A stretch of 64,000 nt of DNA from Candidatus Amesbacteria bacterium GW2011_GWB1_47_19 (lineage in GTDB: Bacteria; Patescibacteriota; Microgenomatia; CAZETR01; Amesbacteraceae), in NCBI GenBank assembly GCA_001002325.1, contig LCNZ01000001.1, forward strand, positions 67,773 to 131,772, in the 5' to 3' direction. Each line of letters opens with the position of its first letter. Positions within the stretch are counted from its first letter, which is position 1. The notes beneath the pieces were generated by a model, which was given only the letters and a program-made list of their open reading frames with translations, was not told where the DNA came from and made no database searches. A program made the translations under genes and the position numbers. This document shows positions 1 to 64,000 of this stretch, piece by piece.

Positions 1-1
1 G

Positions 2-427
2 ATGATAAATAAAGTGTTGATACTCAAGGGATTACCGGCGAGCGGGAAGACGACGTATGCGCTAGAATTGATGGCGAAATCCCCGGGAAAATATATACGG
101 GTAAGCAAGGATGAAACCAGGGAAATGATTTATGGTAAACGATGGACCAAACAGGGTGAACCGCTAGTATTGGCAATCAGGGATGAAATAATCAAATTAG
201 CTTTAAAAGAAAAGAAAGATGTAATAGTAGACGATACTAATTTAAATCCGTATCACATAAAAAGAATTAATAAGATTGTCGGAGATAAAGCAGAGATGGA
301 AATTGTGGATTTTACACAGGTGTCGGTTGAGGTATGTATTGAGAGAGATAAGCAACGTGACCGGTCGGTAGGAGAGAGAATAATTCGAGAAATGCACCTC
401 AAGTATGTAAAATCGGCTGATGATTGA
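2..427 (+). CDS. P-loop NTPase/kinase (AAA_33 / polynucleotide-kinase-like ATP-binding protein)
   Basis: N-terminal Walker A motif GLPASGKTT. The protein is small (141 aa) with the kinase-like DDTN/KR pattern. The start at position 2 is near the window edge, so an upstream extension is possible. Confidence 0.5.
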   Translation: MINKVLILKGLPASGKTTYALELMAKSPGKYIRVSKDETREMIYGKRWTKQGEPLVLAIRDEIIKLALKEKKDVIVDDTNLNPYHIKRINKIVGDKAEMEIVDFTQVSVEVCIERDKQRDRSVGERIIREMHLKYVKSADD

Positions 428-1187
428 TGTGCATTGTCATCTCACTGATGAAAAGTTTAAGGGTGAGATAGGGGAAATTATTGTTAAAGCCAGGGGGGCG
501 GGGGTGAAGGCTATGGTAAATAACGCGGGGAATTTAGAGGAAAGCCGAAGGGGCGTGGAACTGGCGGAGAAATATGAGGAAGTGTGGACGACCGTCGGGA
601 TACATCCCGACGAAATTTTCAATTTACAATTTTCAATTTACAATCAATTACTTAATTTAACAAATCACAAAAAAGTTGTGGCTGTGGGTGAGACAGGGTT
701 GGATTTCAGGAACGGAATAACGGGAGAGGAGAAGGAAAGACAAACAGAACTGTTCAGGTGGAACCTGGAACTGGCCAAGGAAGCCGGTCTACCGGTGGTG
801 GTGCATTGCAGAAATGCTTTTGCAGAAGTATTTGAGATTGTTGAAAGCGCCGGTATAACCGGACAGATGCATTGTTTTACCGGGAGTATGGATTGGATGA
901 ATAAATTTGCGGATGCGGGTTGGTATATCAGTTTCGGGGGAATTATCACTTTTAAAAAAAGCCGGGAATTAAGAGAGGTGGTCAGGGCGGTACCCGAAGA
1001 TAAGATTCTCATTGAAACGGATGCGCCTTATCTGTCTCCGGAGCCGGTAAGAGGGGAAAGGAACGAACCGGCAAATATAGTAAGAGTTGCGGAGGTGATT
1101 GCCGAAGAGAGAGGGGTGACTTTGGACGATGTGTGCCGGTTTACAGCGACAAATGCGGTAAGATTGTTTAGTAAACTAAAGTTATGA
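420..1187 (+). CDS. tatD: TatD family metal-dependent DNase/hydrolase
   Basis: Begins IDVHCHL and contains GETGLD, VVHCR and ETDAPYL, the TatD signature blocks. An AT-rich heptamer-repeat insertion (FNLQFSIYNQLLNL) sits at nt 617-670. Confidence 0.85.
   Translation: MIDVHCHLTDEKFKGEIGEIIVKARGAGVKAMVNNAGNLEESRRGVELAEKYEEVWTTVGIHPDEIFNLQFSIYNQLLNLTNHKKVVAVGETGLDFRNGITGEEKERQTELFRWNLELAKEAGLPVVVHCRNAFAEVFEIVESAGITGQMHCFTGSMDWMNKFADAGWYISFGGIITFKKSRELREVVRAVPEDKILIETDAPYLSPEPVRGERNEPANIVRVAEVIAEERGVTLDDVCRFTATNAVRLFSKLKL
617..670. repeat. AT-rich heptamer tandem repeat (TTCAATT/TACAATT)n inserted in-frame in tatD
   Basis: ttcaatttacaattttcaatttacaatcaattacttaattta read directly. It is a local AT spike in a roughly 50% GC gene. 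Confidence 0.8.
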
Positions 1188-2647
1188 CCAGAAGAAGAGT
1201 GATGGAAATCGTACCGGGATTTATTTCCTGGAATATGATTTTGTTTTTGGTGTGGGGAGGTTATTTTTTCCCGATATTTACATCTTATTTCATCCTGGCT
1301 TTCGATGTTTACTGGGTGTACAGAGGGCTATCACTAACGGTGGCGGCAGTGTTGTCTCATTTCCGGATGCGGGCAACTGAAGCTACTGATTGGATGCGGG
1401 AGGTAAGAGGTTTCGGAGACTGGGAGAAGGTACGGCATGTGGTGATGATCATGGTGGCTAATGAACCATTGGATGTGTATACGCGGACGGTCGAAGCCCT
1501 GACCGTGCAGACTTTTCCATTAAAACAGATTGCCGTGGTGCTGGCGACGGAAGGGAGATATCCGAGGGGAAATGCCGATTGCGAGATTCTGAAAAAAAGA
1601 ATGGGGGATAAATTCGGAGAATTCTTAATTACCGTACATCCGGCTGATATTGCCGGGGAGATAAAAGGCAAGTCCTCCAATGAAGCCTGGGCTTCCCGGG
1701 AGGCGAAAAGAATTCTGGTAGATGAAAAGGGATGGGATATCCAGTTTATGACGATCACTTCCAATGATGCAGATGCCATACTGCATCACCAATATTTTGC
1801 CTGTATGACATTTAAATTCCTGGATGATCCCAACCGCTACGAAAGATTTTGGCAACCGGCTATTGTTTTTTATAACAATATTTGGAGGATTCCAGCACCT
1901 ACCAGAGTAATAAATACGTTGTCCAATGTATGGCAAATAAGCCTGCTGTCACGTAAAGACAGGTTGGTAAACTTCTCCAATTACACAGCCTCGCTGGTAA
2001 TGATTGACAAGATCGGCTATTGGGATGCGGATGTCATTCCCGAAGATTACCGGGTGTTCTTTAAGGCGTTTTTCAAGTTGGAGGGCAGAGTGGAAGTGGA
2101 ACCCATCTTTTTGTCTTCCAGCGCAGACGCCGCAGAATCGATAAGTACCTGGAAAACTTTCATAAACGACTATGAACAGAAAAAGAGGTGGGCTTGGGGG
2201 GTGTCCGACCTGCCCTTGTTTGCGGAGATGTATTTCAAACAGCCCGGTGTATCGTTCCTGAATAAAACACTGAGAATGATCAGGGTGGCGGCGGATCATC
2301 TGTTGTGGCCGGTGAACTGGTTTATTATCACCGTAGGAGTCTCCATAGTGACGCTGGTAAACCCGGTGTTTAAAAGAACTGCCTTGGGGTACATGCTGCC
2401 CAGAATATCGTCCGGAATCCTGACTGTGACTCTGGTGTTTTTGGCGATATTGCTAATAGTGGAATTACGGTCACGCCCTCCCAGACCGAAGGACATACCA
2501 AAGTGGCGAGTGTGGCTGACTCCCCTGGAGTTTGTACTGATGCCGGTAGCCGGATTTTTTTTCAACGCGCTACCGGGATTGGATGCGCATACCCGGCTGA
2601 TGCTGGGCAAGTATATAGAGTATCGGGTCACCGAAAAAGTTAAATAA
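1184..2647 (+). CDS. membrane glycosyltransferase, family 2-like (cellulose-synthase-like architecture)
   Basis: N-terminal TM helices, a central cytoplasmic domain with D..D-type motifs (VMIMVANEPLDV, TSNDADAIL), and C-terminal TM helices. The start is coupled to the tatD stop (ATGA overlap). Confidence 0.5.
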   Translation: MTRRRVMEIVPGFISWNMILFLVWGGYFFPIFTSYFILAFDVYWVYRGLSLTVAAVLSHFRMRATEATDWMREVRGFGDWEKVRHVVMIMVANEPLDVYTRTVEALTVQTFPLKQIAVVLATEGRYPRGNADCEILKKRMGDKFGEFLITVHPADIAGEIKGKSSNEAWASREAKRILVDEKGWDIQFMTITSNDADAILHHQYFACMTFKFLDDPNRYERFWQPAIVFYNNIWRIPAPTRVINTLSNVWQISLLSRKDRLVNFSNYTASLVMIDKIGYWDADVIPEDYRVFFKAFFKLEGRVEVEPIFLSSSADAAESISTWKTFINDYEQKKRWAWGVSDLPLFAEMYFKQPGVSFLNKTLRMIRVAADHLLWPVNWFIITVGVSIVTLVNPVFKRTALGYMLPRISSGILTVTLVFLAILLIVELRSRPPRPKDIPKWRVWLTPLEFVLMPVAGFFFNALPGLDAHTRLMLGKYIEYRVTEKVK

Positions 2648-2690
2648 CCAGTCAGTTGATAGTTCCCGCTAATTAGTAAATAATTGATTT

Positions 2691-4157
2691 ATGGCAGGCA
2701 GCCTAGAAAAGTGGGAAAGGAAATGGGGGTGGCTGGTGCTGCTTTTAGCGGTGGTGCTGTGTCTGAGACTGCCGAGCTTATTTGAACCATACTGGTACGG
2801 AGACGAAGGAATATATCTGGCAGTCGGCAGGGCGATAAGAGCGGGAGCGCATCTGTATAGCGGAGTTCACGATAATAAGCCCCCTTTTTTGTACCTGGCG
2901 GCGGCCTTGGCCGGGGGCAGTTTATTTTGGTTTAAATTCATAACCCTCACATGGAGTCTGATGACGATTCTGGTGTTTACCAAGCTGGCGCAAAAAGTAT
3001 TTACCGAAAGGTCCGGGGTTGTTAAGACTGTGGTGTGGGTCTTTGCTCTACTGACGGCCATTCCCATCTGGGAAGGAAACATCGCCAATGCGGAGCTGTA
3101 TTTTCTGCTGCCGACGATGGGGGCAGCTTATCTTCTGTGGAATAAACATCCGGATCTTAAAAAAATATGGTGGGCTGGTGTATTACTGGGCCTGGCAGGG
3201 TTATTTAAAATGCCGGCAATTCTGGAGGCCGGAGTATGGCCGGTGGTGTGGCTAATAGGACACGAGGAAAGGCGGGGATGGTGGCGAAAGAGCCTGGTTT
3301 TGGCGGCTGGAGTGGCCGTACCGATAGGGGTAAGCATTTTGTATTACGCAGCGGCCGGGGCAGGCAAGGAGTATTTTGCGGCAGCCTGGGCTCAAAACCT
3401 GCCATACCTCTCGACGTGGAAAGCCGGCGGGGGGAGTGGTATCTACTCACTGGGCGGGAGACTGGCGGCAGGAGTGCTGTTGATGATACCCCTAGTTATA
3501 AAGTATAAGAGCCTGGGAAGAAAAGGGGGCATAATTGCCGTGTGGGGATTGATAACGCTTTTTGCCTCTCTATTATCGGGAAGACCATACCCCCATTATT
3601 TGCTGCAGATGGCAGGTGTGGTGGCCCTGGCAACTGGACTGCTGATCAGAGGAGAGAGGGCGGAAAAGGCGATAGCCGGGACTTTTGGGGTGCTGATTGC
3701 GGCGGCTTTTATCGCTTTTAAATTCTATGTTTATCCGGTTACCGGGTATTACGTTAATTATGCACAATGGGTAACCGGGGTAAAAACAAAAACAGAGTAT
3801 TTCGGGTGGTTTAACCCCCAGGTCAACAGAAATTATGAAATTGCGGCGGAAATTATGGCTGGAAGTACACCTCACGACCGGGTGTTTATCTGGGGTGATG
3901 AACCCATGATTTATCCTATGGCGAAAAGATTGCCTGCGACTAAATATATTGTGGAGTACCATATCAAGGATTTTAAAGGTTTTAGAGAGACCATCTACAG
4001 TTTGACCGAACAACCGCCGAAATATATTGTCAGTTTCGGTTCTGAGGAGGAGCTGCCGGGACTGGCGGAGCTGTTGGGAAGAAAATACAAGACTGAGAAG
4101 ATGGTGGGGAATGCAAAAATATTCCGGTTGTCGGCCGTGGTGAGCTGGGAAAGGTAA
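2691..4157 (+). CDS. GT-C fold glycosyltransferase, family 39/83 (ArnT/PMT-like)
   Basis: Polytopic membrane protein with YWYGDEGIY...HDNKPPFLY near the N-terminus, typical of ArnT/PMT-family GT-C enzymes that use polyprenyl-phosphate sugar donors. Confidence 0.6.
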   Translation: MAGSLEKWERKWGWLVLLLAVVLCLRLPSLFEPYWYGDEGIYLAVGRAIRAGAHLYSGVHDNKPPFLYLAAALAGGSLFWFKFITLTWSLMTILVFTKLAQKVFTERSGVVKTVVWVFALLTAIPIWEGNIANAELYFLLPTMGAAYLLWNKHPDLKKIWWAGVLLGLAGLFKMPAILEAGVWPVVWLIGHEERRGWWRKSLVLAAGVAVPIGVSILYYAAAGAGKEYFAAAWAQNLPYLSTWKAGGGSGIYSLGGRLAAGVLLMIPLVIKYKSLGRKGGIIAVWGLITLFASLLSGRPYPHYLLQMAGVVALATGLLIRGERAEKAIAGTFGVLIAAAFIAFKFYVYPVTGYYVNYAQWVTGVKTKTEYFGWFNPQVNRNYEIAAEIMAGSTPHDRVFIWGDEPMIYPMAKRLPATKYIVEYHIKDFKGFRETIYSLTEQPPKYIVSFGSEEELPGLAELLGRKYKTEKMVGNAKIFRLSAVVSWER

Positions 4158-4176
4158 AGGGATATATAATTGGGAA

Positions 4177-4527
4177 ATGGATAAGGGATCCTGGGAACAA
4201 GCGATGGTGAGGCTGACCGGTTGGAATTGGATGGTACTGGCAGGTGTCGTTGCGGCCGGATTGGGGATCGGGGGTTTTTTCGGAAGAGAGATTCCTCCGG
4301 AAGTCCCTTTGTGGTACAGCCGGCCGTGGGGCGGGGAGCAGCTGGCAAAACCGGTGTGGTTGATTTTACCCATACTGCTCTCGGCAGGTGTGGGGTTGGG
4401 GATTCAACTGATCGCCTGGCGACTAAAATCAGAGCCGGTGCTGGCAACTATAATTCTAGCGGGAGGTATTGTGGGACAGTTGATACTGGGGTTGGGGTTA
4501 TTGCGAATAGTACTTTTAGTAACCTGA
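4177..4527 (+). CDS. small polytopic membrane protein (possibly GtrA-like)
   Basis: 116 aa, mostly hydrophobic helices, placed between glycosyltransferase genes. Confidence 0.3.
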   Translation: MDKGSWEQAMVRLTGWNWMVLAGVVAAGLGIGGFFGREIPPEVPLWYSRPWGGEQLAKPVWLILPILLSAGVGLGIQLIAWRLKSEPVLATIILAGGIVGQLILGLGLLRIVLLVT

Positions 4528-4528
4528 T

Positions 4529-5617
4529 ATGGAAATGTGGGGAGGCGGCTTCTGGGCACCCCTAATTGTTGCAGGGGTGGTGTCGTATTTGGCAAGCAAG
4601 CTGATGGTGAAATGGGGAGACAGGCTGGGTATTGTTGATGATCCCAAGAAACATAAACTGCCCAAGGTAGTACACGAATACCCGGTACCGCGAGGAGGCG
4701 GAATTCCCATATGGGCCGCTTTGCTGGCAGGGATAGTAATCTTTTTGCCTACCAACGGCCGGGTATGGGGTTTGGCGGCGGCAGCGACGATTTTGGCGAT
4801 AACCGGTTTTTTGGATGATAAATACGAGGAAAGAATTTCGCCATTTGTACGATTGGGTGTGAATATTCTGGCGGCGTTGGTGGTCATAGGAGTGGGTATC
4901 GGGATTGCTTACATCACCAACCCATGGGGAGGGGTATTCCGCCTGGATATACCACAATGGTGCCTGGGAACGCATTGCATTTGGATTTTGGCTGATATTT
5001 TTGCCCTGGTATGGCTGGTGTGGATGCAGAATATTGTGGGGTGGAGTACCGGGGTGGACGGGCAGATGCCGGGGTTTGTGGTAATCGCTGCAGTCACGAT
5101 AGCAGTAATGGGGCAGAGGTTCTCGGGAGACTTTTCACAATGGCCAGTGGTGACGTTGGCGGGAATCACGGCCGGAGCATATCTCGGGTTTCTGCCATGG
5201 AATTTCTATCCCCAAAAAATTATGCCCGGTTACGGCGGGAAAAGTATGGCGGGATTTTTACTGGGAGTACTGGCAATTATGTCCGGCGCCAAAGTCGGTG
5301 CCATGGCCCTGGTGCTGGGTGTACCGTTTGTGGATGCTTTTTGGGTAATCATCAAGCGGTTGAGAGAAGGAAGGCTGCCAGTCTGGGGAGGACGGGAACA
5401 TCTGCACCATTATCTGTTGGGCTTAGGCTGGGGGAAGAGAAGAATTGCCTTGTTTTACTGGGCCATGTCTTTAGTATTTGCTCTGGCGGCATTGCAATTG
5501 AATAGCCGGTCCAAGTACTTTACAATGGCGGCAGCAGCTTTGGTGCTGACAGGAGCTGTTTTATGGTTGCAAAAATGGTCGACTTACTCAAAACAGCCAG
5601 ACCGCGACAGTGGGTGA
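4529..5617 (+). CDS. polyprenyl-phosphate N-acetylhexosamine-1-phosphate transferase (MraY/WecA family, GT4)
   Basis: Polytopic membrane protein with GIVDDPKKHKLPK...PRGGGIPIW...ITGFLDDKYE, the MraY/WecA conserved blocks. Confidence 0.75.
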   Translation: MEMWGGGFWAPLIVAGVVSYLASKLMVKWGDRLGIVDDPKKHKLPKVVHEYPVPRGGGIPIWAALLAGIVIFLPTNGRVWGLAAAATILAITGFLDDKYEERISPFVRLGVNILAALVVIGVGIGIAYITNPWGGVFRLDIPQWCLGTHCIWILADIFALVWLVWMQNIVGWSTGVDGQMPGFVVIAAVTIAVMGQRFSGDFSQWPVVTLAGITAGAYLGFLPWNFYPQKIMPGYGGKSMAGFLLGVLAIMSGAKVGAMALVLGVPFVDAFWVIIKRLREGRLPVWGGREHLHHYLLGLGWGKRRIALFYWAMSLVFALAALQLNSRSKYFTMAAAALVLTGAVLWLQKWSTYSKQPDRDSG

Positions 5618-6510
5618 AAAACCTGACTCTGTATGCGGCACTGGTGTTTACCGGGAATATATACTCGACCCAGGTGTGGATTAATGACTTCTGGAAAGTA
5701 ACCGGTGCAGTGGTGGCCTTTACTGTTGTAGCCAGTGCGATATATTTTCTTAACGATCTGATGGATGTCAAGGCCGACCAGGCACATCCTTTTAAACGCA
5801 GGCGACCAATTGCTTCGGGCAGAATCAGCAGGCAGACGGCGCTGGTCGTTTTCGGGATGGGGACCATAATCGGGTTGTGGTGGTCTTACCTATTGTCACC
5901 ACTGTATTTGACGATTGTCCTGGGTTACTGGGGAATGCAGGTATTGTATTCGCTGTGGCTGAAAAATCTAGAGGTGGTGGATGTATTTGTCATTGCGTTG
6001 GGCTTCTTTTTGAGAGTGTTTGCGGGTGCGATAGTGATTAATGCTCATTTATCAATCTGGTTTTTGCTGTGCGTGATTTCCACTTCGCTATTTCTGGCTG
6101 TGGGTAAAAGAAGGGCGGAAATGGCAATACTATCCCAACAGGGGGCAACTCTACACCGGAAAGTAATGGGTAAGTACTCTCCGGATATTTTGGATACATA
6201 TTTATCCATGTTCTCAACTGCAGCGTTTTTGTCCTGGGCTTTGTTTACCTTTAATTTTTACGAACAGATCAGCCCCGCTGTAACTCCCGCGAGTCTAGTC
6301 TTAATTTCCCGGACGTTGACAATTAACAAATGGCTGATGGCTACAATTCCGGTAGTGCTGTTCGGAATAATGAGATATATAAGGATAATTTATGACGGAG
6401 CCAGGGCAGAAACTCCGGAGAGAGTGATTTTGAAGGATGTGCCCTTGTTGGTGTCGGTATTAATTTGGGGGGCGATGGTGGTAGGGGTGCTGTATATGGG
6501 ACCCCGTTAA
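5563..6510 (+). CDS. UbiA-family prenyltransferase, decaprenyl-phosphate phosphoribosyltransferase-like
   Basis: ARPRQWVKNL...FLNDLMDVKADQAHPFKRRRPIASGRIS is the UbiA/DPPR-synthase motif. The 5' end overlaps the previous ORF, so the true start is probably the internal Met at about 5575. Confidence 0.65.
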   Translation: MVAKMVDLLKTARPRQWVKNLTLYAALVFTGNIYSTQVWINDFWKVTGAVVAFTVVASAIYFLNDLMDVKADQAHPFKRRRPIASGRISRQTALVVFGMGTIIGLWWSYLLSPLYLTIVLGYWGMQVLYSLWLKNLEVVDVFVIALGFFLRVFAGAIVINAHLSIWFLLCVISTSLFLAVGKRRAEMAILSQQGATLHRKVMGKYSPDILDTYLSMFSTAAFLSWALFTFNFYEQISPAVTPASLVLISRTLTINKWLMATIPVVLFGIMRYIRIIYDGARAETPERVILKDVPLLVSVLIWGAMVVGVLYMGPR

Positions 6511-6546
6511 TAAAATGTCTAATTACTAATTTCTAAACCAAGTCTT

Positions 6547-7506
6547 CTATTCAAATTTTTGGGCGTATTGGGAAGAGATCCAACCGGAAGTGGTAGATGA
6601 AAGGTCAACTTTGATCTGATACCAGTCTGACTGGACTCCCAACAATGGGAAGGCCTGGCCGGGTTTGACTTGGCCGATTTCACCGGCCAATTTGGACGGG
6701 GAGGACCGGACGCGGAGGAAACCGGTGGGGGTGGAGGCAATCAGGACATAGGGTTTGGCCAAGGTCGGGGGAGGAGAAGATTTGACACGAGGAGTGGGGG
6801 AAAGCCTGCCGGTAGGTGTGGCCGAGGGGGTAGCGGAAAGTGTGGGTGTGGGGATCAGAACCGTCTGGTCATTCAAGGCTGAGAGTTTGACGTTGATGGT
6901 GAGACGGAAACCGGCGACAGCCTTGGCTGTGGTGGTGCGCGAGGCAAAACCGGGTGCGGAAAAAACCAGCTGGTGGTCTCCAGGAGCGACTGAATCAACC
7001 GTCAGGGGAGTGAAGCCCTGGGGCTGTCCATCCAGAACTACGGAGACTGATTCCGGACCGGAGCTGATAACGGTCAGGCCGGAAGTCTTTGTGGATTGCG
7101 GCTGAAGACTAATAATTTCGCCCGCAGACTGGGCTTCCGAAGTGGCAAATTCGCGCTTGATGACAGTAAATACCTGATTGGTAAGCCGAACTTTGGTTTC
7201 GTAGGCGGATAGTGACGTAGAAACTGAGTCGGGAATGAGTTTGACGGTCACTTCACCAGGCTTGAAAGTATTTTCGAAAGGGGACTGTCCTACCTGAGCA
7301 TTGTCGATAAAGATTGTGGCTGTGGGAATGGTTTCGATTTTGAGGCCGGCGGTAGGCTTACGGCTTTTGAGAAAGACGACGGTTACGAAGGCGGCCACAG
7401 TACCCAGTCCCGCAAAAATAAAAATCATGGCGACGACCTTTTTAGGTGACATAAGGCGGATAATACCATAAAATCCACCAGTATTCATCGCTCGGTGAGT
7501 TGGCAC
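6547..7506 (-). CDS. PEGA-domain membrane-anchored protein with C-terminal SH3b-like domain
   Basis: N-terminal TM (VVAMIFIFAGLGTVAAFVTVVFL), a PEGA-like beta domain (IETIPTATIFIDNAQVGQSPF), an ST-rich linker and a C-terminal GWISSQYAQKFE SH3b-like end. The true start is probably the internal Met (MSPKK). Confidence 0.5.
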   Translation of the reverse strand: MPTHRAMNTGGFYGIIRLMSPKKVVAMIFIFAGLGTVAAFVTVVFLKSRKPTAGLKIETIPTATIFIDNAQVGQSPFENTFKPGEVTVKLIPDSVSTSLSAYETKVRLTNQVFTVIKREFATSEAQSAGEIISLQPQSTKTSGLTVISSGPESVSVVLDGQPQGFTPLTVDSVAPGDHQLVFSAPGFASRTTTAKAVAGFRLTINVKLSALNDQTVLIPTPTLSATPSATPTGRLSPTPRVKSSPPPTLAKPYVLIASTPTGFLRVRSSPSKLAGEIGQVKPGQAFPLLGVQSDWYQIKVDLSSTTSGWISSQYAQKFE

Positions 7507-8204
7507 TGATAGCTGGTATAAGTTTGGTATTTTCGCTGTAAGCGTGGGGCGGCTTCAAGTTGACGATAGAGATATGAGAGTATTTGCATCGCTTTGTGAC
7601 CAGAGTATCTAATTTGATAGGCACCATTACCAGAATTTATCTTTACCGGAAAATCTAATATTCTAATTACGTTAGCTAATTTCTGTGAAAGCTTTTCCAG
7701 AAAGATACGGCTTCCGCATGTGAATATTAAATGAATTCTTGGCTTATTTTTATTTCCATTAGAGACGTATATGCAACCATCACCGTCAAGATAGCCTCTG
7801 ACAAGAAAGGGTAAATATTCTTCCGATATTTCAGGAAATCTCATTCTTAATGATTTACGGGGGGTAACTCCCAGATTGATTAAGTCCTGAAACATCAGTT
7901 TGTTACCAATTCTGAGGTTGTATGTATCTTTGCTGAAAATTTTCTGTTCATGGAAGATGGTATATCTTGCAGGACGTTTATAAATTTGATGGGTTGAATG
8001 AAGTATTTCTTTTATATTTTCGAGATATGGTTTTTCTATGCTGGTCAGTGAGATGTAGCACGTTCTTGAAGATTTTCTGACATCTTCGATTGCACCGTCT
8101 GCCAAAATTAATCCTAAAACATAGGCCATGGAGGGCGACCACTTTTTAAAGAAATTTTCGTTTACTTGTTTACGGTTGTATCCGCTCCTACGGTCTATAA
8201 ACAT
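7485..8204 (-). CDS. free-standing LAGLIDADG homing endonuclease
   Basis: Two LAGLIDADG motifs (LGLILADGAI and VRGYLDGDGCI) are spaced about 100 aa apart. It lies in the intergenic spacer between the P-type ATPase and the PEGA gene. Confidence 0.75.
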   Translation of the reverse strand: MFIDRRSGYNRKQVNENFFKKWSPSMAYVLGLILADGAIEDVRKSSRTCYISLTSIEKPYLENIKEILHSTHQIYKRPARYTIFHEQKIFSKDTYNLRIGNKLMFQDLINLGVTPRKSLRMRFPEISEEYLPFLVRGYLDGDGCIYVSNGNKNKPRIHLIFTCGSRIFLEKLSQKLANVIRILDFPVKINSGNGAYQIRYSGHKAMQILSYLYRQLEAAPRLQRKYQTYTSYQCQLTER

Positions 8205-8355
8205 ATCTATTAAAATATGACCGAATATAATGCGAATATCAAGAAGGATTTGAGGTTGATCGTGGTAAAATCAAGCGTAATCGGCCAGATACCCAAGCAG
8301 TCTAAGGGGCTCGTCTGCAGAACGAGTATTCGCGGGTGCAAATCCCGCTCTGGCC

Positions 8356-10866
8356 TCAGGAGTTATTTGAGTGTCGGAGGAGGGCGAGCTTGGCTAGTTC
8401 GGTGGCGAAAAAGTAAATAAGGACCAGGCTGAAAATCAGAAACAGGTGGAAGGCAGACGGGGGTGTGAGACTAAAAGTACGACTGAGGGGGGTAAAGGGG
8501 AGGATGACCGCAGTAAAAGCGGCGGCAACCGTAAGATAGAGAAGGGGCCGGGAAGGAGCAATCCCTTTATAAAAAGGCCCGGAGGTGCGGATGGAGAATA
8601 GCAAGGCCAGCTCGGTCAAGGTACTGCCGATAAACCAGTTGGTGCGCAAAACCTGCGGTGAGATACCTTGAAACAAGGCGAAGAAAGCGAAATCATCCAG
8701 AGTACTAATAGAGCCTAGTATGACGGCCATCAGCATTAGACGCCGGATGTTGAAACGGACGGGGTGGTTGAGCTGGGTATCTGGAACATTGTCTGTGGCA
8801 ATAGAGATCATGGGAAAATCTGAAAGAAAATTGAGCAGCAATATCTGGATCGGAAGCAGGGGCAGATATTTGATCAACAATGAAGCCGTGGCCAGAGCGA
8901 AAAAATTACCGAAGTTGGAGGTAAGAGTGGCTACTATGTATTTACCCACGTTGGAGGTTACAGTCCGACCGATACGGATACCTTCGATAATGACATTTAG
9001 GTCCTTTTCCAGCAGGATAATATCCGCGCTTTCTCGGGCGACGTCGGCCGCTCCGGCCACGACCAGACCAATGTCCGCGCTATTGAGCGCGACAGCGTCG
9101 TTTATACCTTCACCCAAGAATCCGACGCTGTATTTTTTTTGGAGAGTGTCAATGATTTCATTTTTCTGAAGAGGGTTGACCCGGGCAAAAACCGAGAATT
9201 CAAGAACTGCCTCAGCGAGCTGGTCGGGTGATAACTTGTCCAGTTCAGTGCCGGTCAAAACCTGATCCGGCTGTGAGATCAATCCAATTTCAGCAGCGAC
9301 AGCCCCGGCTACTTCAGGACTGTCTCCGGTAAGTATTTTTATCCGGACCCCTAATTGCCCGGCGGATTTTACAGCCTGGAGGGCCGTGGACTTGAGCCGA
9401 TCAGAGAAGGCGATCAGGCCGATCAATTCGAAACCGGGTGTGGATTCTTGCCGGGACAGGGAGAGACTTGCAGTGGCTTTTTTTTGGGCAACTGCCAGCA
9501 AGCGGTAGCCCATGCGATTGGCACCGGCAGTCCACTTACGAAGGGAGGAATCCTGACCGAGCGGCAGAGCTGAGCAAAGAGGCAGAACTACCTCGGGTGC
9601 TCCCCGAAGAATAACCAAATGACGACGACCGGTACGAACGAGAGCGGAGGTACAACGGCGGACCGGGTCAAAAGGTAATATGGTAACCGGAACTAATCCG
9701 AATAAAACCTGACGCCCGCTATCCGTTAAATTTTCCCGGAGAGTGATGTCAAAGGGATCCTGTGAGGAAGCGGGAACGCCAGCCAAGGCCATAGCGGTTA
9801 CCGGTACGGAAGAGGCGGAAAAATTGTCGGATAAGGTCAGGCGGTTTTCAGTAAGAGTGCCTGTTTTGTCGGTACAGAGAATTTGAATACCACCCAAGTC
9901 CTCTATCGAGGATAATGTCTTGACCACTACTTTATTTCGGGCTAACCGGGAGGCGCCGCGGCTAAGGGAAAAAGTCATCACCACCGGAAGGGCTTCAGGG
10001 ATGACGCTTACCGCTAAAGCGATAGAAAACACCAAGAGGGAGACCGGGGAAACCGAACCACCTTTGAGAACCAGATTGGCCACAAACAAAAAAACCAGGG
10101 TGATGACGACCAGACGGAGAACGAACCGGCCGAAGCCGGATAAATCGGTTTCGAATGCGCTGATTTGACCGGAAACCATCGCCCGGGAGACTATTTGTCC
10201 AAAAGAACTGTCCAATCCGGTGGCAATGACTGCCGCCCGAGCCCGGCCTTTGATGATACTGGTGCCCGAGAAACCGATGTTTTGAGCCTGATAGAGATCA
10301 GGTGCAGGCAAGGACAAGGGGGAACTGCTTTTTACGACCGGGGCTGATTCCCCGGTGAGAACTGACTCGTCTATCACTAATTCGGTGACGGAAATAAACC
10401 TGACATCTGCGGGCAGAATGTCACCCGGTTCCAGCTCCAGAATATCCCCGGGGACCAAATCCTGAACGGGGATATTCACAATGTTACCCGAACGGATGAC
10501 CCTGGAGTGAGACTGGAGATACTTCTGCAGAGTTTTCAGAGTCCGGTCGGACCGATATTCCTGTAAAAAGCCCAAGGCTGTGTTGAGAAACACAAAAAGC
10601 ATGATTATGGAGGCGTCAAGAAGGCTTTCTAATAATCCGGAGACCACAGCTGCCAGGATAAGAAGATAGATAAAAGGGGAAGTGAACTGGCGGGAAAGGA
10701 TGTGCCACCACTCGACCTGCCGCCGGGGAATAGAATTGGGTCCGGAGGATCTGAGGCGCATGACGGCTTCAGCAGCTGTCAGACCGGAATTCCGGCTGTT
10801 TAGGTTTGTCAGTGTTTTTTGAACAGACAGTGCGGAAAATTCCGACCAGATCATACAAACTATCAT
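8356..10866 (-). CDS. cation-transporting P-type ATPase (P2/P3-like, Ca2+/Mg2+ type)
   Basis: Contains the phosphorylation motif CTDKTGTLTENR, the TGES-like actuator region, TGDSPEVA and GEGINDAVAL hinge motifs, and about 10 TM segments. Confidence 0.85.
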   Translation of the reverse strand: MIVCMIWSEFSALSVQKTLTNLNSRNSGLTAAEAVMRLRSSGPNSIPRRQVEWWHILSRQFTSPFIYLLILAAVVSGLLESLLDASIIMLFVFLNTALGFLQEYRSDRTLKTLQKYLQSHSRVIRSGNIVNIPVQDLVPGDILELEPGDILPADVRFISVTELVIDESVLTGESAPVVKSSSPLSLPAPDLYQAQNIGFSGTSIIKGRARAAVIATGLDSSFGQIVSRAMVSGQISAFETDLSGFGRFVLRLVVITLVFLFVANLVLKGGSVSPVSLLVFSIALAVSVIPEALPVVMTFSLSRGASRLARNKVVVKTLSSIEDLGGIQILCTDKTGTLTENRLTLSDNFSASSVPVTAMALAGVPASSQDPFDITLRENLTDSGRQVLFGLVPVTILPFDPVRRCTSALVRTGRRHLVILRGAPEVVLPLCSALPLGQDSSLRKWTAGANRMGYRLLAVAQKKATASLSLSRQESTPGFELIGLIAFSDRLKSTALQAVKSAGQLGVRIKILTGDSPEVAGAVAAEIGLISQPDQVLTGTELDKLSPDQLAEAVLEFSVFARVNPLQKNEIIDTLQKKYSVGFLGEGINDAVALNSADIGLVVAGAADVARESADIILLEKDLNVIIEGIRIGRTVTSNVGKYIVATLTSNFGNFFALATASLLIKYLPLLPIQILLLNFLSDFPMISIATDNVPDTQLNHPVRFNIRRLMLMAVILGSISTLDDFAFFALFQGISPQVLRTNWFIGSTLTELALLFSIRTSGPFYKGIAPSRPLLYLTVAAAFTAVILPFTPLSRTFSLTPPSAFHLFLIFSLVLIYFFATELAKLALLRHSNNS

Positions 10867-10974
10867 ACTACCCTAAAAAGTTGTAACTACTCCCCCGCCG
10901 GGAGGGTGAATAAAACCCGAAGGTGCGAACTTATAGTCTATGTTCGGGTTTGTTACGGTTTGGATTGACTTTTA

Positions 10975-11721
10975 ATGTTTTTGGAGATATACTGCAGGCA
11001 GTTCTCCCGTTATACCGGGAGATTTTTTATGGTGAACAAGAATTGGAAAATTTGGGTTTTTAGAAAAGCCGTGCCGGTTCTGAAAAAACAGGCGACTCCC
11101 CTACCAGTCAAGGAGTTGGCTTTCAGAGCCATAAGGTTTGCCGTTACCTGCGGACGCAGCCACCCGGTGAGTTTTGCTCTGAGACCGGTACTTGGACACA
11201 GGCAGCTGCGAAGTGCTTTGGGGCTGGGGATAGCTGTGGGAGCAGTGGTAATGGCGGTTTACGGCCCGTTACCGGCCGGAGCGGGAGATCTGGGAGGACC
11301 GGTGAGTCTAGCTGATATGACCGTTTCTGCGGAGGTGAGTCTGACCACCAAGACAGGAGTGAGATTGCCTCTGGATGTTTACGGGATAAGTCAAAAATAC
11401 TGGCTGCTGCACTCGGGGATAGATATGAGAGCGCCGCTAGGGGAACCGATTCATCCGATTATGTCCGGAAAAGTAATGAAGGTGGAAAAAGAGTGGTTTG
11501 GATATGGGAATATGGTGGTTATCACTCACGGGGCGGAGTACCAGAGTCTGTACGGCCATCTGTCTAAAATATTGGTCAGGGAAGGCCAGGTCGTGACGAC
11601 TGGCACGATAATCGGGGAAGTGGGGTCTACCGGCAGGTCCACCGGACCGCATCTGCACCTGGAAATACTGGAAAACGGAAGAACGGTTAATCCGGCGACG
11701 ATTCTGGGGATTAAACTCTAA
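10975..11721 (+). CDS. M23 family metallopeptidase (LytM-like)
   Basis: HSGIDM...GYGNMVVITHG...GSTGRSTGPHLHLEI..NGRTVNP are the HxGxD and HxH M23 motifs. An N-terminal hydrophobic segment is present. Confidence 0.85.
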   Translation: MFLEIYCRQFSRYTGRFFMVNKNWKIWVFRKAVPVLKKQATPLPVKELAFRAIRFAVTCGRSHPVSFALRPVLGHRQLRSALGLGIAVGAVVMAVYGPLPAGAGDLGGPVSLADMTVSAEVSLTTKTGVRLPLDVYGISQKYWLLHSGIDMRAPLGEPIHPIMSGKVMKVEKEWFGYGNMVVITHGAEYQSLYGHLSKILVREGQVVTTGTIIGEVGSTGRSTGPHLHLEILENGRTVNPATILGIKL

Positions 11722-12283
11722 ATTCTTTCCCGTGGCCGGGGATAATAAAGTCAGATAGAGATAGAGATAGAGAACGAGATTGTTTAAGTTGTTCAAAATC
11801 GGAGGCGAATTCGTCGGGAGAATTAACGTCAACTACCTGCTTCTCCCCCACTCTCCACCAGTAAACATCCCCACCAACCAGAATCCGGCCTTTGGCGGTC
11901 GATACCAAAAGAGAGGCATGATCGGGTGAATGACCGGGGGTTTTTATAATTTTAATATCTGTTTGCGGTAAAGTGTTTTCGGTTAAATCTCCTCCCAATG
12001 AGCCTTTCTGCCATTGGAGGGAATTAAAAACGGTAGCATTTTCGAAAATTCCAGCCAATGAGCAATGATCGGGGTGATAGTGGGTGAGAAAGACATAATT
12101 AATTTGGCTTGTTTTCAATCCGGCCTTGGCGAGTGAGGTGAGAAGTTTTTGGCGGTGGCAGCCGGGATCGACAATAATCTTTAATTTACCGGTATTGATT
12201 AGGGTTGTCGTGGAGGTGGCATCCCAAGTGCTGTCGGGATTAACCCGAGCGTAGCCTTCAACCAGAACTTTAATATTATTCAT
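11711..12283 (-). CDS. MBL-fold metallo-hydrolase
   Basis: THYHPDHCSLAGIF (the HxHxDH motif) with a beta-lactamase-like layout. The C-terminal LSLSLS is encoded by a (GATAGA)3 repeat. Confidence 0.7.
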   Translation of the reverse strand: MNNIKVLVEGYARVNPDSTWDATSTTTLINTGKLKIIVDPGCHRQKLLTSLAKAGLKTSQINYVFLTHYHPDHCSLAGIFENATVFNSLQWQKGSLGGDLTENTLPQTDIKIIKTPGHSPDHASLLVSTAKGRILVGGDVYWWRVGEKQVVDVNSPDEFASDFEQLKQSRSLSLSLSDFIIPGHGKEFRV

Positions 12284-12567
12284 TTACCAGGCTGTAAATC
12301 GGAGCGGACGGCGCGGTCGAGGTAAATTTTGATGAGAGATTGATAAGGCACGTCCCGGCGATTGGCAGCCATTTTAATATTATCCAGGAGATGCTGGGGA
12401 AGGCGAAGTGAGATGGTTTGGGTTGAAAATTTGAGATTGGGAAAACTTACATGCCTGGCTTTAGACCAGTCAAAATACAATGAGGAGTCTGCCCTATTCC
12501 AAAAGTCCCGTTCTTCATCCTCGTTTTTAAATTTGGGGATGGGTAAAAGTTTATTTGATTTTTTCAT
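12280..12567 (-). CDS. brnA: BrnA-like antitoxin (CopG/RHH type II TA)
   Basis: Small protein immediately downstream of, and overlapping, the BrnT-like ORF. Its C-terminal LRLPQHLLDNIKMAANRRDVPYQSLIKIYLDRAV is typical of BrnA. Confidence 0.6.
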   Translation of the reverse strand: MKKSNKLLPIPKFKNEDEERDFWNRADSSLYFDWSKARHVSFPNLKFSTQTISLRLPQHLLDNIKMAANRRDVPYQSLIKIYLDRAVRSDLQPGK

Positions 12568-12850
12568 ATAAATTGCGCTCTTTTTGATTGGCGCTTCTGG
12601 CAGAAATGATTCTAATTTTGTGGTTTCGGATGGTGAAAATGATATTTAATAACTTGTTTGATTCGGAATTTCCTATTAATTGGAATCTTTTTTCGGATTG
12701 CGAGTGGCTTGGGTCGAGTGCCAACACACTGGCAGGATCTTTGAAAGTCGACTCGCTATCTTTTTGGCTAACTTGGTGTTTTAACCAACTTTTTTCAATG
12801 TTCCCTGCGTCCCAGTCAAATTCCAAGGCAGCGTCGAATTGACCGGGCAT
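12551..12850 (-). CDS. brnT: BrnT-like ribonuclease toxin (DUF497)
   Basis: FDWDAGNIEKSWLKHQV...FTIRNHKIRIISAR matches the BrnT FEWDxxK..KHGV pattern. Confidence 0.6.
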   Translation of the reverse strand: MPGQFDAALEFDWDAGNIEKSWLKHQVSQKDSESTFKDPASVLALDPSHSQSEKRFQLIGNSESNKLLNIIFTIRNHKIRIISARSANQKERNLYEKIK

Positions 12851-12924
12851 ATCATTTGTATATTGCTATAATATACATGTTGAGACTATTTTGTCAAGAA
12901 GTGGAGAATAATAAATTTCATGGC

Positions 12925-13536
12925 TTAGTGGTGGATTTCCCTAGAATTATTGTTGGTTTCAATAATTCGTTTAGCAGCTTCCAAGCCATGCCAGATAAAG
13001 CTTTGTATTCCTAGCTCTCGAGCTATTTGGATATTTTTTTCAGAATCATCGAAATAGACTGTTTGTCCAGGGGCTATGTGCTGTTCATTGAGAAGTGCTT
13101 TAAAAGCCTCCGGGGAAGGTTTGACATGTCCTGTCTCCCAAGAGAAATATGCCCTATCAATGTTTGAAAAAATTTCAGAAAATTGTTCACGATAGTAGGT
13201 AGTCCGCTCCTTAAAGTTGTTTGAAAGGATAAACACCTTTGTCCCCTGCTCCCTAAGTTGCCGGGTATATTCCACCAGTTCAGGAACTAAATGCTCTCCG
13301 GAAAACCAAAAGTTGAAAAATCCCGTTTCGTTCAAACCTACATTCCATTTTTTCAGATGTGATTCCCAGAGAGAAAAAGCGGGGGGAGCATCGGGCAGAC
13401 GAACTTGATCCATGATTCCTTTCATTACCTGAAAAAATTCCTTATTGGGAACTCCGTAAGTTTCTTCAAACCGATCGCTTAAGTATCGGCTTTCAAGAAA
13501 AACACCATTAAGATCAAATATTACAGCCTTGTACAC
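12925..13536 (-). CDS. HAD-superfamily hydrolase (subfamily IA)
   Basis: Motif I AVIFDLNGVF, plus the C-terminal YFDDSEKNIQIARELGIQS motif IV. Confidence 0.75.
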   Translation of the reverse strand: MYKAVIFDLNGVFLESRYLSDRFEETYGVPNKEFFQVMKGIMDQVRLPDAPPAFSLWESHLKKWNVGLNETGFFNFWFSGEHLVPELVEYTRQLREQGTKVFILSNNFKERTTYYREQFSEIFSNIDRAYFSWETGHVKPSPEAFKALLNEQHIAPGQTVYFDDSEKNIQIARELGIQSFIWHGLEAAKRIIETNNNSREIHH

Positions 13537-13565
13537 TGTGATATTTTATCTGAAGATCAGGGGGT

Positions 13566-14306
13566 TTAGTAGTCTTCCATTCCGCTTAGGCTAGCGGGGA
13601 CTGGCTTGGCTTGAACCCAAATTTGGTTAAAAAAATCTGACATTATTTTACCAAAGGGAGGATAAACAAAGCGGACACCAAGAGCTTCATCCTTGTTGGT
13701 GGGATTATAGGAGGTTACAAAAACGATGCAGGAGTCGATAATAATAATTCGGGAATTAACAGAGGGGTAAAATTTAACCTTCAGGCCATTTTTTATCCAA
13801 TTATGGATCATTTTCAGGTTGTCTTTGTCTATCCGCTGAACTATCAACCGAATACTTACTCCCCGTTTTATTGCTCGAGTGTTTTCTAACACCAGCTCTG
13901 CGGGAATTTCGTCTCCTGAGACTACAAGACAGACTTTCTTACGTGAGCCTCTCTGGTCAACGATGCTGGTATCCAAAAGCTCATTTCGATTATTAAGAAA
14001 GGTGATACCAGGCTGTTCAAGTATGATGTTTTCTTTTTGAGAGAAAGTGCTTAAGAACCAGTCTTTTTGAGGTGCGAGAAAAAGATTTACTGCTTGCTGG
14101 GGGGCGATTGCTTTAAAGGTCGCCGGCTGGTTTCTGTTTTTTATCACACAGCCCAAATTAATAAGAGGCTTGAGGGCGCGATAGACGGAATGTGGCCAGA
14201 TGTGAAGACTTCGTCCAATGTCTGTGGCAGTCATCTCTCCTCCATCAAGAAGAACTTGATAGATCTGAGTGGCCTGTGGGGGAATTTGAGCCGATAGGCC
14301 TTTCAC
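13566..14306 (-). CDS. TrmB-like transcriptional regulator (wHTH + C-terminal domain)
   Basis: N-terminal winged HTH (ATQIYQVLLDGGEMTATDIGRSLHIWPHSVYRALKPL) followed by a longer C-terminal domain. Confidence 0.5.
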   Translation of the reverse strand: MKGLSAQIPPQATQIYQVLLDGGEMTATDIGRSLHIWPHSVYRALKPLINLGCVIKNRNQPATFKAIAPQQAVNLFLAPQKDWFLSTFSQKENIILEQPGITFLNNRNELLDTSIVDQRGSRKKVCLVVSGDEIPAELVLENTRAIKRGVSIRLIVQRIDKDNLKMIHNWIKNGLKVKFYPSVNSRIIIIDSCIVFVTSYNPTNKDEALGVRFVYPPFGKIMSDFFNQIWVQAKPVPASLSGMEDY

Positions 14307-14364
14307 TAAAGAACGATTTTAGCGCTTTTTGGTTAATTTGCTAGAGAGGTTTATATTATGAGTC

Positions 14365-14637
14365 ATGATTAAGGATATATTGATTAGGGGAAGGGAGGCA
14401 GCGGCAAAAAGGGTATGTAATTTGAATGTAAGCCCCAAGCTGGCGGAGACGATTACCAGTAAAAGACAACAGGAAGAAATTGATGCAGTACTGAGAGGTA
14501 TTTGGGCAGATCCGGCAACAGGGCCCGGGTCAGAAGCTGAAAGAGAACACTGGAGAGTACATGGGCACGATTACATGTCCACTGTTATCCAAAGGGTGAG
14601 GAAACAAGTAATTGGGGGGGCTAAGGGTAAAAAATAA
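14365..14637 (+). CDS. hypothetical protein
   Basis: 90-aa ORF with a plausible RBS and no recognisable motif. Confidence 0.3.
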   Translation: MIKDILIRGREAAAKRVCNLNVSPKLAETITSKRQQEEIDAVLRGIWADPATGPGSEAEREHWRVHGHDYMSTVIQRVRKQVIGGAKGKK

Positions 14638-14646
14638 CCAGAACCA

Positions 14647-16610
<1,964 letters not shown>

Positions 16611-16685
16611 GCTTAAAAAATTCTAGCAGATTATCCGCTAGACTGCCAGTGTTTATACCAAAGAGTGGATTCAGATGTCAAGAGG

Positions 16686-17012
16686 CTAATTACAGGGAGT
16701 GATCGTTACCGTTGTTCTCCTATTGTTATTCCAATCTACATCCAGTGAAATGTTTACATCTAAACCATATTTCCTTAAATTTCTCCGAATAGAGATTGCG
16801 GTTTTTTCAGCCTCTATATTCGGAGGAGTCAAGCCCGTATAACCCTCAAATACAAGGGTAGCGCCATCGCTTCGATGGATTATCTCTGCCACTTGGTTCG
16901 CCAATTCTTCATATGGACTTTCTCTGTGTCTCGTGGCATGACTTTTGGCGCGTTTATTTGTGGTTTCAATTTCACGTCTGTTGGCAGCTCTTATTTCAGT
17001 GAGAGGAGACAT
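16686..17012 (-). CDS. hypothetical protein
   Basis: 108-aa ORF with no recognised motif. Confidence 0.3.
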   Translation of the reverse strand: MSPLTEIRAANRREIETTNKRAKSHATRHRESPYEELANQVAEIIHRSDGATLVFEGYTGLTPPNIEAEKTAISIRRNLRKYGLDVNISLDVDWNNNRRTTVTITPCN

Positions 17013-17067
17013 GAGAAGAAAATACCTTTACCTTGATTGGTTGTCAATAGGCTCGCTATCTATATAT

Positions 17068-18087
17068 TTAACTGAGGCGGGAGAGGTCGGAGTGGACCAT
17101 CATGGACACTAATTGTTTGAACGAAGTTTTGGGTTTCCAGCCCAGAATCCGTTTTATTTTTGAAGCATCGGCGACAAGCGGCCCTGTTTCGGTCGGCCGG
17201 TTCCATTCGGGGTTGATGACGACATGATCCTGCCAGTTTAATCCGACTTCGGAAAAGGCGGCTTCACAGAACTGGCGGACGGTGTGAACCTGACCGGTAC
17301 CAACCACCCAGTCATCCGGCCGGTCATGATGCAATATAAGCCACATAGCCTCCACATAATCCCCGGCAAATCCCCAGTCGCGCTGGGCGTCAAGATTGCC
17401 CAATTCGAGTTTACCCAGGGCATTAATCACCGGACGTCCTCCCTGGGCGATGGGGAGGCGTCCGCCTTTTAAGCCCAGTTTTATGGCTACTGCCCCCAGG
17501 CTGATTTTGCGAGTGACAAAATCAGGACTGCGCCGGGGACTTTCATGATTGAACAGAATCCCGGTGGAGATAAACAGCTTGAAAGATTCGCGATAAATTT
17601 GAGCATCGAAATGAGCCAAAGCCTTAGCCGCGGCATAGGGATTGGCAGGATGGATGGGAGTGTCCTCGTTTTGAGGGATAATTTTAGTTTTTCCAAAAAG
17701 TTCGCTAGTACTGGCCTGATAAAGACGAGACCTCGGAGTAACATTGCGCACGGCTTCGTAAATTCTGAGGGCTCCAAGGCCGGTCTGGTCGGCGGTTGCC
17801 AGCGGCTGGAGCCAGGACTCGTGGACATGTGACAGGGCTCCCAGGTTGTAAATTTCATCGGGCTGAATTTTTGCCAGATACATAGACAAACAAGCGGGGT
17901 CTGCCAGGTCACCGAAAGAAAATTCAATTTCATGCCGCAGGTGGGCCACGTTACCATAACTAGGATTACTGTTCCGGCGTAACAAACCGTGAACTTTATA
18001 GTTTTTCTCCAGCAGGAATTCGGCCAGGTAGGAACCGTCCTGACCGGTAATACCGGTGATAAATGCTATTTTTCGTTTATCGGGCAC
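17068..18087 (-). CDS. gmd: GDP-mannose 4,6-dehydratase
   Basis: KIAFITGITGQDGSYLAEFLLEKNYKVHG Rossmann N-terminus and the full-length GMD pattern. Confidence 0.9.
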   Translation of the reverse strand: MPDKRKIAFITGITGQDGSYLAEFLLEKNYKVHGLLRRNSNPSYGNVAHLRHEIEFSFGDLADPACLSMYLAKIQPDEIYNLGALSHVHESWLQPLATADQTGLGALRIYEAVRNVTPRSRLYQASTSELFGKTKIIPQNEDTPIHPANPYAAAKALAHFDAQIYRESFKLFISTGILFNHESPRRSPDFVTRKISLGAVAIKLGLKGGRLPIAQGGRPVINALGKLELGNLDAQRDWGFAGDYVEAMWLILHHDRPDDWVVGTGQVHTVRQFCEAAFSEVGLNWQDHVVINPEWNRPTETGPLVADASKIKRILGWKPKTSFKQLVSMMVHSDLSRLS

Positions 18088-18120
18088 AGCGTGATTATAC
18101 AGGGGATCATTCGATTGTGC

Positions 18121-18984
18121 TCAAGATGGATTCCTTTGGGAATTCGGGTGAAAAAAAGCAAAACCCAAACCGATGTGTTCGGAGGTCATTTTAGGTTTCA
18201 TATATAAATACTGAAGAAGGAAGAAGAAAAGATTAAGAGGGTAAAGGAGCCAAGTCAAATTTTCAATTTTTAATTTACAATTTTCAATCAAATTCGATTT
18301 TCCAAATTTTTTAAGGCTTTCTTGATAAGCCACGGGTAAGTATTCACTAGCCCAGGGGTTGGCGGCAAGAAATTGGTGGTGGATGGAGGATTTATCAAAA
18401 AGCGGGCGGGCCTGGAGAATTTCGTGGGCGGTATAGAGATTTTGGGGCCGGATATTAAGATGGCCGTAATCCAGATATAGGTTGTCGCAGATTTTATCGC
18501 GGACGCGGGGGGATGAATGCTCCGGCAGGCGGGGAGGGCGACGATAAGACTTGGGTGAGAGATAGAGATAAAGGATAAAACGGGTGATCCACAGAGTGTG
18601 GGGTATGGTAATAACCATGATATCGATGTCGTCGTTTTCGGGGCAGTTATTCATGGCCAGAGCTCCGGTGATAAAAACCGCCCGAATAGTGGGGAAACGC
18701 CGGAGTGACTCCCCTACCCTGCGGGCGATAAGCCATTTTTTCCGGCTGTATATTTCACGCTGCCTGCGAATCGGGATTAATTTTTGTCGATGGGGAAGAA
18801 AACAGTAATTTTCAATTTTAAATTTATAGTTTTTAATCAATCTATTAATTTCCAATTTTGAAAAATGCGTGCGGATCTGCCAAAACCAAAGTTCTTCAAG
18901 GGTGAGAGGATAATCGAACCGATCTGAATAGCGAAGTGCCGAAAGAAGAAGACTACTGCTCCGGCAAGGCTGTGGAGATGCCAT
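18121..18984 (-). CDS. nucleotidyltransferase-domain protein (minimal NTase-like), hypothetical
   Basis: GALAMNNCPENDDIDIMVI resembles the Pol-beta-type NTase GS...DxD motif. Heptamer-repeat insertions sit near both ends, and the C-terminal approximately 30 aa are probably repeat-derived. Confidence 0.4.
   Translation of the reverse strand: MASPQPCRSSSLLLSALRYSDRFDYPLTLEELWFWQIRTHFSKLEINRLIKNYKFKIENYCFLPHRQKLIPIRRQREIYSRKKWLIARRVGESLRRFPTIRAVFITGALAMNNCPENDDIDIMVITIPHTLWITRFILYLYLSPKSYRRPPRLPEHSSPRVRDKICDNLYLDYGHLNIRPQNLYTAHEILQARPLFDKSSIHHQFLAANPWASEYLPVAYQESLKKFGKSNLIENCKLKIENLTWLLYPLNLFFFLLQYLYMKPKMTSEHIGLGFAFFHPNSQRNPS
18256..18310. repeat. AT-rich heptamer repeat at 3' end of NTase-like gene
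   Basis: caaattttcaatttttaatttacaattttcaatcaaattcgattttccaaatttttt. Confidence 0.75.
18806..18860. repeat. AT-rich heptamer repeat near 5' end of NTase-like gene
   Basis: aattttcaattttaaatttatagtttttaatcaatctattaatttccaattttg. Confidence 0.75.
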
Positions 18985-20566
18985 AACCGGATAATATCTG
19001 GTTTATCTCTGTTGTTAAAGAATTAACATCCAATTCACCAAGTAAGGCTTTGGAAAATGCTTCTGATAAACGGGAGTTTATTCCCGATTGACCATCGTGG
19101 GTAAATGAAGCCAGGTACCAGGATTTGGCCAGGGGGGCTTGGGAAATAAAGGGGCCGATGAACGGATCACTGACAGCCTGACCTGATAATTCCATGCGGC
19201 TGAAAGGCTCGCCGAAGTCCCGGCCGCTGCTGACAGCCTGATCGTAAAACTTATTGAGAGAATCGGATGAGCTTAAAAATTTGACCAGTTCCCAAGCCAT
19301 TTGGGTATTCGGACTTTTGGCGTTTACAGATTCTACCCAATATGCAGCCCAAGTCACGGGTTGTTCTCCCCGAGAGGGGTCTACCGGCAGTTGGGGAATA
19401 GGGTAAACGGAAAAATTGAGATTGGGGTTTAAAGTCTTGATATCAAATACCCGCCATGAGGGACCGAAATAAAAGCCAGCCTTACCCGAGGCAAATTGAG
19501 TGGTGGAATTGGGAAGAGAGGAGTCCCAGATATGGTAAAGGGAAGAAAATCCTTTAAAGTAGTCAAGAACATCCGTGGCTGCAGAGGCATTGGCGGCAGG
19601 GTTGCCGGGATTGACGTTGTTCTGATACATGAGGACCGAAAGTATGTCCTGCCAATGATCAACGTTTTCAGTGTTACCTAAGGCTGCGCCTGAGATCAGG
19701 ATCCTGCCTTCGCCGGTACATTTACCATCCTCCGAGTCACAGCGGGACATGGCCAGGGCGGCTGCACGCAGGTCATCCCAATTTTGAGGAACACTGAGAC
19801 CGGCTTGCTGAAGCAGATCGTTGTTGACGAAAAGGCCCAGGCCATCAATTTCCAGGGGGATAGCATAGTAATCGCTGCCTACGCGCAGATCGGATTTGAC
19901 CGCAGGATAAAACAAAGTTTCCATGTCCGACGCAGTGTAGATATTTTCAGGAACAGGACTCAGGCTGGATCGCAGCATAGGTATCCAAGTGTTGTGAATA
20001 CGGAAAATGTCTGGCCCACGTCCCTGACTGAGAGCTGACTGCAGACGTTCGCGGTACTCCGGGGGAGATTGCATTTGGTATTCGACTTTGACATTGGGGT
20101 GAACCGTTTGAAATTCGTCCAGGAGAGGCCTAATAACCTCCTCCGGTTCCCAAAGCCCCCAGTAAGTCAAAGTTACCGGCCCGGTACGGATGGGGAATTT
20201 AAAGAAACGGGAAACGGCAAAACCCACGCCGCCTATAATGGCCAATCCCAGGATAAGAAATAATATAAGGCGAAGCGGGAAAAACCGGCGGCGGGGAGGC
20301 GGAGGAGGAGCGGTAACGGGAGGAGCTACCGCGGCAGACGAAAAAGGAGGCGGGGGTGGAGGAGGAGGCGGGGGAAGCGGTTCCGGTGCCGCAGGCGGAG
20401 GAGGAGGTGGTGGAGGTGGTTCAGAAGCCTGAAAAACCGATCCGCCAAATGTCGGAGGTGACTGAGGAAGTGTCTGGTCCATATCCAAAAAGTATACAAC
20501 AAGCCGGCCGGTCTTGGATATATAATATGACGATGCTAATTCGCAAAAGCAAATCGCTGGTGACAT
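18953..20566 (-). CDS. extracellular solute-binding protein (ABC transporter, family 1-like) with Pro-rich N-terminal region
   Basis: A poly-Pro stretch and a TM anchor are followed by an SBP-like domain. The true start is probably an internal Met. Confidence 0.55.
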   Translation of the reverse strand: MSPAICFCELASSYYISKTGRLVVYFLDMDQTLPQSPPTFGGSVFQASEPPPPPPPPPAAPEPLPPPPPPPPPPFSSAAVAPPVTAPPPPPRRRFFPLRLILFLILGLAIIGGVGFAVSRFFKFPIRTGPVTLTYWGLWEPEEVIRPLLDEFQTVHPNVKVEYQMQSPPEYRERLQSALSQGRGPDIFRIHNTWIPMLRSSLSPVPENIYTASDMETLFYPAVKSDLRVGSDYYAIPLEIDGLGLFVNNDLLQQAGLSVPQNWDDLRAAALAMSRCDSEDGKCTGEGRILISGAALGNTENVDHWQDILSVLMYQNNVNPGNPAANASAATDVLDYFKGFSSLYHIWDSSLPNSTTQFASGKAGFYFGPSWRVFDIKTLNPNLNFSVYPIPQLPVDPSRGEQPVTWAAYWVESVNAKSPNTQMAWELVKFLSSSDSLNKFYDQAVSSGRDFGEPFSRMELSGQAVSDPFIGPFISQAPLAKSWYLASFTHDGQSGINSRLSEAFSKALLGELDVNSLTTEINQILSGYGISTALPEQ

Positions 20567-22284
20567 TGATCGGTTTGGCGATGGCCGGGGTGCTGATATG
20601 TGCGGCTTTATTTGAAGTTAAGTACCAGGAAAAGGCATTTCCGGGAGTGAAAGTTGCAGGGAAGGAAGTCGAAGGAATGAACAAGGCAGAAATACAGATA
20701 TTGTTAAAAACTGAGTCGGAGAAAATGTCAGGTCTGTGGCTGGGGTGGGGAATAAATAAATGGGTGGTAAGCCCCGATGAGATCGGTCTAACCTATGATG
20801 TGCAGCAAACCGCTGATATAGCGCTGAAAGTGGGAAGGGACGGAAAGCCAATCCAAAACTGGAGAATGCGACTGCAAATATTCAGACAAGGCAGGGAAAT
20901 CGGTCCGGTGGCGGTCTGGGATACCAAGAAGACGGATATTGCCATAGCAGAAATTGCCGGTCAAATTGACCTACCAGCAAGGGAACCGGAAATAATGATT
21001 GTAAGGGCAAACAATGTAGTAGTGGTGACATCCGGAGAAAACGGTTATGAAGTTGACCGGTTAGCCTTAATTAAAGATTTGGAAAGGGCGGCCGAACGGC
21101 TGGACAACAACCGGATTGACATTCCGATAGTGCAATTGCGTCCGAGATTGTCCGACGAACAAGTAGCCAGACTGACCGGAAGAGGGCAAAAATTAATCGG
21201 GAAAAACCTGATACTGACTTTGGCGGAGATAGATCAAAAGTGGGAAGTGGGGGATGAACAACTTATCACCTGGTTGGACGGAGCGTCCGACGGATGGAAG
21301 AGATACAAAGTCTCAGAGTGGGTAAAACAGCTGGCCCAGGCGATAGACAGACCGGCTGAAGACGCGACTTTTAAGTTTGTCGAACCCGGTAAGGTTGAGG
21401 AATTTAAACCGGCAAAGGAAGGGCTAAAAGTCAAACAAGAGGAGCTGACTGATGAGATTGTCCGGGCAGTAGAAAAAGTCGAGCTGGAAGGGAACAATGG
21501 ACAACTAGCTATTTTGACCGAGAAAACCTGGCCGGAAATCGGAACCGGTGAAGTGAATAATTTCGGAATTAATGAGCGAATTGGGATGGGAGAGTCTTGG
21601 TTTTCGGGCTCTATTACCAATAGAATATTTAATCTGAAAAAAGCGGCGGAAAAATTGAACGGGACATTAATTCCCCCAGAAGAGGTGTTTTCGTTTAACG
21701 AGCACGTCGGGGAAGTGTCAGCGGACACCGGTTATAAACAGGCGTATATCATCAAGGAAGGAAAAACCATATTGGGTGACGGGGGAGGGGTATGTCAGGT
21801 ATCCACCACGCTGTTTAGGGCGGTCCTGAATGCGGGATTGCCGGTGGAAGAAAGAACTGCTCATGCATACCGGGTGAGTTATTATGAAGAAAAATATCAG
21901 GTGGGCTTTGATGCGACCGTATTTCAGCCCAGTCCGGATTTTAAATTCCGTAATGATACTCCGGCGTACGTGCTGATCCAGACGGAATTTAACGAAAAAG
22001 AAAAGCATCTGGTTTTCAGATTGTACGGGACGAGTGACGGACGACTGGTGACGTTGTCTAAGTCCAGGATCTGGGAAGTGACAGCTCCTCCGCCGGACTT
22101 GTATATTGACGACCCGACTTTACCCGCCGGCACTGTGAAGCAAACCGAGCACGCCGCCAAAGGATCGAAAGTGGCTTTTGACTGGAAAGTCACCCGAGGT
22201 GAAGAAATTCTCCAGGAGAGAACTTTTTACTCCAATTACCGGCCATGGCAGGCAGTGTATTTGAGGGGAACCAAAACCAATTGA
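20356..22284 (+). CDS. VanW-domain protein
   Basis: N-terminal TM, then GGGVCQVSTTLFRAVLNAGLPVEERTAHAY, the VanW core motif. The true start is probably MTMLIRK at about 20527. Confidence 0.7.
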   Translation: MEEEAGEAVPVPQAEEEVVEVVQKPEKPIRQMSEVTEEVSGPYPKSIQQAGRSWIYNMTMLIRKSKSLVTLIGLAMAGVLICAALFEVKYQEKAFPGVKVAGKEVEGMNKAEIQILLKTESEKMSGLWLGWGINKWVVSPDEIGLTYDVQQTADIALKVGRDGKPIQNWRMRLQIFRQGREIGPVAVWDTKKTDIAIAEIAGQIDLPAREPEIMIVRANNVVVVTSGENGYEVDRLALIKDLERAAERLDNNRIDIPIVQLRPRLSDEQVARLTGRGQKLIGKNLILTLAEIDQKWEVGDEQLITWLDGASDGWKRYKVSEWVKQLAQAIDRPAEDATFKFVEPGKVEEFKPAKEGLKVKQEELTDEIVRAVEKVELEGNNGQLAILTEKTWPEIGTGEVNNFGINERIGMGESWFSGSITNRIFNLKKAAEKLNGTLIPPEEVFSFNEHVGEVSADTGYKQAYIIKEGKTILGDGGGVCQVSTTLFRAVLNAGLPVEERTAHAYRVSYYEEKYQVGFDATVFQPSPDFKFRNDTPAYVLIQTEFNEKEKHLVFRLYGTSDGRLVTLSKSRIWEVTAPPPDLYIDDPTLPAGTVKQTEHAAKGSKVAFDWKVTRGEEILQERTFYSNYRPWQAVYLRGTKTN

Positions 22285-22285
22285 C

Positions 22286-22675
22286 CTAATAGGCGGCGCC
22301 TTCGAAATCCGGGCAGTTGGTTTGGGCCCACTGGAGAAACTCCTGTGTGCACTGCGGATTTTTTGCTCCCGGCCCAGGCATACAGTTTATCCAAGAAGTA
22401 GCAGGACAAACCCGGGTGTTTTTGCGGGGAAACCAGGGCAATTTAATTTTGGGCTTGTTGACCACACTGACACACCTGCCTGAAGCGTCAGGATAATCAC
22501 CTTCCATTTGGCATGTATAGCCAAGCGGACACTGGATATTGGCAATACCTCCGCACATGACAGGGGTTTTGCCGGTATCAGAAGGCAGCAAGTCCGTGAC
22601 ACGGGGTAACAGTAAAAATGCGAAGAACAGCAAAAACAGGGAGACGATGATGATCAGGGGGTAACGGGACTGCAT
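22286..22675 (-). CDS. small secreted cysteine-rich protein
   Basis: Signal-peptide-like N-terminus and 10 Cys in 129 aa. Confidence 0.4.
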   Translation of the reverse strand: MQSRYPLIIIVSLFLLFFAFLLLPRVTDLLPSDTGKTPVMCGGIANIQCPLGYTCQMEGDYPDASGRCVSVVNKPKIKLPWFPRKNTRVCPATSWINCMPGPGAKNPQCTQEFLQWAQTNCPDFEGAAY

Positions 22676-22702
22676 CGGGCTTAGTTTTGTTATATCATAC
22701 GC

Positions 22703-23839
22703 ATGATGAAAACACTAAAAGCTAACGACTCCGAGATCGTCGAAACCGCCGTAAAGGTACTAAAAAACGGGGGTTTAGTGATTTTTCCGACGGAAACGAT
22801 GTACGGAATCGGGGCAGATGCAACGAATGAAAAGGCTATAAACAAATTAAATAATTACAAAAAAAGACCTTTGGGGAAGCCTTATTCGATAGCAGTTACC
22901 GGTCAGGCTATGTCTGAGGAATATGCACAACTGAATAAAACAGCCAGGCAACTGTATAAGAGTTTTTTACCGGGACCGGTCACGATAATTTCAAAAATCA
23001 AAATTCAAGATTCAAATCAAATTCAAAAATCAAAATTCAAATTAGCTTCAGGTATCGGGAGTGAGTTGGGAACGATAGGAATTAGAATCCCGGATTATCC
23101 GCTGGTTTTGGATATTATTGAAAAATTAGGCAGGCCAATTACGGCGACTTCGGCAAATGCGAGTTACAAGAAAAGACCGTACAAAATATCAGATATTTTC
23201 GACAATATTTCGGATAAGCAAAAATCGTTGATCGACCTGGTGATAGATGCCGGAGAACTACCGCATAACGAACCATCGACGGTAATCGACACGACACTAG
23301 ATGACCCTGTCGTCCTTCGCCAAGGAGAAGTAGTTATTGGTTCATCGCCTAAAGTTATAAGCAGGTCGGAGGAGGATACCAAGAATACAGCAAAGGAGCT
23401 GTGGCAAAGTTATGAAAAACATGCGGGGCAGAGGGCGATTGTGTTTGCGCTGGAAGGACCGATGGGGGCAGGGAAGACAGTATTTACCAAGGGGCTTGCT
23501 AAAGCTATGGGGATTGGGGATGAAATACTATCCCCAACTTACAATCTACATCACAATTACCAATTTTTAATTTACAATTTACAAACAAATTCCAATAATC
23601 AAATTCCAAATATCAAAACATTAAGTCATATTGATGCGTGGAGGATGAGCGGACCGAAGGAGCTGGAAGCGCTGGGGATGAGGGGGTTGATTCATGACAA
23701 ATCCGTGCTGGCGATAGAATGGGCGGAAAGAGTGGGTGATACGATACGCAATTATAATGAGGAGGCGATAATTATTTGGGTAAAAATAAAATACGGAAAA
23801 AAAGAAAAAGAGAGGGAAATTAGTTGGGGAGCTATTTAA
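22703..23839 (+). CDS. fused L-threonylcarbamoyladenylate synthase TsaC (YrdC/Sua5 domain) and t6A ATPase TsaE (YjeE)
   Basis: The N-terminal half has the YrdC motif (VIFPTETMYGIGADATNEKAINKL..KKRPLGKPYSIAV). The C-terminal half has the TsaE P-loop (GPMGAGKTVFTKGLAKAMGI...SPTYNL...HIDAWRM). Two AT-rich repeat insertions are in-frame. Confidence 0.7.
   Translation: MMKTLKANDSEIVETAVKVLKNGGLVIFPTETMYGIGADATNEKAINKLNNYKKRPLGKPYSIAVTGQAMSEEYAQLNKTARQLYKSFLPGPVTIISKIKIQDSNQIQKSKFKLASGIGSELGTIGIRIPDYPLVLDIIEKLGRPITATSANASYKKRPYKISDIFDNISDKQKSLIDLVIDAGELPHNEPSTVIDTTLDDPVVLRQGEVVIGSSPKVISRSEEDTKNTAKELWQSYEKHAGQRAIVFALEGPMGAGKTVFTKGLAKAMGIGDEILSPTYNLHHNYQFLIYNLQTNSNNQIPNIKTLSHIDAWRMSGPKELEALGMRGLIHDKSVLAIEWAERVGDTIRNYNEEAIIIWVKIKYGKKEKEREISWGAI
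22988..23045. repeat. AT-rich heptamer tandem repeat (TCAAAAA/TCAAAAT/TCAAGAT)n in tsaC-tsaE
   Basis: tcaaaaatcaaaattcaagattcaaatcaaattcaaaaatcaaaattcaaattag. Confidence 0.8.
23541..23620. repeat. AT-rich heptamer repeat block in tsaE portion
   Basis: acaatctacatcacaattaccaatttttaatttacaatttacaaacaaattccaataatcaaattccaaatatcaaaac. Confidence 0.75.
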
Positions 23840-23900
23840 TTTACAATTTACAATTTACAATCAAATTTCAATGAGCAAATCAAAAATTCCAAACATTTTA
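23837..23900. repeat. AT-rich heptamer repeat (AATTTAC)n spanning tsaCE stop and tsaD start
   Basis: taatttacaatttacaatttacaatcaaatttcaatgagcaaatcaaaaattccaaac. Confidence 0.8.
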
Positions 23901-25049
23901 GCAATTGATACATCGCGCGACCCCACTACACCTACGGCTTCGTTAGGGGCAAGTGAGACGGCTCCACTAATTTTAGCTATAGACACTTCTTGTGATGAGA
24001 CTGCAGTTGCTGTAACTCAAGGTGCGACTATATTGTCGAATGTCATCTGGAGCCAGGCGAGTGAACATGCAAAGTTCGGAGGAGTAATGCCCAGTTTAGC
24101 ACAAAGAATGCATGAGGAAAGAATTGATTGGGTGGTTAAGAAGGCGATTCAAGATTCAAGATACAAGATACAAGATATTGAGGCGGTGGCGGTAACGGCG
24201 GGACCGGGACTGGCGATTGCGCTGGAAGTAGGAATCAGAAAAGCCAAGGAAATGGCAAAAGAATTAAAAATACCGTTAATACCAGTGAATCATGTTGAAG
24301 GACATCTTCTGAGCCCATTAGCTTTTCCCCGTACCACCCCCCACCCCCCTCCTATTTTAGGAGGGGGAATTAAAGAGGGTGGTATTTCATTTCCGGCTTT
24401 CGGATTGGTAGTTTCGGGCGGGCATACGGAATTGATTTTGATTAAAAAAATCGGGAAATATGAAATTTTAGCGCAAACAACGGATGATGCTTTGGGAGAA
24501 GCGTTGGATAAAGCAGCGAGAATGCTGGGATTGGGATATCCGGGTGGGGCAATCTTAGAAAAAATGGCCCGATCCGGCAAACCGAAATCCTATTCCCTTC
24601 CCCTGCCGATGGCCCGCCATCAGGACAAAAGCGCCTTCTCTTATTCAGGACTAAAAACGGCATTCTACCGCCTGATAAGTGCTCAGGGTCCAGTGCTCAG
24701 TGCTCAACAAGTCTATGATCTGGCGGCGAGTTTTCAGGACCGGGCGTTTGAGCATCTGGTCAGAGTTTGCAGTCGGACGATTCACGATTCACAATTTACG
24801 ATTCACGATTTACTGCTGGGGGGTGGGGTGGGGGCAAATACGGAATTGAGAAAAAGACTGCGAAAAATGTGCAGGGAGTTGGGATTAAATTTGCGAGTCC
24901 CCTACTCTGCAAAACTTTACGGTGATAATGCGGGGATGATTGGGGTCGCGGCAGGATTTAAGATCCTAGGTGCTAGATATCAGATGCCAGATCTGAAAAA
25001 GATTGACCGGGTACCGAGGTGGAAAATAAATGAAATTTATGATTTATGA
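23871..25049 (+). CDS. tsaD: tRNA N6-adenosine threonylcarbamoyltransferase TsaD (Kae1/YgjD)
   Basis: ILAIDTSCDETAVAV, NHVEGHL and VVSGGHTELI motifs. The N-terminal extension duplicates the ILAIDTS segment, and internal repeat/hairpin insertions are present. Confidence 0.85.
   Translation: MSKSKIPNILAIDTSRDPTTPTASLGASETAPLILAIDTSCDETAVAVTQGATILSNVIWSQASEHAKFGGVMPSLAQRMHEERIDWVVKKAIQDSRYKIQDIEAVAVTAGPGLAIALEVGIRKAKEMAKELKIPLIPVNHVEGHLLSPLAFPRTTPHPPPILGGGIKEGGISFPAFGLVVSGGHTELILIKKIGKYEILAQTTDDALGEALDKAARMLGLGYPGGAILEKMARSGKPKSYSLPLPMARHQDKSAFSYSGLKTAFYRLISAQGPVLSAQQVYDLAASFQDRAFEHLVRVCSRTIHDSQFTIHDLLLGGGVGANTELRKRLRKMCRELGLNLRVPYSAKLYGDNAGMIGVAAGFKILGARYQMPDLKKIDRVPRWKINEIYDL
24144..24178. 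repeat. heptamer tandem repeat (ATTCAAG/ATACAAG)x5 in tsaD
   Basis: gattcaagattcaagatacaagatacaagatattg encodes IQDSRYKIQDI. Confidence 0.85.
24345..24367 (+). other. perfect 9-bp stem / 5-nt loop hairpin inside tsaD coding sequence
   Basis: cccccTCCT-atttt-AGGAggggg read directly. It encodes the non-conserved insertion PHPPPILGGGI between conserved TsaD blocks. Confidence 0.7.
24777..24814. repeat. heptamer tandem repeat (GATTCAC/AATTTAC)x5 in tsaD
   Basis: cgattcacgattcacaatttacgattcacgatttactg encodes IHDSQFTIHDLL. Confidence 0.85.
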
Positions 25050-25066
25050 TTCATGATTCAAGAATT
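25033..25066. repeat. heptamer tandem repeat (AATTTAT/GATTTAT/GATTCAT)n at tsaD 3' end
   Basis: aaatttatgatttatgattcatgattcaagaattg spans the tsaD stop codon. Confidence 0.85.
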
Positions 25067-25082
25067 GGGGTAAAATACGGGC

Positions 25083-27317
25083 ATGGATAAAGCATATGAT
25101 CATAAGAAGCATGAGAGGGAGATTTATAAGAAATGGGAGGGAAGTGGGGCCTTTAAACCCGGAAAGGAAGGGAAACAATTTACCGTATTGATGCCACCAC
25201 CAAATGCTAACGCATCACTCCATGCCGGACATGCTATGTATACCATTGACGACATTGTGGTTCGTTGGAAACGTATGCAGGGTTTTTCCACTGTGTGGAT
25301 ACCGGGTACGGATCATGCAGGATTTGAAACTCAATATGTATATGAAAAAGAACTGGCTAAACAAGGCAAATCCAGAATGGATTTTGACAGAAAAACACTT
25401 TACGAAAATATTTATAAATTCGTAAAAGATAATTCAGGATTAATTTATAAACAATTTAAGCAGTTAGGCTTTTCGGCAGATTGGGAAAGAAGTGTCTTTA
25501 CCCTTGATGAAAAAGTTTTAAACCGGGTTTGGAAAACCTTTATGCAGATGGAAAAAGAAGGCAAAGTTTACCGGGATGAATATATCGTGAATTACTGCAC
25601 TCATTGCGGAACAAGTTTAGCCGAACTGGAAGTGGTACATGAAGAGCGCACTGATCCACTGTACTATATAAAATATGGTCCATTTGAGCTGGCTACGGTC
25701 CGGCCGGAAACTAAATTCGGAGATACGGGGGTGGCGGTACATCCGAAAGACAAGCGGTATACAAAATTTGTAGGCCAGGAAATTGAAGTTGAAGGGTTAC
25801 TGGGAAAATTTAAGGTAAGGGTGATTGCGGACGAAATGGTAGACCCGGATTTCGGGACGGGGGTAGTTAAAGTTACCCCGGCACACGATCCCAACGATTT
25901 TGAAATGGGTAAAAGGCACGGGCTGTCTGTTAAACAAGTTATTGGAATAGACGGAAGGCTGAATGAGTTAACCGGAAGATTTCAAGGCTTAAAAGTGGCA
26001 GAGGCCAAAAAACAAGTAGTAGAAGAACTACAGAAAGCGGGATTGATGATAGAAATAGACGAAAACTACAAACATTCCGTGGCTTTATGCTACAAATGCC
26101 GACGGGTACTGGAGCCGATGGTGATGCCAAATTGGTTTATCAGGGTAGATGAACTGAAAAAGCCTGTCATAAAAGTAGTTGAAAACGAGGAAGTAAAGTT
26201 TTTTCCAAAGAGGTTTAAAAAGCAGATGCTGCAATGGTTGAAGATAATGCATGATTGGCCAATTAGCAGGCAAATAGCATGGGGGGTAAAGATTCCGGTA
26301 TGGTACGAAATAGAACCAGAAAACGATAATATTTATGTTTGGTGGCTGGATAAAAACAGTCAGTTACAACAAGGAGTGGCCAGTGAAATATTAAAAAGAG
26401 GCACTCCCCTATCTGAAATCGAGGAGGGATTGCAGCGAGTAAAGGCTAAGACCGGGGAGGCGGCTCCTAAATATAAAGTAGCTTTGGACAAGCCAGGCGA
26501 AAATTACTTACCAGAAACTGACACATTCGATACCTGGTTTTCTTCCGGGCAGTGGCCGCTAGTTACTTTAAGTGAAGAAGAATATGCTGCCCGTTTACCA
26601 ACGGATTTTATGGGCACACTGGAAGACATTCTCAAATTCTGGATATCCAGGATGATCATGTTTTCGTTGTATTTGCAGAAGGTAATTCCCTATCGGGATG
26701 TATATCTGTGGTCGATGGTAGCTGATGCCAAAGGAGTTAAAATGAGTAAAAGTAAAGGTAATGTAGTAAATCCAATCGAATTGGTAGATAAATTCGGGGC
26801 TGACGCGCTCAGAATGGCAATGATTTTTGGAGTAGCTCCAGGGAGCAAGATTCCACTGTCTGACGAAAAAGTTAAAGGGATGCGCAATTTCGCAAACAAA
26901 ATATGGAATATGGGGAGGTTTATAGAATTGATGTTCGAAGCTTACGGAAAAGAAGTAGAATTCTATAAAGAGGAGTTATTCAGACCGCGACTAGCTCTTG
27001 AAGACATGGAAATCATCAAAAAGCTAACGAAGACTGTTGATGTCGTAAATCGGGGGTTGGAAAAATACAGATTTGCAGATGCAGCAGAGGCGATTTATGA
27101 ATTTTTATGGCATCAACTGGCGGATGTCTATATCGAAAAAGTGAAGAAAAGAGAAGACAAAGAAGTTGCTTTGTCTGTGGTAAGACATGTTTACCTGACA
27201 GCGTTAAAATTATTGCACCCGTTTATGCCGTTTGTGACGGAAGCCGTTTGGAGTGAAATTAAGGATTTAAGAAAATATCCTGACCAAATGCTAATAACGA
27301 GTCGCTGGCCAGTTTAA
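25083..27317 (+). CDS. valS: valine--tRNA ligase (short form lacking C-terminal coiled coil)
   Basis: PPPNANASLHAGHA (HIGH region, ValRS-like P-PN-TG-LH-GHA) and KMSKSKGNVV (KMSKS). Confidence 0.8.
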   Translation: MDKAYDHKKHEREIYKKWEGSGAFKPGKEGKQFTVLMPPPNANASLHAGHAMYTIDDIVVRWKRMQGFSTVWIPGTDHAGFETQYVYEKELAKQGKSRMDFDRKTLYENIYKFVKDNSGLIYKQFKQLGFSADWERSVFTLDEKVLNRVWKTFMQMEKEGKVYRDEYIVNYCTHCGTSLAELEVVHEERTDPLYYIKYGPFELATVRPETKFGDTGVAVHPKDKRYTKFVGQEIEVEGLLGKFKVRVIADEMVDPDFGTGVVKVTPAHDPNDFEMGKRHGLSVKQVIGIDGRLNELTGRFQGLKVAEAKKQVVEELQKAGLMIEIDENYKHSVALCYKCRRVLEPMVMPNWFIRVDELKKPVIKVVENEEVKFFPKRFKKQMLQWLKIMHDWPISRQIAWGVKIPVWYEIEPENDNIYVWWLDKNSQLQQGVASEILKRGTPLSEIEEGLQRVKAKTGEAAPKYKVALDKPGENYLPETDTFDTWFSSGQWPLVTLSEEEYAARLPTDFMGTLEDILKFWISRMIMFSLYLQKVIPYRDVYLWSMVADAKGVKMSKSKGNVVNPIELVDKFGADALRMAMIFGVAPGSKIPLSDEKVKGMRNFANKIWNMGRFIELMFEAYGKEVEFYKEELFRPRLALEDMEIIKKLTKTVDVVNRGLEKYRFADAAEAIYEFLWHQLADVYIEKVKKREDKEVALSVVRHVYLTALKLLHPFMPFVTEAVWSEIKDLRKYPDQMLITSRWPV

Positions 27318-27688
27318 GATTTGGCGATGACGGGGGAAGATTTGGTTTTGAGGTCGACTTCGATGGGTCTGAGAAGCAGGACGCCAAGCGAGGCAATTCT
27401 GTAACCACCACCGGCAACAAAACCCATGAGCAACAGATGTAGTGTCAGGTTGGAAATGTCGTTTAAAGCCGACGCGGAAATTAGTTCAACCGGAGGATTT
27501 TCCGTACCGGTGTTGGGAAGAACCTGGGGACCCAGTAGCTGATTTAAGTTTAAGGTGATACCAGTTTGATTAAATACCCGGGCAGGTTTAGTTTTGGCAG
27601 TAAATACCAAATAGACACTGAGAACGGCTGCGAGGATAAGCAATAAACCAAGCGAGAGCAAACTGTAACCTATGATTTTTTCCGACAC
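27314..27688 (-). CDS. small membrane protein, hypothetical
   Basis: 124 aa with two hydrophobic helices. Confidence 0.3.
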   Translation of the reverse strand: MSEKIIGYSLLSLGLLLILAAVLSVYLVFTAKTKPARVFNQTGITLNLNQLLGPQVLPNTGTENPPVELISASALNDISNLTLHLLLMGFVAGGGYRIASLGVLLLRPIEVDLKTKSSPVIAKS

Positions 27689-27700
27689 ACAGCCAGTATA

Positions 27701-28402
27701 CTACTGGGCAGGTTTCTCTTCAGCAGTCGGAGCCGGGGCGGCTTCACCCTCCTTCGCTTCCGTTTCGGCGGGCAATCCCTCGGCCGGGGCGGCTTCACCT
27801 TCGGGAGTCTCGACAAGTACCGGAGCTTCTTCTTTCTCCTCTGCGGCAAGGGGCTCTATTTTGACAATAATAGTTTCAGGGTCGGTGATAACTTTATATT
27901 TAGGTGAGGATTTGATATCCGAAATTGAGAGAGATGAACCGACCTCGGTGAGTGAGGAAACGTCCAGAGTAATGTTTTCCGGCATGTCTGTCGGGAGAGC
28001 CTCTACCTCTACATCGTTTGTCTGCTGAACCAGGATACCCAGTTTTTCTTTTTCCGCCGGAGCATCGCCTTCCAGAAGAACGCGAACCGGTGCAGTAACT
28101 TTTTCTTTAAGATCCACCTGATGGAAAACTACATGTAAAATCCGGCCGGTAACCGGATGTACTACCGCATCGCGCACAAACACCGGCCTGTCCAATTTTT
28201 CACCTTTGACGGTGAGATAAACCAAAGTGGACTCCCCTGCTTCTTTGTAAACAGTGTGGAAATCTTTGGTGTTGATCTGAATACTGACTGAGGATATATT
28301 TTTGCCGAAGATATTTGCGGGAATGAGACCAGAAGTACGCAACTGTTTAACTTTGCGGCCTAAAACTTCGCGCTTTTCGGCTGATAATGTGTGTTTGGTC
28401 AT
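27701..28402 (-). CDS. rplY: 50S ribosomal protein L25 (Ctc form) with acidic/PA-rich C-terminal tail
   Basis: N-terminal L25 fold sequence (LSAEKREVLGRKVKQLRTSGLIPANIFGK) followed by a low-complexity EAPA tail. Confidence 0.8.
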   Translation of the reverse strand: MTKHTLSAEKREVLGRKVKQLRTSGLIPANIFGKNISSVSIQINTKDFHTVYKEAGESTLVYLTVKGEKLDRPVFVRDAVVHPVTGRILHVVFHQVDLKEKVTAPVRVLLEGDAPAEKEKLGILVQQTNDVEVEALPTDMPENITLDVSSLTEVGSSLSISDIKSSPKYKVITDPETIIVKIEPLAAEEKEEAPVLVETPEGEAAPAEGLPAETEAKEGEAAPAPTAEEKPAQ

Positions 28403-28409
28403 ATGGGGA

Positions 28410-30728
28410 TCAGGGGGCCGGAGAAAAATCGATATCGACTTTCACAGGGCCTGACACCGGGGTATTATAGCGAAGATGTCCGGTGGAAGCAACGGAGGGA
28501 GTTGTATAGGAAGTGGCAAACCAATCCGGGGGGTATGAAATCCCAAGCTCAAGATCTGATGCATCAAGACCGGGTTGGTTCAGTAGATCCATTTGATAAT
28601 GAAAACGGCCATCAGGGACCGGTGGTTGAGTGGTGACGACTTCAAATTCAGAATCATCACCGGGTCGCGGATCAATTTTGATCTCGATAAAATTTTTACG
28701 GTCTGTAGTTTTACGCCAGTAATTTGACGGAGAGAAAGCGGTGCCGTTGACCATGATTGAACTTACACCTGCATCAGAAGCCAGATAAAGTCTGAAATAA
28801 ACCGGAGATTTAAGGTGAAGCCGCATGGCGAAAGTGGTGAGCACCTGGGCGGGAGTAATGTCGAACTTAATATTCTGCCGTATGTCCAGCGGTTCGGTCA
28901 GAGGCGTTGAATCCAAATGGGTAACAACGGGGTAGAAAAATGTATGAAAACAAGTCAGATTTCCGCGGCATTCGGGTAGAGTTAATCCCCCACTCCAGCC
29001 TGATTGAGACAATCCCGGAACCGAAAACGTAAGAGGTGCTATGAAGATTTCCCTGTTTTCCAATGATTGAGCAAGAGAGAACATAATCCGGGTTTGCTGA
29101 GATGGAGTAAGAGAACGCATTTGTTTTTCCAGGGCCAGGATAACGGTGGTTAAAAAATTGTCCGGGGCGGATTGGCCAACACGGGATGAAAAATCAGCCG
29201 AGGTTAAAACCTGTGATAAATCTGAAGCCTCAAGTTGTCCAACGTCAGATATCAGACGAGCCAAGGTGCGGGTGTTTAAGGCTATGACCACATTTATATC
29301 CAATGACAATTCTTTATTGACAAACCAGGCAATTTTGGCGGCGGCGGCCGGAAAGTCAGGGTCCCAATTGGCGTCCTGTAAAAGCCAACGATTACGACCT
29401 GTCGCCCTGGCAAAATCCGAAGGAGGTTCAGCCAATCCCCTGAATTGACCATCCGCGACATCAGCTGGAAGTGCCTGGAAATTGATAATGCGACCGTTCT
29501 GGGCTGTAATTATGGCTAAAGTATCAATTAAACCGCCGGAGGGTTTGGGCCGTGATGCGTCCTGAATGATCAGTAGATACTGAGTACGACCAGATCTGGA
29601 AAAGATACGCAGCATATCGGGGGCCAATAGTTGGAACCGGGACAAAAACTGTCTAGCGGAGGAAATTTGGACAGCGGCGGTAGTTAAGCGGGGTGAAGGT
29701 TTGGGAGATGACAAGTACATGTTTTTGAGGTCGGAGTTGAGGTAGGACAGGGATTCCGAAAGAGCGGAAAACTGGATTAGATACTCACCAGGATCAAGCC
29801 ACTGCCCCGGGGTGATGGAGTTTACGAAATATGCAAATAACTGATTGGCTTTCGCGGCGGACTTTTCCAACAGAACCAGACTGTCGGTGAGGTGGGTTAA
29901 AGTGTCTACTGATTCATGGAGAGGAAAGTTGAGACGATAGAACATATACGTTGAACCGGGCAGAAAGCGAGTCTGAGCGAGTATTGCCCGAGAGACAGCG
30001 GTTGCGCGGGCGGTGCAGATCGATGCCCGGGATATCCGTCCTTGAGGCAGGTGTTTTAGTGCGCAACCGGTAAAACCCCAGACCAACAGGAATTGGATCA
30101 GTATGACCAGATATGGAATCACCAAGACTCCGAACAGAACAAACCACGGAAAGTGCAAGTGAAAACGGTGTAATCGGAACCGTCGAAATTTTTTTCGGAG
30201 GGGAACAACCGGTGTTATTCGTGGCGATTGATATGCGTATCCATATTTAAAATGACGAATTATTTGTTGAGCAACGGCCGTTCTGTCTGAGTCGGGGTTT
30301 ACCTCTATAATGTGTGAGCGCAGACGGTGTGACTGGGAAAATTGAAGAAATAGAGTATGGGCCGTAGATTTCAGATGTGAGATGGAATCAGGAAGTATGA
30401 GTATAAAGCGAGATGAGTATCGGGAAGCAATCTGAAGTAAGTCATAAAGTTCGGTGGTGCAGGACAAAGTCTCGTTAAGTGAAGGGGAGCCTAACCCGGC
30501 GAGGTGAATGATAACGTCCGGGCGGCTAAACGGACCGGATGAGCCGGGATGAAAGTTTTCAATTTTGAAATTTCCCAGAGAAGTAAGTTGCATTGTTAAT
30601 TCACGGGCTAATGAATGCTGATGATGAGTCAGAAGGACAGAATTCCCGGAGGGTATAGTTTCTGAAATTAATTTTATTTTGGGCATTCTTTTTATTCTAA
30701 AGTAATTATCGTAAATAGACACTATCAA
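28410..30728 (-). CDS. large membrane protein, hypothetical (N-terminal cytoplasmic domain, TM, large extracytoplasmic domain)
   Basis: 772-aa ORF with a central TM helix (WFVLFGVLVIPYLVILIQFLLVWGF) and no recognised catalytic motif. Confidence 0.4.
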   Translation of the reverse strand: MIVSIYDNYFRIKRMPKIKLISETIPSGNSVLLTHHQHSLARELTMQLTSLGNFKIENFHPGSSGPFSRPDVIIHLAGLGSPSLNETLSCTTELYDLLQIASRYSSRFILILPDSISHLKSTAHTLFLQFSQSHRLRSHIIEVNPDSDRTAVAQQIIRHFKYGYAYQSPRITPVVPLRKKFRRFRLHRFHLHFPWFVLFGVLVIPYLVILIQFLLVWGFTGCALKHLPQGRISRASICTARATAVSRAILAQTRFLPGSTYMFYRLNFPLHESVDTLTHLTDSLVLLEKSAAKANQLFAYFVNSITPGQWLDPGEYLIQFSALSESLSYLNSDLKNMYLSSPKPSPRLTTAAVQISSARQFLSRFQLLAPDMLRIFSRSGRTQYLLIIQDASRPKPSGGLIDTLAIITAQNGRIINFQALPADVADGQFRGLAEPPSDFARATGRNRWLLQDANWDPDFPAAAAKIAWFVNKELSLDINVVIALNTRTLARLISDVGQLEASDLSQVLTSADFSSRVGQSAPDNFLTTVILALEKQMRSLTPSQQTRIMFSLAQSLENREIFIAPLTFSVPGLSQSGWSGGLTLPECRGNLTCFHTFFYPVVTHLDSTPLTEPLDIRQNIKFDITPAQVLTTFAMRLHLKSPVYFRLYLASDAGVSSIMVNGTAFSPSNYWRKTTDRKNFIEIKIDPRPGDDSEFEVVTTQPPVPDGRFHYQMDLLNQPGLDASDLELGISYPPDWFATSYTTPSVASTGHLRYNTPVSGPVKVDIDFSPAP

Positions 30729-30779
30729 TCATTACACTTTTTTTGTGGCTAGTTTTGACTATTTTTCGTGCCTGCTTAT

Positions 30780-30812
30780 TTCATGTTTTTGTCAATACAT
30801 CAAAAACATGAA
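30780..30812. promoter_or_regulatory. perfect 12-bp inverted repeat (TTCATGTTTTTG-N9-CAAAAACATGAA) in intergenic region
   Basis: Read directly. It sits between the rnhA 3' end and the start of the 772-aa membrane-protein gene, with no flanking T-run, so it looks more like an operator than a terminator. Confidence 0.5.
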
Positions 30813-30870
30813 AATCCCCGCATAATATAGGATGCTATTTCTGCCCTATTTACTGAGGTTATTTTAAAGA

Positions 30871-31302
30871 TTAATGGAGATTATCGAGGGTTATGTTGAC
30901 CAACCGATCCGCCTGATAATTTTGTAGCCGGGGAATGTATGAGTAATTTATATCGATGGATAGTTTGTCTGCTAGTTGTTTGGCAGTTAAAAATTTAATT
31001 CTTAACTGAGGTTCCTTAACTTTGAAATTACCGGAAAGCTGGTTGACTAGAAGTTGAGTGTCTAAGAAATAGTGGATAGCGATTAGGTTGTATGTTTTAG
31101 TAAATCGAATTTCAAGTAACCAGGAAAGAGAATCGATTACAGCCTGATACTCGGCCTGATTGTTGGTGGCATGGCCCAGGAATCTTCCTGATTGATGCAA
31201 GATACGGCCTGAGGGATCTTTGACTACAAAGGCTGCTGCGGCAGGGCCCGGATTACCCCGGGCTCCTCCATCACAGTAGATGTTTAAATATTTGGTGCTC
31301 AT
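30871..31302 (-). CDS. rnhA: ribonuclease HI
   Basis: IYCDGGARGNPGPAAAAFV...NNQAEYQAVIDSL, the RNase H DEDD-site context. Confidence 0.85.
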   Translation of the reverse strand: MSTKYLNIYCDGGARGNPGPAAAAFVVKDPSGRILHQSGRFLGHATNNQAEYQAVIDSLSWLLEIRFTKTYNLIAIHYFLDTQLLVNQLSGNFKVKEPQLRIKFLTAKQLADKLSIDINYSYIPRLQNYQADRLVNITLDNLH

Positions 31303-31305
31303 TGC

Positions 31306-32493
31306 TCAGTGCTCAGTCCCCATATTTAATATTAGCAGAGAAAACAGGATTACCAGGAGAAGGCTGTTTTGATGAGCGGTAAGCCAATAATGATCTGACA
31401 TCCCGGAAATTAATACTACAGCAACCGGAAGCAGTAATGAGCGGCCCTTGAGACGCGTCATAAAATAACACATTATTAAGAAAGCTGGGATGCCAAGTTC
31501 GGAAATGAGAAGAAGAAACACATTGTGTACGGGCTGAAGAGTGAGGTTATAGGGAACAGTGGTTAGGTTATAGTATGGTTGGGCGGATGGAACATATGCC
31601 CCCAACCCCACTCCCAGTAAAAGATGATCCTTGATGACCGATAAGGAAACCCCATATTGAGACAAACGCTCGGGGATGGAGGAGGGGTTACCGGGCATGA
31701 GAGCAGGAGAGTAGAAGAGTAGAAGAGAAGAAAAGAGTAAAAGACTAATTTTTAATTTTAAATTTTTAACTTTCAGTAAGACCAAAAACACTAAGAATAT
31801 CGCTTCAATAATAATAGCTGTTCTGGAGAAGGTTACCGGAATGGTTATGATAGATGCCAGGATAGCGATTTTAGATATTAGAGATTTTGGATAGAGATAA
31901 TAGATAAGCAGGCCGGCGACTAACAGAAAACCGGCGAGAGCGTTGGGGTGAGGAAAAGTGGCATACGGCCTGAGTGTAAGTCCCAGGTTCCAAGTCTCAA
32001 ATTCCAAGTCTATTTTGGATATTCCGGGAGTAGACAAATTAAAAGTGCGTTCTCCCAACCAGTACCAGAGTCCACCAACTGAGGACTGTTTTAAAAACTG
32101 GATCCAAGTCAAAAACGAAACCCAGATTAAAGACAATTCTAATGACCAATTTAATATTTTTGGTAATTTTAAATCAAATTTAATAGTCAAATAACCAAAT
32201 AACCAAAAATATTCCAGAATCCGAATCCATCTAATGATAGTGACCATGGGGGAAAATGAAAAAAATGTATTCAGGGTTATGAAAATCAGAATCGGGAGCT
32301 GGATATGGGTACGAAATCCGGATATAAGAAAAAGAGACAGTATTAGGAGGTCTGTGAAATATAGAGTGGGAGAGAGGTAATCAAGAGGTAGGCCAGAAAC
32401 AAAGCTGAATGAGGGCCAGAAATGTAAGCCTAACTGGGAAGGAAGTGTTAATAGGAGAAGAATAAAAATATATTTTTCCAGACGACCCGACAC
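31306..32493 (-). CDS. O-antigen ligase (Wzy_C) family membrane protein
   Basis: About 10 TM helices plus HNVFLLLISELGIPAF, the Wzy_C H-N...E-G signature. It contains three in-frame short-repeat insertions. Confidence 0.55.
   Translation of the reverse strand: MSGRLEKYIFILLLLTLPSQLGLHFWPSFSFVSGLPLDYLSPTLYFTDLLILSLFLISGFRTHIQLPILIFITLNTFFSFSPMVTIIRWIRILEYFWLFGYLTIKFDLKLPKILNWSLELSLIWVSFLTWIQFLKQSSVGGLWYWLGERTFNLSTPGISKIDLEFETWNLGLTLRPYATFPHPNALAGFLLVAGLLIYYLYPKSLISKIAILASIITIPVTFSRTAIIIEAIFLVFLVLLKVKNLKLKISLLLFSSLLLFYSPALMPGNPSSIPERLSQYGVSLSVIKDHLLLGVGLGAYVPSAQPYYNLTTVPYNLTLQPVHNVFLLLISELGIPAFLIMCYFMTRLKGRSLLLPVAVVLISGMSDHYWLTAHQNSLLLVILFSLLILNMGTEH
31690..31775. repeat. composite purine-rich (GAGTAGAAG)n plus AT-rich repeat inserted in O-antigen-ligase-like gene
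   Basis: gagtagaagagtagaagagaagaaaagagtaaaagactaatttttaattttaaatttttaac. On the minus strand it encodes KVKNLKLKISLLLFSSLLLFYS. Confidence 0.75.
32150..32215. repeat. AT-rich octamer repeat (AAATAACC)2 and flanking AT repeats in O-antigen-ligase-like gene
   Basis: caatttaatatttttggtaattttaaatcaaatttaatagtcaaataaccaaataaccaaaaata. Confidence 0.7.
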
Positions 32494-32501
32494 GGATCAA
32501 A

Positions 32502-32966
32502 TTATACGGCCCGGGGGGAGATGATGACACTACGGTTGCGTCCGAGACCTTCGGAGGATGTGGTGACCTGGGGATGATCGGACAGATACATGTGGACTAT
32601 TCGGCGTTCTCCGGCGGGCATAGGCGGAAGAGAGTGGGGCTGTCCGGTGGCAATTACCCTGGTAACTGCTGAGTCGGCGAGAGAGTGAAGTGCGGACTCT
32701 CGACGTTCCCGATAATCATTGACGTTTATCGAGAGATTGAACCAGCGATCGAAACGGGAGTGCAGGTGCTGACCCAGAACCAACTGGAGAGCAGAGAGGT
32801 TTTCACCATGATATCCGATGATCAGTCCGGGTTCTGCCGTTTTCAGAAATACCTGCAGGGAATCAGGGTCAGTACCGGCTTCCACAGAGACTCCAGTAGG
32901 TGCGGGGAATTCGAACCGGTCAAGGAAGTCGTTGATGAGGGTAATGATTTGGCGGTTGGTATCCAT
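32502..32966 (-). CDS. Jag/KhpB-like RNA-binding protein (KH + R3H)
   Basis: KH-like region (IIGYHGENLSALQLVLG) and an R3H-like C-terminus, located downstream of yidC as in jag. Confidence 0.7.
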   Translation of the reverse strand: MDTNRQIITLINDFLDRFEFPAPTGVSVEAGTDPDSLQVFLKTAEPGLIIGYHGENLSALQLVLGQHLHSRFDRWFNLSINVNDYRERRESALHSLADSAVTRVIATGQPHSLPPMPAGERRIVHMYLSDHPQVTTSSEGLGRNRSVIISPRAV

Positions 32967-33772
32967 CAGCGGTGTATTTTTTTCAACCAGGGGGTCAGAC
33001 CTCCCCAGCCGGTAGCGTAATATTGCTGGATTATACTGACGGCAGAGAAAATAAACCAGTAAATAACCAGTCCCGATGGAAACTGGAAACCTATAACCAG
33101 CGTCATTAAGGGGAAAAGATATAACATTTGCTGTTGGGCGTCCACCATGGCATCATCCGAAGCCTGAGGTGTCTTTTGGGCCAGTTTCTTTTCGCGATTC
33201 ACTACAGGCAGCATCATTTTTGAACTGATCAGCTGAACGAATGCCGAGAGTAGTAAAAAAATACCAGGAATGGGGATAGGGATGGAGGGGACACGGGAAA
33301 CATCCGGCTTTGTAAGGTCTAAATACAGAAATTTTGTAGACAAATGAAAATCCGAATCAAGACGGTTGAAGGAATAAAGCAGGGGATTAAGATGTTCTAC
33401 TAAACCGGCGCCATTTGGCTTGAGGACCGAATTGAGGGCGCTGAAGAGGGCAATAAGCACTACCAGCTGGATTATCTGAGGCAGGCATCCGGCGGCGGGG
33501 TTGGCTCCGTGTTGTTTGTAAAGCTCAGCCTGGGCAAGCGCCAGTCCCTGTTTATTCCCGGTGAATTTTTCTTTTAGTTTGGCCAGCTCAGGTGCCAACT
33601 CCTGCATTTTTTTACCCAACTTAAGGGACGGCAGAATCAGGGGGGTCATGGCTAAACGGAGGATAACAGTAAGAATAATAATCGCCCAACCTAAATTTCC
33701 AGTTACTTTATACAGAGCAATAAGCGAGTTTATCAGAGGATGAAAAAGCAATAGATTCCAAAGTTCGCGCAT
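32966..33772 (-). CDS. yidC: membrane protein insertase YidC (short form)
   Basis: LYKQHGANPAAGCLPQIIQLVVLIALF, the conserved YidC TM2-3 region. Confidence 0.85.
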   Translation of the reverse strand: MRELWNLLLFHPLINSLIALYKVTGNLGWAIIILTVILRLAMTPLILPSLKLGKKMQELAPELAKLKEKFTGNKQGLALAQAELYKQHGANPAAGCLPQIIQLVVLIALFSALNSVLKPNGAGLVEHLNPLLYSFNRLDSDFHLSTKFLYLDLTKPDVSRVPSIPIPIPGIFLLLSAFVQLISSKMMLPVVNREKKLAQKTPQASDDAMVDAQQQMLYLFPLMTLVIGFQFPSGLVIYWFIFSAVSIIQQYYATGWGGLTPWLKKIHR

Positions 33773-33789
33773 ATATTAGATATGAGTAA

Positions 33790-34023
33790 TTAAGGAACGG
33801 GGTCGAAACCACCGGAGCGTCCGGGGTGGCAGCGCAAGATACGCTTTAATCCAAGTACACTGCCGTGTAGAATACCATATTTAACTATGGCTTGGTAGGT
33901 ATACTCTGAGCAGCGGGGAGTGTAGCGGCAGGCGGATCCGGGAAAAAGAAGGTGCATAAAGCCGGTATCAAATGAGAGGTATTTTTGATAAAACCGTATC
34001 AAGTAGAGCAGCAATTTCCGCAT
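33790..34023 (-). CDS. yidD: membrane protein insertion efficiency factor YidD
   Basis: YQKYLS...[19 protein letters not shown] is the YidD signature. Confidence 0.85.
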
Positions 34024-34306
34024 CCGTTAAGTTTAGCATTGTACGGGAGGGGTGAAGAATGATGTCATTGCGAAGAGCTAATGGCGATGTATTCAGGAGA
34101 TTGTAGATTTTGCGGCGAAAGCGGTTTCTGACAACTGCCCGCTTGTGAAATTTAGAAGATGTGACGATGGCAAAACGAGCTGGTTGTTCGTTGTTCGTTA
34201 TTCGTTGATAGTAAATTAGAGAAAGATTGGGGGTGCGAATTTTGCGGCCGAGTTTTTGGACAGCTAAAAAATCAGTACGATGCAATCGGCGGGATTTGGA
34301 TATCAC
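33968..34306 (-). CDS. rnpA: ribonuclease P protein component
   Basis: The RNR motif region ([14 protein letters not shown]), the protein size, and the position between rpmH and yidD. Confidence 0.8.
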
Positions 34307-34352
34307 TTGAATTAAATTCTAAATCCCAAAGCTCTAAAAACAAAACTATATA

Positions 34353-34493
34353 TTAAGAAACCGCAAGGCGGCGGCGGTCGGCGAGACGGCGACGGGCAAG
34401 TAAATTGCGTCCTGTGCGGGTAGACATACGGGAACGGAATCCATGTTTTCTGAGACGCTTGAGTTTCTTCGGCTGCCAGGTACGTTTGGGCAT
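34353..34493 (-). CDS. rpmH: 50S ribosomal protein L34
   Basis: I translated this by eye from the minus strand as [46 protein letters not shown]. It is absent from the ORF track because it is under 60 aa, and it overlaps a spurious 95-aa ORF in another frame. Confidence 0.85.
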
Positions 34494-34553
34494 GGGTAAG
34501 AGTATAAGCGGAGGCAGGCAGAAGAGCAAGAGTAAATATACCTCTTGACTGAG

Positions 34554-34600
34554 TGTGGATAACTAGTATATGTTGCTTCTTGCCGGAAGAGTTATCCACA
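34554..34600. promoter_or_regulatory. two perfect DnaA boxes (TGTGGATAA at 34554-34562, TTATCCACA at 34592-34600) in the dnaA promoter/leader
   Basis: Both are exact 9-mers read directly from the sequence, in inverted orientation just upstream of the dnaA RBS (AAGGAG) and ATG at 34613. Confidence 0.8.
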
Positions 34601-34612
34601 ACTATAAAGGAG

Positions 34613-35965
34613 ATGATAGATAAAGAAAAAGTTTGGAAAGCAGTATTGGAAGCTTTGAGACTGGCAGTGTCTCCGGGTACTTACGGCACCTACTTAAAAC
34701 AGACGGAGTTGGCTGATGTCAGAGAAAAAGACGGCCGGCTATTGTGCGAGGTGGGTTGCGCTTCTTCTTTTGCCAAAAACACCCTAGAGCAAAGGTATTG
34801 GGGTCAAATCACGGAGGAATTGGAAAGGGTGACAGGTAATAAGTGTGAAATAATTTTGATAGTAAAAAGCAGAAAAGCAGATGAACAGGATAGTATAAGT
34901 GGTCCATTATTCGAGAGTAAAGAAGTCATTAAGGGAGGTTGGAAAAAAGCAAACCTGCGGGAAACTTTTACTTTTGACAACTATGCAGTAGCCGGCAGTA
35001 ACCAAATGGCGTTTGCGGCATCCCAGGCGGTAGCCCGCAAGCCGGGAGAGGCATATAATCCCTTGTTTATTTACGGCGGAGTAGGGGTGGGCAAGACGCA
35101 TTTAATGCAGGCGATCGGTCATGAGGTATTGAATAACGACAGAGGTTCAGTGTTGTTTTGTTCCGGAGAAGAATTTACCAATGATCTGGTGGAAGCCATC
35201 AGGTTTAAATCCACGGATAAAATCAGGCTTAGGTACCGGAAAGTTAAACTACTGATGATAGACGATGTGCAATTTATCGCGGGTAAACCAACCGTCCAGG
35301 AAGAGTTTTTCCATACTTTTAACGCCATCCAAAAGGAAGGCGGTCAAATCGTAATGACTTCCGACCGGCCACCGGCGGAAATTTCCAAACTTGAGGAAAG
35401 ATTGAGAAGCCGTTTCGGAGCGGGATTGATTGTGGACATCGGTCCGGCCGATTTTGAATTGAGAACCGCGATTCTGCTCATTAAATCCAGGCAAAGAAAA
35501 ATTGACCTGCCTATGGAAGCAGCCCAGGTAATTGCGAATAAAATTGAGGGGGTAAGAGAGCTTGAGGGTTTTTTGGTCCGGTTGATTTCCGAAGCGGAAA
35601 TGAAACAACAAGAAATTACTAAAGAGTGGGTGGAAGAAGTCCTGGAAATCGCCAAACCCGGTAACGGACGAGCTAAGATAATCACTTCTACGGAAGTGTT
35701 TTCTGTGGTGGGCAATTATTACAGGCTTGGTATACAACAATTGAAAGGGGAGAGAAGAACTAAAATGATAGCCTGGCCGAGACAAATATTAATGTATTTG
35801 CTGCGATATGAGTTGAAACTACCGCTGACAGAAGTGGGCAGAATGGTGGGAGACAGGGACCATACAACAGTAATGCACGGATCAAATAAAGTGAAACTGG
35901 GGATGGAGACAGACCAAAGAATAAAAACAGAGGTTGAAGACATTAAGAAAAAGTTGTTTACATGA
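34613..35965 (+). CDS. dnaA: chromosomal replication initiator DnaA
   Basis: AAA+ Walker A GGVGVGKTHL, sensor motifs and a C-terminal HTH (DHTTVMH). I moved the start to the ATG at 34613 because the ORF-track start (34553) would run through the DnaA boxes. Confidence 0.95.
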   Translation: MIDKEKVWKAVLEALRLAVSPGTYGTYLKQTELADVREKDGRLLCEVGCASSFAKNTLEQRYWGQITEELERVTGNKCEIILIVKSRKADEQDSISGPLFESKEVIKGGWKKANLRETFTFDNYAVAGSNQMAFAASQAVARKPGEAYNPLFIYGGVGVGKTHLMQAIGHEVLNNDRGSVLFCSGEEFTNDLVEAIRFKSTDKIRLRYRKVKLLMIDDVQFIAGKPTVQEEFFHTFNAIQKEGGQIVMTSDRPPAEISKLEERLRSRFGAGLIVDIGPADFELRTAILLIKSRQRKIDLPMEAAQVIANKIEGVRELEGFLVRLISEAEMKQQEITKEWVEEVLEIAKPGNGRAKIITSTEVFSVVGNYYRLGIQQLKGERRTKMIAWPRQILMYLLRYELKLPLTEVGRMVGDRDHTTVMHGSNKVKLGMETDQRIKTEVEDIKKKLFT

Positions 35966-36185
35966 GAGGGGGATAGTTTGGGGAGATGTTGTATTTAAAT
36001 CGGGATGGGTGTATACAACTGACAGACAGATAACAACAATAAAAAAATTGTCAACAATCAACTACCAAGTTATCCACAATTCGGCAGGCTCATTGTTAAC
36101 AGAAAACAAACCCGAAAATTAAATTCCAGTTTTATAATTTATTAACTTATCCACAAGACCTACTACTGGTACGACTAAATTATAA
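35966..36185. promoter_or_regulatory. candidate oriC (dnaA-dnaN intergenic) with DnaA boxes and AT-rich unwinding region
   Basis: Perfect TTATCCACA boxes at 36070-36078 and 36147-36155, degenerate boxes (TGTATACAA, GATAACAA), and AT-rich runs (AATAAAAAAATTG, TTTTATAATTTATTAAC). Confidence 0.65.
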
Positions 36186-37313
36186 ATGAAAGCTATAATA
36201 TTACAGGAGAACCTGAGTAAAAGCCTAGGTTTAGTGGGGAGGGTGGTGTCCAGTCGGGGTCAGATGCCGGTATTGGGAAACGTGTTAATAGAAGCCACAA
36301 AAGTGGGGCTGGTGCTGTCAGCAACCAATCTGGAAATGGGTTTGAGAGTGGAAGCGGGGGGTAAAGTAACGGAGGAGGGGGGGATAACGGTGCCGGCGAA
36401 GAATTTGGCGGAATATGCGGGATCTTTGGAATCGGGGAACGTGGAATTGACGGGGGAGGGTGAAAAGCTGAAAGTAAAAGGGGGAAAATCTGAGGCAACT
36501 TTTGCCGGGATTGCAGCAACCGAATTTCCGGTTATTCCCAGGCTGAACGAGAAAACTGCCAAGTCCGACAGGTACAAAATCAGCAGGAAGATCGTACTGG
36601 AAATCGCCCAACAAGTGGCATTTGCGGCCGCAGGAGATGAAAGCAGGCCGGTGCTGACCGGAATCAAACTGATGAAAACGGAAACAGGATTGACGGCCGT
36701 GGCCACTGACGGATTCAGGTTGAGCCGGAAAAGGATTGATAAAGCGGGATTGGGTGGGGGAGGAATTGGAGAGGCGGGATTGATTTTGCCGGCAAGAACA
36801 ATCTTAGAGCTGGCCAGATTGGCATCAGAAAGTAAAGGCGGGGAAATAATTATGGAAAAGGCAGAGGAAAATAACCAGGTGATTTTCGGATGCGACGGGA
36901 TTCAGCTGGTGTCAAGGATACTGGAAGGAAATTTTCCGGATGTGGAAAAAATAATTCCGGTTGAGAAAAAAACATCACTGACAGCAGACAGAGAAAACCT
37001 GTTGAGGGCGGTAAGATCGGCGTCAATTTTTGCCCGAGACAATTCTAATATCATCAGATTTAAAATGGATGCTTCCGGTTTTAAAATAACAGCTTCAGCT
37101 CAGCAGACCGGGGAAAGCGAGATTGAGTTGGAGGCGGAAAAAGAGGGTGAAGATGTGGAAATCGCTTTCAATTACCGCTATGTAATAGACTTTTTGGGAA
37201 GTACCGACATAGAAAGGGTGAGGCTGGTTTTGAACGGTAACCTGGCGCCGGGAGTGTGGTCATGGGAGGGGGACGAGAGTTTAATTCACCTGATCATGCC
37301 GGTGAGGGTTTAG
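36186..37313 (+). CDS. dnaN: DNA polymerase III beta sliding clamp
   Basis: MKAIILQENLSKSLGLVGRVVSSRG... with three-domain length, immediately downstream of dnaA. Confidence 0.9.
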   Translation: MKAIILQENLSKSLGLVGRVVSSRGQMPVLGNVLIEATKVGLVLSATNLEMGLRVEAGGKVTEEGGITVPAKNLAEYAGSLESGNVELTGEGEKLKVKGGKSEATFAGIAATEFPVIPRLNEKTAKSDRYKISRKIVLEIAQQVAFAAAGDESRPVLTGIKLMKTETGLTAVATDGFRLSRKRIDKAGLGGGGIGEAGLILPARTILELARLASESKGGEIIMEKAEENNQVIFGCDGIQLVSRILEGNFPDVEKIIPVEKKTSLTADRENLLRAVRSASIFARDNSNIIRFKMDASGFKITASAQQTGESEIELEAEKEGEDVEIAFNYRYVIDFLGSTDIERVRLVLNGNLAPGVWSWEGDESLIHLIMPVRV

Positions 37314-37903
37314 AGTTTTTGAACTTTCTCCGTTTGCTCTTCTATACCGCCAGATGAACCCTCCGGAACCGGTAAAGGCTGAAAGCGATGATATATGGGT
37401 TCCTGAAAAACCCCATAAACGGAAATAACATATTCAGTATTGTAGGTCCAGGAAGGTTTGGGGGCTACGTAGAGGGTTCTTTTATCCTGGCTGACCTGGG
37501 CGTTTACCGGCTGAAAAGGGGAAACAAAGACACGAATCGAGGTAAGGTTGATTTCCTGATCAAAAGTAAAAGCCAAAGCCATTTCGGGAAAAGCAAGCTT
37601 GGGTTGAGCGTCGGGGGGATAAATTTGCACCAATTTGGGGTCGGGAGTTGGATATTGGGTGGTGTTGGGTTGGATTATGACCGGAGGCGGGGGCGGGGGA
37701 GTAGGGGAGGAGATTTGCAGATAGAGATAAACGAGTGAAATAAGGGACAAAACGCACAATCCCAGAAGAATTTTTTTAGATTTAGGAGAAAAGCGCGAAA
37801 ACATGAATTTAATTACAGAAATAATTTTCCGGTTTGACCCAAATACCTCCAATAGATACCTCCATATGTAAATGGGTAAAGCCCATAGGATAAAGAGTAG
37901 CAA
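37310..37903 (-). CDS. membrane-anchored Pro-rich protein, hypothetical
   Basis: TM (ILLGLCVLSLISLVYLYL), a poly-Pro run and a beta-rich C-terminus. The start probably lies at an internal Met because the ORF overlaps its upstream neighbour. Confidence 0.35.
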   Translation of the reverse strand: MLLFILWALPIYIWRYLLEVFGSNRKIISVIKFMFSRFSPKSKKILLGLCVLSLISLVYLYLQISSPTPPPPPPVIIQPNTTQYPTPDPKLVQIYPPDAQPKLAFPEMALAFTFDQEINLTSIRVFVSPFQPVNAQVSQDKRTLYVAPKPSWTYNTEYVISVYGVFQEPIYHRFQPLPVPEGSSGGIEEQTEKVQKL

Positions 37904-40900
37904 TAATAGTTCCAGAGGGAAGATTGGTGCCAGTAGAGTATGAACCCGAGATGTGAGTTAACACTATTCTTACATTACCAGAAACATAATGTGCCCTGTA
38001 ACCAGAGCCAGCAGGATTGGCCTTACCCCAAGAAAAATTCCAGCGGACGGATTGACCATTGAGAAGGGGAAGTTTGACGTCAGCAACCCCACCACTTGGT
38101 GCTTTGACATCCATAGCATATCCGTAATAAGGACAACGGCTGGCAACGCCGGAGCAGACACTGGGGACACCTATGCTTGGACCGTAGCAGCCTGGCGCGT
38201 CTTGAGGGAGGGCCCATTTACAGGGCGTCCAACCTTGCCAGTAGGGGGTACTACCATGCCCAGTATCGTTAGAAGAGTTGTAAGAATAGTAAGTTATTAT
38301 TCCATCGTCTATGGGACAACTCGAGGGATCCCCCCAACCACCCCCCCCCCCCCCCCCCCCCCCACCGACACCACTATCGTCACCGGCAAAGAAGAAGGAA
38401 AGCGGGGTGGCGGGGATGACATAAGCGCCGGAGTTGATGATGAAGACAACAAAAGTAACAATGATCGGGATTACCAGGACGGTGATGACTATGGGTAAAA
38501 CACTAACGCCGGCTATGACTGTGACCACACCTGTAATTATTGAACCGCCGGTAGAAGCAATTTGCTGAAGAGATTGGACTCCCGGACCGGTGCCGGTAAA
38601 GAATGACTGGAAGGCGGAGCCAACAAAACCGCCGACACCAGTGGCTGCCAAGGAGCCGGTAATAGAAAGTCCGGCAAGCTGGGCACCAATAAGGCCGATG
38701 ATGGCACCAATAATCATGGGAGCGTTTTCTTTGATTTTTTTGGCGAGTTTTTTAATGACCCCCCAAGTGACATCTAATACTAGACCAACGACAAACGCGG
38801 CAACGTTTCCGATAACAGGAACTGTCGATCCGACAGCCTGAAGAGCTAAATGAAAGCCGAGCTTTATGGCGATTTTTTTAGCAATGGAAGTGACAGTCTT
38901 ACCAATTACAGTCTTGGCTAATTTTCCCCAAGCGGCTTTGGCGATACTTTTTACGGGGGAGAGGACCCTGTTGCCGATAATGGTGTAGCGGTGACCGGCA
39001 AGCCAGGAAGATCCTGTGGCACTTCGAACAGCGCCAGTAATGCCCGACTTAGTGAGAGAGAGGGAAATCTGTTTGCCAATTGTCGAGGAGAAGAACTGGC
39101 GACCGAGGGGGGAGGCGGAGAAACGCTCCAAAACCTCCAACACCCGGGGGTGGAGCAGGTCGCGGGGTTTTTGGCTGACGAATTTAAGCAGGTCGGAGAA
39201 TGGTCCGGGCAAATTGAGAGACCCCAAATGGGATTGGAGATGGAATGCCTGGGGAGGACCGAACTGGCGGAACAGGTTGGAAAACAATACTTGGGGATTC
39301 AGGTTCTGCAGATTGAGTCCAGAGGTTTGGGAGGGCTGTTTTGAGCGAAGAAGTTCTACGGACAAGGGAAACAATTGCTGAAAGGCTTGATTTTGGACAG
39401 AGAAAAGTTTGTCCGCGGGAGTGGAAGGGGCGCCGGCAAATCCAGCAAGAAAATAACCGGCCTTTACGAATGGGACCGACTGTTTGGACAGAATCTTGGC
39501 GATGGGTGAAGGCAGGCCGCCCATACGGAGCTGGTGATACAGATATTGAGCAGCCGCAGCATCGTCTTTGAGTTTGTAATTGAACATGGTGAAGTGTTCC
39601 CCGAGGTCCCTGAGAAGTATTTCCGGAGAACTTACTTTGTTGGCTTCCAATTTTGGAAGGAAGGTGAGCTGAAGATAGCGGGAGACTTCCTGGGGAGTGG
39701 CATCGGGACGGTAGAGTTTGAAGAGAAGAAGGTGGTCGGACAGTTCCGCGGCAAGCTGGGGGGTGACATTGGCCCGAGTTAATCTGGTGGAGACAACTAA
39801 ATGGAAAGAGGCCAGTTCAGGGTGGAGGGAGAGAAGTGCCGGAATAGCTGGAGACAGAACAGAAAAAGCTTGCGCCAGAGACATCCTGCCGCCTGAGGAG
39901 GAGAGGATTAGGTCAACAGCCGCGGGAATGGTGGTAGCAGGAGAAGCCGCCAGGTGGGTGGTCAGGAGAGGTTGTAAGGCAAACAGGATTCTGGATTCCG
40001 GATAATGGCTCGGAAGAGTAGAAAAAGAGGAAGATAAAGAGGATTTGATAGCCAGGAGATTCTCCGGAGATCCGGGAATATCGGAGAGATTGAGAGCCGA
40101 GGTCGAATGTAAATACTGAACAAGAGGCGAGCGCAGGTCCCGTAGAACCGGCGGGGCATGGGGATCAAAAATTTGTGCGATCTGGGAAATTGATTCAACG
40201 TACTCACTTGGAATGTAAGTGGAGGCGGAGGCGGAAAAAATTCTAGTAATATGGTCGGGTAACGAGGCGGGATTTGTGCCGAGAAGGGGAAATAGCTGAT
40301 TGAGAATTTGAGAGGCCTCATTCGGCGCCAGGGGGGCTGTAGACAGGATTTGGGAGGCAGCTGCAAGAAAATGTACCGGAGCGTAGGTTTGACTGAAAGT
40401 TTGGTGGGATGAGGAGGCGAGTACGGAGGCAATCTGTGGGGAAAAACCGGAAGATTTAAAGGCGTTTTCCAGCTCAACTAGGGTGGCAGTGGGGTGCGAT
40501 GTAAGGGTGGAATGGAGAGTAATGTGGGCAGAGACAATTTGTTCCGGAGTCAGCTTGAGTTTAGGTGAGAGGGAGAGAAGGGTGGATTGGGCAGCGGACA
40601 AGGAGGAGGATAATATTTCTGTGGCTTGGGGAGGGAGATTGGCGGCAGAGGTATATGCTGCAAAGATATGACTGGATAGGAACTCTGATTTTTGCGCAGA
40701 AATACCCGCGGTACGGAGCCTGGCGGTGATAATCTGGGGGGTTAAGATAGAGAGGGGGGTATCGGATAACAGATCGCGCAGCGCGGATGAAGCCTGGGTG
40801 GTTTGAGATGGCGAAAGATTAAGTTGGGATGAGAAGGAATGAATTACATCCAATGCTGAAGTTTGAGCAATTGAGACAGCCGGCGGGGCAATGAGGGCAG

Positions 40901-41249
40901 ACTGATACGCCTGTGAAAGGCCGGTAGAAAGGGCGGAAATCTGGGGGGAGGTAAGACGCGCAGTGGAGGGAAGCTTCTCAATAAGAGAACGGACGGCCTC
41001 GGGGGAAGATTGGGACGCCAGAGCAGGAAAAACCGATTGAAAAACGGCTTGGGTCTGGGCGGAAGAAAGTTTGAGAGACACAGAAAGTTCTGATAACGTG
41101 TCATTGGCGGCTACAAGTGCAAACGGAGATACGGAAATTCCGGCAGGGGTCAGGATGACGGCGGGAGCAATTAAGGCCGAACGGAAAGAAGAGTGGGAGG
41201 ATTTGGCAACGACGGCAGCCTGGGAAGAAGACAGACCGGCCCGGGCCAC
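37809..41249 (-). CDS. giant low-complexity surface/membrane protein with C-terminal M23/LytM-like (possibly degenerate) peptidoglycan hydrolase domain; T4SS-associated
   Basis: About 800 aa of S/A/L/Q-rich low-complexity sequence, then a cluster of TM helices, a Gly run encoded by a 23-nt homopolymer, and a Cys-rich region. The C-terminus (GYRAHYVSGNVRIVLTH...GFTHLHMEVSIGGIWVKPENY) aligns with the M23 peptidase at 10975 (GYGNMVVITH...GPHLHLEILENGRTVNP). YAMD stands in for HxGxD. Confidence 0.5.
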   Translation of the reverse strand: MARAGLSSSQAAVVAKSSHSSFRSALIAPAVILTPAGISVSPFALVAANDTLSELSVSLKLSSAQTQAVFQSVFPALASQSSPEAVRSLIEKLPSTARLTSPQISALSTGLSQAYQSALIAPPAVSIAQTSALDVIHSFSSQLNLSPSQTTQASSALRDLLSDTPLSILTPQIITARLRTAGISAQKSEFLSSHIFAAYTSAANLPPQATEILSSSLSAAQSTLLSLSPKLKLTPEQIVSAHITLHSTLTSHPTATLVELENAFKSSGFSPQIASVLASSSHQTFSQTYAPVHFLAAASQILSTAPLAPNEASQILNQLFPLLGTNPASLPDHITRIFSASASTYIPSEYVESISQIAQIFDPHAPPVLRDLRSPLVQYLHSTSALNLSDIPGSPENLLAIKSSLSSSFSTLPSHYPESRILFALQPLLTTHLAASPATTIPAAVDLILSSSGGRMSLAQAFSVLSPAIPALLSLHPELASFHLVVSTRLTRANVTPQLAAELSDHLLLFKLYRPDATPQEVSRYLQLTFLPKLEANKVSSPEILLRDLGEHFTMFNYKLKDDAAAAQYLYHQLRMGGLPSPIAKILSKQSVPFVKAGYFLAGFAGAPSTPADKLFSVQNQAFQQLFPLSVELLRSKQPSQTSGLNLQNLNPQVLFSNLFRQFGPPQAFHLQSHLGSLNLPGPFSDLLKFVSQKPRDLLHPRVLEVLERFSASPLGRQFFSSTIGKQISLSLTKSGITGAVRSATGSSWLAGHRYTIIGNRVLSPVKSIAKAAWGKLAKTVIGKTVTSIAKKIAIKLGFHLALQAVGSTVPVIGNVAAFVVGLVLDVTWGVIKKLAKKIKENAPMIIGAIIGLIGAQLAGLSITGSLAATGVGGFVGSAFQSFFTGTGPGVQSLQQIASTGGSIITGVVTVIAGVSVLPIVITVLVIPIIVTFVVFIINSGAYVIPATPLSFFFAGDDSGVGGGGGGGGGGWGDPSSCPIDDGIITYYSYNSSNDTGHGSTPYWQGWTPCKWALPQDAPGCYGPSIGVPSVCSGVASRCPYYGYAMDVKAPSGGVADVKLPLLNGQSVRWNFSWGKANPAGSGYRAHYVSGNVRIVLTHISGSYSTGTNLPSGTIIATLYPMGFTHLHMEVSIGGIWVKPENYFCN
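38341..38363. repeat. homopolymeric C23 (G23 on the coding strand) tract inside the giant surface-protein gene
   Basis: Counted directly: 23 consecutive C. On the minus strand it encodes the Gly run in ...DDSGVGGGGGGGGGGWGDP. Confidence 0.85.
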
Positions 41250-41588
41250 CAGATGTCGGGCTGGGAGGCAAAAGTGCGGGAGACAGTATCGCGGACAGAA
41301 GAGACGATGTTTTCAGGCAGCTTGAGGGAGTCGGAGGAAGCCAGAACGGCACCCTGGGCAGCGGCGGCGGCGACGGAGACCCGGGCGGGAGCAGCGGAGA
41401 GAGACTTCTCAAGGCGGGGAACAAGAGTCCTGACGGAATCGGCGGAAAGGCCGGCGGAACTTAAGGCCGAGGAAAGATCGGAGGCGGAAAGCTGAGGTCC
41501 CTGGGCAGCAATGACCTTATCGACCGCAGCAGCAACGGCAGCGGTATCTTTGGCAGACAAACCCAGATCGGAGAGAGCGGCAGGCAAG

Positions 41589-42500
41589 TCAGACCTGAGA
41601 ACGGCGGCGACAACGGCGGGAGCAGCGGCGGCAACCGGGGGAAGGATGACGGCGGGAGCAATTAACGGAAGCTAAATTTTGAGATAAACTAGATACAGCA
41701 GCAGTGGCAGCTTGAGTATCATCTGAAGGCAAATTAATCTGAGGTATAAGGGTAGTGAGACGGGAATAAAATTGGTCAGGGGTAGCTTGAGGGTGAATAA
41801 GTTTCTCCACAAAGAGGACATTTGCGAGATTGTCTGAAGCTGAATCAGTGAGATGGATAGGTGAAACCACCGATGAGCGGATTGATTGACGCAACTCTTT
41901 GAGATTGGGATAAATAAAAGTGAGAGTATCGGCAAGGGGGGCAATAAGATTGGTTATTGACTGGGAGGGCAACACAAATTCCAAAGTTCTGGCCAAATCG
42001 GGCAGAGGAACGCTTTCAGGATTGGTAGCCACCCGGCGGTAAATAGTGGGCTCGACTACATCATTGAAAAATTCTGCCGCGACTTTGCCCTGAGGGCTAC
42101 GTTGAGCGACCGACCGACTGATCATTTCCAACTGGGATAGCATTTTGTCGTGGACCGTGGGGTTTTTGTGCCGGATTTTCTCCGCTTCCTGTTCCCGGAG
42201 CCTGAGGTGATTTTCATAATCATCAACTAAAGTCTTGAGAATGCCGTACATGGAGTCGATTTTTTCCTGAGAGAGTTCAAGCAGCGCCAGATTCAAAGCC
42301 AGCAGGGGTTCTTCATCTTTTTTAATTAATTTGAGTCTTTCAAAGGGGAGAATTTGTTCAACGACAGACCAGATTTTTATTTCCACGGAAGCAGGTGTTT
42401 CTCCTGGGGGAATTTCAGGAGGAATAAGAGATAGGCTGTAAATTAATTTCTGAAGACGGACCAGTTGCTGAGTCTTGGTTGAGGTATAGACGTCAGGCAT
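41589..42500 (-). CDS. T4SS-cluster protein, hypothetical (coiled-coil/low-complexity), translationally coupled to VirB4
   Basis: Its start overlaps the VirB4 stop by 8 nt. The last approximately 25 aa (CSRRHPSPGCRRCSRRCRRRSQV) look out of frame. The coding appears to continue in the 41171..41587 ORF and then into 37809..41249. Confidence 0.35.
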   Translation of the reverse strand: MPDVYTSTKTQQLVRLQKLIYSLSLIPPEIPPGETPASVEIKIWSVVEQILPFERLKLIKKDEEPLLALNLALLELSQEKIDSMYGILKTLVDDYENHLRLREQEAEKIRHKNPTVHDKMLSQLEMISRSVAQRSPQGKVAAEFFNDVVEPTIYRRVATNPESVPLPDLARTLEFVLPSQSITNLIAPLADTLTFIYPNLKELRQSIRSSVVSPIHLTDSASDNLANVLFVEKLIHPQATPDQFYSRLTTLIPQINLPSDDTQAATAAVSSLSQNLASVNCSRRHPSPGCRRCSRRCRRRSQV

Positions 42501-44331
42501 GAGGTTTCTCCTGGTCGGTAATTAACCGCATGGCGGCTGCTTTCTGGGCTAATAACTCCGAGGGTTTGGTAGTGACAAGCTGGTGTTCGTCGGGGGAGGC
42601 GACAAAGCGGACGGCAACATGGTTATTGCCGGCAAAAAACAGGCCTTCACCGACGTTGGCGGAGAGCAGAAGATGTTTTTCCCCCTCGGAAAGATAAAAA
42701 ACCTGGGCGATTCGATCAACAGCCGCGGGAGACTGCTTCATGAGGATCTGGATGGATGAATTGGTGACGATGGCTTTGCCAAAATCAGTATTTAAGAAAT
42801 CTTCCACATCCTGAGTAATGGTGGTTAATCCGAGGAAGTATTTACGGGCGCGTTTGGCAATTCCGTAGAGGAAATTGGCCGAATCGGGATAGCGCATGAG
42901 ATACCAGGCTTCGTCAACCACCAGGATCCTTTTTTTGAGATCGCGGCGCATCTTGGTCCAGATATAATCGAGAATAATAAAAATGGCAATAGGTTTGAGT
43001 GAATCTTCAAGGTCACGAACAGAAAAAACAGTGAAAGGATTTTTGAGAGCGACGTTACTGGGCTGATCAATAATGCCTGTAAAACTACCTTTGACGAATT
43101 TTTCCAGACGATCCGCCAGTGAAGCAGCCTGGGGTTCTTCCATACCTATGAAAGCCTTGTATAGATCCTCCATGAGGGGGGGGACTTTTCTCTGAGTGAC
43201 CGGATCGGTGGTGATGCCTTTCATACGGTAAGACAGATTTAATGCCCGGTCCAAAAGAGCTTCCTCAGTGGGGTTGAGGGCACCCATGATGACCTTGAAA
43301 AGCGAATGCAGTGACTGAATCTTGAGGTTGAGTTCATTTTCTTCGGAGGTGTCGGTGAGGGCAGATAAATCGAAGGGATTAATGCGGTTTTGGGAGTTGT
43401 AAGCAAAATTTATATAATCCCCACCAACCACGTCACACAGAGGCTTGTATTCGTTTTCGGGGTCGATAACAATTACTTCCGTGCCGAACATGAGAGAACG
43501 AAGAATTTCCAGTTTGATGGCGTAAGACTTGCCTGCCCCGGCCTTGGCAAAAACGACGGTGTTGGCGTTTTCCAATGTGAACCGGTCGAAAATAATCAGG
43601 CTGCCGTTGTGTTCATTAATTCCATAGAGAACCCCTTCGTTTGAGGTAAGCTCGGAAGAAGTAAACGGGAAAGTAGTGGCCAGAGAGGTGGTATCCATAT
43701 TGCGGGTGACCATAAGGTGGTCAATACAGGTCGGGAGGGTGGTTTTGAAACCCTCGCCCTGTTCCAGGACGGTGGGAATTGAAGAAAGCAGAAGTGAAGA
43801 CAGAGTACTGCTGACCTGCTTGCTGGTGGTTTCCAATTCCGATGCCGATTCGGCGGGGATGGTGACATAAAGCGAAAACTGAAAAAAGCGTTCGATACCT
43901 TTGACCAGCTGATCCTGGAGAGACAGGGCGTCTTCGAGCTTTGCCTGGGTACCGGGATCGACAACCCGACCACGCTGCATGTCAGTGCTGAGTTCGGCTT
44001 CCATTTCAGCGATTTTGCGGCGGAGGTCATCCAGGGTAGATTTGCTTTCCACGGGATAGACGAACATGGAAATATTAAGAGAATGATCAAAATTGATTAG
44101 CTGAGAGAGCCAGTTGGCATCCACAAACCGGCGGTTGATGGTGGTGAAAAAGGAACGGTAGTAATACTCATTTATTTTGAGAAGATTAAAATCTATCGAA
44201 ATTTGCTGGGGGGCGATAATGTCCTGAACTGTTTTGGCCAGGGACAGAGTTTTGGTAACAGGTCCGGAGGAAGGAGTGGGGGCAGGGTGGGTTACGGTAT
44301 CAGATGATGGTCTTTTTTTGAAAAGCGGCAT
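42493..44331 (-). CDS. type IV secretion system VirB4/TrbE/CagE-family ATPase, ATPase portion
   Basis: Walker A VVFAKAGAGKSYAIK, a Walker B-like ILVVDEAWYL, and the AAA-like/DUF87 layout typical of monoderm VirB4 proteins (PrgJ/TcpF-like). Confidence 0.8.
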   Translation of the reverse strand: MPLFKKRPSSDTVTHPAPTPSSGPVTKTLSLAKTVQDIIAPQQISIDFNLLKINEYYYRSFFTTINRRFVDANWLSQLINFDHSLNISMFVYPVESKSTLDDLRRKIAEMEAELSTDMQRGRVVDPGTQAKLEDALSLQDQLVKGIERFFQFSLYVTIPAESASELETTSKQVSSTLSSLLLSSIPTVLEQGEGFKTTLPTCIDHLMVTRNMDTTSLATTFPFTSSELTSNEGVLYGINEHNGSLIIFDRFTLENANTVVFAKAGAGKSYAIKLEILRSLMFGTEVIVIDPENEYKPLCDVVGGDYINFAYNSQNRINPFDLSALTDTSEENELNLKIQSLHSLFKVIMGALNPTEEALLDRALNLSYRMKGITTDPVTQRKVPPLMEDLYKAFIGMEEPQAASLADRLEKFVKGSFTGIIDQPSNVALKNPFTVFSVRDLEDSLKPIAIFIILDYIWTKMRRDLKKRILVVDEAWYLMRYPDSANFLYGIAKRARKYFLGLTTITQDVEDFLNTDFGKAIVTNSSIQILMKQSPAAVDRIAQVFYLSEGEKHLLLSANVGEGLFFAGNNHVAVRFVASPDEHQLVTTKPSELLAQKAAAMRLITDQEKPHA

Positions 44332-44332
44332 G

Positions 44333-44965
44333 TCAGGTTTCAGTGGGTTTTGGCAAAATAACTCTACTACCTAAAAGATCGGGATTGTAGTAGTCGAAAA
44401 ACAGCTGAAGAAGTTCCTGGGAATTGAGCTGGCGGGCCCGCAAGCCGATACGAGCCAGAAGACGGAGAAGATGATCGCGTTTTGGAGCCAGATTGGTGGC
44501 TGCGCGATCGAAAATGTCCGCTTTGGCCAGGGGCAAACCTTTTTTCCGGGGGCCGAGGGCGCCCATGGCGGAACTAAAACCCAATTCCATTGAGCTGAAA
44601 GGAATGGAAATAAAGAATTTTTTGTCCAATACATTACCCTGACGGACAATGGCTTTGATGAAATCCCGGTATTTGGTGAGCTGCGTACGGATTTTGGGGG
44701 CAGAAGTTTTGGCCAGACGCTCTTCCAGTTTCTGCAGGTAATCGGATATATCCTTACGTTTGGAAGAAATAACTATCTGGATGGAAAAAGTCAGAGAATT
44801 TAAAAGTTGGGCGTAGGCATACATGGTGGCTTCCTGCTCTTTTTCGGAAAAAAGCCCGAAGTTGATGGCGCCGACCTCGAGAATCAGGCAGGCGGAACCG
44901 TCTTTTAATAAGACCAGATCGTTCTGAATATCTTCAATGTCCAGATGATCACGGGTAAGGTTCAT
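44333..44965 (-). CDS. VirB4-like N-terminal domain (separate ORF)
   Basis: LVLLKDGSACLILEVGAINFGLFSEKEQEATMYAYAQLLNSL resembles the VirB4/TrbE N-terminal region. It ends 2 nt before the ATPase ORF begins, in a different frame. Confidence 0.55.
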   Translation of the reverse strand: MNLTRDHLDIEDIQNDLVLLKDGSACLILEVGAINFGLFSEKEQEATMYAYAQLLNSLTFSIQIVISSKRKDISDYLQKLEERLAKTSAPKIRTQLTKYRDFIKAIVRQGNVLDKKFFISIPFSSMELGFSSAMGALGPRKKGLPLAKADIFDRAATNLAPKRDHLLRLLARIGLRARQLNSQELLQLFFDYYNPDLLGSRVILPKPTET

Positions 44966-44983
44966 AGTTAGAGTATAAGGTTG

Positions 44984-46039
44984 TCAGGCATTTTGGGGTT
45001 GGGCAGTGATAACGATGGGTGGGATAAGGGAATTGGCGACTTTGATGGAAACAGGGGGAAAATTGAAACCGTCTTTTTCGGAATTGATGACGTATGAGCC
45101 GGAGGGGAGGGGAATGGCAATCTGGAATTGGCCGAGACGATTGGTACGCAGAGCCCGGGCAGGGATGCCCGTCTGAGAATCGAGAATTTCCAGGGTGACA
45201 CCGGACATGGGTGAACCGGCGGAATCGTTGATCTGGCCGGAAAGAATATTCGGTTGGGTGGGAGCAGTGACAGCGGAAGTGAGTGTGGCCTGAGGTGCGG
45301 GGGGAGGGGGAGTGATAGTAGGCCGGGGGCCGGGTCCGGTCAGGGGAATATTGGGAAGAGGAGGCAGGGGCGAAACCACGGAGGAGGCGGAAGGGGCAGC
45401 TTTGGCTGGAAGAGGGGAGATAACCGGTTCCGGGACAGCAGCTTCGGCCGGGGCAGTGACCGGTGAGATTTGGGGCGGAGGGGTAAATGCGTGATATGCG
45501 GTTTGGGTGGGGGAATCCGGGGTGGCGGGACTTTGAACCCGGGCGGTACCGGGGAAGGTGGACGGAAGAGTGACCGGAGTCGGGGCAGTCGGGAACGGAG
45601 ATTCGGCGGGAGGGGGAGAAATAACGGGGGATGGTTCGGGCGCTGGTTCGGGGGCGAGGGAGGTGACAAATGAAGTGAAACTAGTAGCGGGAGATAGTGG
45701 GGCAGCAGGTGGAGGGGCGGCCGGAATTCGGGGAACAGTTTTAGTTGAAGGGGGGGAAGGGGCCCAGACAAATTCCGTGGGTGAATAAATAGCTTTCATA
45801 AAAGCGGAAATCCATTTGGCGAAAGGCCGGCCATTGATGGGAAGAAAGGCCATCGCAGCACCCATGACGGCGCAAATAAAGACAGCGGGGTATTTGATGA
45901 TGACCGGCAAGGGGGTGCGGAAGATCAGAAAGGCCATGACCAGGCCACCAGCCAAGTAGAGAAACTGCTTAAGGGTCATGTCCCCGACCAGGCGGAATTC
46001 GTAAGAAGAAATGTTTTGCGGGACAGGATGTTGTTCCAT
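44984..46039 (-). CDS. VirB3-like two-TM protein with Pro/Ala-rich linker and C-terminal Ig-like (CarboxypepD_reg-like) domain
   Basis: N-terminus has two adjacent hydrophobic helices (LYLAGGLVMAFLIF / AVFICAVMGAAMAFLPI) and sits directly upstream of VirB4, as in monoderm T4SS. C-terminus SGQINDSAGSPMSGVTLEILD...GSYVINSEKDGF. Confidence 0.45.
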   Translation of the reverse strand: MEQHPVPQNISSYEFRLVGDMTLKQFLYLAGGLVMAFLIFRTPLPVIIKYPAVFICAVMGAAMAFLPINGRPFAKWISAFMKAIYSPTEFVWAPSPPSTKTVPRIPAAPPPAAPLSPATSFTSFVTSLAPEPAPEPSPVISPPPAESPFPTAPTPVTLPSTFPGTARVQSPATPDSPTQTAYHAFTPPPQISPVTAPAEAAVPEPVISPLPAKAAPSASSVVSPLPPLPNIPLTGPGPRPTITPPPPAPQATLTSAVTAPTQPNILSGQINDSAGSPMSGVTLEILDSQTGIPARALRTNRLGQFQIAIPLPSGSYVINSEKDGFNFPPVSIKVANSLIPPIVITAQPQNA

Positions 46040-46214
46040 AAGGACTTAGGGTTGATTGATTATATCTGAAATATCTATTGCGACAGATTCGGTTCTATTA
46101 TCACTCTAACCTGTGAAGGCTTGAATGCAAGCTATTTTTTTCACAGACCGATATATTGACATATCCTATAGTTGCTAAATCATGATAGAATACGGTGTTA
46201 TATACTAGAGATAT

Positions 46215-48623
46215 ATGAGTGACGATATGAGCCAAGAAATACCAAAAGGGATTGTGCCCGGGGGGCAGGTAAAGAGTGAAAAAAAGGATATCGTCGGCAA
46301 ACCCGAATCAGGGAGGTCATTGAGGGATGAACTCAAGGGACAAGATGCAAACGCAATAGTTCGAGAGAGTACAGGTCCGCTTGGAAGTAGAGAGACACCT
46401 CTTGGAGAAAATCGGGGCAGCTGGCGTGAACAGGAACAAAAGAAAAGGGGACCAGGTGTGTTGTTGACAGAAAAACTTAAAGAAGAGCCAAAGGAGGCTG
46501 AGCCAGAAGATACCAGCTTGGGAAGAAGGCTGGAAAATGTGCTGGTGGGGATGCTTGCAACGGCTCAAGCGTTTGATGAGGCAGGGGAGTTGGTGAGAGC
46601 AATAACAAGGAAACGAGAAAGCGGAGAGCCTGTAACCCATGCAGACCAAATTAGACCTGAACTGGCAAAATTATATAAAAAGTTAGCCGGATCAAGAGGG
46701 GCCAGGCAACATGCCGATATGGAGACTGAGGATTTGGTTAGGAATGAATTGCTGAGCGGGGTGCGGCCATTTCAGGAGATTCAAGACGACATTAGAGAGG
46801 CGTTTAAAATATCAGACCCACAGGAAAGGGAAAAACGGATTAAAGAGTTGCGTAAGGAAAGGGCTCCACTGGAGATGATTGCAGAAGGTATAGGGCTATT
46901 TGATGATGTGCGAAACGATACAAAAACAGAGCAAGACTGGCGGTTTTTTGAAAATGCCGGAGGGAATCTTCAGGACCATTCGGAGATTGCGCCAGAAAAC
47001 GATAAACTCTCTCGCAGCTTTCTGAATAATAGAATCACGGAAGTGAGAGGATTGCACGGTTACGATCCCAAAATGGACGGAATGATAGAGGAATACCGGG
47101 AGGTGGCGAAGGAGAATTGGGCTTGGGCGATGAGAGCTGCAAGGGGGGAAGCAACTATTGATGCCGATACTAGGAAAAGAGTTGAGGCGAGGGGGTGGGG
47201 GACGATTCCCCAAACAAGCCTGGTGGAAGAGGCGAGAGGGTGGTTAGAGAAGGTGAGGGGAGTTAACGAGAGGCAGGCGAGGGAGCAGCAAATGGAACAC
47301 GAGCGTCTATTAGCCGAAAAGATGGGGCAAGGTGCGGGGGGAGGGGGGGGAGCAGAAGTTGAAGTTAGAGAGGTTAATGCCAGCGGGGACAGGTGGAGCG
47401 CCAGGTTTATGGAAAAACTGGGACTACCTGTGAATTTTGTGATACCACCACAAGGGCCCAGGGCTCCGGAAATCAGGGTGGAAACGGCTTCTGCACTGGA
47501 GAATGCCTATGATACAAATGGAGTTCCCGTATTTATAAACCCGAATACTGTTGAAGGACAGTATTTCATAATGTCCTGTTCAAGCCAGGAGAAGGCTAGG
47601 CTGTTTTATTGGGGAGTGTTGCCGTGGATAAGATTAATAACTTTGGGCAGGCACGACGGGAAATTTTCAACTTTGTATGATCCGAAAACCGGGAGTGGTT
47701 TGATAGGAGAGCTAGGATTGTCCTTAAGGGGTTTGGCAACTGCTTTTGAAAATGATGAGGAGGCAAAGAGATGCCTGGCGATTATTCTACAAATGAATGA
47801 GCAGGAATATCCTGGCGGAGGAGGGAGAAGAGTACTTGATGGCCGCAGAACCATGAATACTGATGATGTGCATTTTGCGGAGAGTAAAGCTCCGGAATAC
47901 ATGCGGTTGCTTAGGAGCGACCCCTTAAGGGAAGAATACGGACATACGGCGGTGAGAAACGAAATAAGAGATTTGGCGGCAGAAGTAGCGAAGTACGTGG
48001 GATGTGACAACGGTACCGCGGAAATAATGATGGAAGTAGCAACATTGATCAATGGGGGGCCGAAAATGGTTGAATACAGGAATATCCTGAAAAATCACGG
48101 AGAACTTTTGAGTGCCTATGCTGGTGAAAGAGCAGCTTTACCTCTATTGGCGAAGCTATTTATGGGAAAAAATGCCGGAGGGGATTCGGTTTATCTGGCG
48201 GATTATTTCAATAATCAGGGAGTCGACGGAATGTTTCAACAAATGAAGGGAATGTATGAAGACCGATGGCACAAAGCAATCGGCGGGATGGTGACAATTA
48301 AGTCGGTGATAGATTCGATACAGAAGATGTTGAGATGGGATGGTGATGCCAAGGAAATGGCTTCAAAATACGTGGTAAAATGTGAAATAGTTAAATTGCT
48401 AGCGAGTTTGAGAAAACTGGAATTTCCTTTAATCGAAAGGGGTACTGAGGCTGAGATTATTGGGCGGGCTAATGATATGCCTGATAAAATCGGCGAGGTG
48501 GTAAAGGAGTCATCACCTCCTGCCGAACAAGTGGCTAATGAGGTGGGCTGGGGATTATTGAATTCATTAACATTCGGAGGTGCCGGACTGCTTAGGTCAA
48601 TCAGGAGAAAAAGGGGAAGTTAG
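46215..48623 (+). CDS. large soluble hypothetical protein inside the T4SS locus (candidate substrate/effector)
   Basis: 802 aa with no TM and no recognised catalytic motif, a charged N-terminal region, and a C-terminus ending LLRSIRRKRGS (Arg-rich). Confidence 0.4.
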   Translation: MSDDMSQEIPKGIVPGGQVKSEKKDIVGKPESGRSLRDELKGQDANAIVRESTGPLGSRETPLGENRGSWREQEQKKRGPGVLLTEKLKEEPKEAEPEDTSLGRRLENVLVGMLATAQAFDEAGELVRAITRKRESGEPVTHADQIRPELAKLYKKLAGSRGARQHADMETEDLVRNELLSGVRPFQEIQDDIREAFKISDPQEREKRIKELRKERAPLEMIAEGIGLFDDVRNDTKTEQDWRFFENAGGNLQDHSEIAPENDKLSRSFLNNRITEVRGLHGYDPKMDGMIEEYREVAKENWAWAMRAARGEATIDADTRKRVEARGWGTIPQTSLVEEARGWLEKVRGVNERQAREQQMEHERLLAEKMGQGAGGGGGAEVEVREVNASGDRWSARFMEKLGLPVNFVIPPQGPRAPEIRVETASALENAYDTNGVPVFINPNTVEGQYFIMSCSSQEKARLFYWGVLPWIRLITLGRHDGKFSTLYDPKTGSGLIGELGLSLRGLATAFENDEEAKRCLAIILQMNEQEYPGGGGRRVLDGRRTMNTDDVHFAESKAPEYMRLLRSDPLREEYGHTAVRNEIRDLAAEVAKYVGCDNGTAEIMMEVATLINGGPKMVEYRNILKNHGELLSAYAGERAALPLLAKLFMGKNAGGDSVYLADYFNNQGVDGMFQQMKGMYEDRWHKAIGGMVTIKSVIDSIQKMLRWDGDAKEMASKYVVKCEIVKLLASLRKLEFPLIERGTEAEIIGRANDMPDKIGEVVKESSPPAEQVANEVGWGLLNSLTFGGAGLLRSIRRKRGS

Positions 48624-48632
48624 AATTTAGTT

Positions 48633-50258
48633 TCACGAGCCGGCTTTTTTACCCCAACCGGAGATTGTATTAGAGAAGCTTCTCGCGGCTTTGGCAGCCG
48701 ATTCCAGGGAGGACGCGGCTTGTTTGTCAGCCGGTAAACCTCCTGCTCCAATTTGACCCGCGGCATACTCAAGCGATGAGGCACCTAAACCAACACCTTT
48801 AGAGGGAAGGAGAAAGGCGGGGCCGAGGGCTTGGCCAATGGCTGTGCCGTATTTGAATTGCGGAGCTTTGAGGGCGTCGCGGACCATTTCAGCCGCTTTG
48901 GGAATAAGAGCAAGAATGGCGTAACCCATGACGAAAGAAAAAAGGAAACCGACTGTACCGACAAAAGGCAGAGAAGGCCAGCCCGAAGTAGTCAGGCCGG
49001 TATTTACGGTACAGCCGAGTGGGGTGAGGCGCCATGTTGTACCGGAAAAAGCGGCGAGAATAGCATCGATAATTGTCCGAATGGGAGCAGGAAACGGAAT
49101 TAGGGAACAAAGAGGTTGCCAAAAAAGCATATTCAGAAGCAGCATGAGGGGGACGACAACAAAGACAGCGGCATTGGCAATTAAATTTCTGAACCAGGCG
49201 CCGAATCCCTGGTTGCCGGGAAGAAGCCCGAGCATAATCTGCCAGGGACCGACAATAATAAGAAACATCAAGGTGAGGTAAGTCTTAAGAAGCATCCAGA
49301 AGACGCGCAACAGCAGCCAACTGATGAGGACGATGAGGACGATGCTGATGAGCGTAAGAACGGGAAGGATAAAGTTTAGGAGAGGAATGAAGATGGAAAA
49401 GCCGCCTGCTGCACTAACGAGGATAAATGGAAGCATATAGTATGCAAGGACAACTGCGAAGCCACCGGTGGCAAAAAAGCGGATAGAACTACCCATAAAG
49501 GCTGCCCCAAAAACTCCACTGTAGCTTAAAGCCCCCAACACCAGGGTGATGATCACAAAAATGGAATCCAGGACCAGACCGGCAATTGCGTAGGAGAAAG
49601 TGACTAAAAGCAAAGTAATAATAATTTTGGGTATCATGAGCTGAACGGAGATGGCAGTCTGGGGATTGATCTTGACCCGGAACATGATCATGAATGCGGC
49701 GGCGACAAGGATGACAATCATGAGCAGATAGACGATATTCCTGGAGGTAGCCCAGAGCCGATTGATAGCTGATAGGCTGGTGAAACCATATCCCTGGGCG
49801 TGGGCAGGGGAAGCTATGGAGAATTTGGCCAGGCTATTGCTGATATCTTCAATGCCGGAAGCGGGAAGATTGGTATAAATTCCTGATATTCCAGCCATAG
49901 CCAAACCCGGTATGCCAAGAGCGGCATAATTTTGTAGGGAGGGGGATTCCTGAGATAAAAGTTGCCGGAGAAAATCAATGATTTCACTTGACTCGTCCAG
50001 TCCGGCCGTAGGGTTGAGGATGAGATATAGACTGTCCAGGATCCAGACCACCTGGGCATAGGTGTAACGTTCTCCAAAAATGGCGTCCTGTGGATCCGCG
50101 GTAACTTTCTGGCCGAACTCTTCGGGGGAGGGGTTATACCAGGGAGTGGCAGCGGCGGCGTGCGGAGTGAACGTTGAGAGTAATAGCGTAAAAGAATACA
50201 AGAGGACTAGAAATGTGAAAGATGCCTTTTTTATGAAAGAGGACATGTGGTTATACAT
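48633..50258 (-). CDS. VirB6/TrbL-like polytopic membrane protein
   Basis: Signal-peptide-like N-terminus, an approximately 150-aa periplasmic-like region, at least 6 TM helices and a Gly/Ala-rich C-terminal tail. It sits in the T4SS cluster. Confidence 0.5.
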   Translation of the reverse strand: MYNHMSSFIKKASFTFLVLLYSFTLLLSTFTPHAAAATPWYNPSPEEFGQKVTADPQDAIFGERYTYAQVVWILDSLYLILNPTAGLDESSEIIDFLRQLLSQESPSLQNYAALGIPGLAMAGISGIYTNLPASGIEDISNSLAKFSIASPAHAQGYGFTSLSAINRLWATSRNIVYLLMIVILVAAAFMIMFRVKINPQTAISVQLMIPKIIITLLLVTFSYAIAGLVLDSIFVIITLVLGALSYSGVFGAAFMGSSIRFFATGGFAVVLAYYMLPFILVSAAGGFSIFIPLLNFILPVLTLISIVLIVLISWLLLRVFWMLLKTYLTLMFLIIVGPWQIMLGLLPGNQGFGAWFRNLIANAAVFVVVPLMLLLNMLFWQPLCSLIPFPAPIRTIIDAILAAFSGTTWRLTPLGCTVNTGLTTSGWPSLPFVGTVGFLFSFVMGYAILALIPKAAEMVRDALKAPQFKYGTAIGQALGPAFLLPSKGVGLGASSLEYAAGQIGAGGLPADKQAASSLESAAKAARSFSNTISGWGKKAGS

Positions 50259-50285
50259 TAAATGATTGTATATAGTTTGGCAAGG

Positions 50286-53180
50286 TCAGGGGGCGGGGAA
50301 AGGGCAGCTGCTAATATAATCCCAGGTTGTATTGGTAATATTTTGGGCATACTCATCGGTATCTGCCGTGGGAATACATTTATTTAAGTTTGTATTGTAA
50401 CTAAATTTTGCAGCAAAGACACGAGCCCAGCCGTATTGAATAATTTCAGCGGAACAGGTGGACTTGATTTGTTTAACGAAGTTGATAAAGGCGGTGATCT
50501 GGGCAAGCCAGTTATTATGAGGATAAAAGACCATGCCAAAATCGGAGACGTTTCCGATTTTTAAATAGTTACTGGTATCGCTTTCATTCATCCAAATTAA
50601 TAAAACCAGGGCGGGATTGACTCCGGCCTGATTGGACAGAAAGACTGCATCATTGAAACACTCTTCGGCATAGGGGTACCCTTGGGTGGGAAGGCCGTAC
50701 CAGCGGCGGGCAACGTCGATATAATTTGCGCGGTTGACACAGGCGACAGCTTGAAGAGGGCGGGACTTGTTGCAGTTGATGCCCTTGGTACCGATGGGCG
50801 GGGAGTAGGCGTCGATGATGTCCAATGGACGCCAAAGACGTTGGAAGTTAAGATTTTCGTAAGAAACGGCTCCTCCGAGAAAATGATCAGCCAGACTGCC
50901 GAGGCGGTCAAAGTAAATATCTGCCGGGGCACCACCGGAACCGGAATCCACACGGGGATTGTTGAGATTTGAGGTGCTGCCCGAGTATTGGGCAGTATCC
51001 TGTCCGGGGACGGTAGTTTCGATATCGTGTTCTCCGGTCAGGTAATCGGCACCGGGCCCCAAAATATCCGGTTTCTTGGGTAGGAAACGGCGAAGAAGGG
51101 AATCGGCACCAACAACCAGGGAGTCATAAAGGCGTTCGACCAGAGGCGTTTTAATAAAAACTGAAATGCGGGTATTTGAATTCAACTCCCGACGCGGCCA
51201 GGCTTCACACTTGCCGGGCTCTTCGTCCTGCCATTCGCAAAGGCCGGCTCCGGGGTAAGGGTAATTTTCACAAGCGGATTTGCCGAAAGTCTTGCAGATG
51301 GGGTAGGGACCATAACAGCCCCCCGGCTGATAACCCTGGCATTCACCCCAGCAGCAGATGCGATCCGGGGTGCAACCAGCATTTTCCACGGCGCAGGGCA
51401 GGGGAAAGTCTACCAAATGCTCGGGAGTATATTGGAATACCTGGTGGTAGGTGAGCGTGCTGCCGATGGATGACCCAACCAGATTGTCGCCGGGGCTGGA
51501 CCGGGCATCAGAAAGTTCGCAGGAGGGGGGATCCGGTCTGAACAATGGATTGGGAGCAAGAGCACCGGGGATGACCTCGGTGTTGCGGGTCGGCAGGCCG
51601 CTTTTGAGGTAGTCCGGACGCTGGACGACTGTGGAATCATCGATGCCCTGATGCTCGGAAATGCGTTGGGAAACAAAATCACGGCTGGAGGTATCCGGCA
51701 CACGGGTTGGAGTAGGGGGGAGGGGGAGATAAAAACTTCGACTGATTTCCGTCAGGGCATTACTGGACTTGAGCCCAGGGAAGTAGAGTCGGGAATCGGA
51801 AAGTTCACCGGCATTATCGATTATCAGGGAGGGATTGCGTCCGGGACAACTATTGATCAGGTAACCATCGGAATCAGGTTGGAAAGAAACATCCGGAATG
51901 AAACTAATGGTGCTCTCGCCGGTAACATCTTCACGAGAGGAGTAGGGAACCTGGTACATCATGGCGGAATTAAGGCTAACGCCGTTCAAGCGGACAACCT
52001 TGGCTCCCGGTCCGCCACAATTGACTACTTCATCTAGAATTAAAGCCGAGAGGCAGGTGCGGAGGTTTTGAATGGGCTGGAAGCCAATTTTTAGAAAATC
52101 CTGAACAAATTGGCCATCATTACCGAGGACTGTTAATCCTTCGCGGATGAGGGCTGCCGCAAGGGAGGCAGGTGAGGCGAAATCGGCTTGGGTAATGTGG
52201 GGTATAGCCTGAATAACCTGAATCAGATCCTGGGCTACCATACGGGCGGCAAGGTAGGCTAAACGGGGAAGGGTGAGCAGATTGGAGGCTGCGGCTTTGA
52301 GACAAGTGAGAACGGCGTTGACTATTTGGGCTACGGTGCGGCTTTCGCGGCAGCCGACGATGTAATTGTGATATTGTTTTTCAACGGGGCCGTTTAAAAG
52401 AGCAGTGCGCAGATCCAGCTGCGAGTCCCTGGGTAGAAGCTTATTGACCGGGCCGGAATAAGTATTAAGGCGGACCATTTCGTTCGGGTTATCAGGATTT
52501 AAGGGAATGTGCTCCGAACTTTGGACAGTGCCGCTCAGATACCAGTCGAGGAAGAGGTTGACCTGGACTTCATCGTCCAGATCCTCCTGAGTATTGCTGA
52601 TGATGGGGAACTTGGAGTTTTCCAGACCGACGTTAGTATGCCAGGTGACGGGATGGACCAGACAAACTTGGCCACCACAGAGATAATAATTTTGATAAGC
52701 GAAGGTATCACCGTTGGAATTTTCCAGGTCGGCCGTACAGGGATTGAAAGACTGGCCGATTAGATTTCTGGGAACGACATCAAGGACGGTATAGGAACCG
52801 TGGGTGTTGAGGCTGTTGGCACAGGAAAAAGTGAGGTATTTGTTATCGGCGGCGGCAGGAGCCTCGGGAGTTTTGCGGGGGATGAGAGGATCGCAGGGAG
52901 ATGCGGGATAGGGGCGAAGGGGGTGGAATTCCGGAGAGACGGTCTGGGGGCAATTGGTGATGTTGGTGATATATTTGAGGGGGGTGAAACCAAAGGTGAC
53001 GGGGTCACGGGGAACGGAAAATGTGGGTGTTTGGGCGTGGATAGGAGAGTTAAAGAGCAGAAGAGCGGAAGAGAACAAGAGTGTAAGATTTATTAATATC
53101 CGACGAACCATAAGCATATTATACATATGAAGTGTCCAGCGTCCGAAGTTTGGGGGAATTAGCAGCCGGAGATGATACAA
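50286..53180 (-). CDS. large secreted Cys-rich protein, possible C-terminal cell-wall hydrolase (SLT-like ES motif)
   Basis: Signal peptide (LTLLFSSALLLFNSPIHAQ), a Cys-rich module (CCWGECQGYQPGGCYGPYPICK...), and a C-terminal region with LLIWMNESDTSNY, a possible lytic-transglycosylase E-S motif. The true start is probably an internal Met. Confidence 0.4.
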   Translation of the reverse strand: MYHLRLLIPPNFGRWTLHMYNMLMVRRILINLTLLFSSALLLFNSPIHAQTPTFSVPRDPVTFGFTPLKYITNITNCPQTVSPEFHPLRPYPASPCDPLIPRKTPEAPAAADNKYLTFSCANSLNTHGSYTVLDVVPRNLIGQSFNPCTADLENSNGDTFAYQNYYLCGGQVCLVHPVTWHTNVGLENSKFPIISNTQEDLDDEVQVNLFLDWYLSGTVQSSEHIPLNPDNPNEMVRLNTYSGPVNKLLPRDSQLDLRTALLNGPVEKQYHNYIVGCRESRTVAQIVNAVLTCLKAAASNLLTLPRLAYLAARMVAQDLIQVIQAIPHITQADFASPASLAAALIREGLTVLGNDGQFVQDFLKIGFQPIQNLRTCLSALILDEVVNCGGPGAKVVRLNGVSLNSAMMYQVPYSSREDVTGESTISFIPDVSFQPDSDGYLINSCPGRNPSLIIDNAGELSDSRLYFPGLKSSNALTEISRSFYLPLPPTPTRVPDTSSRDFVSQRISEHQGIDDSTVVQRPDYLKSGLPTRNTEVIPGALAPNPLFRPDPPSCELSDARSSPGDNLVGSSIGSTLTYHQVFQYTPEHLVDFPLPCAVENAGCTPDRICCWGECQGYQPGGCYGPYPICKTFGKSACENYPYPGAGLCEWQDEEPGKCEAWPRRELNSNTRISVFIKTPLVERLYDSLVVGADSLLRRFLPKKPDILGPGADYLTGEHDIETTVPGQDTAQYSGSTSNLNNPRVDSGSGGAPADIYFDRLGSLADHFLGGAVSYENLNFQRLWRPLDIIDAYSPPIGTKGINCNKSRPLQAVACVNRANYIDVARRWYGLPTQGYPYAEECFNDAVFLSNQAGVNPALVLLIWMNESDTSNYLKIGNVSDFGMVFYPHNNWLAQITAFINFVKQIKSTCSAEIIQYGWARVFAAKFSYNTNLNKCIPTADTDEYAQNITNTTWDYISSCPFPAP

Positions 53181-53530
53181 ATGGAAAAATTTGTAAAATT
53201 AACGCCCAGAAATTTTCCGGCGAGGCTAAGGATTATCCAGGCGGAAAGCGATACCATCAAACCCAACACGGAATAAGTGATGGTGGATTGGGCACGGGCA
53301 GCGGATTCCTTGTTAGCTCCAGCCGATAGAAACTGGAAACCGCCGATGATCAACATGATCAGGGAGGCGGTTGCGACAAGAGTGAGAAGGGAAGCGAGGA
53401 CCCGACTGAAAACCGTTTCCAGTCCGGTGATTCGGGCGGGAGGGGCAGGGGTAGCGGCGGAAACCTGAGGCACATAGAGTATAAGAGTGGAAGAGTAGAA
53501 GAGTAGAAGTTTTAATTTGGCTTTGGACAT
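53159..53530 (-). CDS. T4SS pilin-like protein (VirB2/TrbC topology), paralog 1
   Basis: Signal peptide, hydrophobic helix 1, a short polar loop (SAGANKESAARAQ) and hydrophobic helix 2. It is a paralog of the eight downstream genes. Confidence 0.55.
   Translation of the reverse strand: MSKAKLKLLLFYSSTLILYVPQVSAATPAPPARITGLETVFSRVLASLLTLVATASLIMLIIGGFQFLSAGANKESAARAQSTITYSVLGLMVSLSAWIILSLAGKFLGVNFTNFSICIISGC
53470..53515. repeat. purine-rich 8-mer repeat (AGTAGAAG)n encoding the pilin paralog 1 signal peptide
   Basis: tataagagtggaagagtagaagagtagaagttttaatttggc. The reverse complement encodes MSKAKLKLLLFYSSTLIL. Confidence 0.75.
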
Positions 53531-53594
53531 ACGAATATATTAGCACAAAAATCACCCCCGGAATCCGGGGGTGATTTCGCCTAACGCCAGGCTT

Positions 53595-53978
53595 TTAGAT
53601 GTTGTTCAGGTTGAGACTGATAACATCGACGTTAAAGAGGACGCGGATGATGTAAAGAAGGGCGTAGGCCGAGAAAACCACAGCCAAGCCGATAAGGGCG
53701 TTGGTGATTTTTTTCCTGGCCTTTTCCGTACCTTCCTTGTCACCTCCGGCGAGAATCCACTGAATACCTCCCCACAAAAGGAAGATAAATGCGGCAATAC
53801 CGGCTGCGCCCAAGAGAATATTGATGGCTGCCGTGACGTACCTGGTAGGAGTGATATTGGCGATATACGGGTACTTGGTTGAGTTGATGGAGACGTTTTC
53901 TCCGGTGACGGCCAATACACGGCCAGGAAGAGCGGCAGCTCCGGTCAGTACGAGAGCTACTTTTTGTGTTTTACTCAT
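53595..53978 (-). CDS. T4SS pilin-like protein, paralog 2
   Basis: LLGAAGIAAFIFLLWGGIQWILAGGDKEGTEKARKKITNALIGLAVVFSAYALLYII is a two-helix hairpin with the conserved AGGDK loop. Confidence 0.6.
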   Translation of the reverse strand: MSKTQKVALVLTGAAALPGRVLAVTGENVSINSTKYPYIANITPTRYVTAAINILLGAAGIAAFIFLLWGGIQWILAGGDKEGTEKARKKITNALIGLAVVFSAYALLYIIRVLFNVDVISLNLNNI

Positions 53979-54047
53979 GCATTACGTCACCACCTTTCGA
54001 GTTGTGGGTTGAGTTTACCATATCTGACGGTTTGAGGAAATCCGAAT

Positions 54048-54437
54048 TCAAATGGTGTTAAGGTTGACGTAGAAGGAGTTTATGTTGAATAAAATCCGAA
54101 CAATGGTGATAAGTGCGTAGGAAGAAAGGACAATGGACAAGCCTACCAAAGCGTGGAGGATGCGTTTGCGGGCCCGCTCAATGCCTTCTTTATCTCCCCC
54201 GGACATGATCCACTGAATACCTCCAACAAGAAGGTAGATAAAGGCAATGATACCGGCGGCACCAAGAAACAGATTAATCCCTGAGGTAACCAGACGCCGG
54301 GGAGTAATGGTGTAGAGTTTGTTGTAGGGAGAGGCGGGATCAATGAGATTGACGTCGGCAGCGGAAGCATGAGAGGAGAAGAGTGTAAGACTAGATGAGT
54401 ATAAGAGAATTAGCGTGTGGAGGAATCTTTTCTTCAT
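54048..54437 (-). CDS. T4SS pilin-like protein, paralog 3
   Basis: LGAAGIIAFIYLLVGGIQWIMSGGDKEGIERARKRILHALVGLSIVLSSYALITIV is about 70% identical to paralog 2 over the core. Confidence 0.6.
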   Translation of the reverse strand: MKKRFLHTLILLYSSSLTLFSSHASAADVNLIDPASPYNKLYTITPRRLVTSGINLFLGAAGIIAFIYLLVGGIQWIMSGGDKEGIERARKRILHALVGLSIVLSSYALITIVRILFNINSFYVNLNTI

Positions 54438-54438
54438 A

Positions 54439-54792
54439 TCAGGGGGCGGGAATGTTAAACTTGCGGATATCGACTCCGAATAGCACTTCTACTACGTAGA
54501 GAAAAGCAAAGGCGGAAAATACGATAATAATTCCAATAAAGGCGTTGGTAAGGCGTTTTTGGGCTTTCTGAACAGCCTCTTTATCACCTCCGGCATTTAT
54601 GTATTCATAACCACCACGCAGGAGCATGATAAAAAAGTAAACACCGGCGAAACCAAAGGCGACATTGATCAGATTCCTGAGCATAAGTGAAAGAGCAGCG
54701 CGGCTATTTAAGGTGGTTGAATTGCCTAATTTTCCGTTAAGGGGGGGGTTGTAGAGGCTCTGTGCGAGTAGGGAGAGGACAGGCATAATCAT
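54439..54792 (-). CDS. T4SS pilin-like protein, paralog 4
   Basis: FGFAGVYFFIMLLRGGYEYINAGGDKEAVQKAQKRLTNAFIGIIIVFSAF. Confidence 0.6.
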   Translation of the reverse strand: MIMPVLSLLAQSLYNPPLNGKLGNSTTLNSRAALSLMLRNLINVAFGFAGVYFFIMLLRGGYEYINAGGDKEAVQKAQKRLTNAFIGIIIVFSAFAFLYVVEVLFGVDIRKFNIPAP

Positions 54793-55226
54793 GGTCTTAA
54801 ACCCAGAAGTAAAAAGCCGAATCTGAGGATGGGTATACCCAGGAAATACCCGATTACCCCGGTAATGGTAAAAGCCATTACAACGACGAGTAAACCCATA
54901 AAGGCGTTTGTAAGTCGTTTTTGGGCGTCCTGTACTGCCTGTTTGTCGCCTCCGGCATTAATCCACTTATAGCCAGCCATAAAAATCTGAAACAGGAAGT
55001 ATACTCCGGCAATTACTGTCATGAGACCAATGATGTTGGATATAAAATTTGTAAGCTGAGTGGCAGTCTGGGAGGAGGGGGTATTGGGATTGCCCAAAGG
55101 ACCAATGCCGTTGATGGTCCCCAAGTTGATACTGGAAGCAAGTAGTTTGGTGTAAAGGGTGGTCATTTCAAGGGCCCCAGATTCTGGGACGGAACAGAAT
55201 ATAAGCGTTGGTAGGACCGAAGACAA
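54789..55226 (-). CDS. T4SS pilin-like protein, paralog 5
   Basis: VIAGVYFLFQIFMAGYKWINAGGDKQAVQDAQKRLTNAFMGLLVVVMAF. The true start is probably the internal Met at about 55166, 2 nt from the end of paralog 6. Confidence 0.55.
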   Translation of the reverse strand: MSSVLPTLIFCSVPESGALEMTTLYTKLLASSINLGTINGIGPLGNPNTPSSQTATQLTNFISNIIGLMTVIAGVYFLFQIFMAGYKWINAGGDKQAVQDAQKRLTNAFMGLLVVVMAFTITGVIGYFLGIPILRFGFLLLGLRP

Positions 55227-55518
55227 TATATCCTATAGCCCAAGCTATGAGGAATGAAGCGGCAATGATAACCAATCCGAGAACCGACTGCCAGATTTTT
55301 TCCCAAGCCCTGGCGATATTTTTGGGTTCGCTGCCGGCGGTTAAAAAACCCCAGCCGGCCATGATGATATTGAAAAAAGCATAGACGCCTGCAAGGACAA
55401 TCATAAGCTTGACGAGATTGCTGACAAGAACAATAAGCCCCTGGCCTTGGGCGCCGGTATATCTTCCGGGCGAAAGAACTGAAAAAGGGCTGTTAATGCT
55501 GCCAAAGATGCCAAACAT
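55168..55518 (-). CDS. T4SS pilin-like protein, paralog 6
   Basis: LAGVYAFFNIIMAGWGFLTAGSEPKNIARAWEKIWQSVLGLVIIAASFLIAW is a divergent copy. Confidence 0.5.
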   Translation of the reverse strand: MFGIFGSINSPFSVLSPGRYTGAQGQGLIVLVSNLVKLMIVLAGVYAFFNIIMAGWGFLTAGSEPKNIARAWEKIWQSVLGLVIIAASFLIAWAIGYIVFGPTNAYILFRPRIWGP

Positions 55519-55522
55519 ATGA

Positions 55523-55882
55523 TCAGGTGACGGGTGGATTCATGAAATTAATTCCGGTAACTACTGTCAGTATCTGAAGTATAAAATATGAGGCGATGAC
55601 TAGCAAGAAGCCGAATAGAGCCGAGTTCAAAATACCGCGTTTTTTTGCCAATTCACGGGCATCATCCGGACTACCTCTCTGGAAACGGCCGGACATGACA
55701 ATCATGTTGAAGCCATAATAGATGATAATCAGGAAAAAGATGACAGCGGCGATGACCATGATATTGGGGAGGAGAGTGGAGATTAATGAACCGGGGGTAG
55801 CGGCGACATTTTTTGCTCCGGGGTGAGGTCCGAAAAATGTTCCCGGGATATTGACAACAGCAATGGGGGGAGAAGTGTTCAT
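55523..55882 (-). CDS. T4SS pilin-like protein, paralog 7
   Basis: VIAAVIFFLIIIYYGFNMIVMSG...ARELAKKRGILNSALFGFLLVIASYFIL is a divergent copy with the same two-helix layout. Confidence 0.5.
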   Translation of the reverse strand: MNTSPPIAVVNIPGTFFGPHPGAKNVAATPGSLISTLLPNIMVIAAVIFFLIIIYYGFNMIVMSGRFQRGSPDDARELAKKRGILNSALFGFLLVIASYFILQILTVVTGINFMNPPVT

Positions 55883-56184
55883 AGAAATAGAATACCAAAT
55901 ACGAAACGGATAACTTGGCCGAGGAAATAAGCACTTAATACAAGCAGCAGGCCGATTAAGGCGTTGAGCATGGTTTTTTGGGAGGCCTGGACCTTGCCGG
56001 GATCACCCAGTGCAGTGAGTGAAGTAAAGGCGGCAATTATAAAGCGGATCAGAAAATAGAAACCGGCGATAGCGATGGCATATAACAGGATGCGGGAAGT
56101 GAGTGTACCCACGAAAGTTACAGAGCTACGGAAGATGGTGGAAGGGCCGGGGATGCCGGAAATCTGGGCAATGGGAGGCTGCAT
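55879..56184 (-). CDS. T4SS pilin-like protein, paralog 8
   Basis: AIAGFYFLIRFIIAAFTSLTALGDPGKVQASQKTMLNALIGLLLVLSAYFL. Confidence 0.55.
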   Translation of the reverse strand: MQPPIAQISGIPGPSTIFRSSVTFVGTLTSRILLYAIAIAGFYFLIRFIIAAFTSLTALGDPGKVQASQKTMLNALIGLLLVLSAYFLGQVIRFVFGILFL

Positions 56185-56190
56185 ATTTGA

Positions 56191-56715
56191 TTAAGGATTA
56201 AAGCCTAATCCTCCAAGGCCGAGGATCTGGACGCCGATAAAATTTAGGATAACAACAGCCATGACGATCAGGGCCAGGGCACCCAGTACATTGACGATTA
56301 TTTCCTGACCAGCCTTGATGCGTTTGGGGTCACCGGCGGCAGTGGCCATAAGAAAACCAGCGTAGACAATGAAAATGAAGGCAATACCACCTCCAACGCC
56401 TACTGCCCAGCGGATGATCTGGTCAATCAGAAGTTTCGGATTTGAAGTTTGGAGACAACCGAGGGCGGTTTTGATGCCTGAATTAGAGTTGGTGGGATTA
56501 CAAAAGCGCGGGTCATTTATGGGGGAGGACCCACTATTTTTGCAACATTTCCACAAAGCAGGACATGTTCCGGCAAGGCTGCCATACCAGCACCTCATAC
56601 CTATTAGTGCGCAGTGACCCCCAGCTTCTTCACAGGTGGCTGCACGGGAGAGGGAGGGAAGGAAGAGAGAAATAAAAATTAAAGAGGCGAGAGAAAGGAT
56701 GAGTTTAGCGGACAT
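56191..56715 (-). CDS. T4SS pilin-like protein with N-terminal Cys-rich extension, paralog 9 (first gene of array)
   Basis: Signal peptide, a Cys-rich segment (CEEAGGHCALIGMRCWYGSLAGTCPALWKCC), then the pilin-like core GGIAFIFIVYAGFLMATAAGDPKRIKAGQEIIVNVLGALALIVMAV. Confidence 0.5.
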   Translation of the reverse strand: MSAKLILSLASLIFISLFLPSLSRAATCEEAGGHCALIGMRCWYGSLAGTCPALWKCCKNSGSSPINDPRFCNPTNSNSGIKTALGCLQTSNPKLLIDQIIRWAVGVGGGIAFIFIVYAGFLMATAAGDPKRIKAGQEIIVNVLGALALIVMAVVILNFIGVQILGLGGLGFNP

Positions 56716-56769
56716 GGATCAAATTGAGTTTAGCATAGAGTGGAATACATTTGTTAGAATTTTAAAGCG

Positions 56770-58539
56770 ATGAGAAATAAAATATTCTGGCTGGGACTGG
56801 CGGTCCTGGTACTTTGGGGAAGTACGAAAGTTAAAGCGGAGGAATGCGATAACCCCGGGAGTCTGACGGATCCGGTGGTGATAGCCCAATGCATAGGTAA
56901 ATACAACGGGATACTGGATGCAATAGCCAAAGCGAATTCGACGAACAGGCAGGCTTTACAGGCAGTGCAGGCACAGATAGGGAGACTGCAGGCACAAATA
57001 AAGCTGCTGGAAATCCAGGTGGACAAGTTGGGGAAGGATGTTTTTGAGCGGGAGGTAACTGTGGGAGTGAAGGAGGAATTACTGGCGGCCAAAGTCCGGA
57101 CAGATTACGTGCGAAAGAAAGACCAGGGAGTACTGCTGATGTTTTTTTCCGAAAACAGAGCGGGTGTGTTTTTCCGAGATCTGGCTTACAGAGAAAAACT
57201 TGCCCGGATGGACCAGGAAACAATTATCGCTGTGGGAAAGGAAATTAGTGACCTCAAGTCGCAAGCCGCAAGGCTCAAATCACAAAAGGACAGCCTGGGG
57301 AGTTTGAAAGTAAAGGTGGACAAGCAGGCAGCTTTTCTGGCGGCGGAAGTGGAGAAGGCGAGCAAGTATGAGGTGGATCTGGGAGGGAAAATATCGGCGC
57401 TGACAGCGCGACAACAGCAGCTGTTGGCTGAAAAAACCGGAACTTATGCGACTTCGGTGGGAGATGTACCGCTGGCGGATGATCCGGCAGCCAGGCCCGA
57501 TTACAATCCGGGTTTTTCACCGGCTTTTGCGGTATTTTCATTCGGCGCGCCGCATTTTAAAGGAATGAGCCAGTACGGAGCGTTCGGAAGAGCCAAGAAC
57601 GGACAGAATTACAGGCAGATACTGGAAGCGTATTACGGCCAGGTGGAGATAAGGAAAGTTAATGTGCCGGGAACAATCAGAACATCAGCGGGGAATATGG
57701 CGTTTGAAGGCAGATATTTGCGGGGAATCGCGGAAATGCCGACGGTGTGGGCGGACCAGGGGGGATATGAAGCGTTGAAAGCCCAGGCAGTAGCGGCCAG
57801 AAGTTACGCACTGGCTTATACCGGGTGGCGGATGGGAAGCCAAAACGCCTCCGGCAGTATTTGCGTGACCGAGGCCTGCCAGGTTTTTCGAAGCAGTAAA
57901 GCGGATAACCCGGGGCGATGGGGGGATGCAGTGAGAGAAACAGACAGTGAGATAGTGGTGAGTAAAACATCCGGTGAAATAGTGAATACCTGGTATGCCA
58001 GCACATCAGGAGGTTACCAGAAAGGCTATTCCGGACTGGGACACACAACACCGGGATTTTGGGATACGACATCCGATTGGACAAGGTGGGCGGAGGGAGC
58101 GTGGGAAGTAAAAGGCGGGTCTCCATGGTTTTATAAGGGATGGTATAAATCCCGAAGCGGAAAAACCTGCGGCAGAAATCATCCGTGGCTGACAACAGCC
58201 GAGTTTGCGGATATCACGAACGCGGCGATTGTGGTGGCCAACGGGGGAGATACCAGCGGAATATTTCCGGAAGATGTACGCAGCTGCTGGGGGGACGGGG
58301 ATAATCCCTGGTCCAAGTCCAGACTGGCTGAGGAAGCCGGCAAACACGGAGGAGCGGTAAACCAAGTATCCGGAATAAGAGTAGAGCATGCCAGTTCCGG
58401 GGGAACCGATAAAGTAATCCTCTCTACAAACAGGGGGGAAGTGGTTATTTCCGGAGCGAATTTTTACCGGGCGTTTAATCTACGGGCTCCCGGAGCTTTA
58501 GCTTTGAAATCGTACCTGTTTAATGTTGAGAAGAAGTGA
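56770..58539 (+). CDS. SpoIID/LytB-domain protein with N-terminal signal peptide and coiled-coil region (peptidoglycan remodelling)
   Basis: A long coiled coil (QAVQAQIGRLQAQIKLLEIQVDKL...) is followed by GRYLRGIAEMPTVWADQGGYEALKAQAVAARSYAL, which matches the SpoIID/LytB block (EMP..W..EALKAQAVAARTYA). Confidence 0.7.
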   Translation: MRNKIFWLGLAVLVLWGSTKVKAEECDNPGSLTDPVVIAQCIGKYNGILDAIAKANSTNRQALQAVQAQIGRLQAQIKLLEIQVDKLGKDVFEREVTVGVKEELLAAKVRTDYVRKKDQGVLLMFFSENRAGVFFRDLAYREKLARMDQETIIAVGKEISDLKSQAARLKSQKDSLGSLKVKVDKQAAFLAAEVEKASKYEVDLGGKISALTARQQQLLAEKTGTYATSVGDVPLADDPAARPDYNPGFSPAFAVFSFGAPHFKGMSQYGAFGRAKNGQNYRQILEAYYGQVEIRKVNVPGTIRTSAGNMAFEGRYLRGIAEMPTVWADQGGYEALKAQAVAARSYALAYTGWRMGSQNASGSICVTEACQVFRSSKADNPGRWGDAVRETDSEIVVSKTSGEIVNTWYASTSGGYQKGYSGLGHTTPGFWDTTSDWTRWAEGAWEVKGGSPWFYKGWYKSRSGKTCGRNHPWLTTAEFADITNAAIVVANGGDTSGIFPEDVRSCWGDGDNPWSKSRLAEEAGKHGGAVNQVSGIRVEHASSGGTDKVILSTNRGEVVISGANFYRAFNLRAPGALALKSYLFNVEKK

Positions 58540-58599
58540 TTGTTATTAGTTATTAGTTGTTCGTTGATCGTAAGAATCGGGTGGGGATGGTAAAATTCA

Positions 58600-59334
58600 G
58601 TGATGCCGGATGTGTATACGGCCAGAAAAACCGGAGAGCCGGAACCACCAATACCAACAGTACCCTTGCCGGTAAGGGAAGAAGCTATAGGAAAGGTGCT
58701 GGAGCCATTGTCCGAGGAAAGAAGCCCTGATTACTGGAGGAAGATTACAGACCGAGTGTTACGGGAGGCGGGGGAGTCTCCCCGCAGAGTGGTGTATGGG
58801 GCGTATCACGTGAGGCCGCGCGAGAGGTTTATTATGCAGCAACAGGATGAGGAGATAGTGCTCCTGCTGCGGGCACACCCGATTACCAATGCAGGATGGA
58901 TGGTAATGGTATTGGTGATGCTTATAATCCCTTCACTGCTATCGGTAATCGGGATATTCGGCGGGGTAGACTGGAGATTTGTATTTATGGGGAAAATGGC
59001 CTGGTACCTGGTGATTACAGCCGTGGCTTTTGAGAAGTTTCTGTACTGGTACTACACCTTGTTTTTGGTGACCAATGAACGGCTGGTGGATATTGATTTT
59101 AATAATCTGCTGCAGAGAGTTATGACGTATGCCAATCTGAACCATATTGAGGAGCCGACGATGATGACCGGGGGATTTATCCGGTCCCTTTTTCAGTACG
59201 GGGATGTGCATATTACCACGGCGTCAGAAGCGCCGACTATCGAGGCGCTGGCTGTACCCTGGCCGCATAAAGTGATTGATATTATCAGTCGGTTATCCGA
59301 GGAGCTGGAAAAAAGAAGGGAGAGGGGGGAGTAG
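58600..59334 (+). CDS. bPH_2 (YdbT/DUF304-like) membrane protein
   Basis: Two TM helices followed by a PH-like YLVITAVAFEKFLYWYYTLFLVTNERLVDIDF. Its N-terminus MMPDVYTARKT resembles MPDVYTSTKT of ORF 41589..42500. Confidence 0.45.
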   Translation: MMPDVYTARKTGEPEPPIPTVPLPVREEAIGKVLEPLSEERSPDYWRKITDRVLREAGESPRRVVYGAYHVRPRERFIMQQQDEEIVLLLRAHPITNAGWMVMVLVMLIIPSLLSVIGIFGGVDWRFVFMGKMAWYLVITAVAFEKFLYWYYTLFLVTNERLVDIDFNNLLQRVMTYANLNHIEEPTMMTGGFIRSLFQYGDVHITTASEAPTIEALAVPWPHKVIDIISRLSEELEKRRERGE

Positions 59335-59336
59335 GA

Positions 59337-59570
59337 ATGGATCAGGTAATTTTATCCCTGGCGAAAGGATTTAATCCGGAAAAAATCGTAAAGGGGTTTT
59401 TTGTGGCGGGACTTTTGATGTATTGTGCTTTTGCCCTGATAATAGTACGTCAGACCGGAGTGATGAGCGAGACCATTGAGGCCAAATATAACGGAGTTTT
59501 AAGAGCTTTTGCCTGGATACATTTACTGATGGCGGTGGGGTTGGTGGCGGTGGCAGTGGTGATTTTGTAA
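59337..59570 (+). CDS. small two-TM membrane protein, hypothetical
   Basis: 77 aa with two hydrophobic helices, start-coupled to the preceding gene. Confidence 0.3.
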   Translation: MDQVILSLAKGFNPEKIVKGFFVAGLLMYCAFALIIVRQTGVMSETIEAKYNGVLRAFAWIHLLMAVGLVAVAVVIL

Positions 59571-59608
59571 AAAACAGATAGTGGGAATGTGGTATTCTTG
59601 AAGCTGGA

Positions 59609-61462
59609 ATGCAGGTCAGAGTCGGGAAAATCGTCGGACGGCTGGGGGGTAGGTGGTGGGGCCAGGTGCATGACTATACGCCGGTGACAGAAGAAGGAAG
59701 CGGCGGGACTGAAAAAGGTCGGCTGGTGGCTGTGCTGGGTTTTGAGAGAGGAGTGGATGAAGGACAGGTGGGATTGGCAGAAGCGGGGCGGGAAATTCTG
59801 GCCAGGGTGCATGAGATGTATTACGGAGGAGAAGAGTCCGGACTGGCGGGAGTGCGCCGGGCAGTGAATGAAGTGGCCGGGGAATTTTCGGGAGCGGAAG
59901 TCGGGTGCATTGTACTGAAGGATGGAGTGATTTATGCAGCGGCGGGTCCGGGGGTGGGAATATGGGTGAGAAACAAAGATAAAGAGGGATGGCTCATAAG
60001 AGCAGGTGAACCAGAAAGCGGGAGAGTGGAAGTGATGGGGTATAGCGGGAAGATGACCGGGGATATGACGGTGGTGATGGGGAACAGCAGATTCTGGCAG
60101 AGCGTGCCGGAGGGAATGCTGAGAGCTGTGGTGACAAATTTGAACGGGGAAATGCAGTCGGCTGTGGAAACGCTGGCAGCGGTGGAACACGGGAGCGATA
60201 AAGGAGGAGGAGAAGTAGGAACAATAATAAAGATATCGGGAATGGGAGAGGAGAAAGGAGAAAGGAGAGATGAGAAAGAGTTGAAAAGGCCGGATTTTAG
60301 AAACCGGGCGGGCAGACTGTGGGGCAGGCTGCGGGAAAAATGGCCCCGGTCGGGAGTAGTGTATGTGGGGTACCAAGATAAAACCAAAGCGAGGAAAAGG
60401 ACCGCTTATGCGGGTTTGGGATTTATGGCCGTAGTGCTGGTGCTTGTGGGAGGGGGAAGAATCGCCAGTCAGAAAAAAGCCAGGGAAATGGGAATGGAGA
60501 GAGAGGCAGTAGCCCAGGTGACGGAAAAATTCCAACAGGCGAAAGTGCTGGTGGATATGAATCCGGTGAGGAGCCGGGAACTGTTGGCCGAAGTGGGAGA
60601 AGCGGTGAAACAACTGGAGAGCCAAAATGTAAAAAACGAAGATTTGGAGAGAATAAAAGAGGAGATAGGTGAGGTGCTGGGCGCGGCGTCCGGAGTAAAG
60701 CAGGCGGAGGCCAGGGAAGTGGTAAATCTGAACCTGGTGCGGGAGGGAATGGTCGGGAAGCAGCTGACAGGCAGCGGAGAAAAATTGTTGGTGCTGGATG
60801 ATGAGGGCAGCAGACTGACGGAGATAAATCCGAGGACCGGAGCGGCAAAGGTGATAGCGGGGCCGGAAAGTCTGGGACAAGCCAGACTGGTAGCACTGGA
60901 GGAGGAAAAAGTTGCGGTATTTGCGGATAAGGGAGTGGTAGTGTGCGCGATAAGGGGGTGGAAATGTGCGACAGAGATCGGGAAGGATGACGAATGGGGG
61001 GAAATTAAACACATAGGTATATTCGGAGGCGGTGTATATCTTTTGGACAGCGGTAAGGGAAAAATCTGGAAGTATCCTGCGACGGAGAACGGATTTGGAA
61101 AGAAAAAGGAATGGACAGGCGGAGTAGAGGGGGGTACGAGTATGGCAATAGACGGCAGTATCTGGCTAATGTCCGGTACGGAGTTGAGGAAATATACTTC
61201 GGGAGAGAGGGAGACTTTTGAGGTAACCGGACCGGATAAGAACTGGGGAGGACGCGCGCAGGCGTATACCGCATGGGGGTTGGAAAATCTGTATATTCTG
61301 GATGGGGAAAACAAGCGGGTGGTAATATTGAAAAAGAACGGAGAATATATAGGACAGATGGTGAGCGATAAATTGGAACATGCCACAAGTATGGTAGCCG
61401 ACGAGGCAGGAAAGAAAATATTCTGGGTGGCTAGGAGCCAAGTGTGGGAGGCAGGGATGTGA
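59609..61462 (+). CDS. hypothetical protein (N-terminal globular domain, central TM, C-terminal repeat/beta-rich domain)
   Basis: 617-aa ORF with Gly/Glu-rich composition and a TM at about residues 265-285 (AGLGFMAVVLVLVGG). I prefer it over the antisense 520-aa His/Pro-rich ORF. Confidence 0.4.
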   Translation: MQVRVGKIVGRLGGRWWGQVHDYTPVTEEGSGGTEKGRLVAVLGFERGVDEGQVGLAEAGREILARVHEMYYGGEESGLAGVRRAVNEVAGEFSGAEVGCIVLKDGVIYAAAGPGVGIWVRNKDKEGWLIRAGEPESGRVEVMGYSGKMTGDMTVVMGNSRFWQSVPEGMLRAVVTNLNGEMQSAVETLAAVEHGSDKGGGEVGTIIKISGMGEEKGERRDEKELKRPDFRNRAGRLWGRLREKWPRSGVVYVGYQDKTKARKRTAYAGLGFMAVVLVLVGGGRIASQKKAREMGMEREAVAQVTEKFQQAKVLVDMNPVRSRELLAEVGEAVKQLESQNVKNEDLERIKEEIGEVLGAASGVKQAEAREVVNLNLVREGMVGKQLTGSGEKLLVLDDEGSRLTEINPRTGAAKVIAGPESLGQARLVALEEEKVAVFADKGVVVCAIRGWKCATEIGKDDEWGEIKHIGIFGGGVYLLDSGKGKIWKYPATENGFGKKKEWTGGVEGGTSMAIDGSIWLMSGTELRKYTSGERETFEVTGPDKNWGGRAQAYTAWGLENLYILDGENKRVVILKKNGEYIGQMVSDKLEHATSMVADEAGKKIFWVARSQVWEAGM

Positions 61463-61463
61463 G

Positions 61464-61898
61464 ATGAAGGTAAATAATAGAAAGGCCAGGTTTAACTACG
61501 AAATCGGGGAAAAGTGCGAAGCGGGGATTGAGCTGAAGGGGCCGGAAGTTAAATCGGCCAAGCTGGGCCAGGCGGATCTAGGAAACGCCTTTATTAAAAT
61601 TTTGGCTTCTAAATTCAAAAATCAAAAAGAGGCTTGGGTGTATAACCTGCATATCTTCCCGTATAAATATGCGGATAATACGAATTACGACCCGGCGCGG
61701 CCCAGAAAACTACTGCTGCACCAGAAGGAAATAGTTCAGCTGTTGTCTAAAATGAAACAAAGCAGGCGGTTATTGGTACCCACGGCAATGTACACAAAAA
61801 GCGGTCTAGTAAAAGTTGAAGTAGCGCTGGCGAGAGGCAAGAAAAAATACGAGAAGAGGGAAGCGATAAAGAAGAGGGATGAGCAGAGGGGAGGATAA
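61464..61898 (+). CDS. smpB: SsrA-binding protein SmpB
   Basis: NRKARFNYEI...GIELKGPEVKS...AWVYNLHI...LLLHQKEI and a basic C-terminal tail. It carries a short AT-rich repeat insertion (ASKFKNQKE). Confidence 0.9.
   Translation: MKVNNRKARFNYEIGEKCEAGIELKGPEVKSAKLGQADLGNAFIKILASKFKNQKEAWVYNLHIFPYKYADNTNYDPARPRKLLLHQKEIVQLLSKMKQSRRLLVPTAMYTKSGLVKVEVALARGKKKYEKREAIKKRDEQRGG
61607..61631. repeat. AT-rich heptamer repeat (AAATTCA/AAAATCA) inserted in smpB
   Basis: ttctaaattcaaaaatcaaaaagag encodes SKFKNQKE inside the otherwise conserved SmpB. Confidence 0.75.
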
Positions 61899-63093
61899 AG
61901 TGAGCAGAAAATGGAAGTGGGTAATGGTGGGAGGATACTGGCTGGTGATGTGCCTGATAGCAACGGAGTGGGTACTTAAATTGGGGGGACTGCGAAATTT
62001 TGTAGTGGGTACTGATTTTAGAAGTTTTTATGCGGGTGGAAAGCTGGTGGTGTACGGGGATCGGGAAAAACTATTTACCACCGGGGAACAGTGGAAATGG
62101 CAGGAGAATGAATGGCCGGGGCTAAAAGAGGGGGGAGTGTTGCATTTTGCCAATCCACCCTGGGTGGCGGCGATCATGGGGTGGCTGACTTTCCGACCGA
62201 TGGAACAAGCATATCTGATATGGGCAGTATTTAATCTGGCGGTATGGGTGTGGGTGGTGTATTCGCTGTGCAGTGAAGTAAGGGGTGAAGGGGAAAGAAG
62301 ATGGTGGTGGGTGGCCGCATTGTCAGTCTTTCCGCCGGCTGTAATAGCGTGGTTTCACGGACAGTTTTCAATTATTTTGGTGGCGGTGATTTTGGCGGCC
62401 GGCAGAAGGTTTAAAGATAACAGGGATATGGCTGGGGGAATCACACTTTCATTGCTATCTATTAAACCCCAATTACTGATACTGCCGGTTTTGGTGCTGG
62501 CGGTGCAAAGGAGATGGAAAGCATTGGGTGGGCTGGCTGCAGGTTTGGGAGGGTTGGGTGTTATATCCCTGAGGATAGTCGGCAGCGAAGGGTTGATCCG
62601 CTATGGAGAGTTATTGACCAGATTTTGGGGATGGAGAGAAAAATACGGGGTTAATCCGGCCAGAATGCACAACTGGAGAGGGGAAACATATTTGTGGCTG
62701 GGGGACAGCCGGGCGGGAATGATTTTGTGGCTGGCGGGGATTGCCGCAGCGGCAGTGTGGCTGGTGTGGGTGTGGAGAAAGAGAGAAACCGGGAAGAGAT
62801 TTTACGGCCAATTTACCCTGCTGGTTTTGAGCATGATATGGATAGGGCCGTATACGAATTACCATGACCTGGCGGTATTAGCCATACCAGCAGTATGGGG
62901 TTATGTGTTTGTATCCGATACAGCAAAAAATAAAAAGGGAGTAATGTTGAAGATTTTAGTGGCAGGGTTTTTTCTGGTGTCGAATATCAGTCCGGTATTG
63001 GGAGTGTTTTTCCCGATTCAGTTAAGTGTATTGGCAGTGGGGGGGTATCTGGTGTGGCTTTCCTGGATTTACAGAGGAGCGAAAGCCGCATGA
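61879..63093 (+). CDS. GT87/DUF2029-family polytopic membrane glycosyltransferase-like protein
   Basis: About 10 TM helices with DFRSFYAGGKLVVYGD...FANPPWVA, the DUF2029 D-F..FY.AG motif region. Confidence 0.5.
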   Translation: MSRGEDKVSRKWKWVMVGGYWLVMCLIATEWVLKLGGLRNFVVGTDFRSFYAGGKLVVYGDREKLFTTGEQWKWQENEWPGLKEGGVLHFANPPWVAAIMGWLTFRPMEQAYLIWAVFNLAVWVWVVYSLCSEVRGEGERRWWWVAALSVFPPAVIAWFHGQFSIILVAVILAAGRRFKDNRDMAGGITLSLLSIKPQLLILPVLVLAVQRRWKALGGLAAGLGGLGVISLRIVGSEGLIRYGELLTRFWGWREKYGVNPARMHNWRGETYLWLGDSRAGMILWLAGIAAAAVWLVWVWRKRETGKRFYGQFTLLVLSMIWIGPYTNYHDLAVLAIPAVWGYVFVSDTAKNKKGVMLKILVAGFFLVSNISPVLGVFFPIQLSVLAVGGYLVWLSWIYRGAKAA

Positions 63094-63412
63094 ATAAAGT
63101 GAACAGCAGGCAGCGGTGGATGGGAGTGATAGCGGTCCAGAAGTTTTATAAATCGGAAGAACAGTTGGCATGGCAGGGGGTGGGCATAATTAATGTTACT
63201 ACCGGGCAAAAGGGGGAGAGCTGTGGTATAACTGGTGGCTGGTCGGAGCGGGAGCGGTTCTGGTGACGGCGATATTAATTTGGAGGAAATGAGTGGGAAT
63301 TGGGTGGCAATACTGGTGCCGATTCAACTGAGTGTGATATGGATGGCGGGGATGTTGGGGATGGCTTTTTGGAGAGAAACGAGGCGGTCGGGGTCAGGTT
63401 AGGCATTTAACG

Positions 63413-63785
63413 TGGTGGAGATGGGGGGAGTTGAACCCCCGTCTGAAATGGTCTGAAAATCCGGTTGTACAAGCTTTTTGTCCGATGAAGGACGGTTTGC
63501 AGTTAGTGGTCTTGGCTGAAGCGAGTCTAACTACAGTACTGCTGCAGCGCACCCCGATTGGTTTTCGCCTTGATAATGCAGTCGGGGAAGCAAAATTAAG
63601 ACGCTCTTCGTTCCAGCTTAAGCGAATGCGTACGCAGAACGAGAGATGAAAGGATTGATCTTGGCGACCAATTCTCCCACACGTGCTTTTAAGTCAGCAC
63701 TTTAGGTTGAACCTGATTTACGAGTAGTGTTCGAACTCGGCTTGCCGAATTTAAAGGTGCCAATTCATCGATGCCCGGCATCCCC
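63413..63785 (-). ncRNA. ssrA: tmRNA (ssrA)
   Basis: The minus-strand 5' end GGGGAUG pairs with the 3' CAUCUCC-ACCA end, giving a 7-bp acceptor stem with G3:U70. The T-arm is GGGGGUUCAACUCCCCCC. An internal ORF-like frame GCC AAG AUC ... GCA UUC GCU UAA gives a tag ending AYAFA*. Found by eye, not by a tmRNA scanner. Confidence 0.7.
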
Positions 63786-63847
63786 AAGATGACCATATTG
63801 TACCACAATATAGCCTTGAGTGGAAGAGCGGGAGAGTAGAAGAGTAT

Positions 63848-64000
63848 AAGTGAAGTATGGACTGGATGGATTTGGTTTTTCCTAAGAAATGTGTGGGTTG
63901 CGGACATTGGGGAAAATATGTGTGCGATAGTTGTGAAGTAGGCCTGTGGGAGGAGGAACAAATATGCCCGATTTGCGCGCGGGCATCGCGGTACGGATTG
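63848..64000 (+). CDS. ComF-family protein (double zinc-ribbon N-terminus), partial at window end
   Basis: MDWMDLVFPKKCVGCGHWGKYVCDSCEVGLWEEEQICPICARAS shows the CxxC...CxxC...CPxC pattern typical of ComFC-family N-termini. The ORF runs off the window. Confidence 0.5.

What the first reader, a model, noticed from the sequence alone, without database searches (positions are those of the whole stretch)
38341..38363. 23-nt homopolymeric C/G tract inside the giant surface protein, just upstream of its hydrolase-like domain
A run of 23 C (G on the coding strand) encodes a poly-Gly linker between the TM cluster and the Cys-rich/M23-like C-terminal domain. Tracts this long are highly prone to slipped-strand mispairing. 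A +/-1 change would truncate the protein before the M23-like domain, which is a classic phase-variation (contingency-locus) configuration. Or it is an assembly artefact.
Basis: partly seen in the sequence, partly recalled or inferred. Interest (0 to 1): 0.6.

Follow-up and report, generated by a model that had tools for sequence, protein, structure and literature searches.

The report
Poly-G run is probably assembly artefact
The 23-base G/C run is in the deposited sequence, but ten other assemblies of the same strain show an interrupted GGT/GGG glycine-codon stretch there, so it is most likely a sequencing and assembly artefact in an ordinary poly-glycine linker, not a genetic on/off switch.

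Summary
The C23 run (38341-38363, G23 on the coding strand) is in the window. It is unique there: the next longest C run is 6 and the longest G run is 8. It lies in frame in a giant membrane protein, between the last transmembrane helix and a C-terminal Cys-rich domain that I confirm has an M23/LytM fold. I recovered ten other assemblies of the same Rifle-aquifer Amesbacteria strain, with 0-5 mismatches over 5.5 kb. Every one has a different sequence in this 18-105-nt stretch, and none has G23. Most show G8 T GGT GGT G5 T GGT GG... The window's G23 equals that 23-mer with its four T's read as G, which is the best-known systematic Illumina error (GGT read as GGG). Two assemblies of equal length differ only by G-versus-T/A calls, including calls in the unique flank. 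Three assemblies carry N's here, and at least one contig ends inside the stretch. The cleanest assembly gives an intact 1579-aa ORF with 15 Gly in mixed codons and a longest G run of 8. Seven of eight N-free versions stay in frame. Relatives encode Gly-rich linkers with mixed codons. Real in-frame linker-length polymorphism remains possible.

The parts
38341..38363 (-). G23 (C23 on +) as deposited. It is probably G8 T GG T GG T G5 T GG, or (GGT)n G8, with the T's called as G.
38330..38372 (-). The whole G-rich (GGN)n stretch, GGT GTC GGT G23 T GG TT G6, coding G V G10 W G. This segment differs in every assembly (18-105 nt).
38406..38843 (-). Cluster of hydrophobic transmembrane segments ending in the family motif FIINSGAYVIP.
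37812..38336 (-). C-terminal 175-aa domain with an M23/LytM fold. It holds all 6 Cys of the protein. Invariant residues are H27, D76, H128 and H155-x-H157.
37809..41249 (-). The 1146-aa ORF as it reads in the window (C-terminal part of the gene).
41171..42500 (-). N-terminal part of the same gene. In the window it is split into ORFs 41589-42500 and 41171-41587 because the window lacks 8 bp at about 41662 and 25 bp at 41250. In L044 the gene is one ORF of 1579 aa.
42493..44331 (-). VirB4-type ATPase (TraG P-loop) immediately upstream.
44333..44965 (-). TraC-like protein. PF26593 is recorded for the identical gene in other assemblies.
44984..46039 (-). PrgI (VirB3-like) protein.
37310..37804 (-). 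164-aa ORF just downstream. I used it as the handle to recover the other assemblies.

Best explanation
The locus encodes a flexible poly-glycine tether. In the cleanest assembly the tether has about 15 Gly. In the reconstruction from the two k127 assemblies it has about 20.

The tether joins the last membrane helix of a giant protein associated with a type IV secretion system (T4SS) to an extracytoplasmic, Cys-rich M23/LytM peptidoglycan-peptidase-like domain. The gene is 1579 aa when correctly assembled.

At the DNA level the tether is an imperfect (GGN)n stretch rich in GGT and GGG, and its longest true G run is about 8.

The uninterrupted G23 in the window is a consensus error. Short Illumina reads that read the G-rich strand miscall the T of GGT as G. 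The period-3 repeat then lets assemblers collapse or expand the stretch in steps of three.

Shown here:
- the domain architecture;
- the disagreement among assemblies;
- the G-versus-T/A pattern of that disagreement.

Inferred:
- the T-interrupted version is the true one;
- the miscall mechanism;
- the tether function.
For: 1. Eleven assemblies of one strain give eleven different versions of this stretch, between identical flanks (0-5 mismatches over 5.5 kb). None of the other ten reproduces G23.
2. L024, L025, L026, L028 and the contig end of L043 share GGT G8 T GG T GG T G5 T. The 23 nt G8TGGTGGTG5TGG become exactly G23 if the 4 T's are read as G. The observed G-run lengths are 8, 11, 20 and 23, all equal to 8+3k. 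That is what results when G8 merges with neighbouring GGT units.
3. L026 and L027 have the same length and differ at 8 positions, each G versus T or A. Two of these lie in the unique 3' flank, where every other assembly has A and T. G miscalls therefore did enter consensus sequences here.
4. GGT read as GGG is the strongest systematic Illumina error motif (PMC3295828). The reads of this project are 150-bp short reads.
5. Three assemblies carry N's in the stretch (L022, L024, L025). The L043 contig ends inside the stretch, and the tool listed 11 similar places without showing them. L046 ends about 45 nt upstream of it. The JGI contig L001 starts just 3' of it.
6. The only assembly with an intact 1579-aa ORF (L028/L044, MEGAHIT k141) reads GGT GGG GGG GGT GGT GGT GGG GGT GGT GGC GGA GGT GGA GGC GGT. 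It contains C and A, which G miscalls cannot create.
7. The window assembly has two other lesions in the same gene, missing 25 bp and 8 bp.
8. Relatives have Gly-rich linkers at the same position in mixed codons. The syntenic ortholog L016 has a longest G run of 8. P0078 has 9 Gly in five different codon orders. Fourteen further loci have no G or C run of 9 or more and no A or T run of 10 or more.
9. Seven of eight N-free versions are in frame, with a rough probability of 0.003 if lengths were random.
Against: - No raw reads could be examined, so the true sequence is inferred from assemblies that partly share read sets and are not fully independent.
- Pure G runs of 11 and 20 also occur in other assemblies. 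This could mean that a real long run exists in some cells.
- L028 (15 codons, with GGC/GGA) and the L026/L027 reconstruction (20 codons, GGT/GGG only) cannot be turned into each other by G miscalls alone. Some real allelic difference therefore probably exists.
- One assembly (L021, G8 T G6) is out of frame.
Confidence: 0.78

Rival explanations
1. This is a true contingency locus. A real, long, uninterrupted poly-G tract slips by single bases and switches the M23 domain on and off, while the N-terminal and membrane parts are still made.
For: - The tract is in frame in the window, and +/-1 shifts stop translation 8 or 22 codons downstream.
- Tract length differs among assemblies of one strain.
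- One assembly (L021/P0151) is frame-shifted and predicts a 1094-aa truncated protein.
- The run goes against codon usage and against the local strand skew.
Against: - Most other assemblies show T interruptions at fixed positions.
- Differences are G-versus-T/A substitutions and multiples of 3, not single-base slips. Seven of eight N-free versions are in frame.
- The one out-of-frame version differs from the window by 19 nt and lacks the motif between the two G runs, so it is not a unit slip.
- No second long G/C tract occurs in 64 kb.
- Orthologs use mixed codons.
Confidence: 0.06
2. The linker is a genuinely unstable triplet (GGN) repeat. Closely related cells carry poly-Gly tethers of different lengths (for example 15 versus 20 Gly), changed in frame by slippage or recombination. 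This tunes the reach of the M23 domain rather than switching it. This reading is compatible with G23 itself being an artefact.
For: - L028 (15 codons, with GGC GGA GGT GGA GGC) and the union of L026 and L027 (20 codons, only GGT/GGG) differ in ways that G miscalls cannot explain, while their flanks are identical.
- Seven of eight N-free versions are in frame.
- Linker length and Gly content vary widely across the family: 17-53 aa in the short-linker members, with Gly runs of up to 9 in the other members.
Against: - Collapse of a period-3 repeat by assemblers also gives multiples of 3.
- Short versions such as L029 (G8 TGGTT G6) look like collapses.
- There is no read-level evidence.
Confidence: 0.3
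3. A real homopolymer serves transcriptional or translational slippage (programmed frameshifting) to make two protein isoforms from one gene.
For: Both shifted frames end soon after the tract, so a shorter isoform is conceivable.
Against: - The homopolymer itself is not reproducible.
- The shifted frames encode no conserved sequence, only 8- or 22-codon tails.
- Relatives lack any slippery run.
Confidence: 0.02

Closest known systems
Poly-G/C contingency loci of Neisseria, Campylobacter and Haemophilus (for example hmbR/hpuAB; PMC3786947, PMC8355987)
   Same: As deposited, this is a G/C homopolymer inside an ORF for an envelope protein, and a frame shift would truncate the product.
   Different: - The known tracts are perfect, about 8-17 nt long, reproducible, vary by single units, and occur at many loci per genome.
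- Here the run is not reproduced in other assemblies of the same strain.
- Variation is by T/G substitutions and triplets.
- It is the only such run in 64 kb.
Systematic Illumina base-call error at GGT (T read as G), Meacham et al. 2011 (PMC3295828)
   Same: The template is rich in GGT. The differences between assemblies are G versus T/A on the G-rich strand and extend into the 3' flank (L027).
   Different: That paper describes errors in reads. Here the errors appear to have reached assembled and deposited consensus sequences, combined with repeat collapse. This is inferred, because no reads were seen.
PrgK of Enterococcus faecalis pCF10 (T4SS cell-wall hydrolase with a LytM domain; PDB 8s0u)
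   Same: - It is encoded next to PrgI and the VirB4-type ATPase.
- It is membrane-anchored.
- It has a LytM/M23-fold domain, and 8s0u is among the fold hits.
   Different: - No SLT or CHAP domain was detected here.
- The protein is far larger (1579 aa), with a long S/L/A-rich N-terminal region and a polytopic membrane cluster.
- The M23 domain is C-terminal, Cys-rich and lacks the canonical HxxxD motif.
T4SS of Patescibacteria, homologous to the monoderm conjugation machinery (PMC12102498)
   Same: The cluster holds PrgI/VirB3, a TraC/TrsD-like protein and VirB4 next to dnaA/dnaN. That paper notes a location near the origin, and peptidase genes downstream of virB4 that are essential in Southlakia.
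   Different: The paper reports that VirB6 homologues are scarce in Microgenomatia. The giant polytopic M23 protein seen here is not described there, as far as I read.

Membership tests
SSR-mediated phase-variable (contingency) locus | A perfect mononucleotide tract above the slippage threshold inside the ORF | tested here: inconclusive
   G23 is present in the window, but the tract is interrupted by T in 8 of 10 other assemblies of the same strain. Only a G8 run is reproducible.
SSR-mediated phase-variable (contingency) locus | Tract length differs among clonal relatives by single repeat units, switching the reading frame | tested here: not met
   Seven of eight N-free versions are in frame. 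Differences are multiples of 3 and G-versus-T/A substitutions. The single out-of-frame version differs by 19 nt.
SSR-mediated phase-variable (contingency) locus | A frame shift truncates or abolishes the product | tested here: met
   In silico, +1 and -1 shifts give stops 22 and 8 codons after the tract, removing the M23 domain.
SSR-mediated phase-variable (contingency) locus | Several such tracts per genome | tested here: not met
   There is no other C run longer than 6 or G run longer than 8 in the 64-kb window. The rest of the genome was not seen.
SSR-mediated phase-variable (contingency) locus | Reversible, high-frequency switching within a lineage | not testable with these tools
   This needs reads or cultures.
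Peptidase M23 / LytM domain | The characteristic beta-sheet fold | tested here: met
   The AlphaFold model has pLDDT 92.2. The top Foldseek PDB hits are M23/LytM proteins: 6muk, SpoIIQ, Csd1-3, ShyA, lysostaphin, LytM, EnvC and PrgK. E-values run from 1e-4 to 1e-2 and query TM-scores from 0.4 to 0.5.
Peptidase M23 / LytM domain | HxH motif | tested here: met
   H155-L-H157-x-E is invariant in 28 family members. It aligns to the HvHfE of SpoIIQ in the profile search.
Peptidase M23 / LytM domain | HxxxD motif that supplies two zinc ligands | tested here: not met
   D76 is invariant in YGYAxD, but the residue four positions before it is an invariant Gly. The invariant H27 (GHGS) could substitute, which is an untested inference.
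Peptidase M23 / LytM domain | Match to Pfam PF01551 | tested here: inconclusive
   The window protein has no hit at E<=1. 14 of 28 family members hit PF01551, best E-value 5e-6. The profile search against PDB sequences hits only M23/LytM chains, with E-values from 9e-4 to 0.1.
Monoderm T4SS cell-wall hydrolase (PrgK/TraG/VirB1-like) | Encoded in a cluster with VirB4 and PrgI/VirB3 | tested here: met
   The gene order is PrgI, TraC-like, VirB4, then this gene. The ortholog L016 shares the dnaN and dnaA neighbours.
Monoderm T4SS cell-wall hydrolase (PrgK/TraG/VirB1-like) | Lytic transglycosylase (SLT) and/or CHAP domain | tested here: not met
   No Pfam family matches the 1146-aa ORF at E<=1.
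Flexible Gly-rich interdomain linker | Lies between two domains, with position conserved but sequence and length not conserved among homologues | tested here: met
   Across about 100 family members, the segment between FIINSGAYVVPP and CP(I/L)xGG is either 17-53 aa, often Gly-rich (Gly runs of 4-9 in P0003, P0007, P0020, P0051, P0066, P0078 and P0109), or about 140 aa (70-173) with an inserted domain.
Flexible Gly-rich interdomain linker | Encoded by mixed synonymous codons (selection acts on the protein, not on a DNA repeat) | tested here: met
   This holds for relatives L016, L017, L002, L004 and L008, and for the same strain in L028.

The most novel reading that the evidence does not exclude
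The G-rich (GGN)n stretch, with its G8 cores, is really hypermutable in this episymbiont-like CPR bacterium. It would produce tethers of different lengths and occasional frame-shifted cells that lack the M23 peptidase. That would diversify how its origin-proximal T4SS-like machine attacks or remodels cell walls. It would be the first contingency-type locus described in Patescibacteria.
Probability: 0.1. Interest if true: 0.55.

Novelty: not a real feature. Interest (0 to 1): 0.12.

Why it matters
The main value is cautionary. A striking homopolymer in a deposited CPR genome looks like a textbook phase-variation switch, yet it disappears when other assemblies of the same strain are compared. 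Scans for contingency loci in short-read metagenome-assembled genomes will pick up such GGT-rich glycine linkers as false positives.

The gene itself is of moderate interest. It encodes a 1579-aa polytopic protein with a divergent M23 domain, directly downstream of virB4 in a Microgenomates T4SS cluster. It is a candidate for the channel/hydrolase component that profile searches find scarce in that class (PMC12102498).

Tried and rejected
- Two exact-pattern scans of metagenome contigs with the tract flanks found nothing. The collection apparently lacks these records.
- The search for homologous proteins returned only the window protein itself and a 101-aa fragment, in three searches.
- The genome-contig scan found 14 distant relatives but not this species.
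- An exact look-up of the 1146-aa protein found no contig.
- Codon bias was rejected as the cause of the run. GGG is the rarest Gly codon on this strand.
- I first read G11 in L019 and G8TG6 in L018 as evidence for real length variation. I dropped that reading once eight more assemblies showed T interruptions, N's and G miscalls.
- The NCBI name 'Gram positive anchor' is not supported. The 1579-aa protein has no LPxTG-like motif.

Full report
**1. The observation**

The + strand carries 23 consecutive C at 38341-38363. Nothing comparable exists in the window. The next longest C run is 6 and the longest G run is 8.

The run lies in ORF 37809-41249 on the minus strand (1146 aa). There it reads GGT GTC GGT (GGG)x7 GGT GGT TGG GGG GAT, which translates as ...DDSGVGGGGGGGGGGWGDPSSCP....

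Codon bias does not explain it. GGG makes up 11% of Gly codons in minus-strand genes. Outside the tract it accounts for 6 of the 78 Gly codons in this ORF. Minus-strand genes are also C-rich on their coding strand.

Changing the run by +1 or -1 gives a stop 22 or 8 codons later.

**2. What the gene is**

*Organism and neighbourhood*
- The window comes from Candidatus Amesbacteria bacterium GW2011_GWB1_47_19, a CPR/Microgenomates genome.
- The gene follows PrgI (44984-46039), a TraC-like gene (44333-44965) and a VirB4-type ATPase (42493-44331). It lies next to dnaN and dnaA.
- This is the Patescibacteria T4SS, homologous to monoderm conjugation systems and often found near the origin (PMC12102498).

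*The C-terminal domain*
- The 175 residues after the Gly run form a conserved, almost always C-terminal domain. It has 149 cluster representatives at E<=1e-3.
- It holds all 6 Cys of the ORF.
- Invariant residues are H27, D76, H128, H155-x-H157 and E159.
- Pfam does not detect the domain in the window protein. 14 of 28 relatives hit Peptidase_M23.
- A family profile hits only M23/LytM chains among PDB sequences.
- An AlphaFold model (pLDDT 92) matches M23/LytM structures: 6muk, SpoIIQ, Csd1-3, ShyA, lysostaphin, LytM, EnvC, and the LytM domain of the T4SS hydrolase PrgK.
- The canonical HxxxD motif is absent.

*Family architecture*
The family is built as a variable N-terminus, then a TM cluster ending FIINSGAYVVPP, then a linker, then the domain. 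The linker takes one of two forms:
- 17-53 aa, often Gly-rich, with Gly runs of 4-9 in seven members;
- about 140 aa (70-173), with an inserted domain.

**3. How relatives encode the linker**

- The syntenic ortholog (L016, 67% identical in the domain) encodes GSGGGGGGDDGGGGG as GGT AGT GGT GGC GGT GGT GGC GGC GAC GAT GGG GGG GGT GGT GGT. Its longest G run is 8.
- P0078 encodes nine Gly as GGG GGC GGA GGA GGT GGA GGT GGT GGT.
- Fourteen further loci from other CPR genomes have no G or C run of 9 or more and no A or T run of 10 or more in about 16 kb each. Their linker Gly residues use mixed codons.

**4. The same strain in other assemblies: the decisive evidence**

The 90% cluster of the protein held two ENA members, and their DNA differs in the tract:
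- G11 in L019, which is in frame;
- G8 T G6 in L018, which is frame-shifted.

Over 15.7 kb, L019 has 0 mismatches to the window. At first this looked like real tract variation.

I then used the exact 164-aa downstream ORF, dnaN and VirB4 as handles. This recovered ten assemblies spanning the site, plus contigs ending at or just before it. All have 0-5 mismatches over 5.5 kb.

Between the identical flanks GACGATAGTGGTGTC and ATCCCTCGAG, every assembly differs:

| Assembly | Sequence of the stretch | Notes |
|---|---|---|
| window | GGT G23 TGGTT G6 | 37 nt |
| L020 | GGT G11 TGGTT G6 | in frame |
| L029 | GGT G8 TGGTT G6 | in frame |
| L021 | GGT G8 T G6 | out of frame |
| L022 | carries NN | NCBI DNMO01 |
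| L023 | ...GGTGGTGGGGGAGGTGGTGGTGGT G8 TGGTT G6 | net 87 nt shorter than the window; part of the upstream transmembrane region is missing |
| L024 | GGT G8 TGGTGGT G5 TGGTGGT G5 N9 T G6 | sibling GW2011 genome LCIP01 |
| L025 | carries N10 plus unrelated sequence | |
| L026 | GGT G8 TGGTGGT G5 TGGTGGT G8 T G20 TT G6 | k127, in frame |
| L027 | same length as L026 | k127, in frame |
| L028/L044 | GGT GGG GGG GGT GGT GGT GGG GGT GGT GGC GGA GGT GGA GGC GGT | k141, in frame |

Assemblies also break at this site:
- The L043 contig ends inside the stretch, as ...G8 TGGTGGT G5 TGGTGGTGGG. The tool noted 11 similar places that it did not show.
- L046 ends about 45 nt upstream of the stretch.
- The JGI contig L001 begins just 3' of it.

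**5. Why this is an artefact and not phase variation**

(a) The T interruptions recur at the same positions in five assemblies. G-biased errors cannot create a T, C or A, but they can erase one.

(b) The shared 23-mer G8 T GG T GG T G5 T GG becomes exactly G23 when its four T's are read as G. Equally, (GGT)5 followed by G8 gives G23. All observed G-run lengths (8, 11, 20, 23) equal 8+3k.

(c) L026 and L027 have equal length and differ at 8 positions, each G versus T or A. Two of these are in the unique 3' flank, where L027 has G and all other assemblies have A or T. G miscalls therefore did reach consensus sequences here.

(d) GGT read as GGG is the strongest systematic Illumina error motif (PMC3295828). 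These are 150-bp short-read data from a six-point time series of 0.1-um filtrates.

(e) Seven of eight N-free versions are in frame, a rough probability of 0.003 if lengths were random. This fits collapse or slippage of a period-3 repeat. It does not fit one-base switching.

(f) The window assembly has two further lesions in the same gene. It lacks 25 bp at 41250 and 8 bp near 41662, which split the gene into three ORFs. In L044 the gene is one ORF of 1579 aa, and its N-terminus matches that of the ortholog P0003.

(g) No other long G/C run occurs in the window.

**6. What remains open**

L028 has 15 Gly codons, including GGC and GGA. The union of L026 and L027 has 20 codons, only GGT and GGG. 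G miscalls alone cannot convert one into the other, while the flanks are identical apart from a few differences in the N-terminal repeat region.

Some real in-frame polymorphism of the tether is therefore plausible; I put it at about 0.3.

A reproducible G8 run remains. It is near the lower limit for slippage, but nothing here shows that it switches. I could not examine reads.

**7. Mechanism I commit to**

The stretch is a flexible poly-Gly tether. It lets an extracytoplasmic, disulfide-rich M23-like peptidase reach peptidoglycan from a polytopic membrane base in a T4SS-like machine. This is an inference from the architecture, from the fact that all the protein's Cys residues lie in this domain, from the family-wide linker position, and from the PrgK analogy.

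The G23 homopolymer is a sequencing and assembly artefact (confidence about 0.78).

**8. Novelty and score**

As a homopolymer switch, this is not a real feature. The linker itself is ordinary. Interest is low (0.12).

The most novel reading not excluded is real hypermutability of this stretch controlling the M23 domain in a CPR bacterium. I give it a probability of about 0.1.

Noticed in passing
window 41250 and about 41662; ORFs 41171-41587 and 41589-42500: Compared with other assemblies of the same strain, the window lacks 25 bp (CCCTCTCTGATTTGCAGAAGGAATT) at 41250 and 8 bp (CCCCTGTA) near 41662. This splits one gene into three ORFs. In L044 the gene is a single 1579-aa ORF corresponding to window 37809-42500. 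The region holds a direct repeat (TTAATTGCTCCCGCCGTCATCCT...) that leaves 100-N gaps in two ENA scaffolds.
   Followed up: partly
window 37809-46039: The giant polytopic M23 protein lies directly downstream of virB4 in a PrgI, TraC-like, VirB4 cluster beside dnaA/dnaN. PMC12102498 reports that VirB6 homologues are scarce in Microgenomatia. This protein could be the divergent channel/hydrolase component.
   Followed up: partly
window 37812-38336 (-): The C-terminal domain family is an M23 variant without the HxxxD motif. Its invariant residues are H27 (GHGS), D76 (YGYAxD), H128, H155-x-H157 and conserved Cys. Pfam misses it in this protein. The family has 149 representatives, almost always C-terminal in proteins of 250-1900 aa.
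   Followed up: partly
proteins P0006, P0009-P0011, P0013 and others: About half of the family carries a roughly 140-aa insert (starting ...SPYIDIEKT... and ending ...VVIGNPPIDCP) between the last TM helix and the M23 domain, in place of the short Gly-rich linker.
   Followed up: no
window 1-64000: GC skew of the + strand is positive in every 2-kb bin (0.04-0.45). Genes on both strands follow it, and there is no sign change at dnaA/dnaN (34.5-37.3 kb). If the origin were there, a switch would be expected.
   Followed up: no
L017 2103-2492: In another CPR genome the family member P0078 lies 300 bp downstream of a bAvd/23S_rRNA_IVP gene, the accessory protein of diversity-generating retroelements. 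HepT/MNT and BrnT/CopG toxin-antitoxin pairs follow it.
   Followed up: no
window 46215-53180: Three large ORFs (802, 541 and 964 aa) flanking the T4SS cluster have no Pfam match at E<=1e-3.
   Followed up: no
window 37809-41249 (-): NCBI names the protein 'Gram positive anchor', but the full 1579-aa sequence has no LPxTG-like motif. Its N-terminal 1200 aa are 14% Ser, 14% Leu and 12% Ala.
   Followed up: yes
window 63413-63785 (-) and 8283-8357 (+): A tmRNA gene (85.6 bits) and a tRNA-Cys gene. These are the only RNA genes detected in the window.
   Followed up: no

Follow-up and report, generated by a model that had tools for sequence, protein, structure and literature searches.

Arrays of VirB2-like genes beside a chromosomal secretion system (T4SS) are already known from the ultrasmall Patescibacteria. 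A recent survey described 441 arrays with 2-11 VirB2-like genes each, which occur above all in Microgenomatia and have an intra-array identity of 25% (Quinonero-Coronel et al., 2025), and the dnaA proximity of Patescibacteria arrays has also been published. On Tn-seq evidence, such an array is essential in a Saccharibacterium, Southlakia epibionticum, which belongs to a different class (Saccharimonadia) (Wang et al., 2023). Monoderm (Gram-positive-type) T4SSs are otherwise without VirB2/VirB5 pilins.

The locus analyzed here lies in a 64-kb stretch of DNA (the window), and public contigs from Amesbacteria and from groundwater carry an identical sequence. The locus is very probably the VirB2-like (PF18895) pilin array of a chromosomal, origin-proximal T4SS of Candidatus Amesbacteria (Microgenomates, Patescibacteria/CPR), and this T4SS is of the monoderm-conjugation type. 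The present analysis adds positional orthology of the genes, the lack of long repeats, scant variation among samples, signals around one gene (p2), a variable Cys module in another (p9) and the occurrence of fused hairpins.

Organization of the array

Nine consecutive minus-strand paralogous genes of 101-174 aa, from p9 (first) to p1 (last), were present at 53159-56715 (Table 1), as had been proposed in a sequence-only reading of this DNA. The intergenic spacing from p9 to p1 was 6, -4, 4, 1, -4, 1, 69 and 64 nt. The seven genes p9-p3 are thus closely packed (-4 to 6 nt; the p8/p7 overlap is 4 nt), and p2 and p1 stand apart. The overlaps or 1-6-nt spacing of p9-p3 imply co-expression. p1 is preceded by TGTGCTAATAT and is probably co-transcribed with the two genes downstream. 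The length of p5 was 125 aa according to gene callers on identical contigs; a 145-aa ORF from a TTG (to 55226) would overlap p6 and is unlikely to have the true start. Candidatus Amesbacteria bacterium GW2011_GWB1_47_19 has a protein with exactly the p9 sequence.

Table 1. Features of the pilin array and its surroundings in the 64-kb window
Feature	Position	Strand	Description
p9	56191..56715	-	174 aa; signal peptide, predicted extracytoplasmic Cys-rich N-module and T4SS_pilin hairpin; GDPKR loop; PF18895 36.3 bits
p8	55879..56184	-	101 aa; pilin-like hairpin without signal peptide; PF18895 24.4 bits, just under cut-off
p7	55523..55882	-	119 aa; hairpin without signal peptide; PF18895 16.4 bits
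p6	55168..55518	-	116 aa; pilin-like hairpin without signal peptide; PF18895 21 bits
p5	54789..55166	-	125 aa from ATG 55166; pilin-like hairpin without signal peptide; PF18895 34.1 bits
p4	54439..54792	-	117 aa; pilin-like hairpin without signal peptide; AGGDKE loop; PF18895 37 bits
p3	54048..54437	-	129 aa; signal peptide and hairpin; PF18895 28.3 bits
p2	53595..53978	-	127 aa; signal peptide and hairpin; PF18895 39.9 bits, top score of nine
p1	53159..53530	-	123 aa; last hairpin gene; signal peptide; PF18895 29.1 bits
Cys-rich secreted protein	50286..53126	-	946 aa, 28 Cys; directly downstream of array; no family match
Polytopic membrane protein	48633..50258	-	541 aa, about 8 hydrophobic helices; VirB6 candidate, highly divergent
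PrgI-family (VirB3-like) protein	44984..46039	-	C-terminal CarboxypepD_reg-like domain; PF12666 37.1 bits, cut-off 27
TrsD-like / VirB4 N-terminal-domain-like protein	44333..44965	-	PF26593 TraC-like (precomputed)
VirB4-like T4SS ATPase	42493..44331	-	NF045971 conju_CD1110 367 bits, cut-off 325; PF19044 109 bits
Putative promoter-like box	54009..54022	-	TATGGTAAACTCAA (extended -10-like TGgTAAACT); 69-nt gap upstream of p2
Putative second promoter-like 14-mer	56724..56737	-	TATGCTAAACTCAA; 8 nt upstream of p9 ATG
Shine-Dalgarno-like site	53987..53997	-	AAAGGTGGTGA; 8 nt before p2 ATG
Intrinsic-terminator-like hairpin	53549..53577	-	after p2; perfect 14-bp stem, then TTTTTGTG

The paralogy was well beyond chance, the lowest pairwise BLASTP E value being 3e-39 (p2/p3). 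At E<1e-4, each gene was connected to several others: p8 matched p2, p4, p5 and p7 at E 1e-10 to 1e-14, p7 matched p8 at 1e-10 and p6 matched p5 at 1e-16. The local pairwise identity among the nine averaged 32%, with a minimum of 22%. For the p2/p3 core, an identity of about 70% had been suggested; it was measured as 66% over 70 aa (46/70), and as 58% across 95 aa. No long DNA repeats common to the paralogues were detected, and the sole shared DNA was an 81-nt loop-coding segment with 60-80% identity. Across five samples, one SNP was found in the array.

Protein architecture and family membership

In the Pfam profile search, which the sequence-only reading had also called for, PF18895 (T4SS_pilin) was matched by 9/9 array proteins, and 6/9 exceeded the curated cut-off. 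Each protein has two hydrophobic segments either side of a net-positive loop, and the prepilin motif G-F/M-T-L-I-E is absent from all nine. All nine genes encode two-transmembrane-helix hairpins with a basic loop, in line with the earlier assignment of VirB2/TrbC topology rather than type IV prepilin. The AF2 model of p2 showed helices at 46-77 and 81-115 (pLDDT about 90), and 275 homologues of p2 were found at E<=1e-3. The PF18895 profile was matched by 87,377 cluster representatives. To our knowledge, neither a pilus nor another structure has been seen for this family to date.

Two features had been thought common to the array and turned out to be restricted. A signal-peptide-like N-terminus (basic n-region, hydrophobic core, A-x-A) was present in p9, p3, p2 and p1 only (4/9), the N-termini of p8 to p4 being too short to hold one. 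The AGGDK loop motif was confined to p2-p5; the other copies have GDP(K/G), AGANK, AGSEP or a longer loop, and p7, the most divergent hairpin, has a loop extended by about 8 residues (RFQRGSPDDAREL). The Cys-rich N-terminal module that had been noticed on the promoter-proximal copy, p9, was found to hold 8 Cys. Its position-1 orthologues (15/18 loci) all combine a signal peptide, a variable Cys-rich module (4-30 Cys) and the hairpin. Cys-rich modules are fused N-terminally in the p9 orthogroup and C-terminally in some p2-like copies.

Direct kinship to classical TrbC/VirB2, on the other hand, did not reach significance. The classical profile PF04956 gave 15-16 bits, below its cut-off of 27.9, hhalign against eight bona fide VirB2 gave probabilities of 2.5-4%, and fold searches with the hairpin model returned generic helical hairpins only. 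On these data, homology to classical VirB2 lacks statistical support. Some homologues, including P0145, were matched by both PF18895 and PF04956, linking the family to true pilins. In other sequences, between 2 and 17 hairpins are fused in a single polypeptide (e.g. 6, 8 or 16-17 in tandem); one fused multi-hairpin protein occurs in a CPR-like genome, where two further pilin genes follow.

Genomic setting and conservation

Across the lineage, the array is conserved together with its gene order and its neighbours (Cys-rich secreted, polytopic membrane, PrgI/VirB3, TrsD-like and VirB4 proteins). The VirB4, PrgI and TrsD-like genes lie 7-11 kb downstream of the array, with dnaA/dnaN adjacent, and the array's linkage to T4SS genes is conserved. 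Matches of the TrsD-like protein to NCBIfam TrsD (26.7 bits) and to VirB4 N-terminal profiles were both sub-threshold. No relaxase or coupling protein was found within the window. A homologue of the 946-aa protein directly follows the array in 16/36 related loci, and the 541-aa membrane protein is kept downstream in 25/36. None of 849 homologues of the latter carries a Pfam domain (0/849). Its AF2 model had a pLDDT of 76.6, and in a PDB-wide Foldseek search the top three matches were R388 TrwJ/VirB5-TrwI/VirB6 stalk chains (prob 0.96, E=0.25).

Against 18 Amesbacteria-like loci, 138/161 reciprocal best hits linked each paralogue to an orthologue at the same position, and all adjacent orthologue pairs were collinear (120/120). 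Orthologue identity (means 42-57%) was higher than paralogue identity (means 28-44%). Reciprocal-best orthologues were found for p8 in 16/18, p7 in 17/18, p6 in 16/18, p5 in 17/18 and p4 in 17/18 loci, and for p1, at the end of the array, in 18/18. The p2 orthologues had a mean identity of 57% (range 46-69%), the top value among orthogroups represented in most loci; the mean for p3 reaches 56%, over the just 5/18 loci in which it has a reciprocal-best orthologue. p3 is a lineage-restricted, p2-type duplicate, and extra copies are mostly of p2/p3 type. When copy number was compared across related genomes, as had been proposed, 5-13 paralogues were found in 33/36 loci; nine copies are typical for the lineage.

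Putative expression signals around p2 and p9

The 14-mer TATG[GC]TAAACTCAA occurs exactly twice in the 64 kb, upstream of p2 and of p9, the p9-side copy sitting in a 54-nt divergent spacer shared with a SpoIID-domain gene. The p2 orthologues of other species are preceded by TATAAT/TATACT-like boxes in the same position. The p2 orthologue was preceded by GGAGGTGA, AAGGAGGTG or AAAGGTGGTGA in 8/11 loci examined, and a Shine-Dalgarno site like that of p2 is absent from the other eight array genes. The inverted repeat after p2 is 100% complementary (intergenic fold -30.6 kcal/mol), and GC-rich hairpins follow the p2 orthologue in ten related loci. A consensus promoter scan did not detect the promoter-like boxes, and the promoter, Shine-Dalgarno and terminator assignments are sequence patterns only. 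p2 is a candidate major subunit: a promoter-like box, a strong ribosome-binding site and a terminator of its own suggest this role, and its place among the most conserved orthogroups is counted as further support.

Discussion

The strictly conserved gene order suggests that the nine genes are co-working parts rather than interchangeable variants. Among the three functional ideas raised earlier for the array, heteropolymeric co-assembly is the one favoured by the evidence, and the fused multi-hairpin polypeptides are counted as support for it. In the proposed mechanism, p9, p3, p2 and p1 would reach the membrane via Sec with signal-peptide cleavage and p8-p4, which have no signal peptide, would enter it as hairpins. 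Both termini are predicted outside the cell and the loop in the cytoplasm; the net-positive loops and the Cys-rich modules fused at either end are counted in favour of this topology. The nine non-redundant subunits would be produced jointly, and the T4SS, with its VirB4 ATPase and VirB6-like platform, would build them into a single surface structure, either a short pilus or a conduit that spans the wall; for the platform, the R388 VirB5/VirB6 stalk matches of the conserved 8-TM neighbour are counted as support. p2 would be the abundant major subunit, p9 would present its fast-evolving disulfide-rich module on the surface as tip or adhesin subunit, and p4-p8 and p1 may be minor, initiation or base subunits of low abundance. 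Judging by analogy from the essential Southlakia epibionticum array, the role of the structure is probably in the host-dependent (epibiotic) lifestyle and not in conjugation. This explanation, locus identity and mechanism taken together, is the best overall, with a probability of roughly 0.6; the heteromeric major/minor mechanism by itself is tentative, at slightly under even odds.

Alternatively, the hairpins may never leave the cytoplasmic membrane and instead lie packed against one another there, as a fixed hetero-oligomeric ring or bundle within the translocation channel of the T4SS, which would make 'pilin' a misnomer. Polypeptides with 6, 8 or 16-17 hairpins would be polytopic membrane proteins, and single-subunit extrusion into a filament hardly fits fused polyproteins of as many as 17 hairpins, unless these are processed. 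The lack of pilins in other monoderm T4SSs, of significant similarity to pilus-forming VirB2 and of a signal peptide in 5/9 proteins points the same way. However, the p2 expression signals suit a subunit needed in large excess, disulfide-rich modules on outer termini suit surface display, and the PF18895/PF04956 co-matches tie the family to true pilins. This arrangement, which we consider unlikely, is compatible with the pilus model, as classical VirB2 is also membrane-resident before assembly.

A little less likely again, the genes could encode alternative pilins, one or few used at once, whose diversity would serve host-range adaptation or evasion of host/phage recognition. This has been proposed for the VirB2 paralogues of Bartonella and Anaplasma, and the 2025 survey suggests the same for Patescibacteria. 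The low intra-array identity here and in the survey, the variable copy number among species, the surplus copies chiefly of p2/p3 type and the hypervariable p9 N-module would fit. On the other hand, 8/9 genes have positional orthologues in 15-18 of 18 species, perfectly collinear, which is the opposite of rapid turnover; start/stop codon overlaps imply joint expression, fused multi-hairpin proteins imply simultaneous use, no repeats able to drive switching were detected, and the arrays are virtually identical in five independent samples. Collinear orthogroups, the lack of DNA repeats and near-zero sample variation likewise disfavour the earlier suggestions of antigenic variation and of a recombination reservoir.

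It is very improbable that the genes are non-coding ORFs or encode small membrane proteins with no part in secretion, such as holin-like ones. Short hydrophobic ORFs do draw spurious weak Pfam matches (e.g. UNC-50, DUF898), but PF18895 is the best or near-best match for 9/9, its profile is widely matched, proteins are conserved at 40-69% across species with conserved lengths, and the linkage to T4SS genes, with VirB4 and PrgI/VirB3 nearby, is conserved, which effectively refutes this reading. Least probable of all, a silent-cassette reservoir recombining into an expression site, as Neisseria pilS feeds pilE, would fit the tandem layout of related genes only and is effectively refuted by complete ORFs with their own start codons, shared DNA limited to the 81-nt segment, and an order and content stable across species and samples.

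The major and minor roles proposed here for the array subunits parallel the major and minor pilins of type IV pili. A classical T4SS has a single pilin, whereas the present array has nine copies; the earlier remark that this is far above the usual number holds against classical systems, but nine falls within the norm of the lineage and the published range for such arrays.

The array and its family

Nine successive minus-strand ORFs of 101-174 aa were listed between 52 and 58 kb, at exactly the coordinates (53159-56715) where a sequence-only reading had placed a tandem set of nine pilin-like genes. They are numbered p9 to p1 in the order of transcription. The start of p5 is most likely the ATG at 55166 (125 aa), which gene callers also chose on identical public contigs. 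The spacing from p9 to p1 was 6, -4, 4, 1, -4, 1, 69 and 64 nt. Pairwise BLASTP linked each of the nine proteins to several others (E=3e-39 for p2 and p3), and identity in local alignments averaged 32%, with a minimum of 22% and a maximum of 58%. The core identity of p2 and p3, previously put at about 70%, was lower when measured (66% over 70 residues).

A hydropathy scan showed two hydrophobic segments flanking a net-positive loop in all nine proteins, and the AF2 model of p2 was a helical hairpin (helices 46-77 and 81-115, pLDDT about 90). The layout proposed for the whole set stood for the helices and the basic loop, but signal-peptide-like N-termini were recognized by eye in only four proteins (p9, p3, p2 and p1) and the AGGDK loop motif was confined to p2-p5. 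A regular-expression search of the nine proteins for the class III signal motif G/(F,M)-T-L-(I,L)-E returned none, and the identity of type IV (pre)pilins was rejected, as the earlier reading had argued.

Profile search placed all nine proteins in Pfam PF18895 (T4SS_pilin), so that the assignment to a T4SS-pilin family was right and membership of the array, as judged from its sequences, is established. Six proteins scored above the gathering cut-off of 26.6 bits (p1 29.1, p2 39.9, p3 28.3, p4 37.0, p5 34.1 and p9 36.3). The other three fell below it (p8 24.4, p6 21.0 and p7 16.4) and were tied to other array members by BLASTP (E 1e-7 to 1e-16). Holins or other unrelated small membrane proteins were rejected as an identity. 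PF04956 (TrbC/VirB2) gave weak matches to p2 (15.1 bits) and p3 (16.0 bits) only, under its cut-off of 27.9 bits, while some homologues outside the window matched both PF18895 and PF04956. For eight of the nine, the best NCBIfam model was NF045849 (Mbov_0395 pilin-like conjugal transfer protein), at 17-26 bits against a cut-off of 40. When sets A1 or A2 were aligned by hhalign with a comparison set (A3) of eight annotated, plasmid-borne MPF_T VirB2/TrbC genes, the helix-loop-helix was in register but the match was not significant (probability 2.5-4%, P 0.01-0.02). Compared by fold, the hairpin model matched generic helical hairpins only. Homology of the array to classical VirB2 is plausible.

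A T4SS cluster beside dnaA and dnaN

The source organism belongs to Candidatus Amesbacteria, Microgenomates group, Patescibacteria group, and p9 has the same sequence as a protein of Candidatus Amesbacteria bacterium GW2011_GWB1_47_19. Over 20.4 kb the window was 100% identical to NCBI contig DNMO01000003.1 (GCA_003488165.1) and to JGI/ENA metagenome contigs. Downstream of the array lie genes for a Cys-rich 946-aa protein, a 541-aa protein, an 802-aa protein on the opposite strand, PrgI/VirB3, a TrsD-like protein and VirB4. The Firmicutes/Tenericutes-type VirB4 together with PrgI/VirB3 indicates a T4SS of the MPF_FATA (monoderm) type. Pfam scans of the window's large ORFs found neither a relaxase nor a coupling protein (T4CP). 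Because dnaN, dnaA, yidC and jag adjoin the cluster directly, it is chromosomal and located beside replication genes.

Features of the window, with strand and main evidence
Feature	Position	Strand	Remarks
LAGLIDADG homing-endonuclease-like ORF	7485-8204	-	free-standing
tRNA-Cys	8283-8357	+	only tRNA gene of the window
Two-mismatch copy of promoter-like 14-mer	34027-34040	-	dnaA-yidC intergenic region
dnaA	34553-35965		
dnaN	36186-37313		
1146-aa protein	37809-41249	-	directly after dnaN; long Ser/Ala/Leu-rich N-terminal part, hydrophobic helix cluster, run of about 10 Gly
VirB4, CD1110 family	42493-44331	-	NF045971 conju_CD1110, 367 bits (cut-off 325)
PrgI/VirB3	44984-46039	-	PF12666, 37.1 bits (cut-off 27)
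802-aa soluble charged protein	46215-48623	+	in the middle of the T4SS cluster; no family match; conserved in 1 of 36 related loci only
541-aa protein	48633-50258	-	about 8 hydrophobic helices
946-aa secreted protein, 28 Cys	50286-53126	-	directly after the array; no family match; dense Cys cluster at about residues 560-640
p1	53159-53530	-	
p2	53595-53978	-	
p3	54048-54437	-	
p4	54439-54792	-	
p5	54789-55166	-	
p6	55168-55518	-	
p7	55523-55882	-	
p8	55879-56184	-	
p9	56191-56715	-	
tmRNA gene	63413-63785	-	85.6 bits

An HLHMEV motif in the C-terminal region of the 1146-aa protein recalls M23 peptidases; the protein had no Pfam or NCBIfam match, and an M23-type wall hydrolase is not claimed. 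GC skew on the plus strand was positive in every 2-kb bin (0.04-0.45) from 1 to 64000 and kept its sign across dnaA/dnaN (34.5-37.3 kb), so the replication origin may not lie at the dnaA gene, or the skew may not be driven by replication. The homing-endonuclease-like ORF adjoins the tRNA-Cys gene. An SmpB gene was present in an identical contig (L001), 2.1-2.5 kb from the locus end that corresponds to about 64 kb of the window, near which the tmRNA gene is found.

Orthologues keep their position across species

When one genome per species was scanned, 36 related loci came to light, which belong to Amesbacteria, Gottesmanbacteria, Beckwithbacteria, Roizmanbacteria and unnamed Patescibacteria. 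In 33 of them, a profile made from the nine paralogues detected 5-13 pilin-like copies within the flanks (13, 12 and 11 copies in one locus each). Nine copies, which had been described as far above the single pilin of classical systems, do exceed the classical single gene, but this range makes them ordinary for the lineage.

In other Amesbacteria-like loci, each gene of the window had its best match at the equivalent position. Among 18 such loci from 18 species, 138 of 161 best hits were reciprocal, and all 120 adjacent reciprocal pairs were collinear. Identity between orthologues (means 42-57%) was higher than identity between paralogues (means 28-44%). The only gene that lacked orthologues in most species was p3, a p2-like duplicate present in 5 of 18; changes of copy number were limited to the p2/p3 type, and the extra genes of larger arrays lay in the p2/p3 zone. 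The neighbourhood was conserved as well, with a SpoIID-domain gene divergently upstream of the array, the Cys-rich protein in 16 and the 8-TM (541-aa) protein in 25 of the 36 loci downstream, and PrgI, TrsD and VirB4 following wherever the flank reached far enough.

PF18895-type pilin-like genes were also seen in MAG records titled 'uncultured Gammaproteobacteria', 'uncultured Pseudomonadales' or 'Candidatus Bathyarchaeia archaeon' (L009-L011, L013, L018, L020, L021, L023, L028, L030, L032, L034, L037, L039 and L040). Most held Microgenomates-type arrays, and L030 and L040 had 1-2 copies only. These titles are probably placeholder or erroneous taxonomy.

Variation and recombination

Two functions suggested earlier for the multiplicity of copies, antigenic variation and a pilin reservoir for recombination, were weighed against these data. 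A repeat search detected no DNA repeats among the paralogues beyond an 81-nt loop-coding stretch of 60-80% identity. Over 7-20 kb, five contigs from different samples showed 0-5 base differences to the window, and only one SNP fell within the array. The absence of repeats, the near-identity of the samples, the collinear orthogroups and the overlapping genes together argue against both proposals, and antigenic variation is disfavoured. The silent-cassette reservoir was rejected, because without long repeated DNA among the paralogues a recombination-based system has no substrate, and both the order and the content of the array were stable.

The p2 and p9 genes

The p2 orthogroup was among the most conserved, and its mean identity (57%) exceeded that of every other orthogroup present in most loci. 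Within the 69-nt gap before p2 lie a promoter-like box and a strong Shine-Dalgarno-like site, the only strong one in the array, and repeat search and folding revealed a perfect 14-bp hairpin with a T-run (-30.6 kcal/mol) after the gene. The same arrangement of gap, -10-like box, GGAGGTGA site, gene and GC-hairpin was seen at the p2 orthologues in most Amesbacteria loci. A scan for consensus sigma-70 promoters and terminators found nothing convincing and missed the p2 hairpin, whose arms are 1 nt apart. The promoter-like 14-mer, TATG[GC]TAAACTCAA, has exactly two copies in the 64 kb, of which one precedes p9 and the other p2. A copy with two mismatches, AATGCTAAACTTAA, was noticed between dnaA and yidC, which suggests that the 14-mer serves this organism as a -10-type promoter element in general.

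From these elements we infer three transcription units, namely p9-p3, p2 by itself, and p1 together with the genes downstream of it; p2 would be the abundant subunit. Genes p9-p3 lie close together, and gaps of 69 and 64 nt separate p2 and p1.

Every member of the p9 orthogroup had a signal peptide and the hairpin together with a Cys-rich module, whose length varied widely (4-30 Cys). Cys-rich C-terminal tails were present in some p2-like copies. Such disulfide-rich modules at either terminus fit a topology with both ends outside and the basic loop inside. The Cys-rich stretch of the 946-aa protein resembles the N-terminal module of p9 in style.

Fused hairpins and a candidate VirB6

The profile of the nine paralogues retrieved 87,377 cluster representatives at E<=1e-3, and the top scorers were single polypeptides with 2-17 tandem hairpins. 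Among the fused proteins, which include P0128, P0129, P0145 and P0185 (loci L050, 10001-15328, and L051, 9925-12387), chains of 6, 8, 11 and 16-17 tandem T4SS_pilin hairpins occurred. The 8-unit protein (820 aa) is encoded in a CPR-like genome, where two more pilin genes and one for a PKD-repeat protein come after it. The 16-17-unit protein (1775 aa) came from an archaeal-looking contig (ribosomal L39e, Cas4) and matched both PF04956 and PF18895. Gene fusion is classical evidence that units act together, and the fused polypeptides indicate as much for these hairpins. They also raise the possibility that the hairpins stay in the membrane as a bundle.

The 541-aa protein had 849 homologues, none with a Pfam domain, and matched nothing in Pfam, NCBIfam or the PDB sequences. 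Its AF2 model (pLDDT 76.6) was compared with the whole PDB by Foldseek, and the three best matches were all chains of the R388 TrwJ/VirB5-TrwI/VirB6 stalk (260-268 residues; prob 0.96-0.75, E 0.25-0.95, TM 0.43-0.45 on the target). A search of the PDB sequences with Ti VirB6 and VirB5, intended to assign the stalk chains, gave no match. The fold similarity is no more than suggestive, and the protein is a candidate VirB6 of Microgenomatia. VirB6 was reported as 'scarce' in this class (Quinonero-Coronel et al., 2025, Microb Genom 11:001409; PMC12102498), presumably owing to divergence.

A heteromeric conduit as a possible structure

Taken together, the data speak for paralogues that arose long ago, keep a fixed order and are expressed jointly as components of one structure, in which p2 is the probable major subunit and p9 the probable tip subunit. 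A more specific model would make the nine hairpins obligate partners in the fixed arrangement of a heteromeric T4SS surface conduit. In it, p2 would be the abundant subunit, p9 would form a Cys-rich tip, six or seven proteins would act as minor subunits, and a divergent VirB6 would serve as the platform; the gene-fused versions, with 2-17 hairpins per chain and found apparently also in an archaeon, would be a covalently linked form of this conduit. We give this model a probability of roughly one in three. If true, this would be a first, both for a VirB2-type pilus with several subunits and for one in a monoderm.

A large part of bacterial diversity consists of Patescibacteria, which rely on host cells. 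The T4SS of these bacteria, with its pilin array, is essential in the one species tested. Because the paralogues appear ancient, ordered and co-expressed, the array is better studied as one multi-subunit machine (major, tip and minor subunits) than as a set of antigenic variants.

Comparison with known systems

Type IV pili and the pseudopili of type II secretion offer a functional analogy only, in that one highly expressed major subunit is accompanied by conserved, co-transcribed minor subunits, one of which has an extra outer domain. Their pilins are unrelated to the window hairpins in fold and family, and no PilD, PilB or PilC genes were found in the window.

Bartonella (Trw) and Anaplasma phagocytophilum resemble the window in having several tandem divergent VirB2-type genes in one T4SS locus. 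However, their copies are believed to provide variation in surface properties or antigens, whereas those of the window are ancient orthogroups in fixed order with no repeat-driven variation; conserved orthogroups were found instead of a lineage-specific amplification of the Bartonella Trw/Anaplasma type.

The Mbov_0395 family of Mycoplasma ICEs also belongs to conjugative elements of monoderms (Mollicutes), and the VirB4 family of these elements matches the window locus too. In contrast to the array, it has one copy per mobile element, and the window proteins stay below its cut-off.

Classical VirB2/TrbC proteins (A. tumefaciens VirB2, RP4 TrbC; MPF_T, PF04956) are likewise small, with two helices, a short loop and both ends outside, and are encoded alongside VirB3 and VirB4 in a T4SS locus; further likenesses are the hhalign register and the signal peptide that some copies carry. 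They are encoded by a single gene in Gram-negative bacteria, whereas the window has nine genes in a monoderm host and its similarity to them is not significant. The window hairpins differ further in a loop that is 7-8 residues longer and strongly basic, and in that a signal peptide is missing from five of the nine.

The closest likeness is to the VirB2-like arrays of Patescibacteria, described after 3,035 genomes were searched with PF04956 and PF18895 (PMC12102498). The published definition requires at least two tandem genes with at most one gene between them, and the window has nine consecutive pilin-profile genes in a Patescibacteria genome. The 441 described arrays contain 2-11 genes with a mean identity of 25% and a maximum of 54%, and Microgenomatia is a class rich in them; the T4SS is often near dnaA/dnaN, and relaxases are absent (PMC12102498). 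The window array shares the tandem PF18895-type genes, the low identity within the array and the chromosomal location near virB4, PrgI/VirB3, TrsD and dnaA/dnaN, with no relaxase or coupling protein nearby. There is no essential difference, although its maximum pairwise identity is marginally higher than the published one. In an Amesbacteria contig cut off at its start (L012, 188-4979), the profile made from the array detected 13 tandem pilin-like genes, more than the published maximum of 11; the excess is probably due to divergent copies below the Pfam thresholds.

The authors of the survey proposed, by analogy with Bartonella and Anaplasma, that array diversity may aid adaptation to different hosts (PMC12102498). 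In Ca. Southlakia epibionticum, the predicted pilins of the T4SS cluster (SEML1_0006-0019 region) were essential by Tn-seq (Wang et al., 2023, Cell; PMC10633639); a 2025 review counted six genes in this array and raised a pilus in a monoderm as a possibility. Given these published arrays and the essentiality in Southlakia, the window array is an instance of an already described phenomenon and not a new kind of system. The 2025 survey makes no mention of positional orthology, a separate p2 transcription unit or fused polyproteins (PMC12102498), and what is added here to the published surveys is evidence for ordered, ancient paralogues with a probable p2 major subunit and a probable p9 tip.
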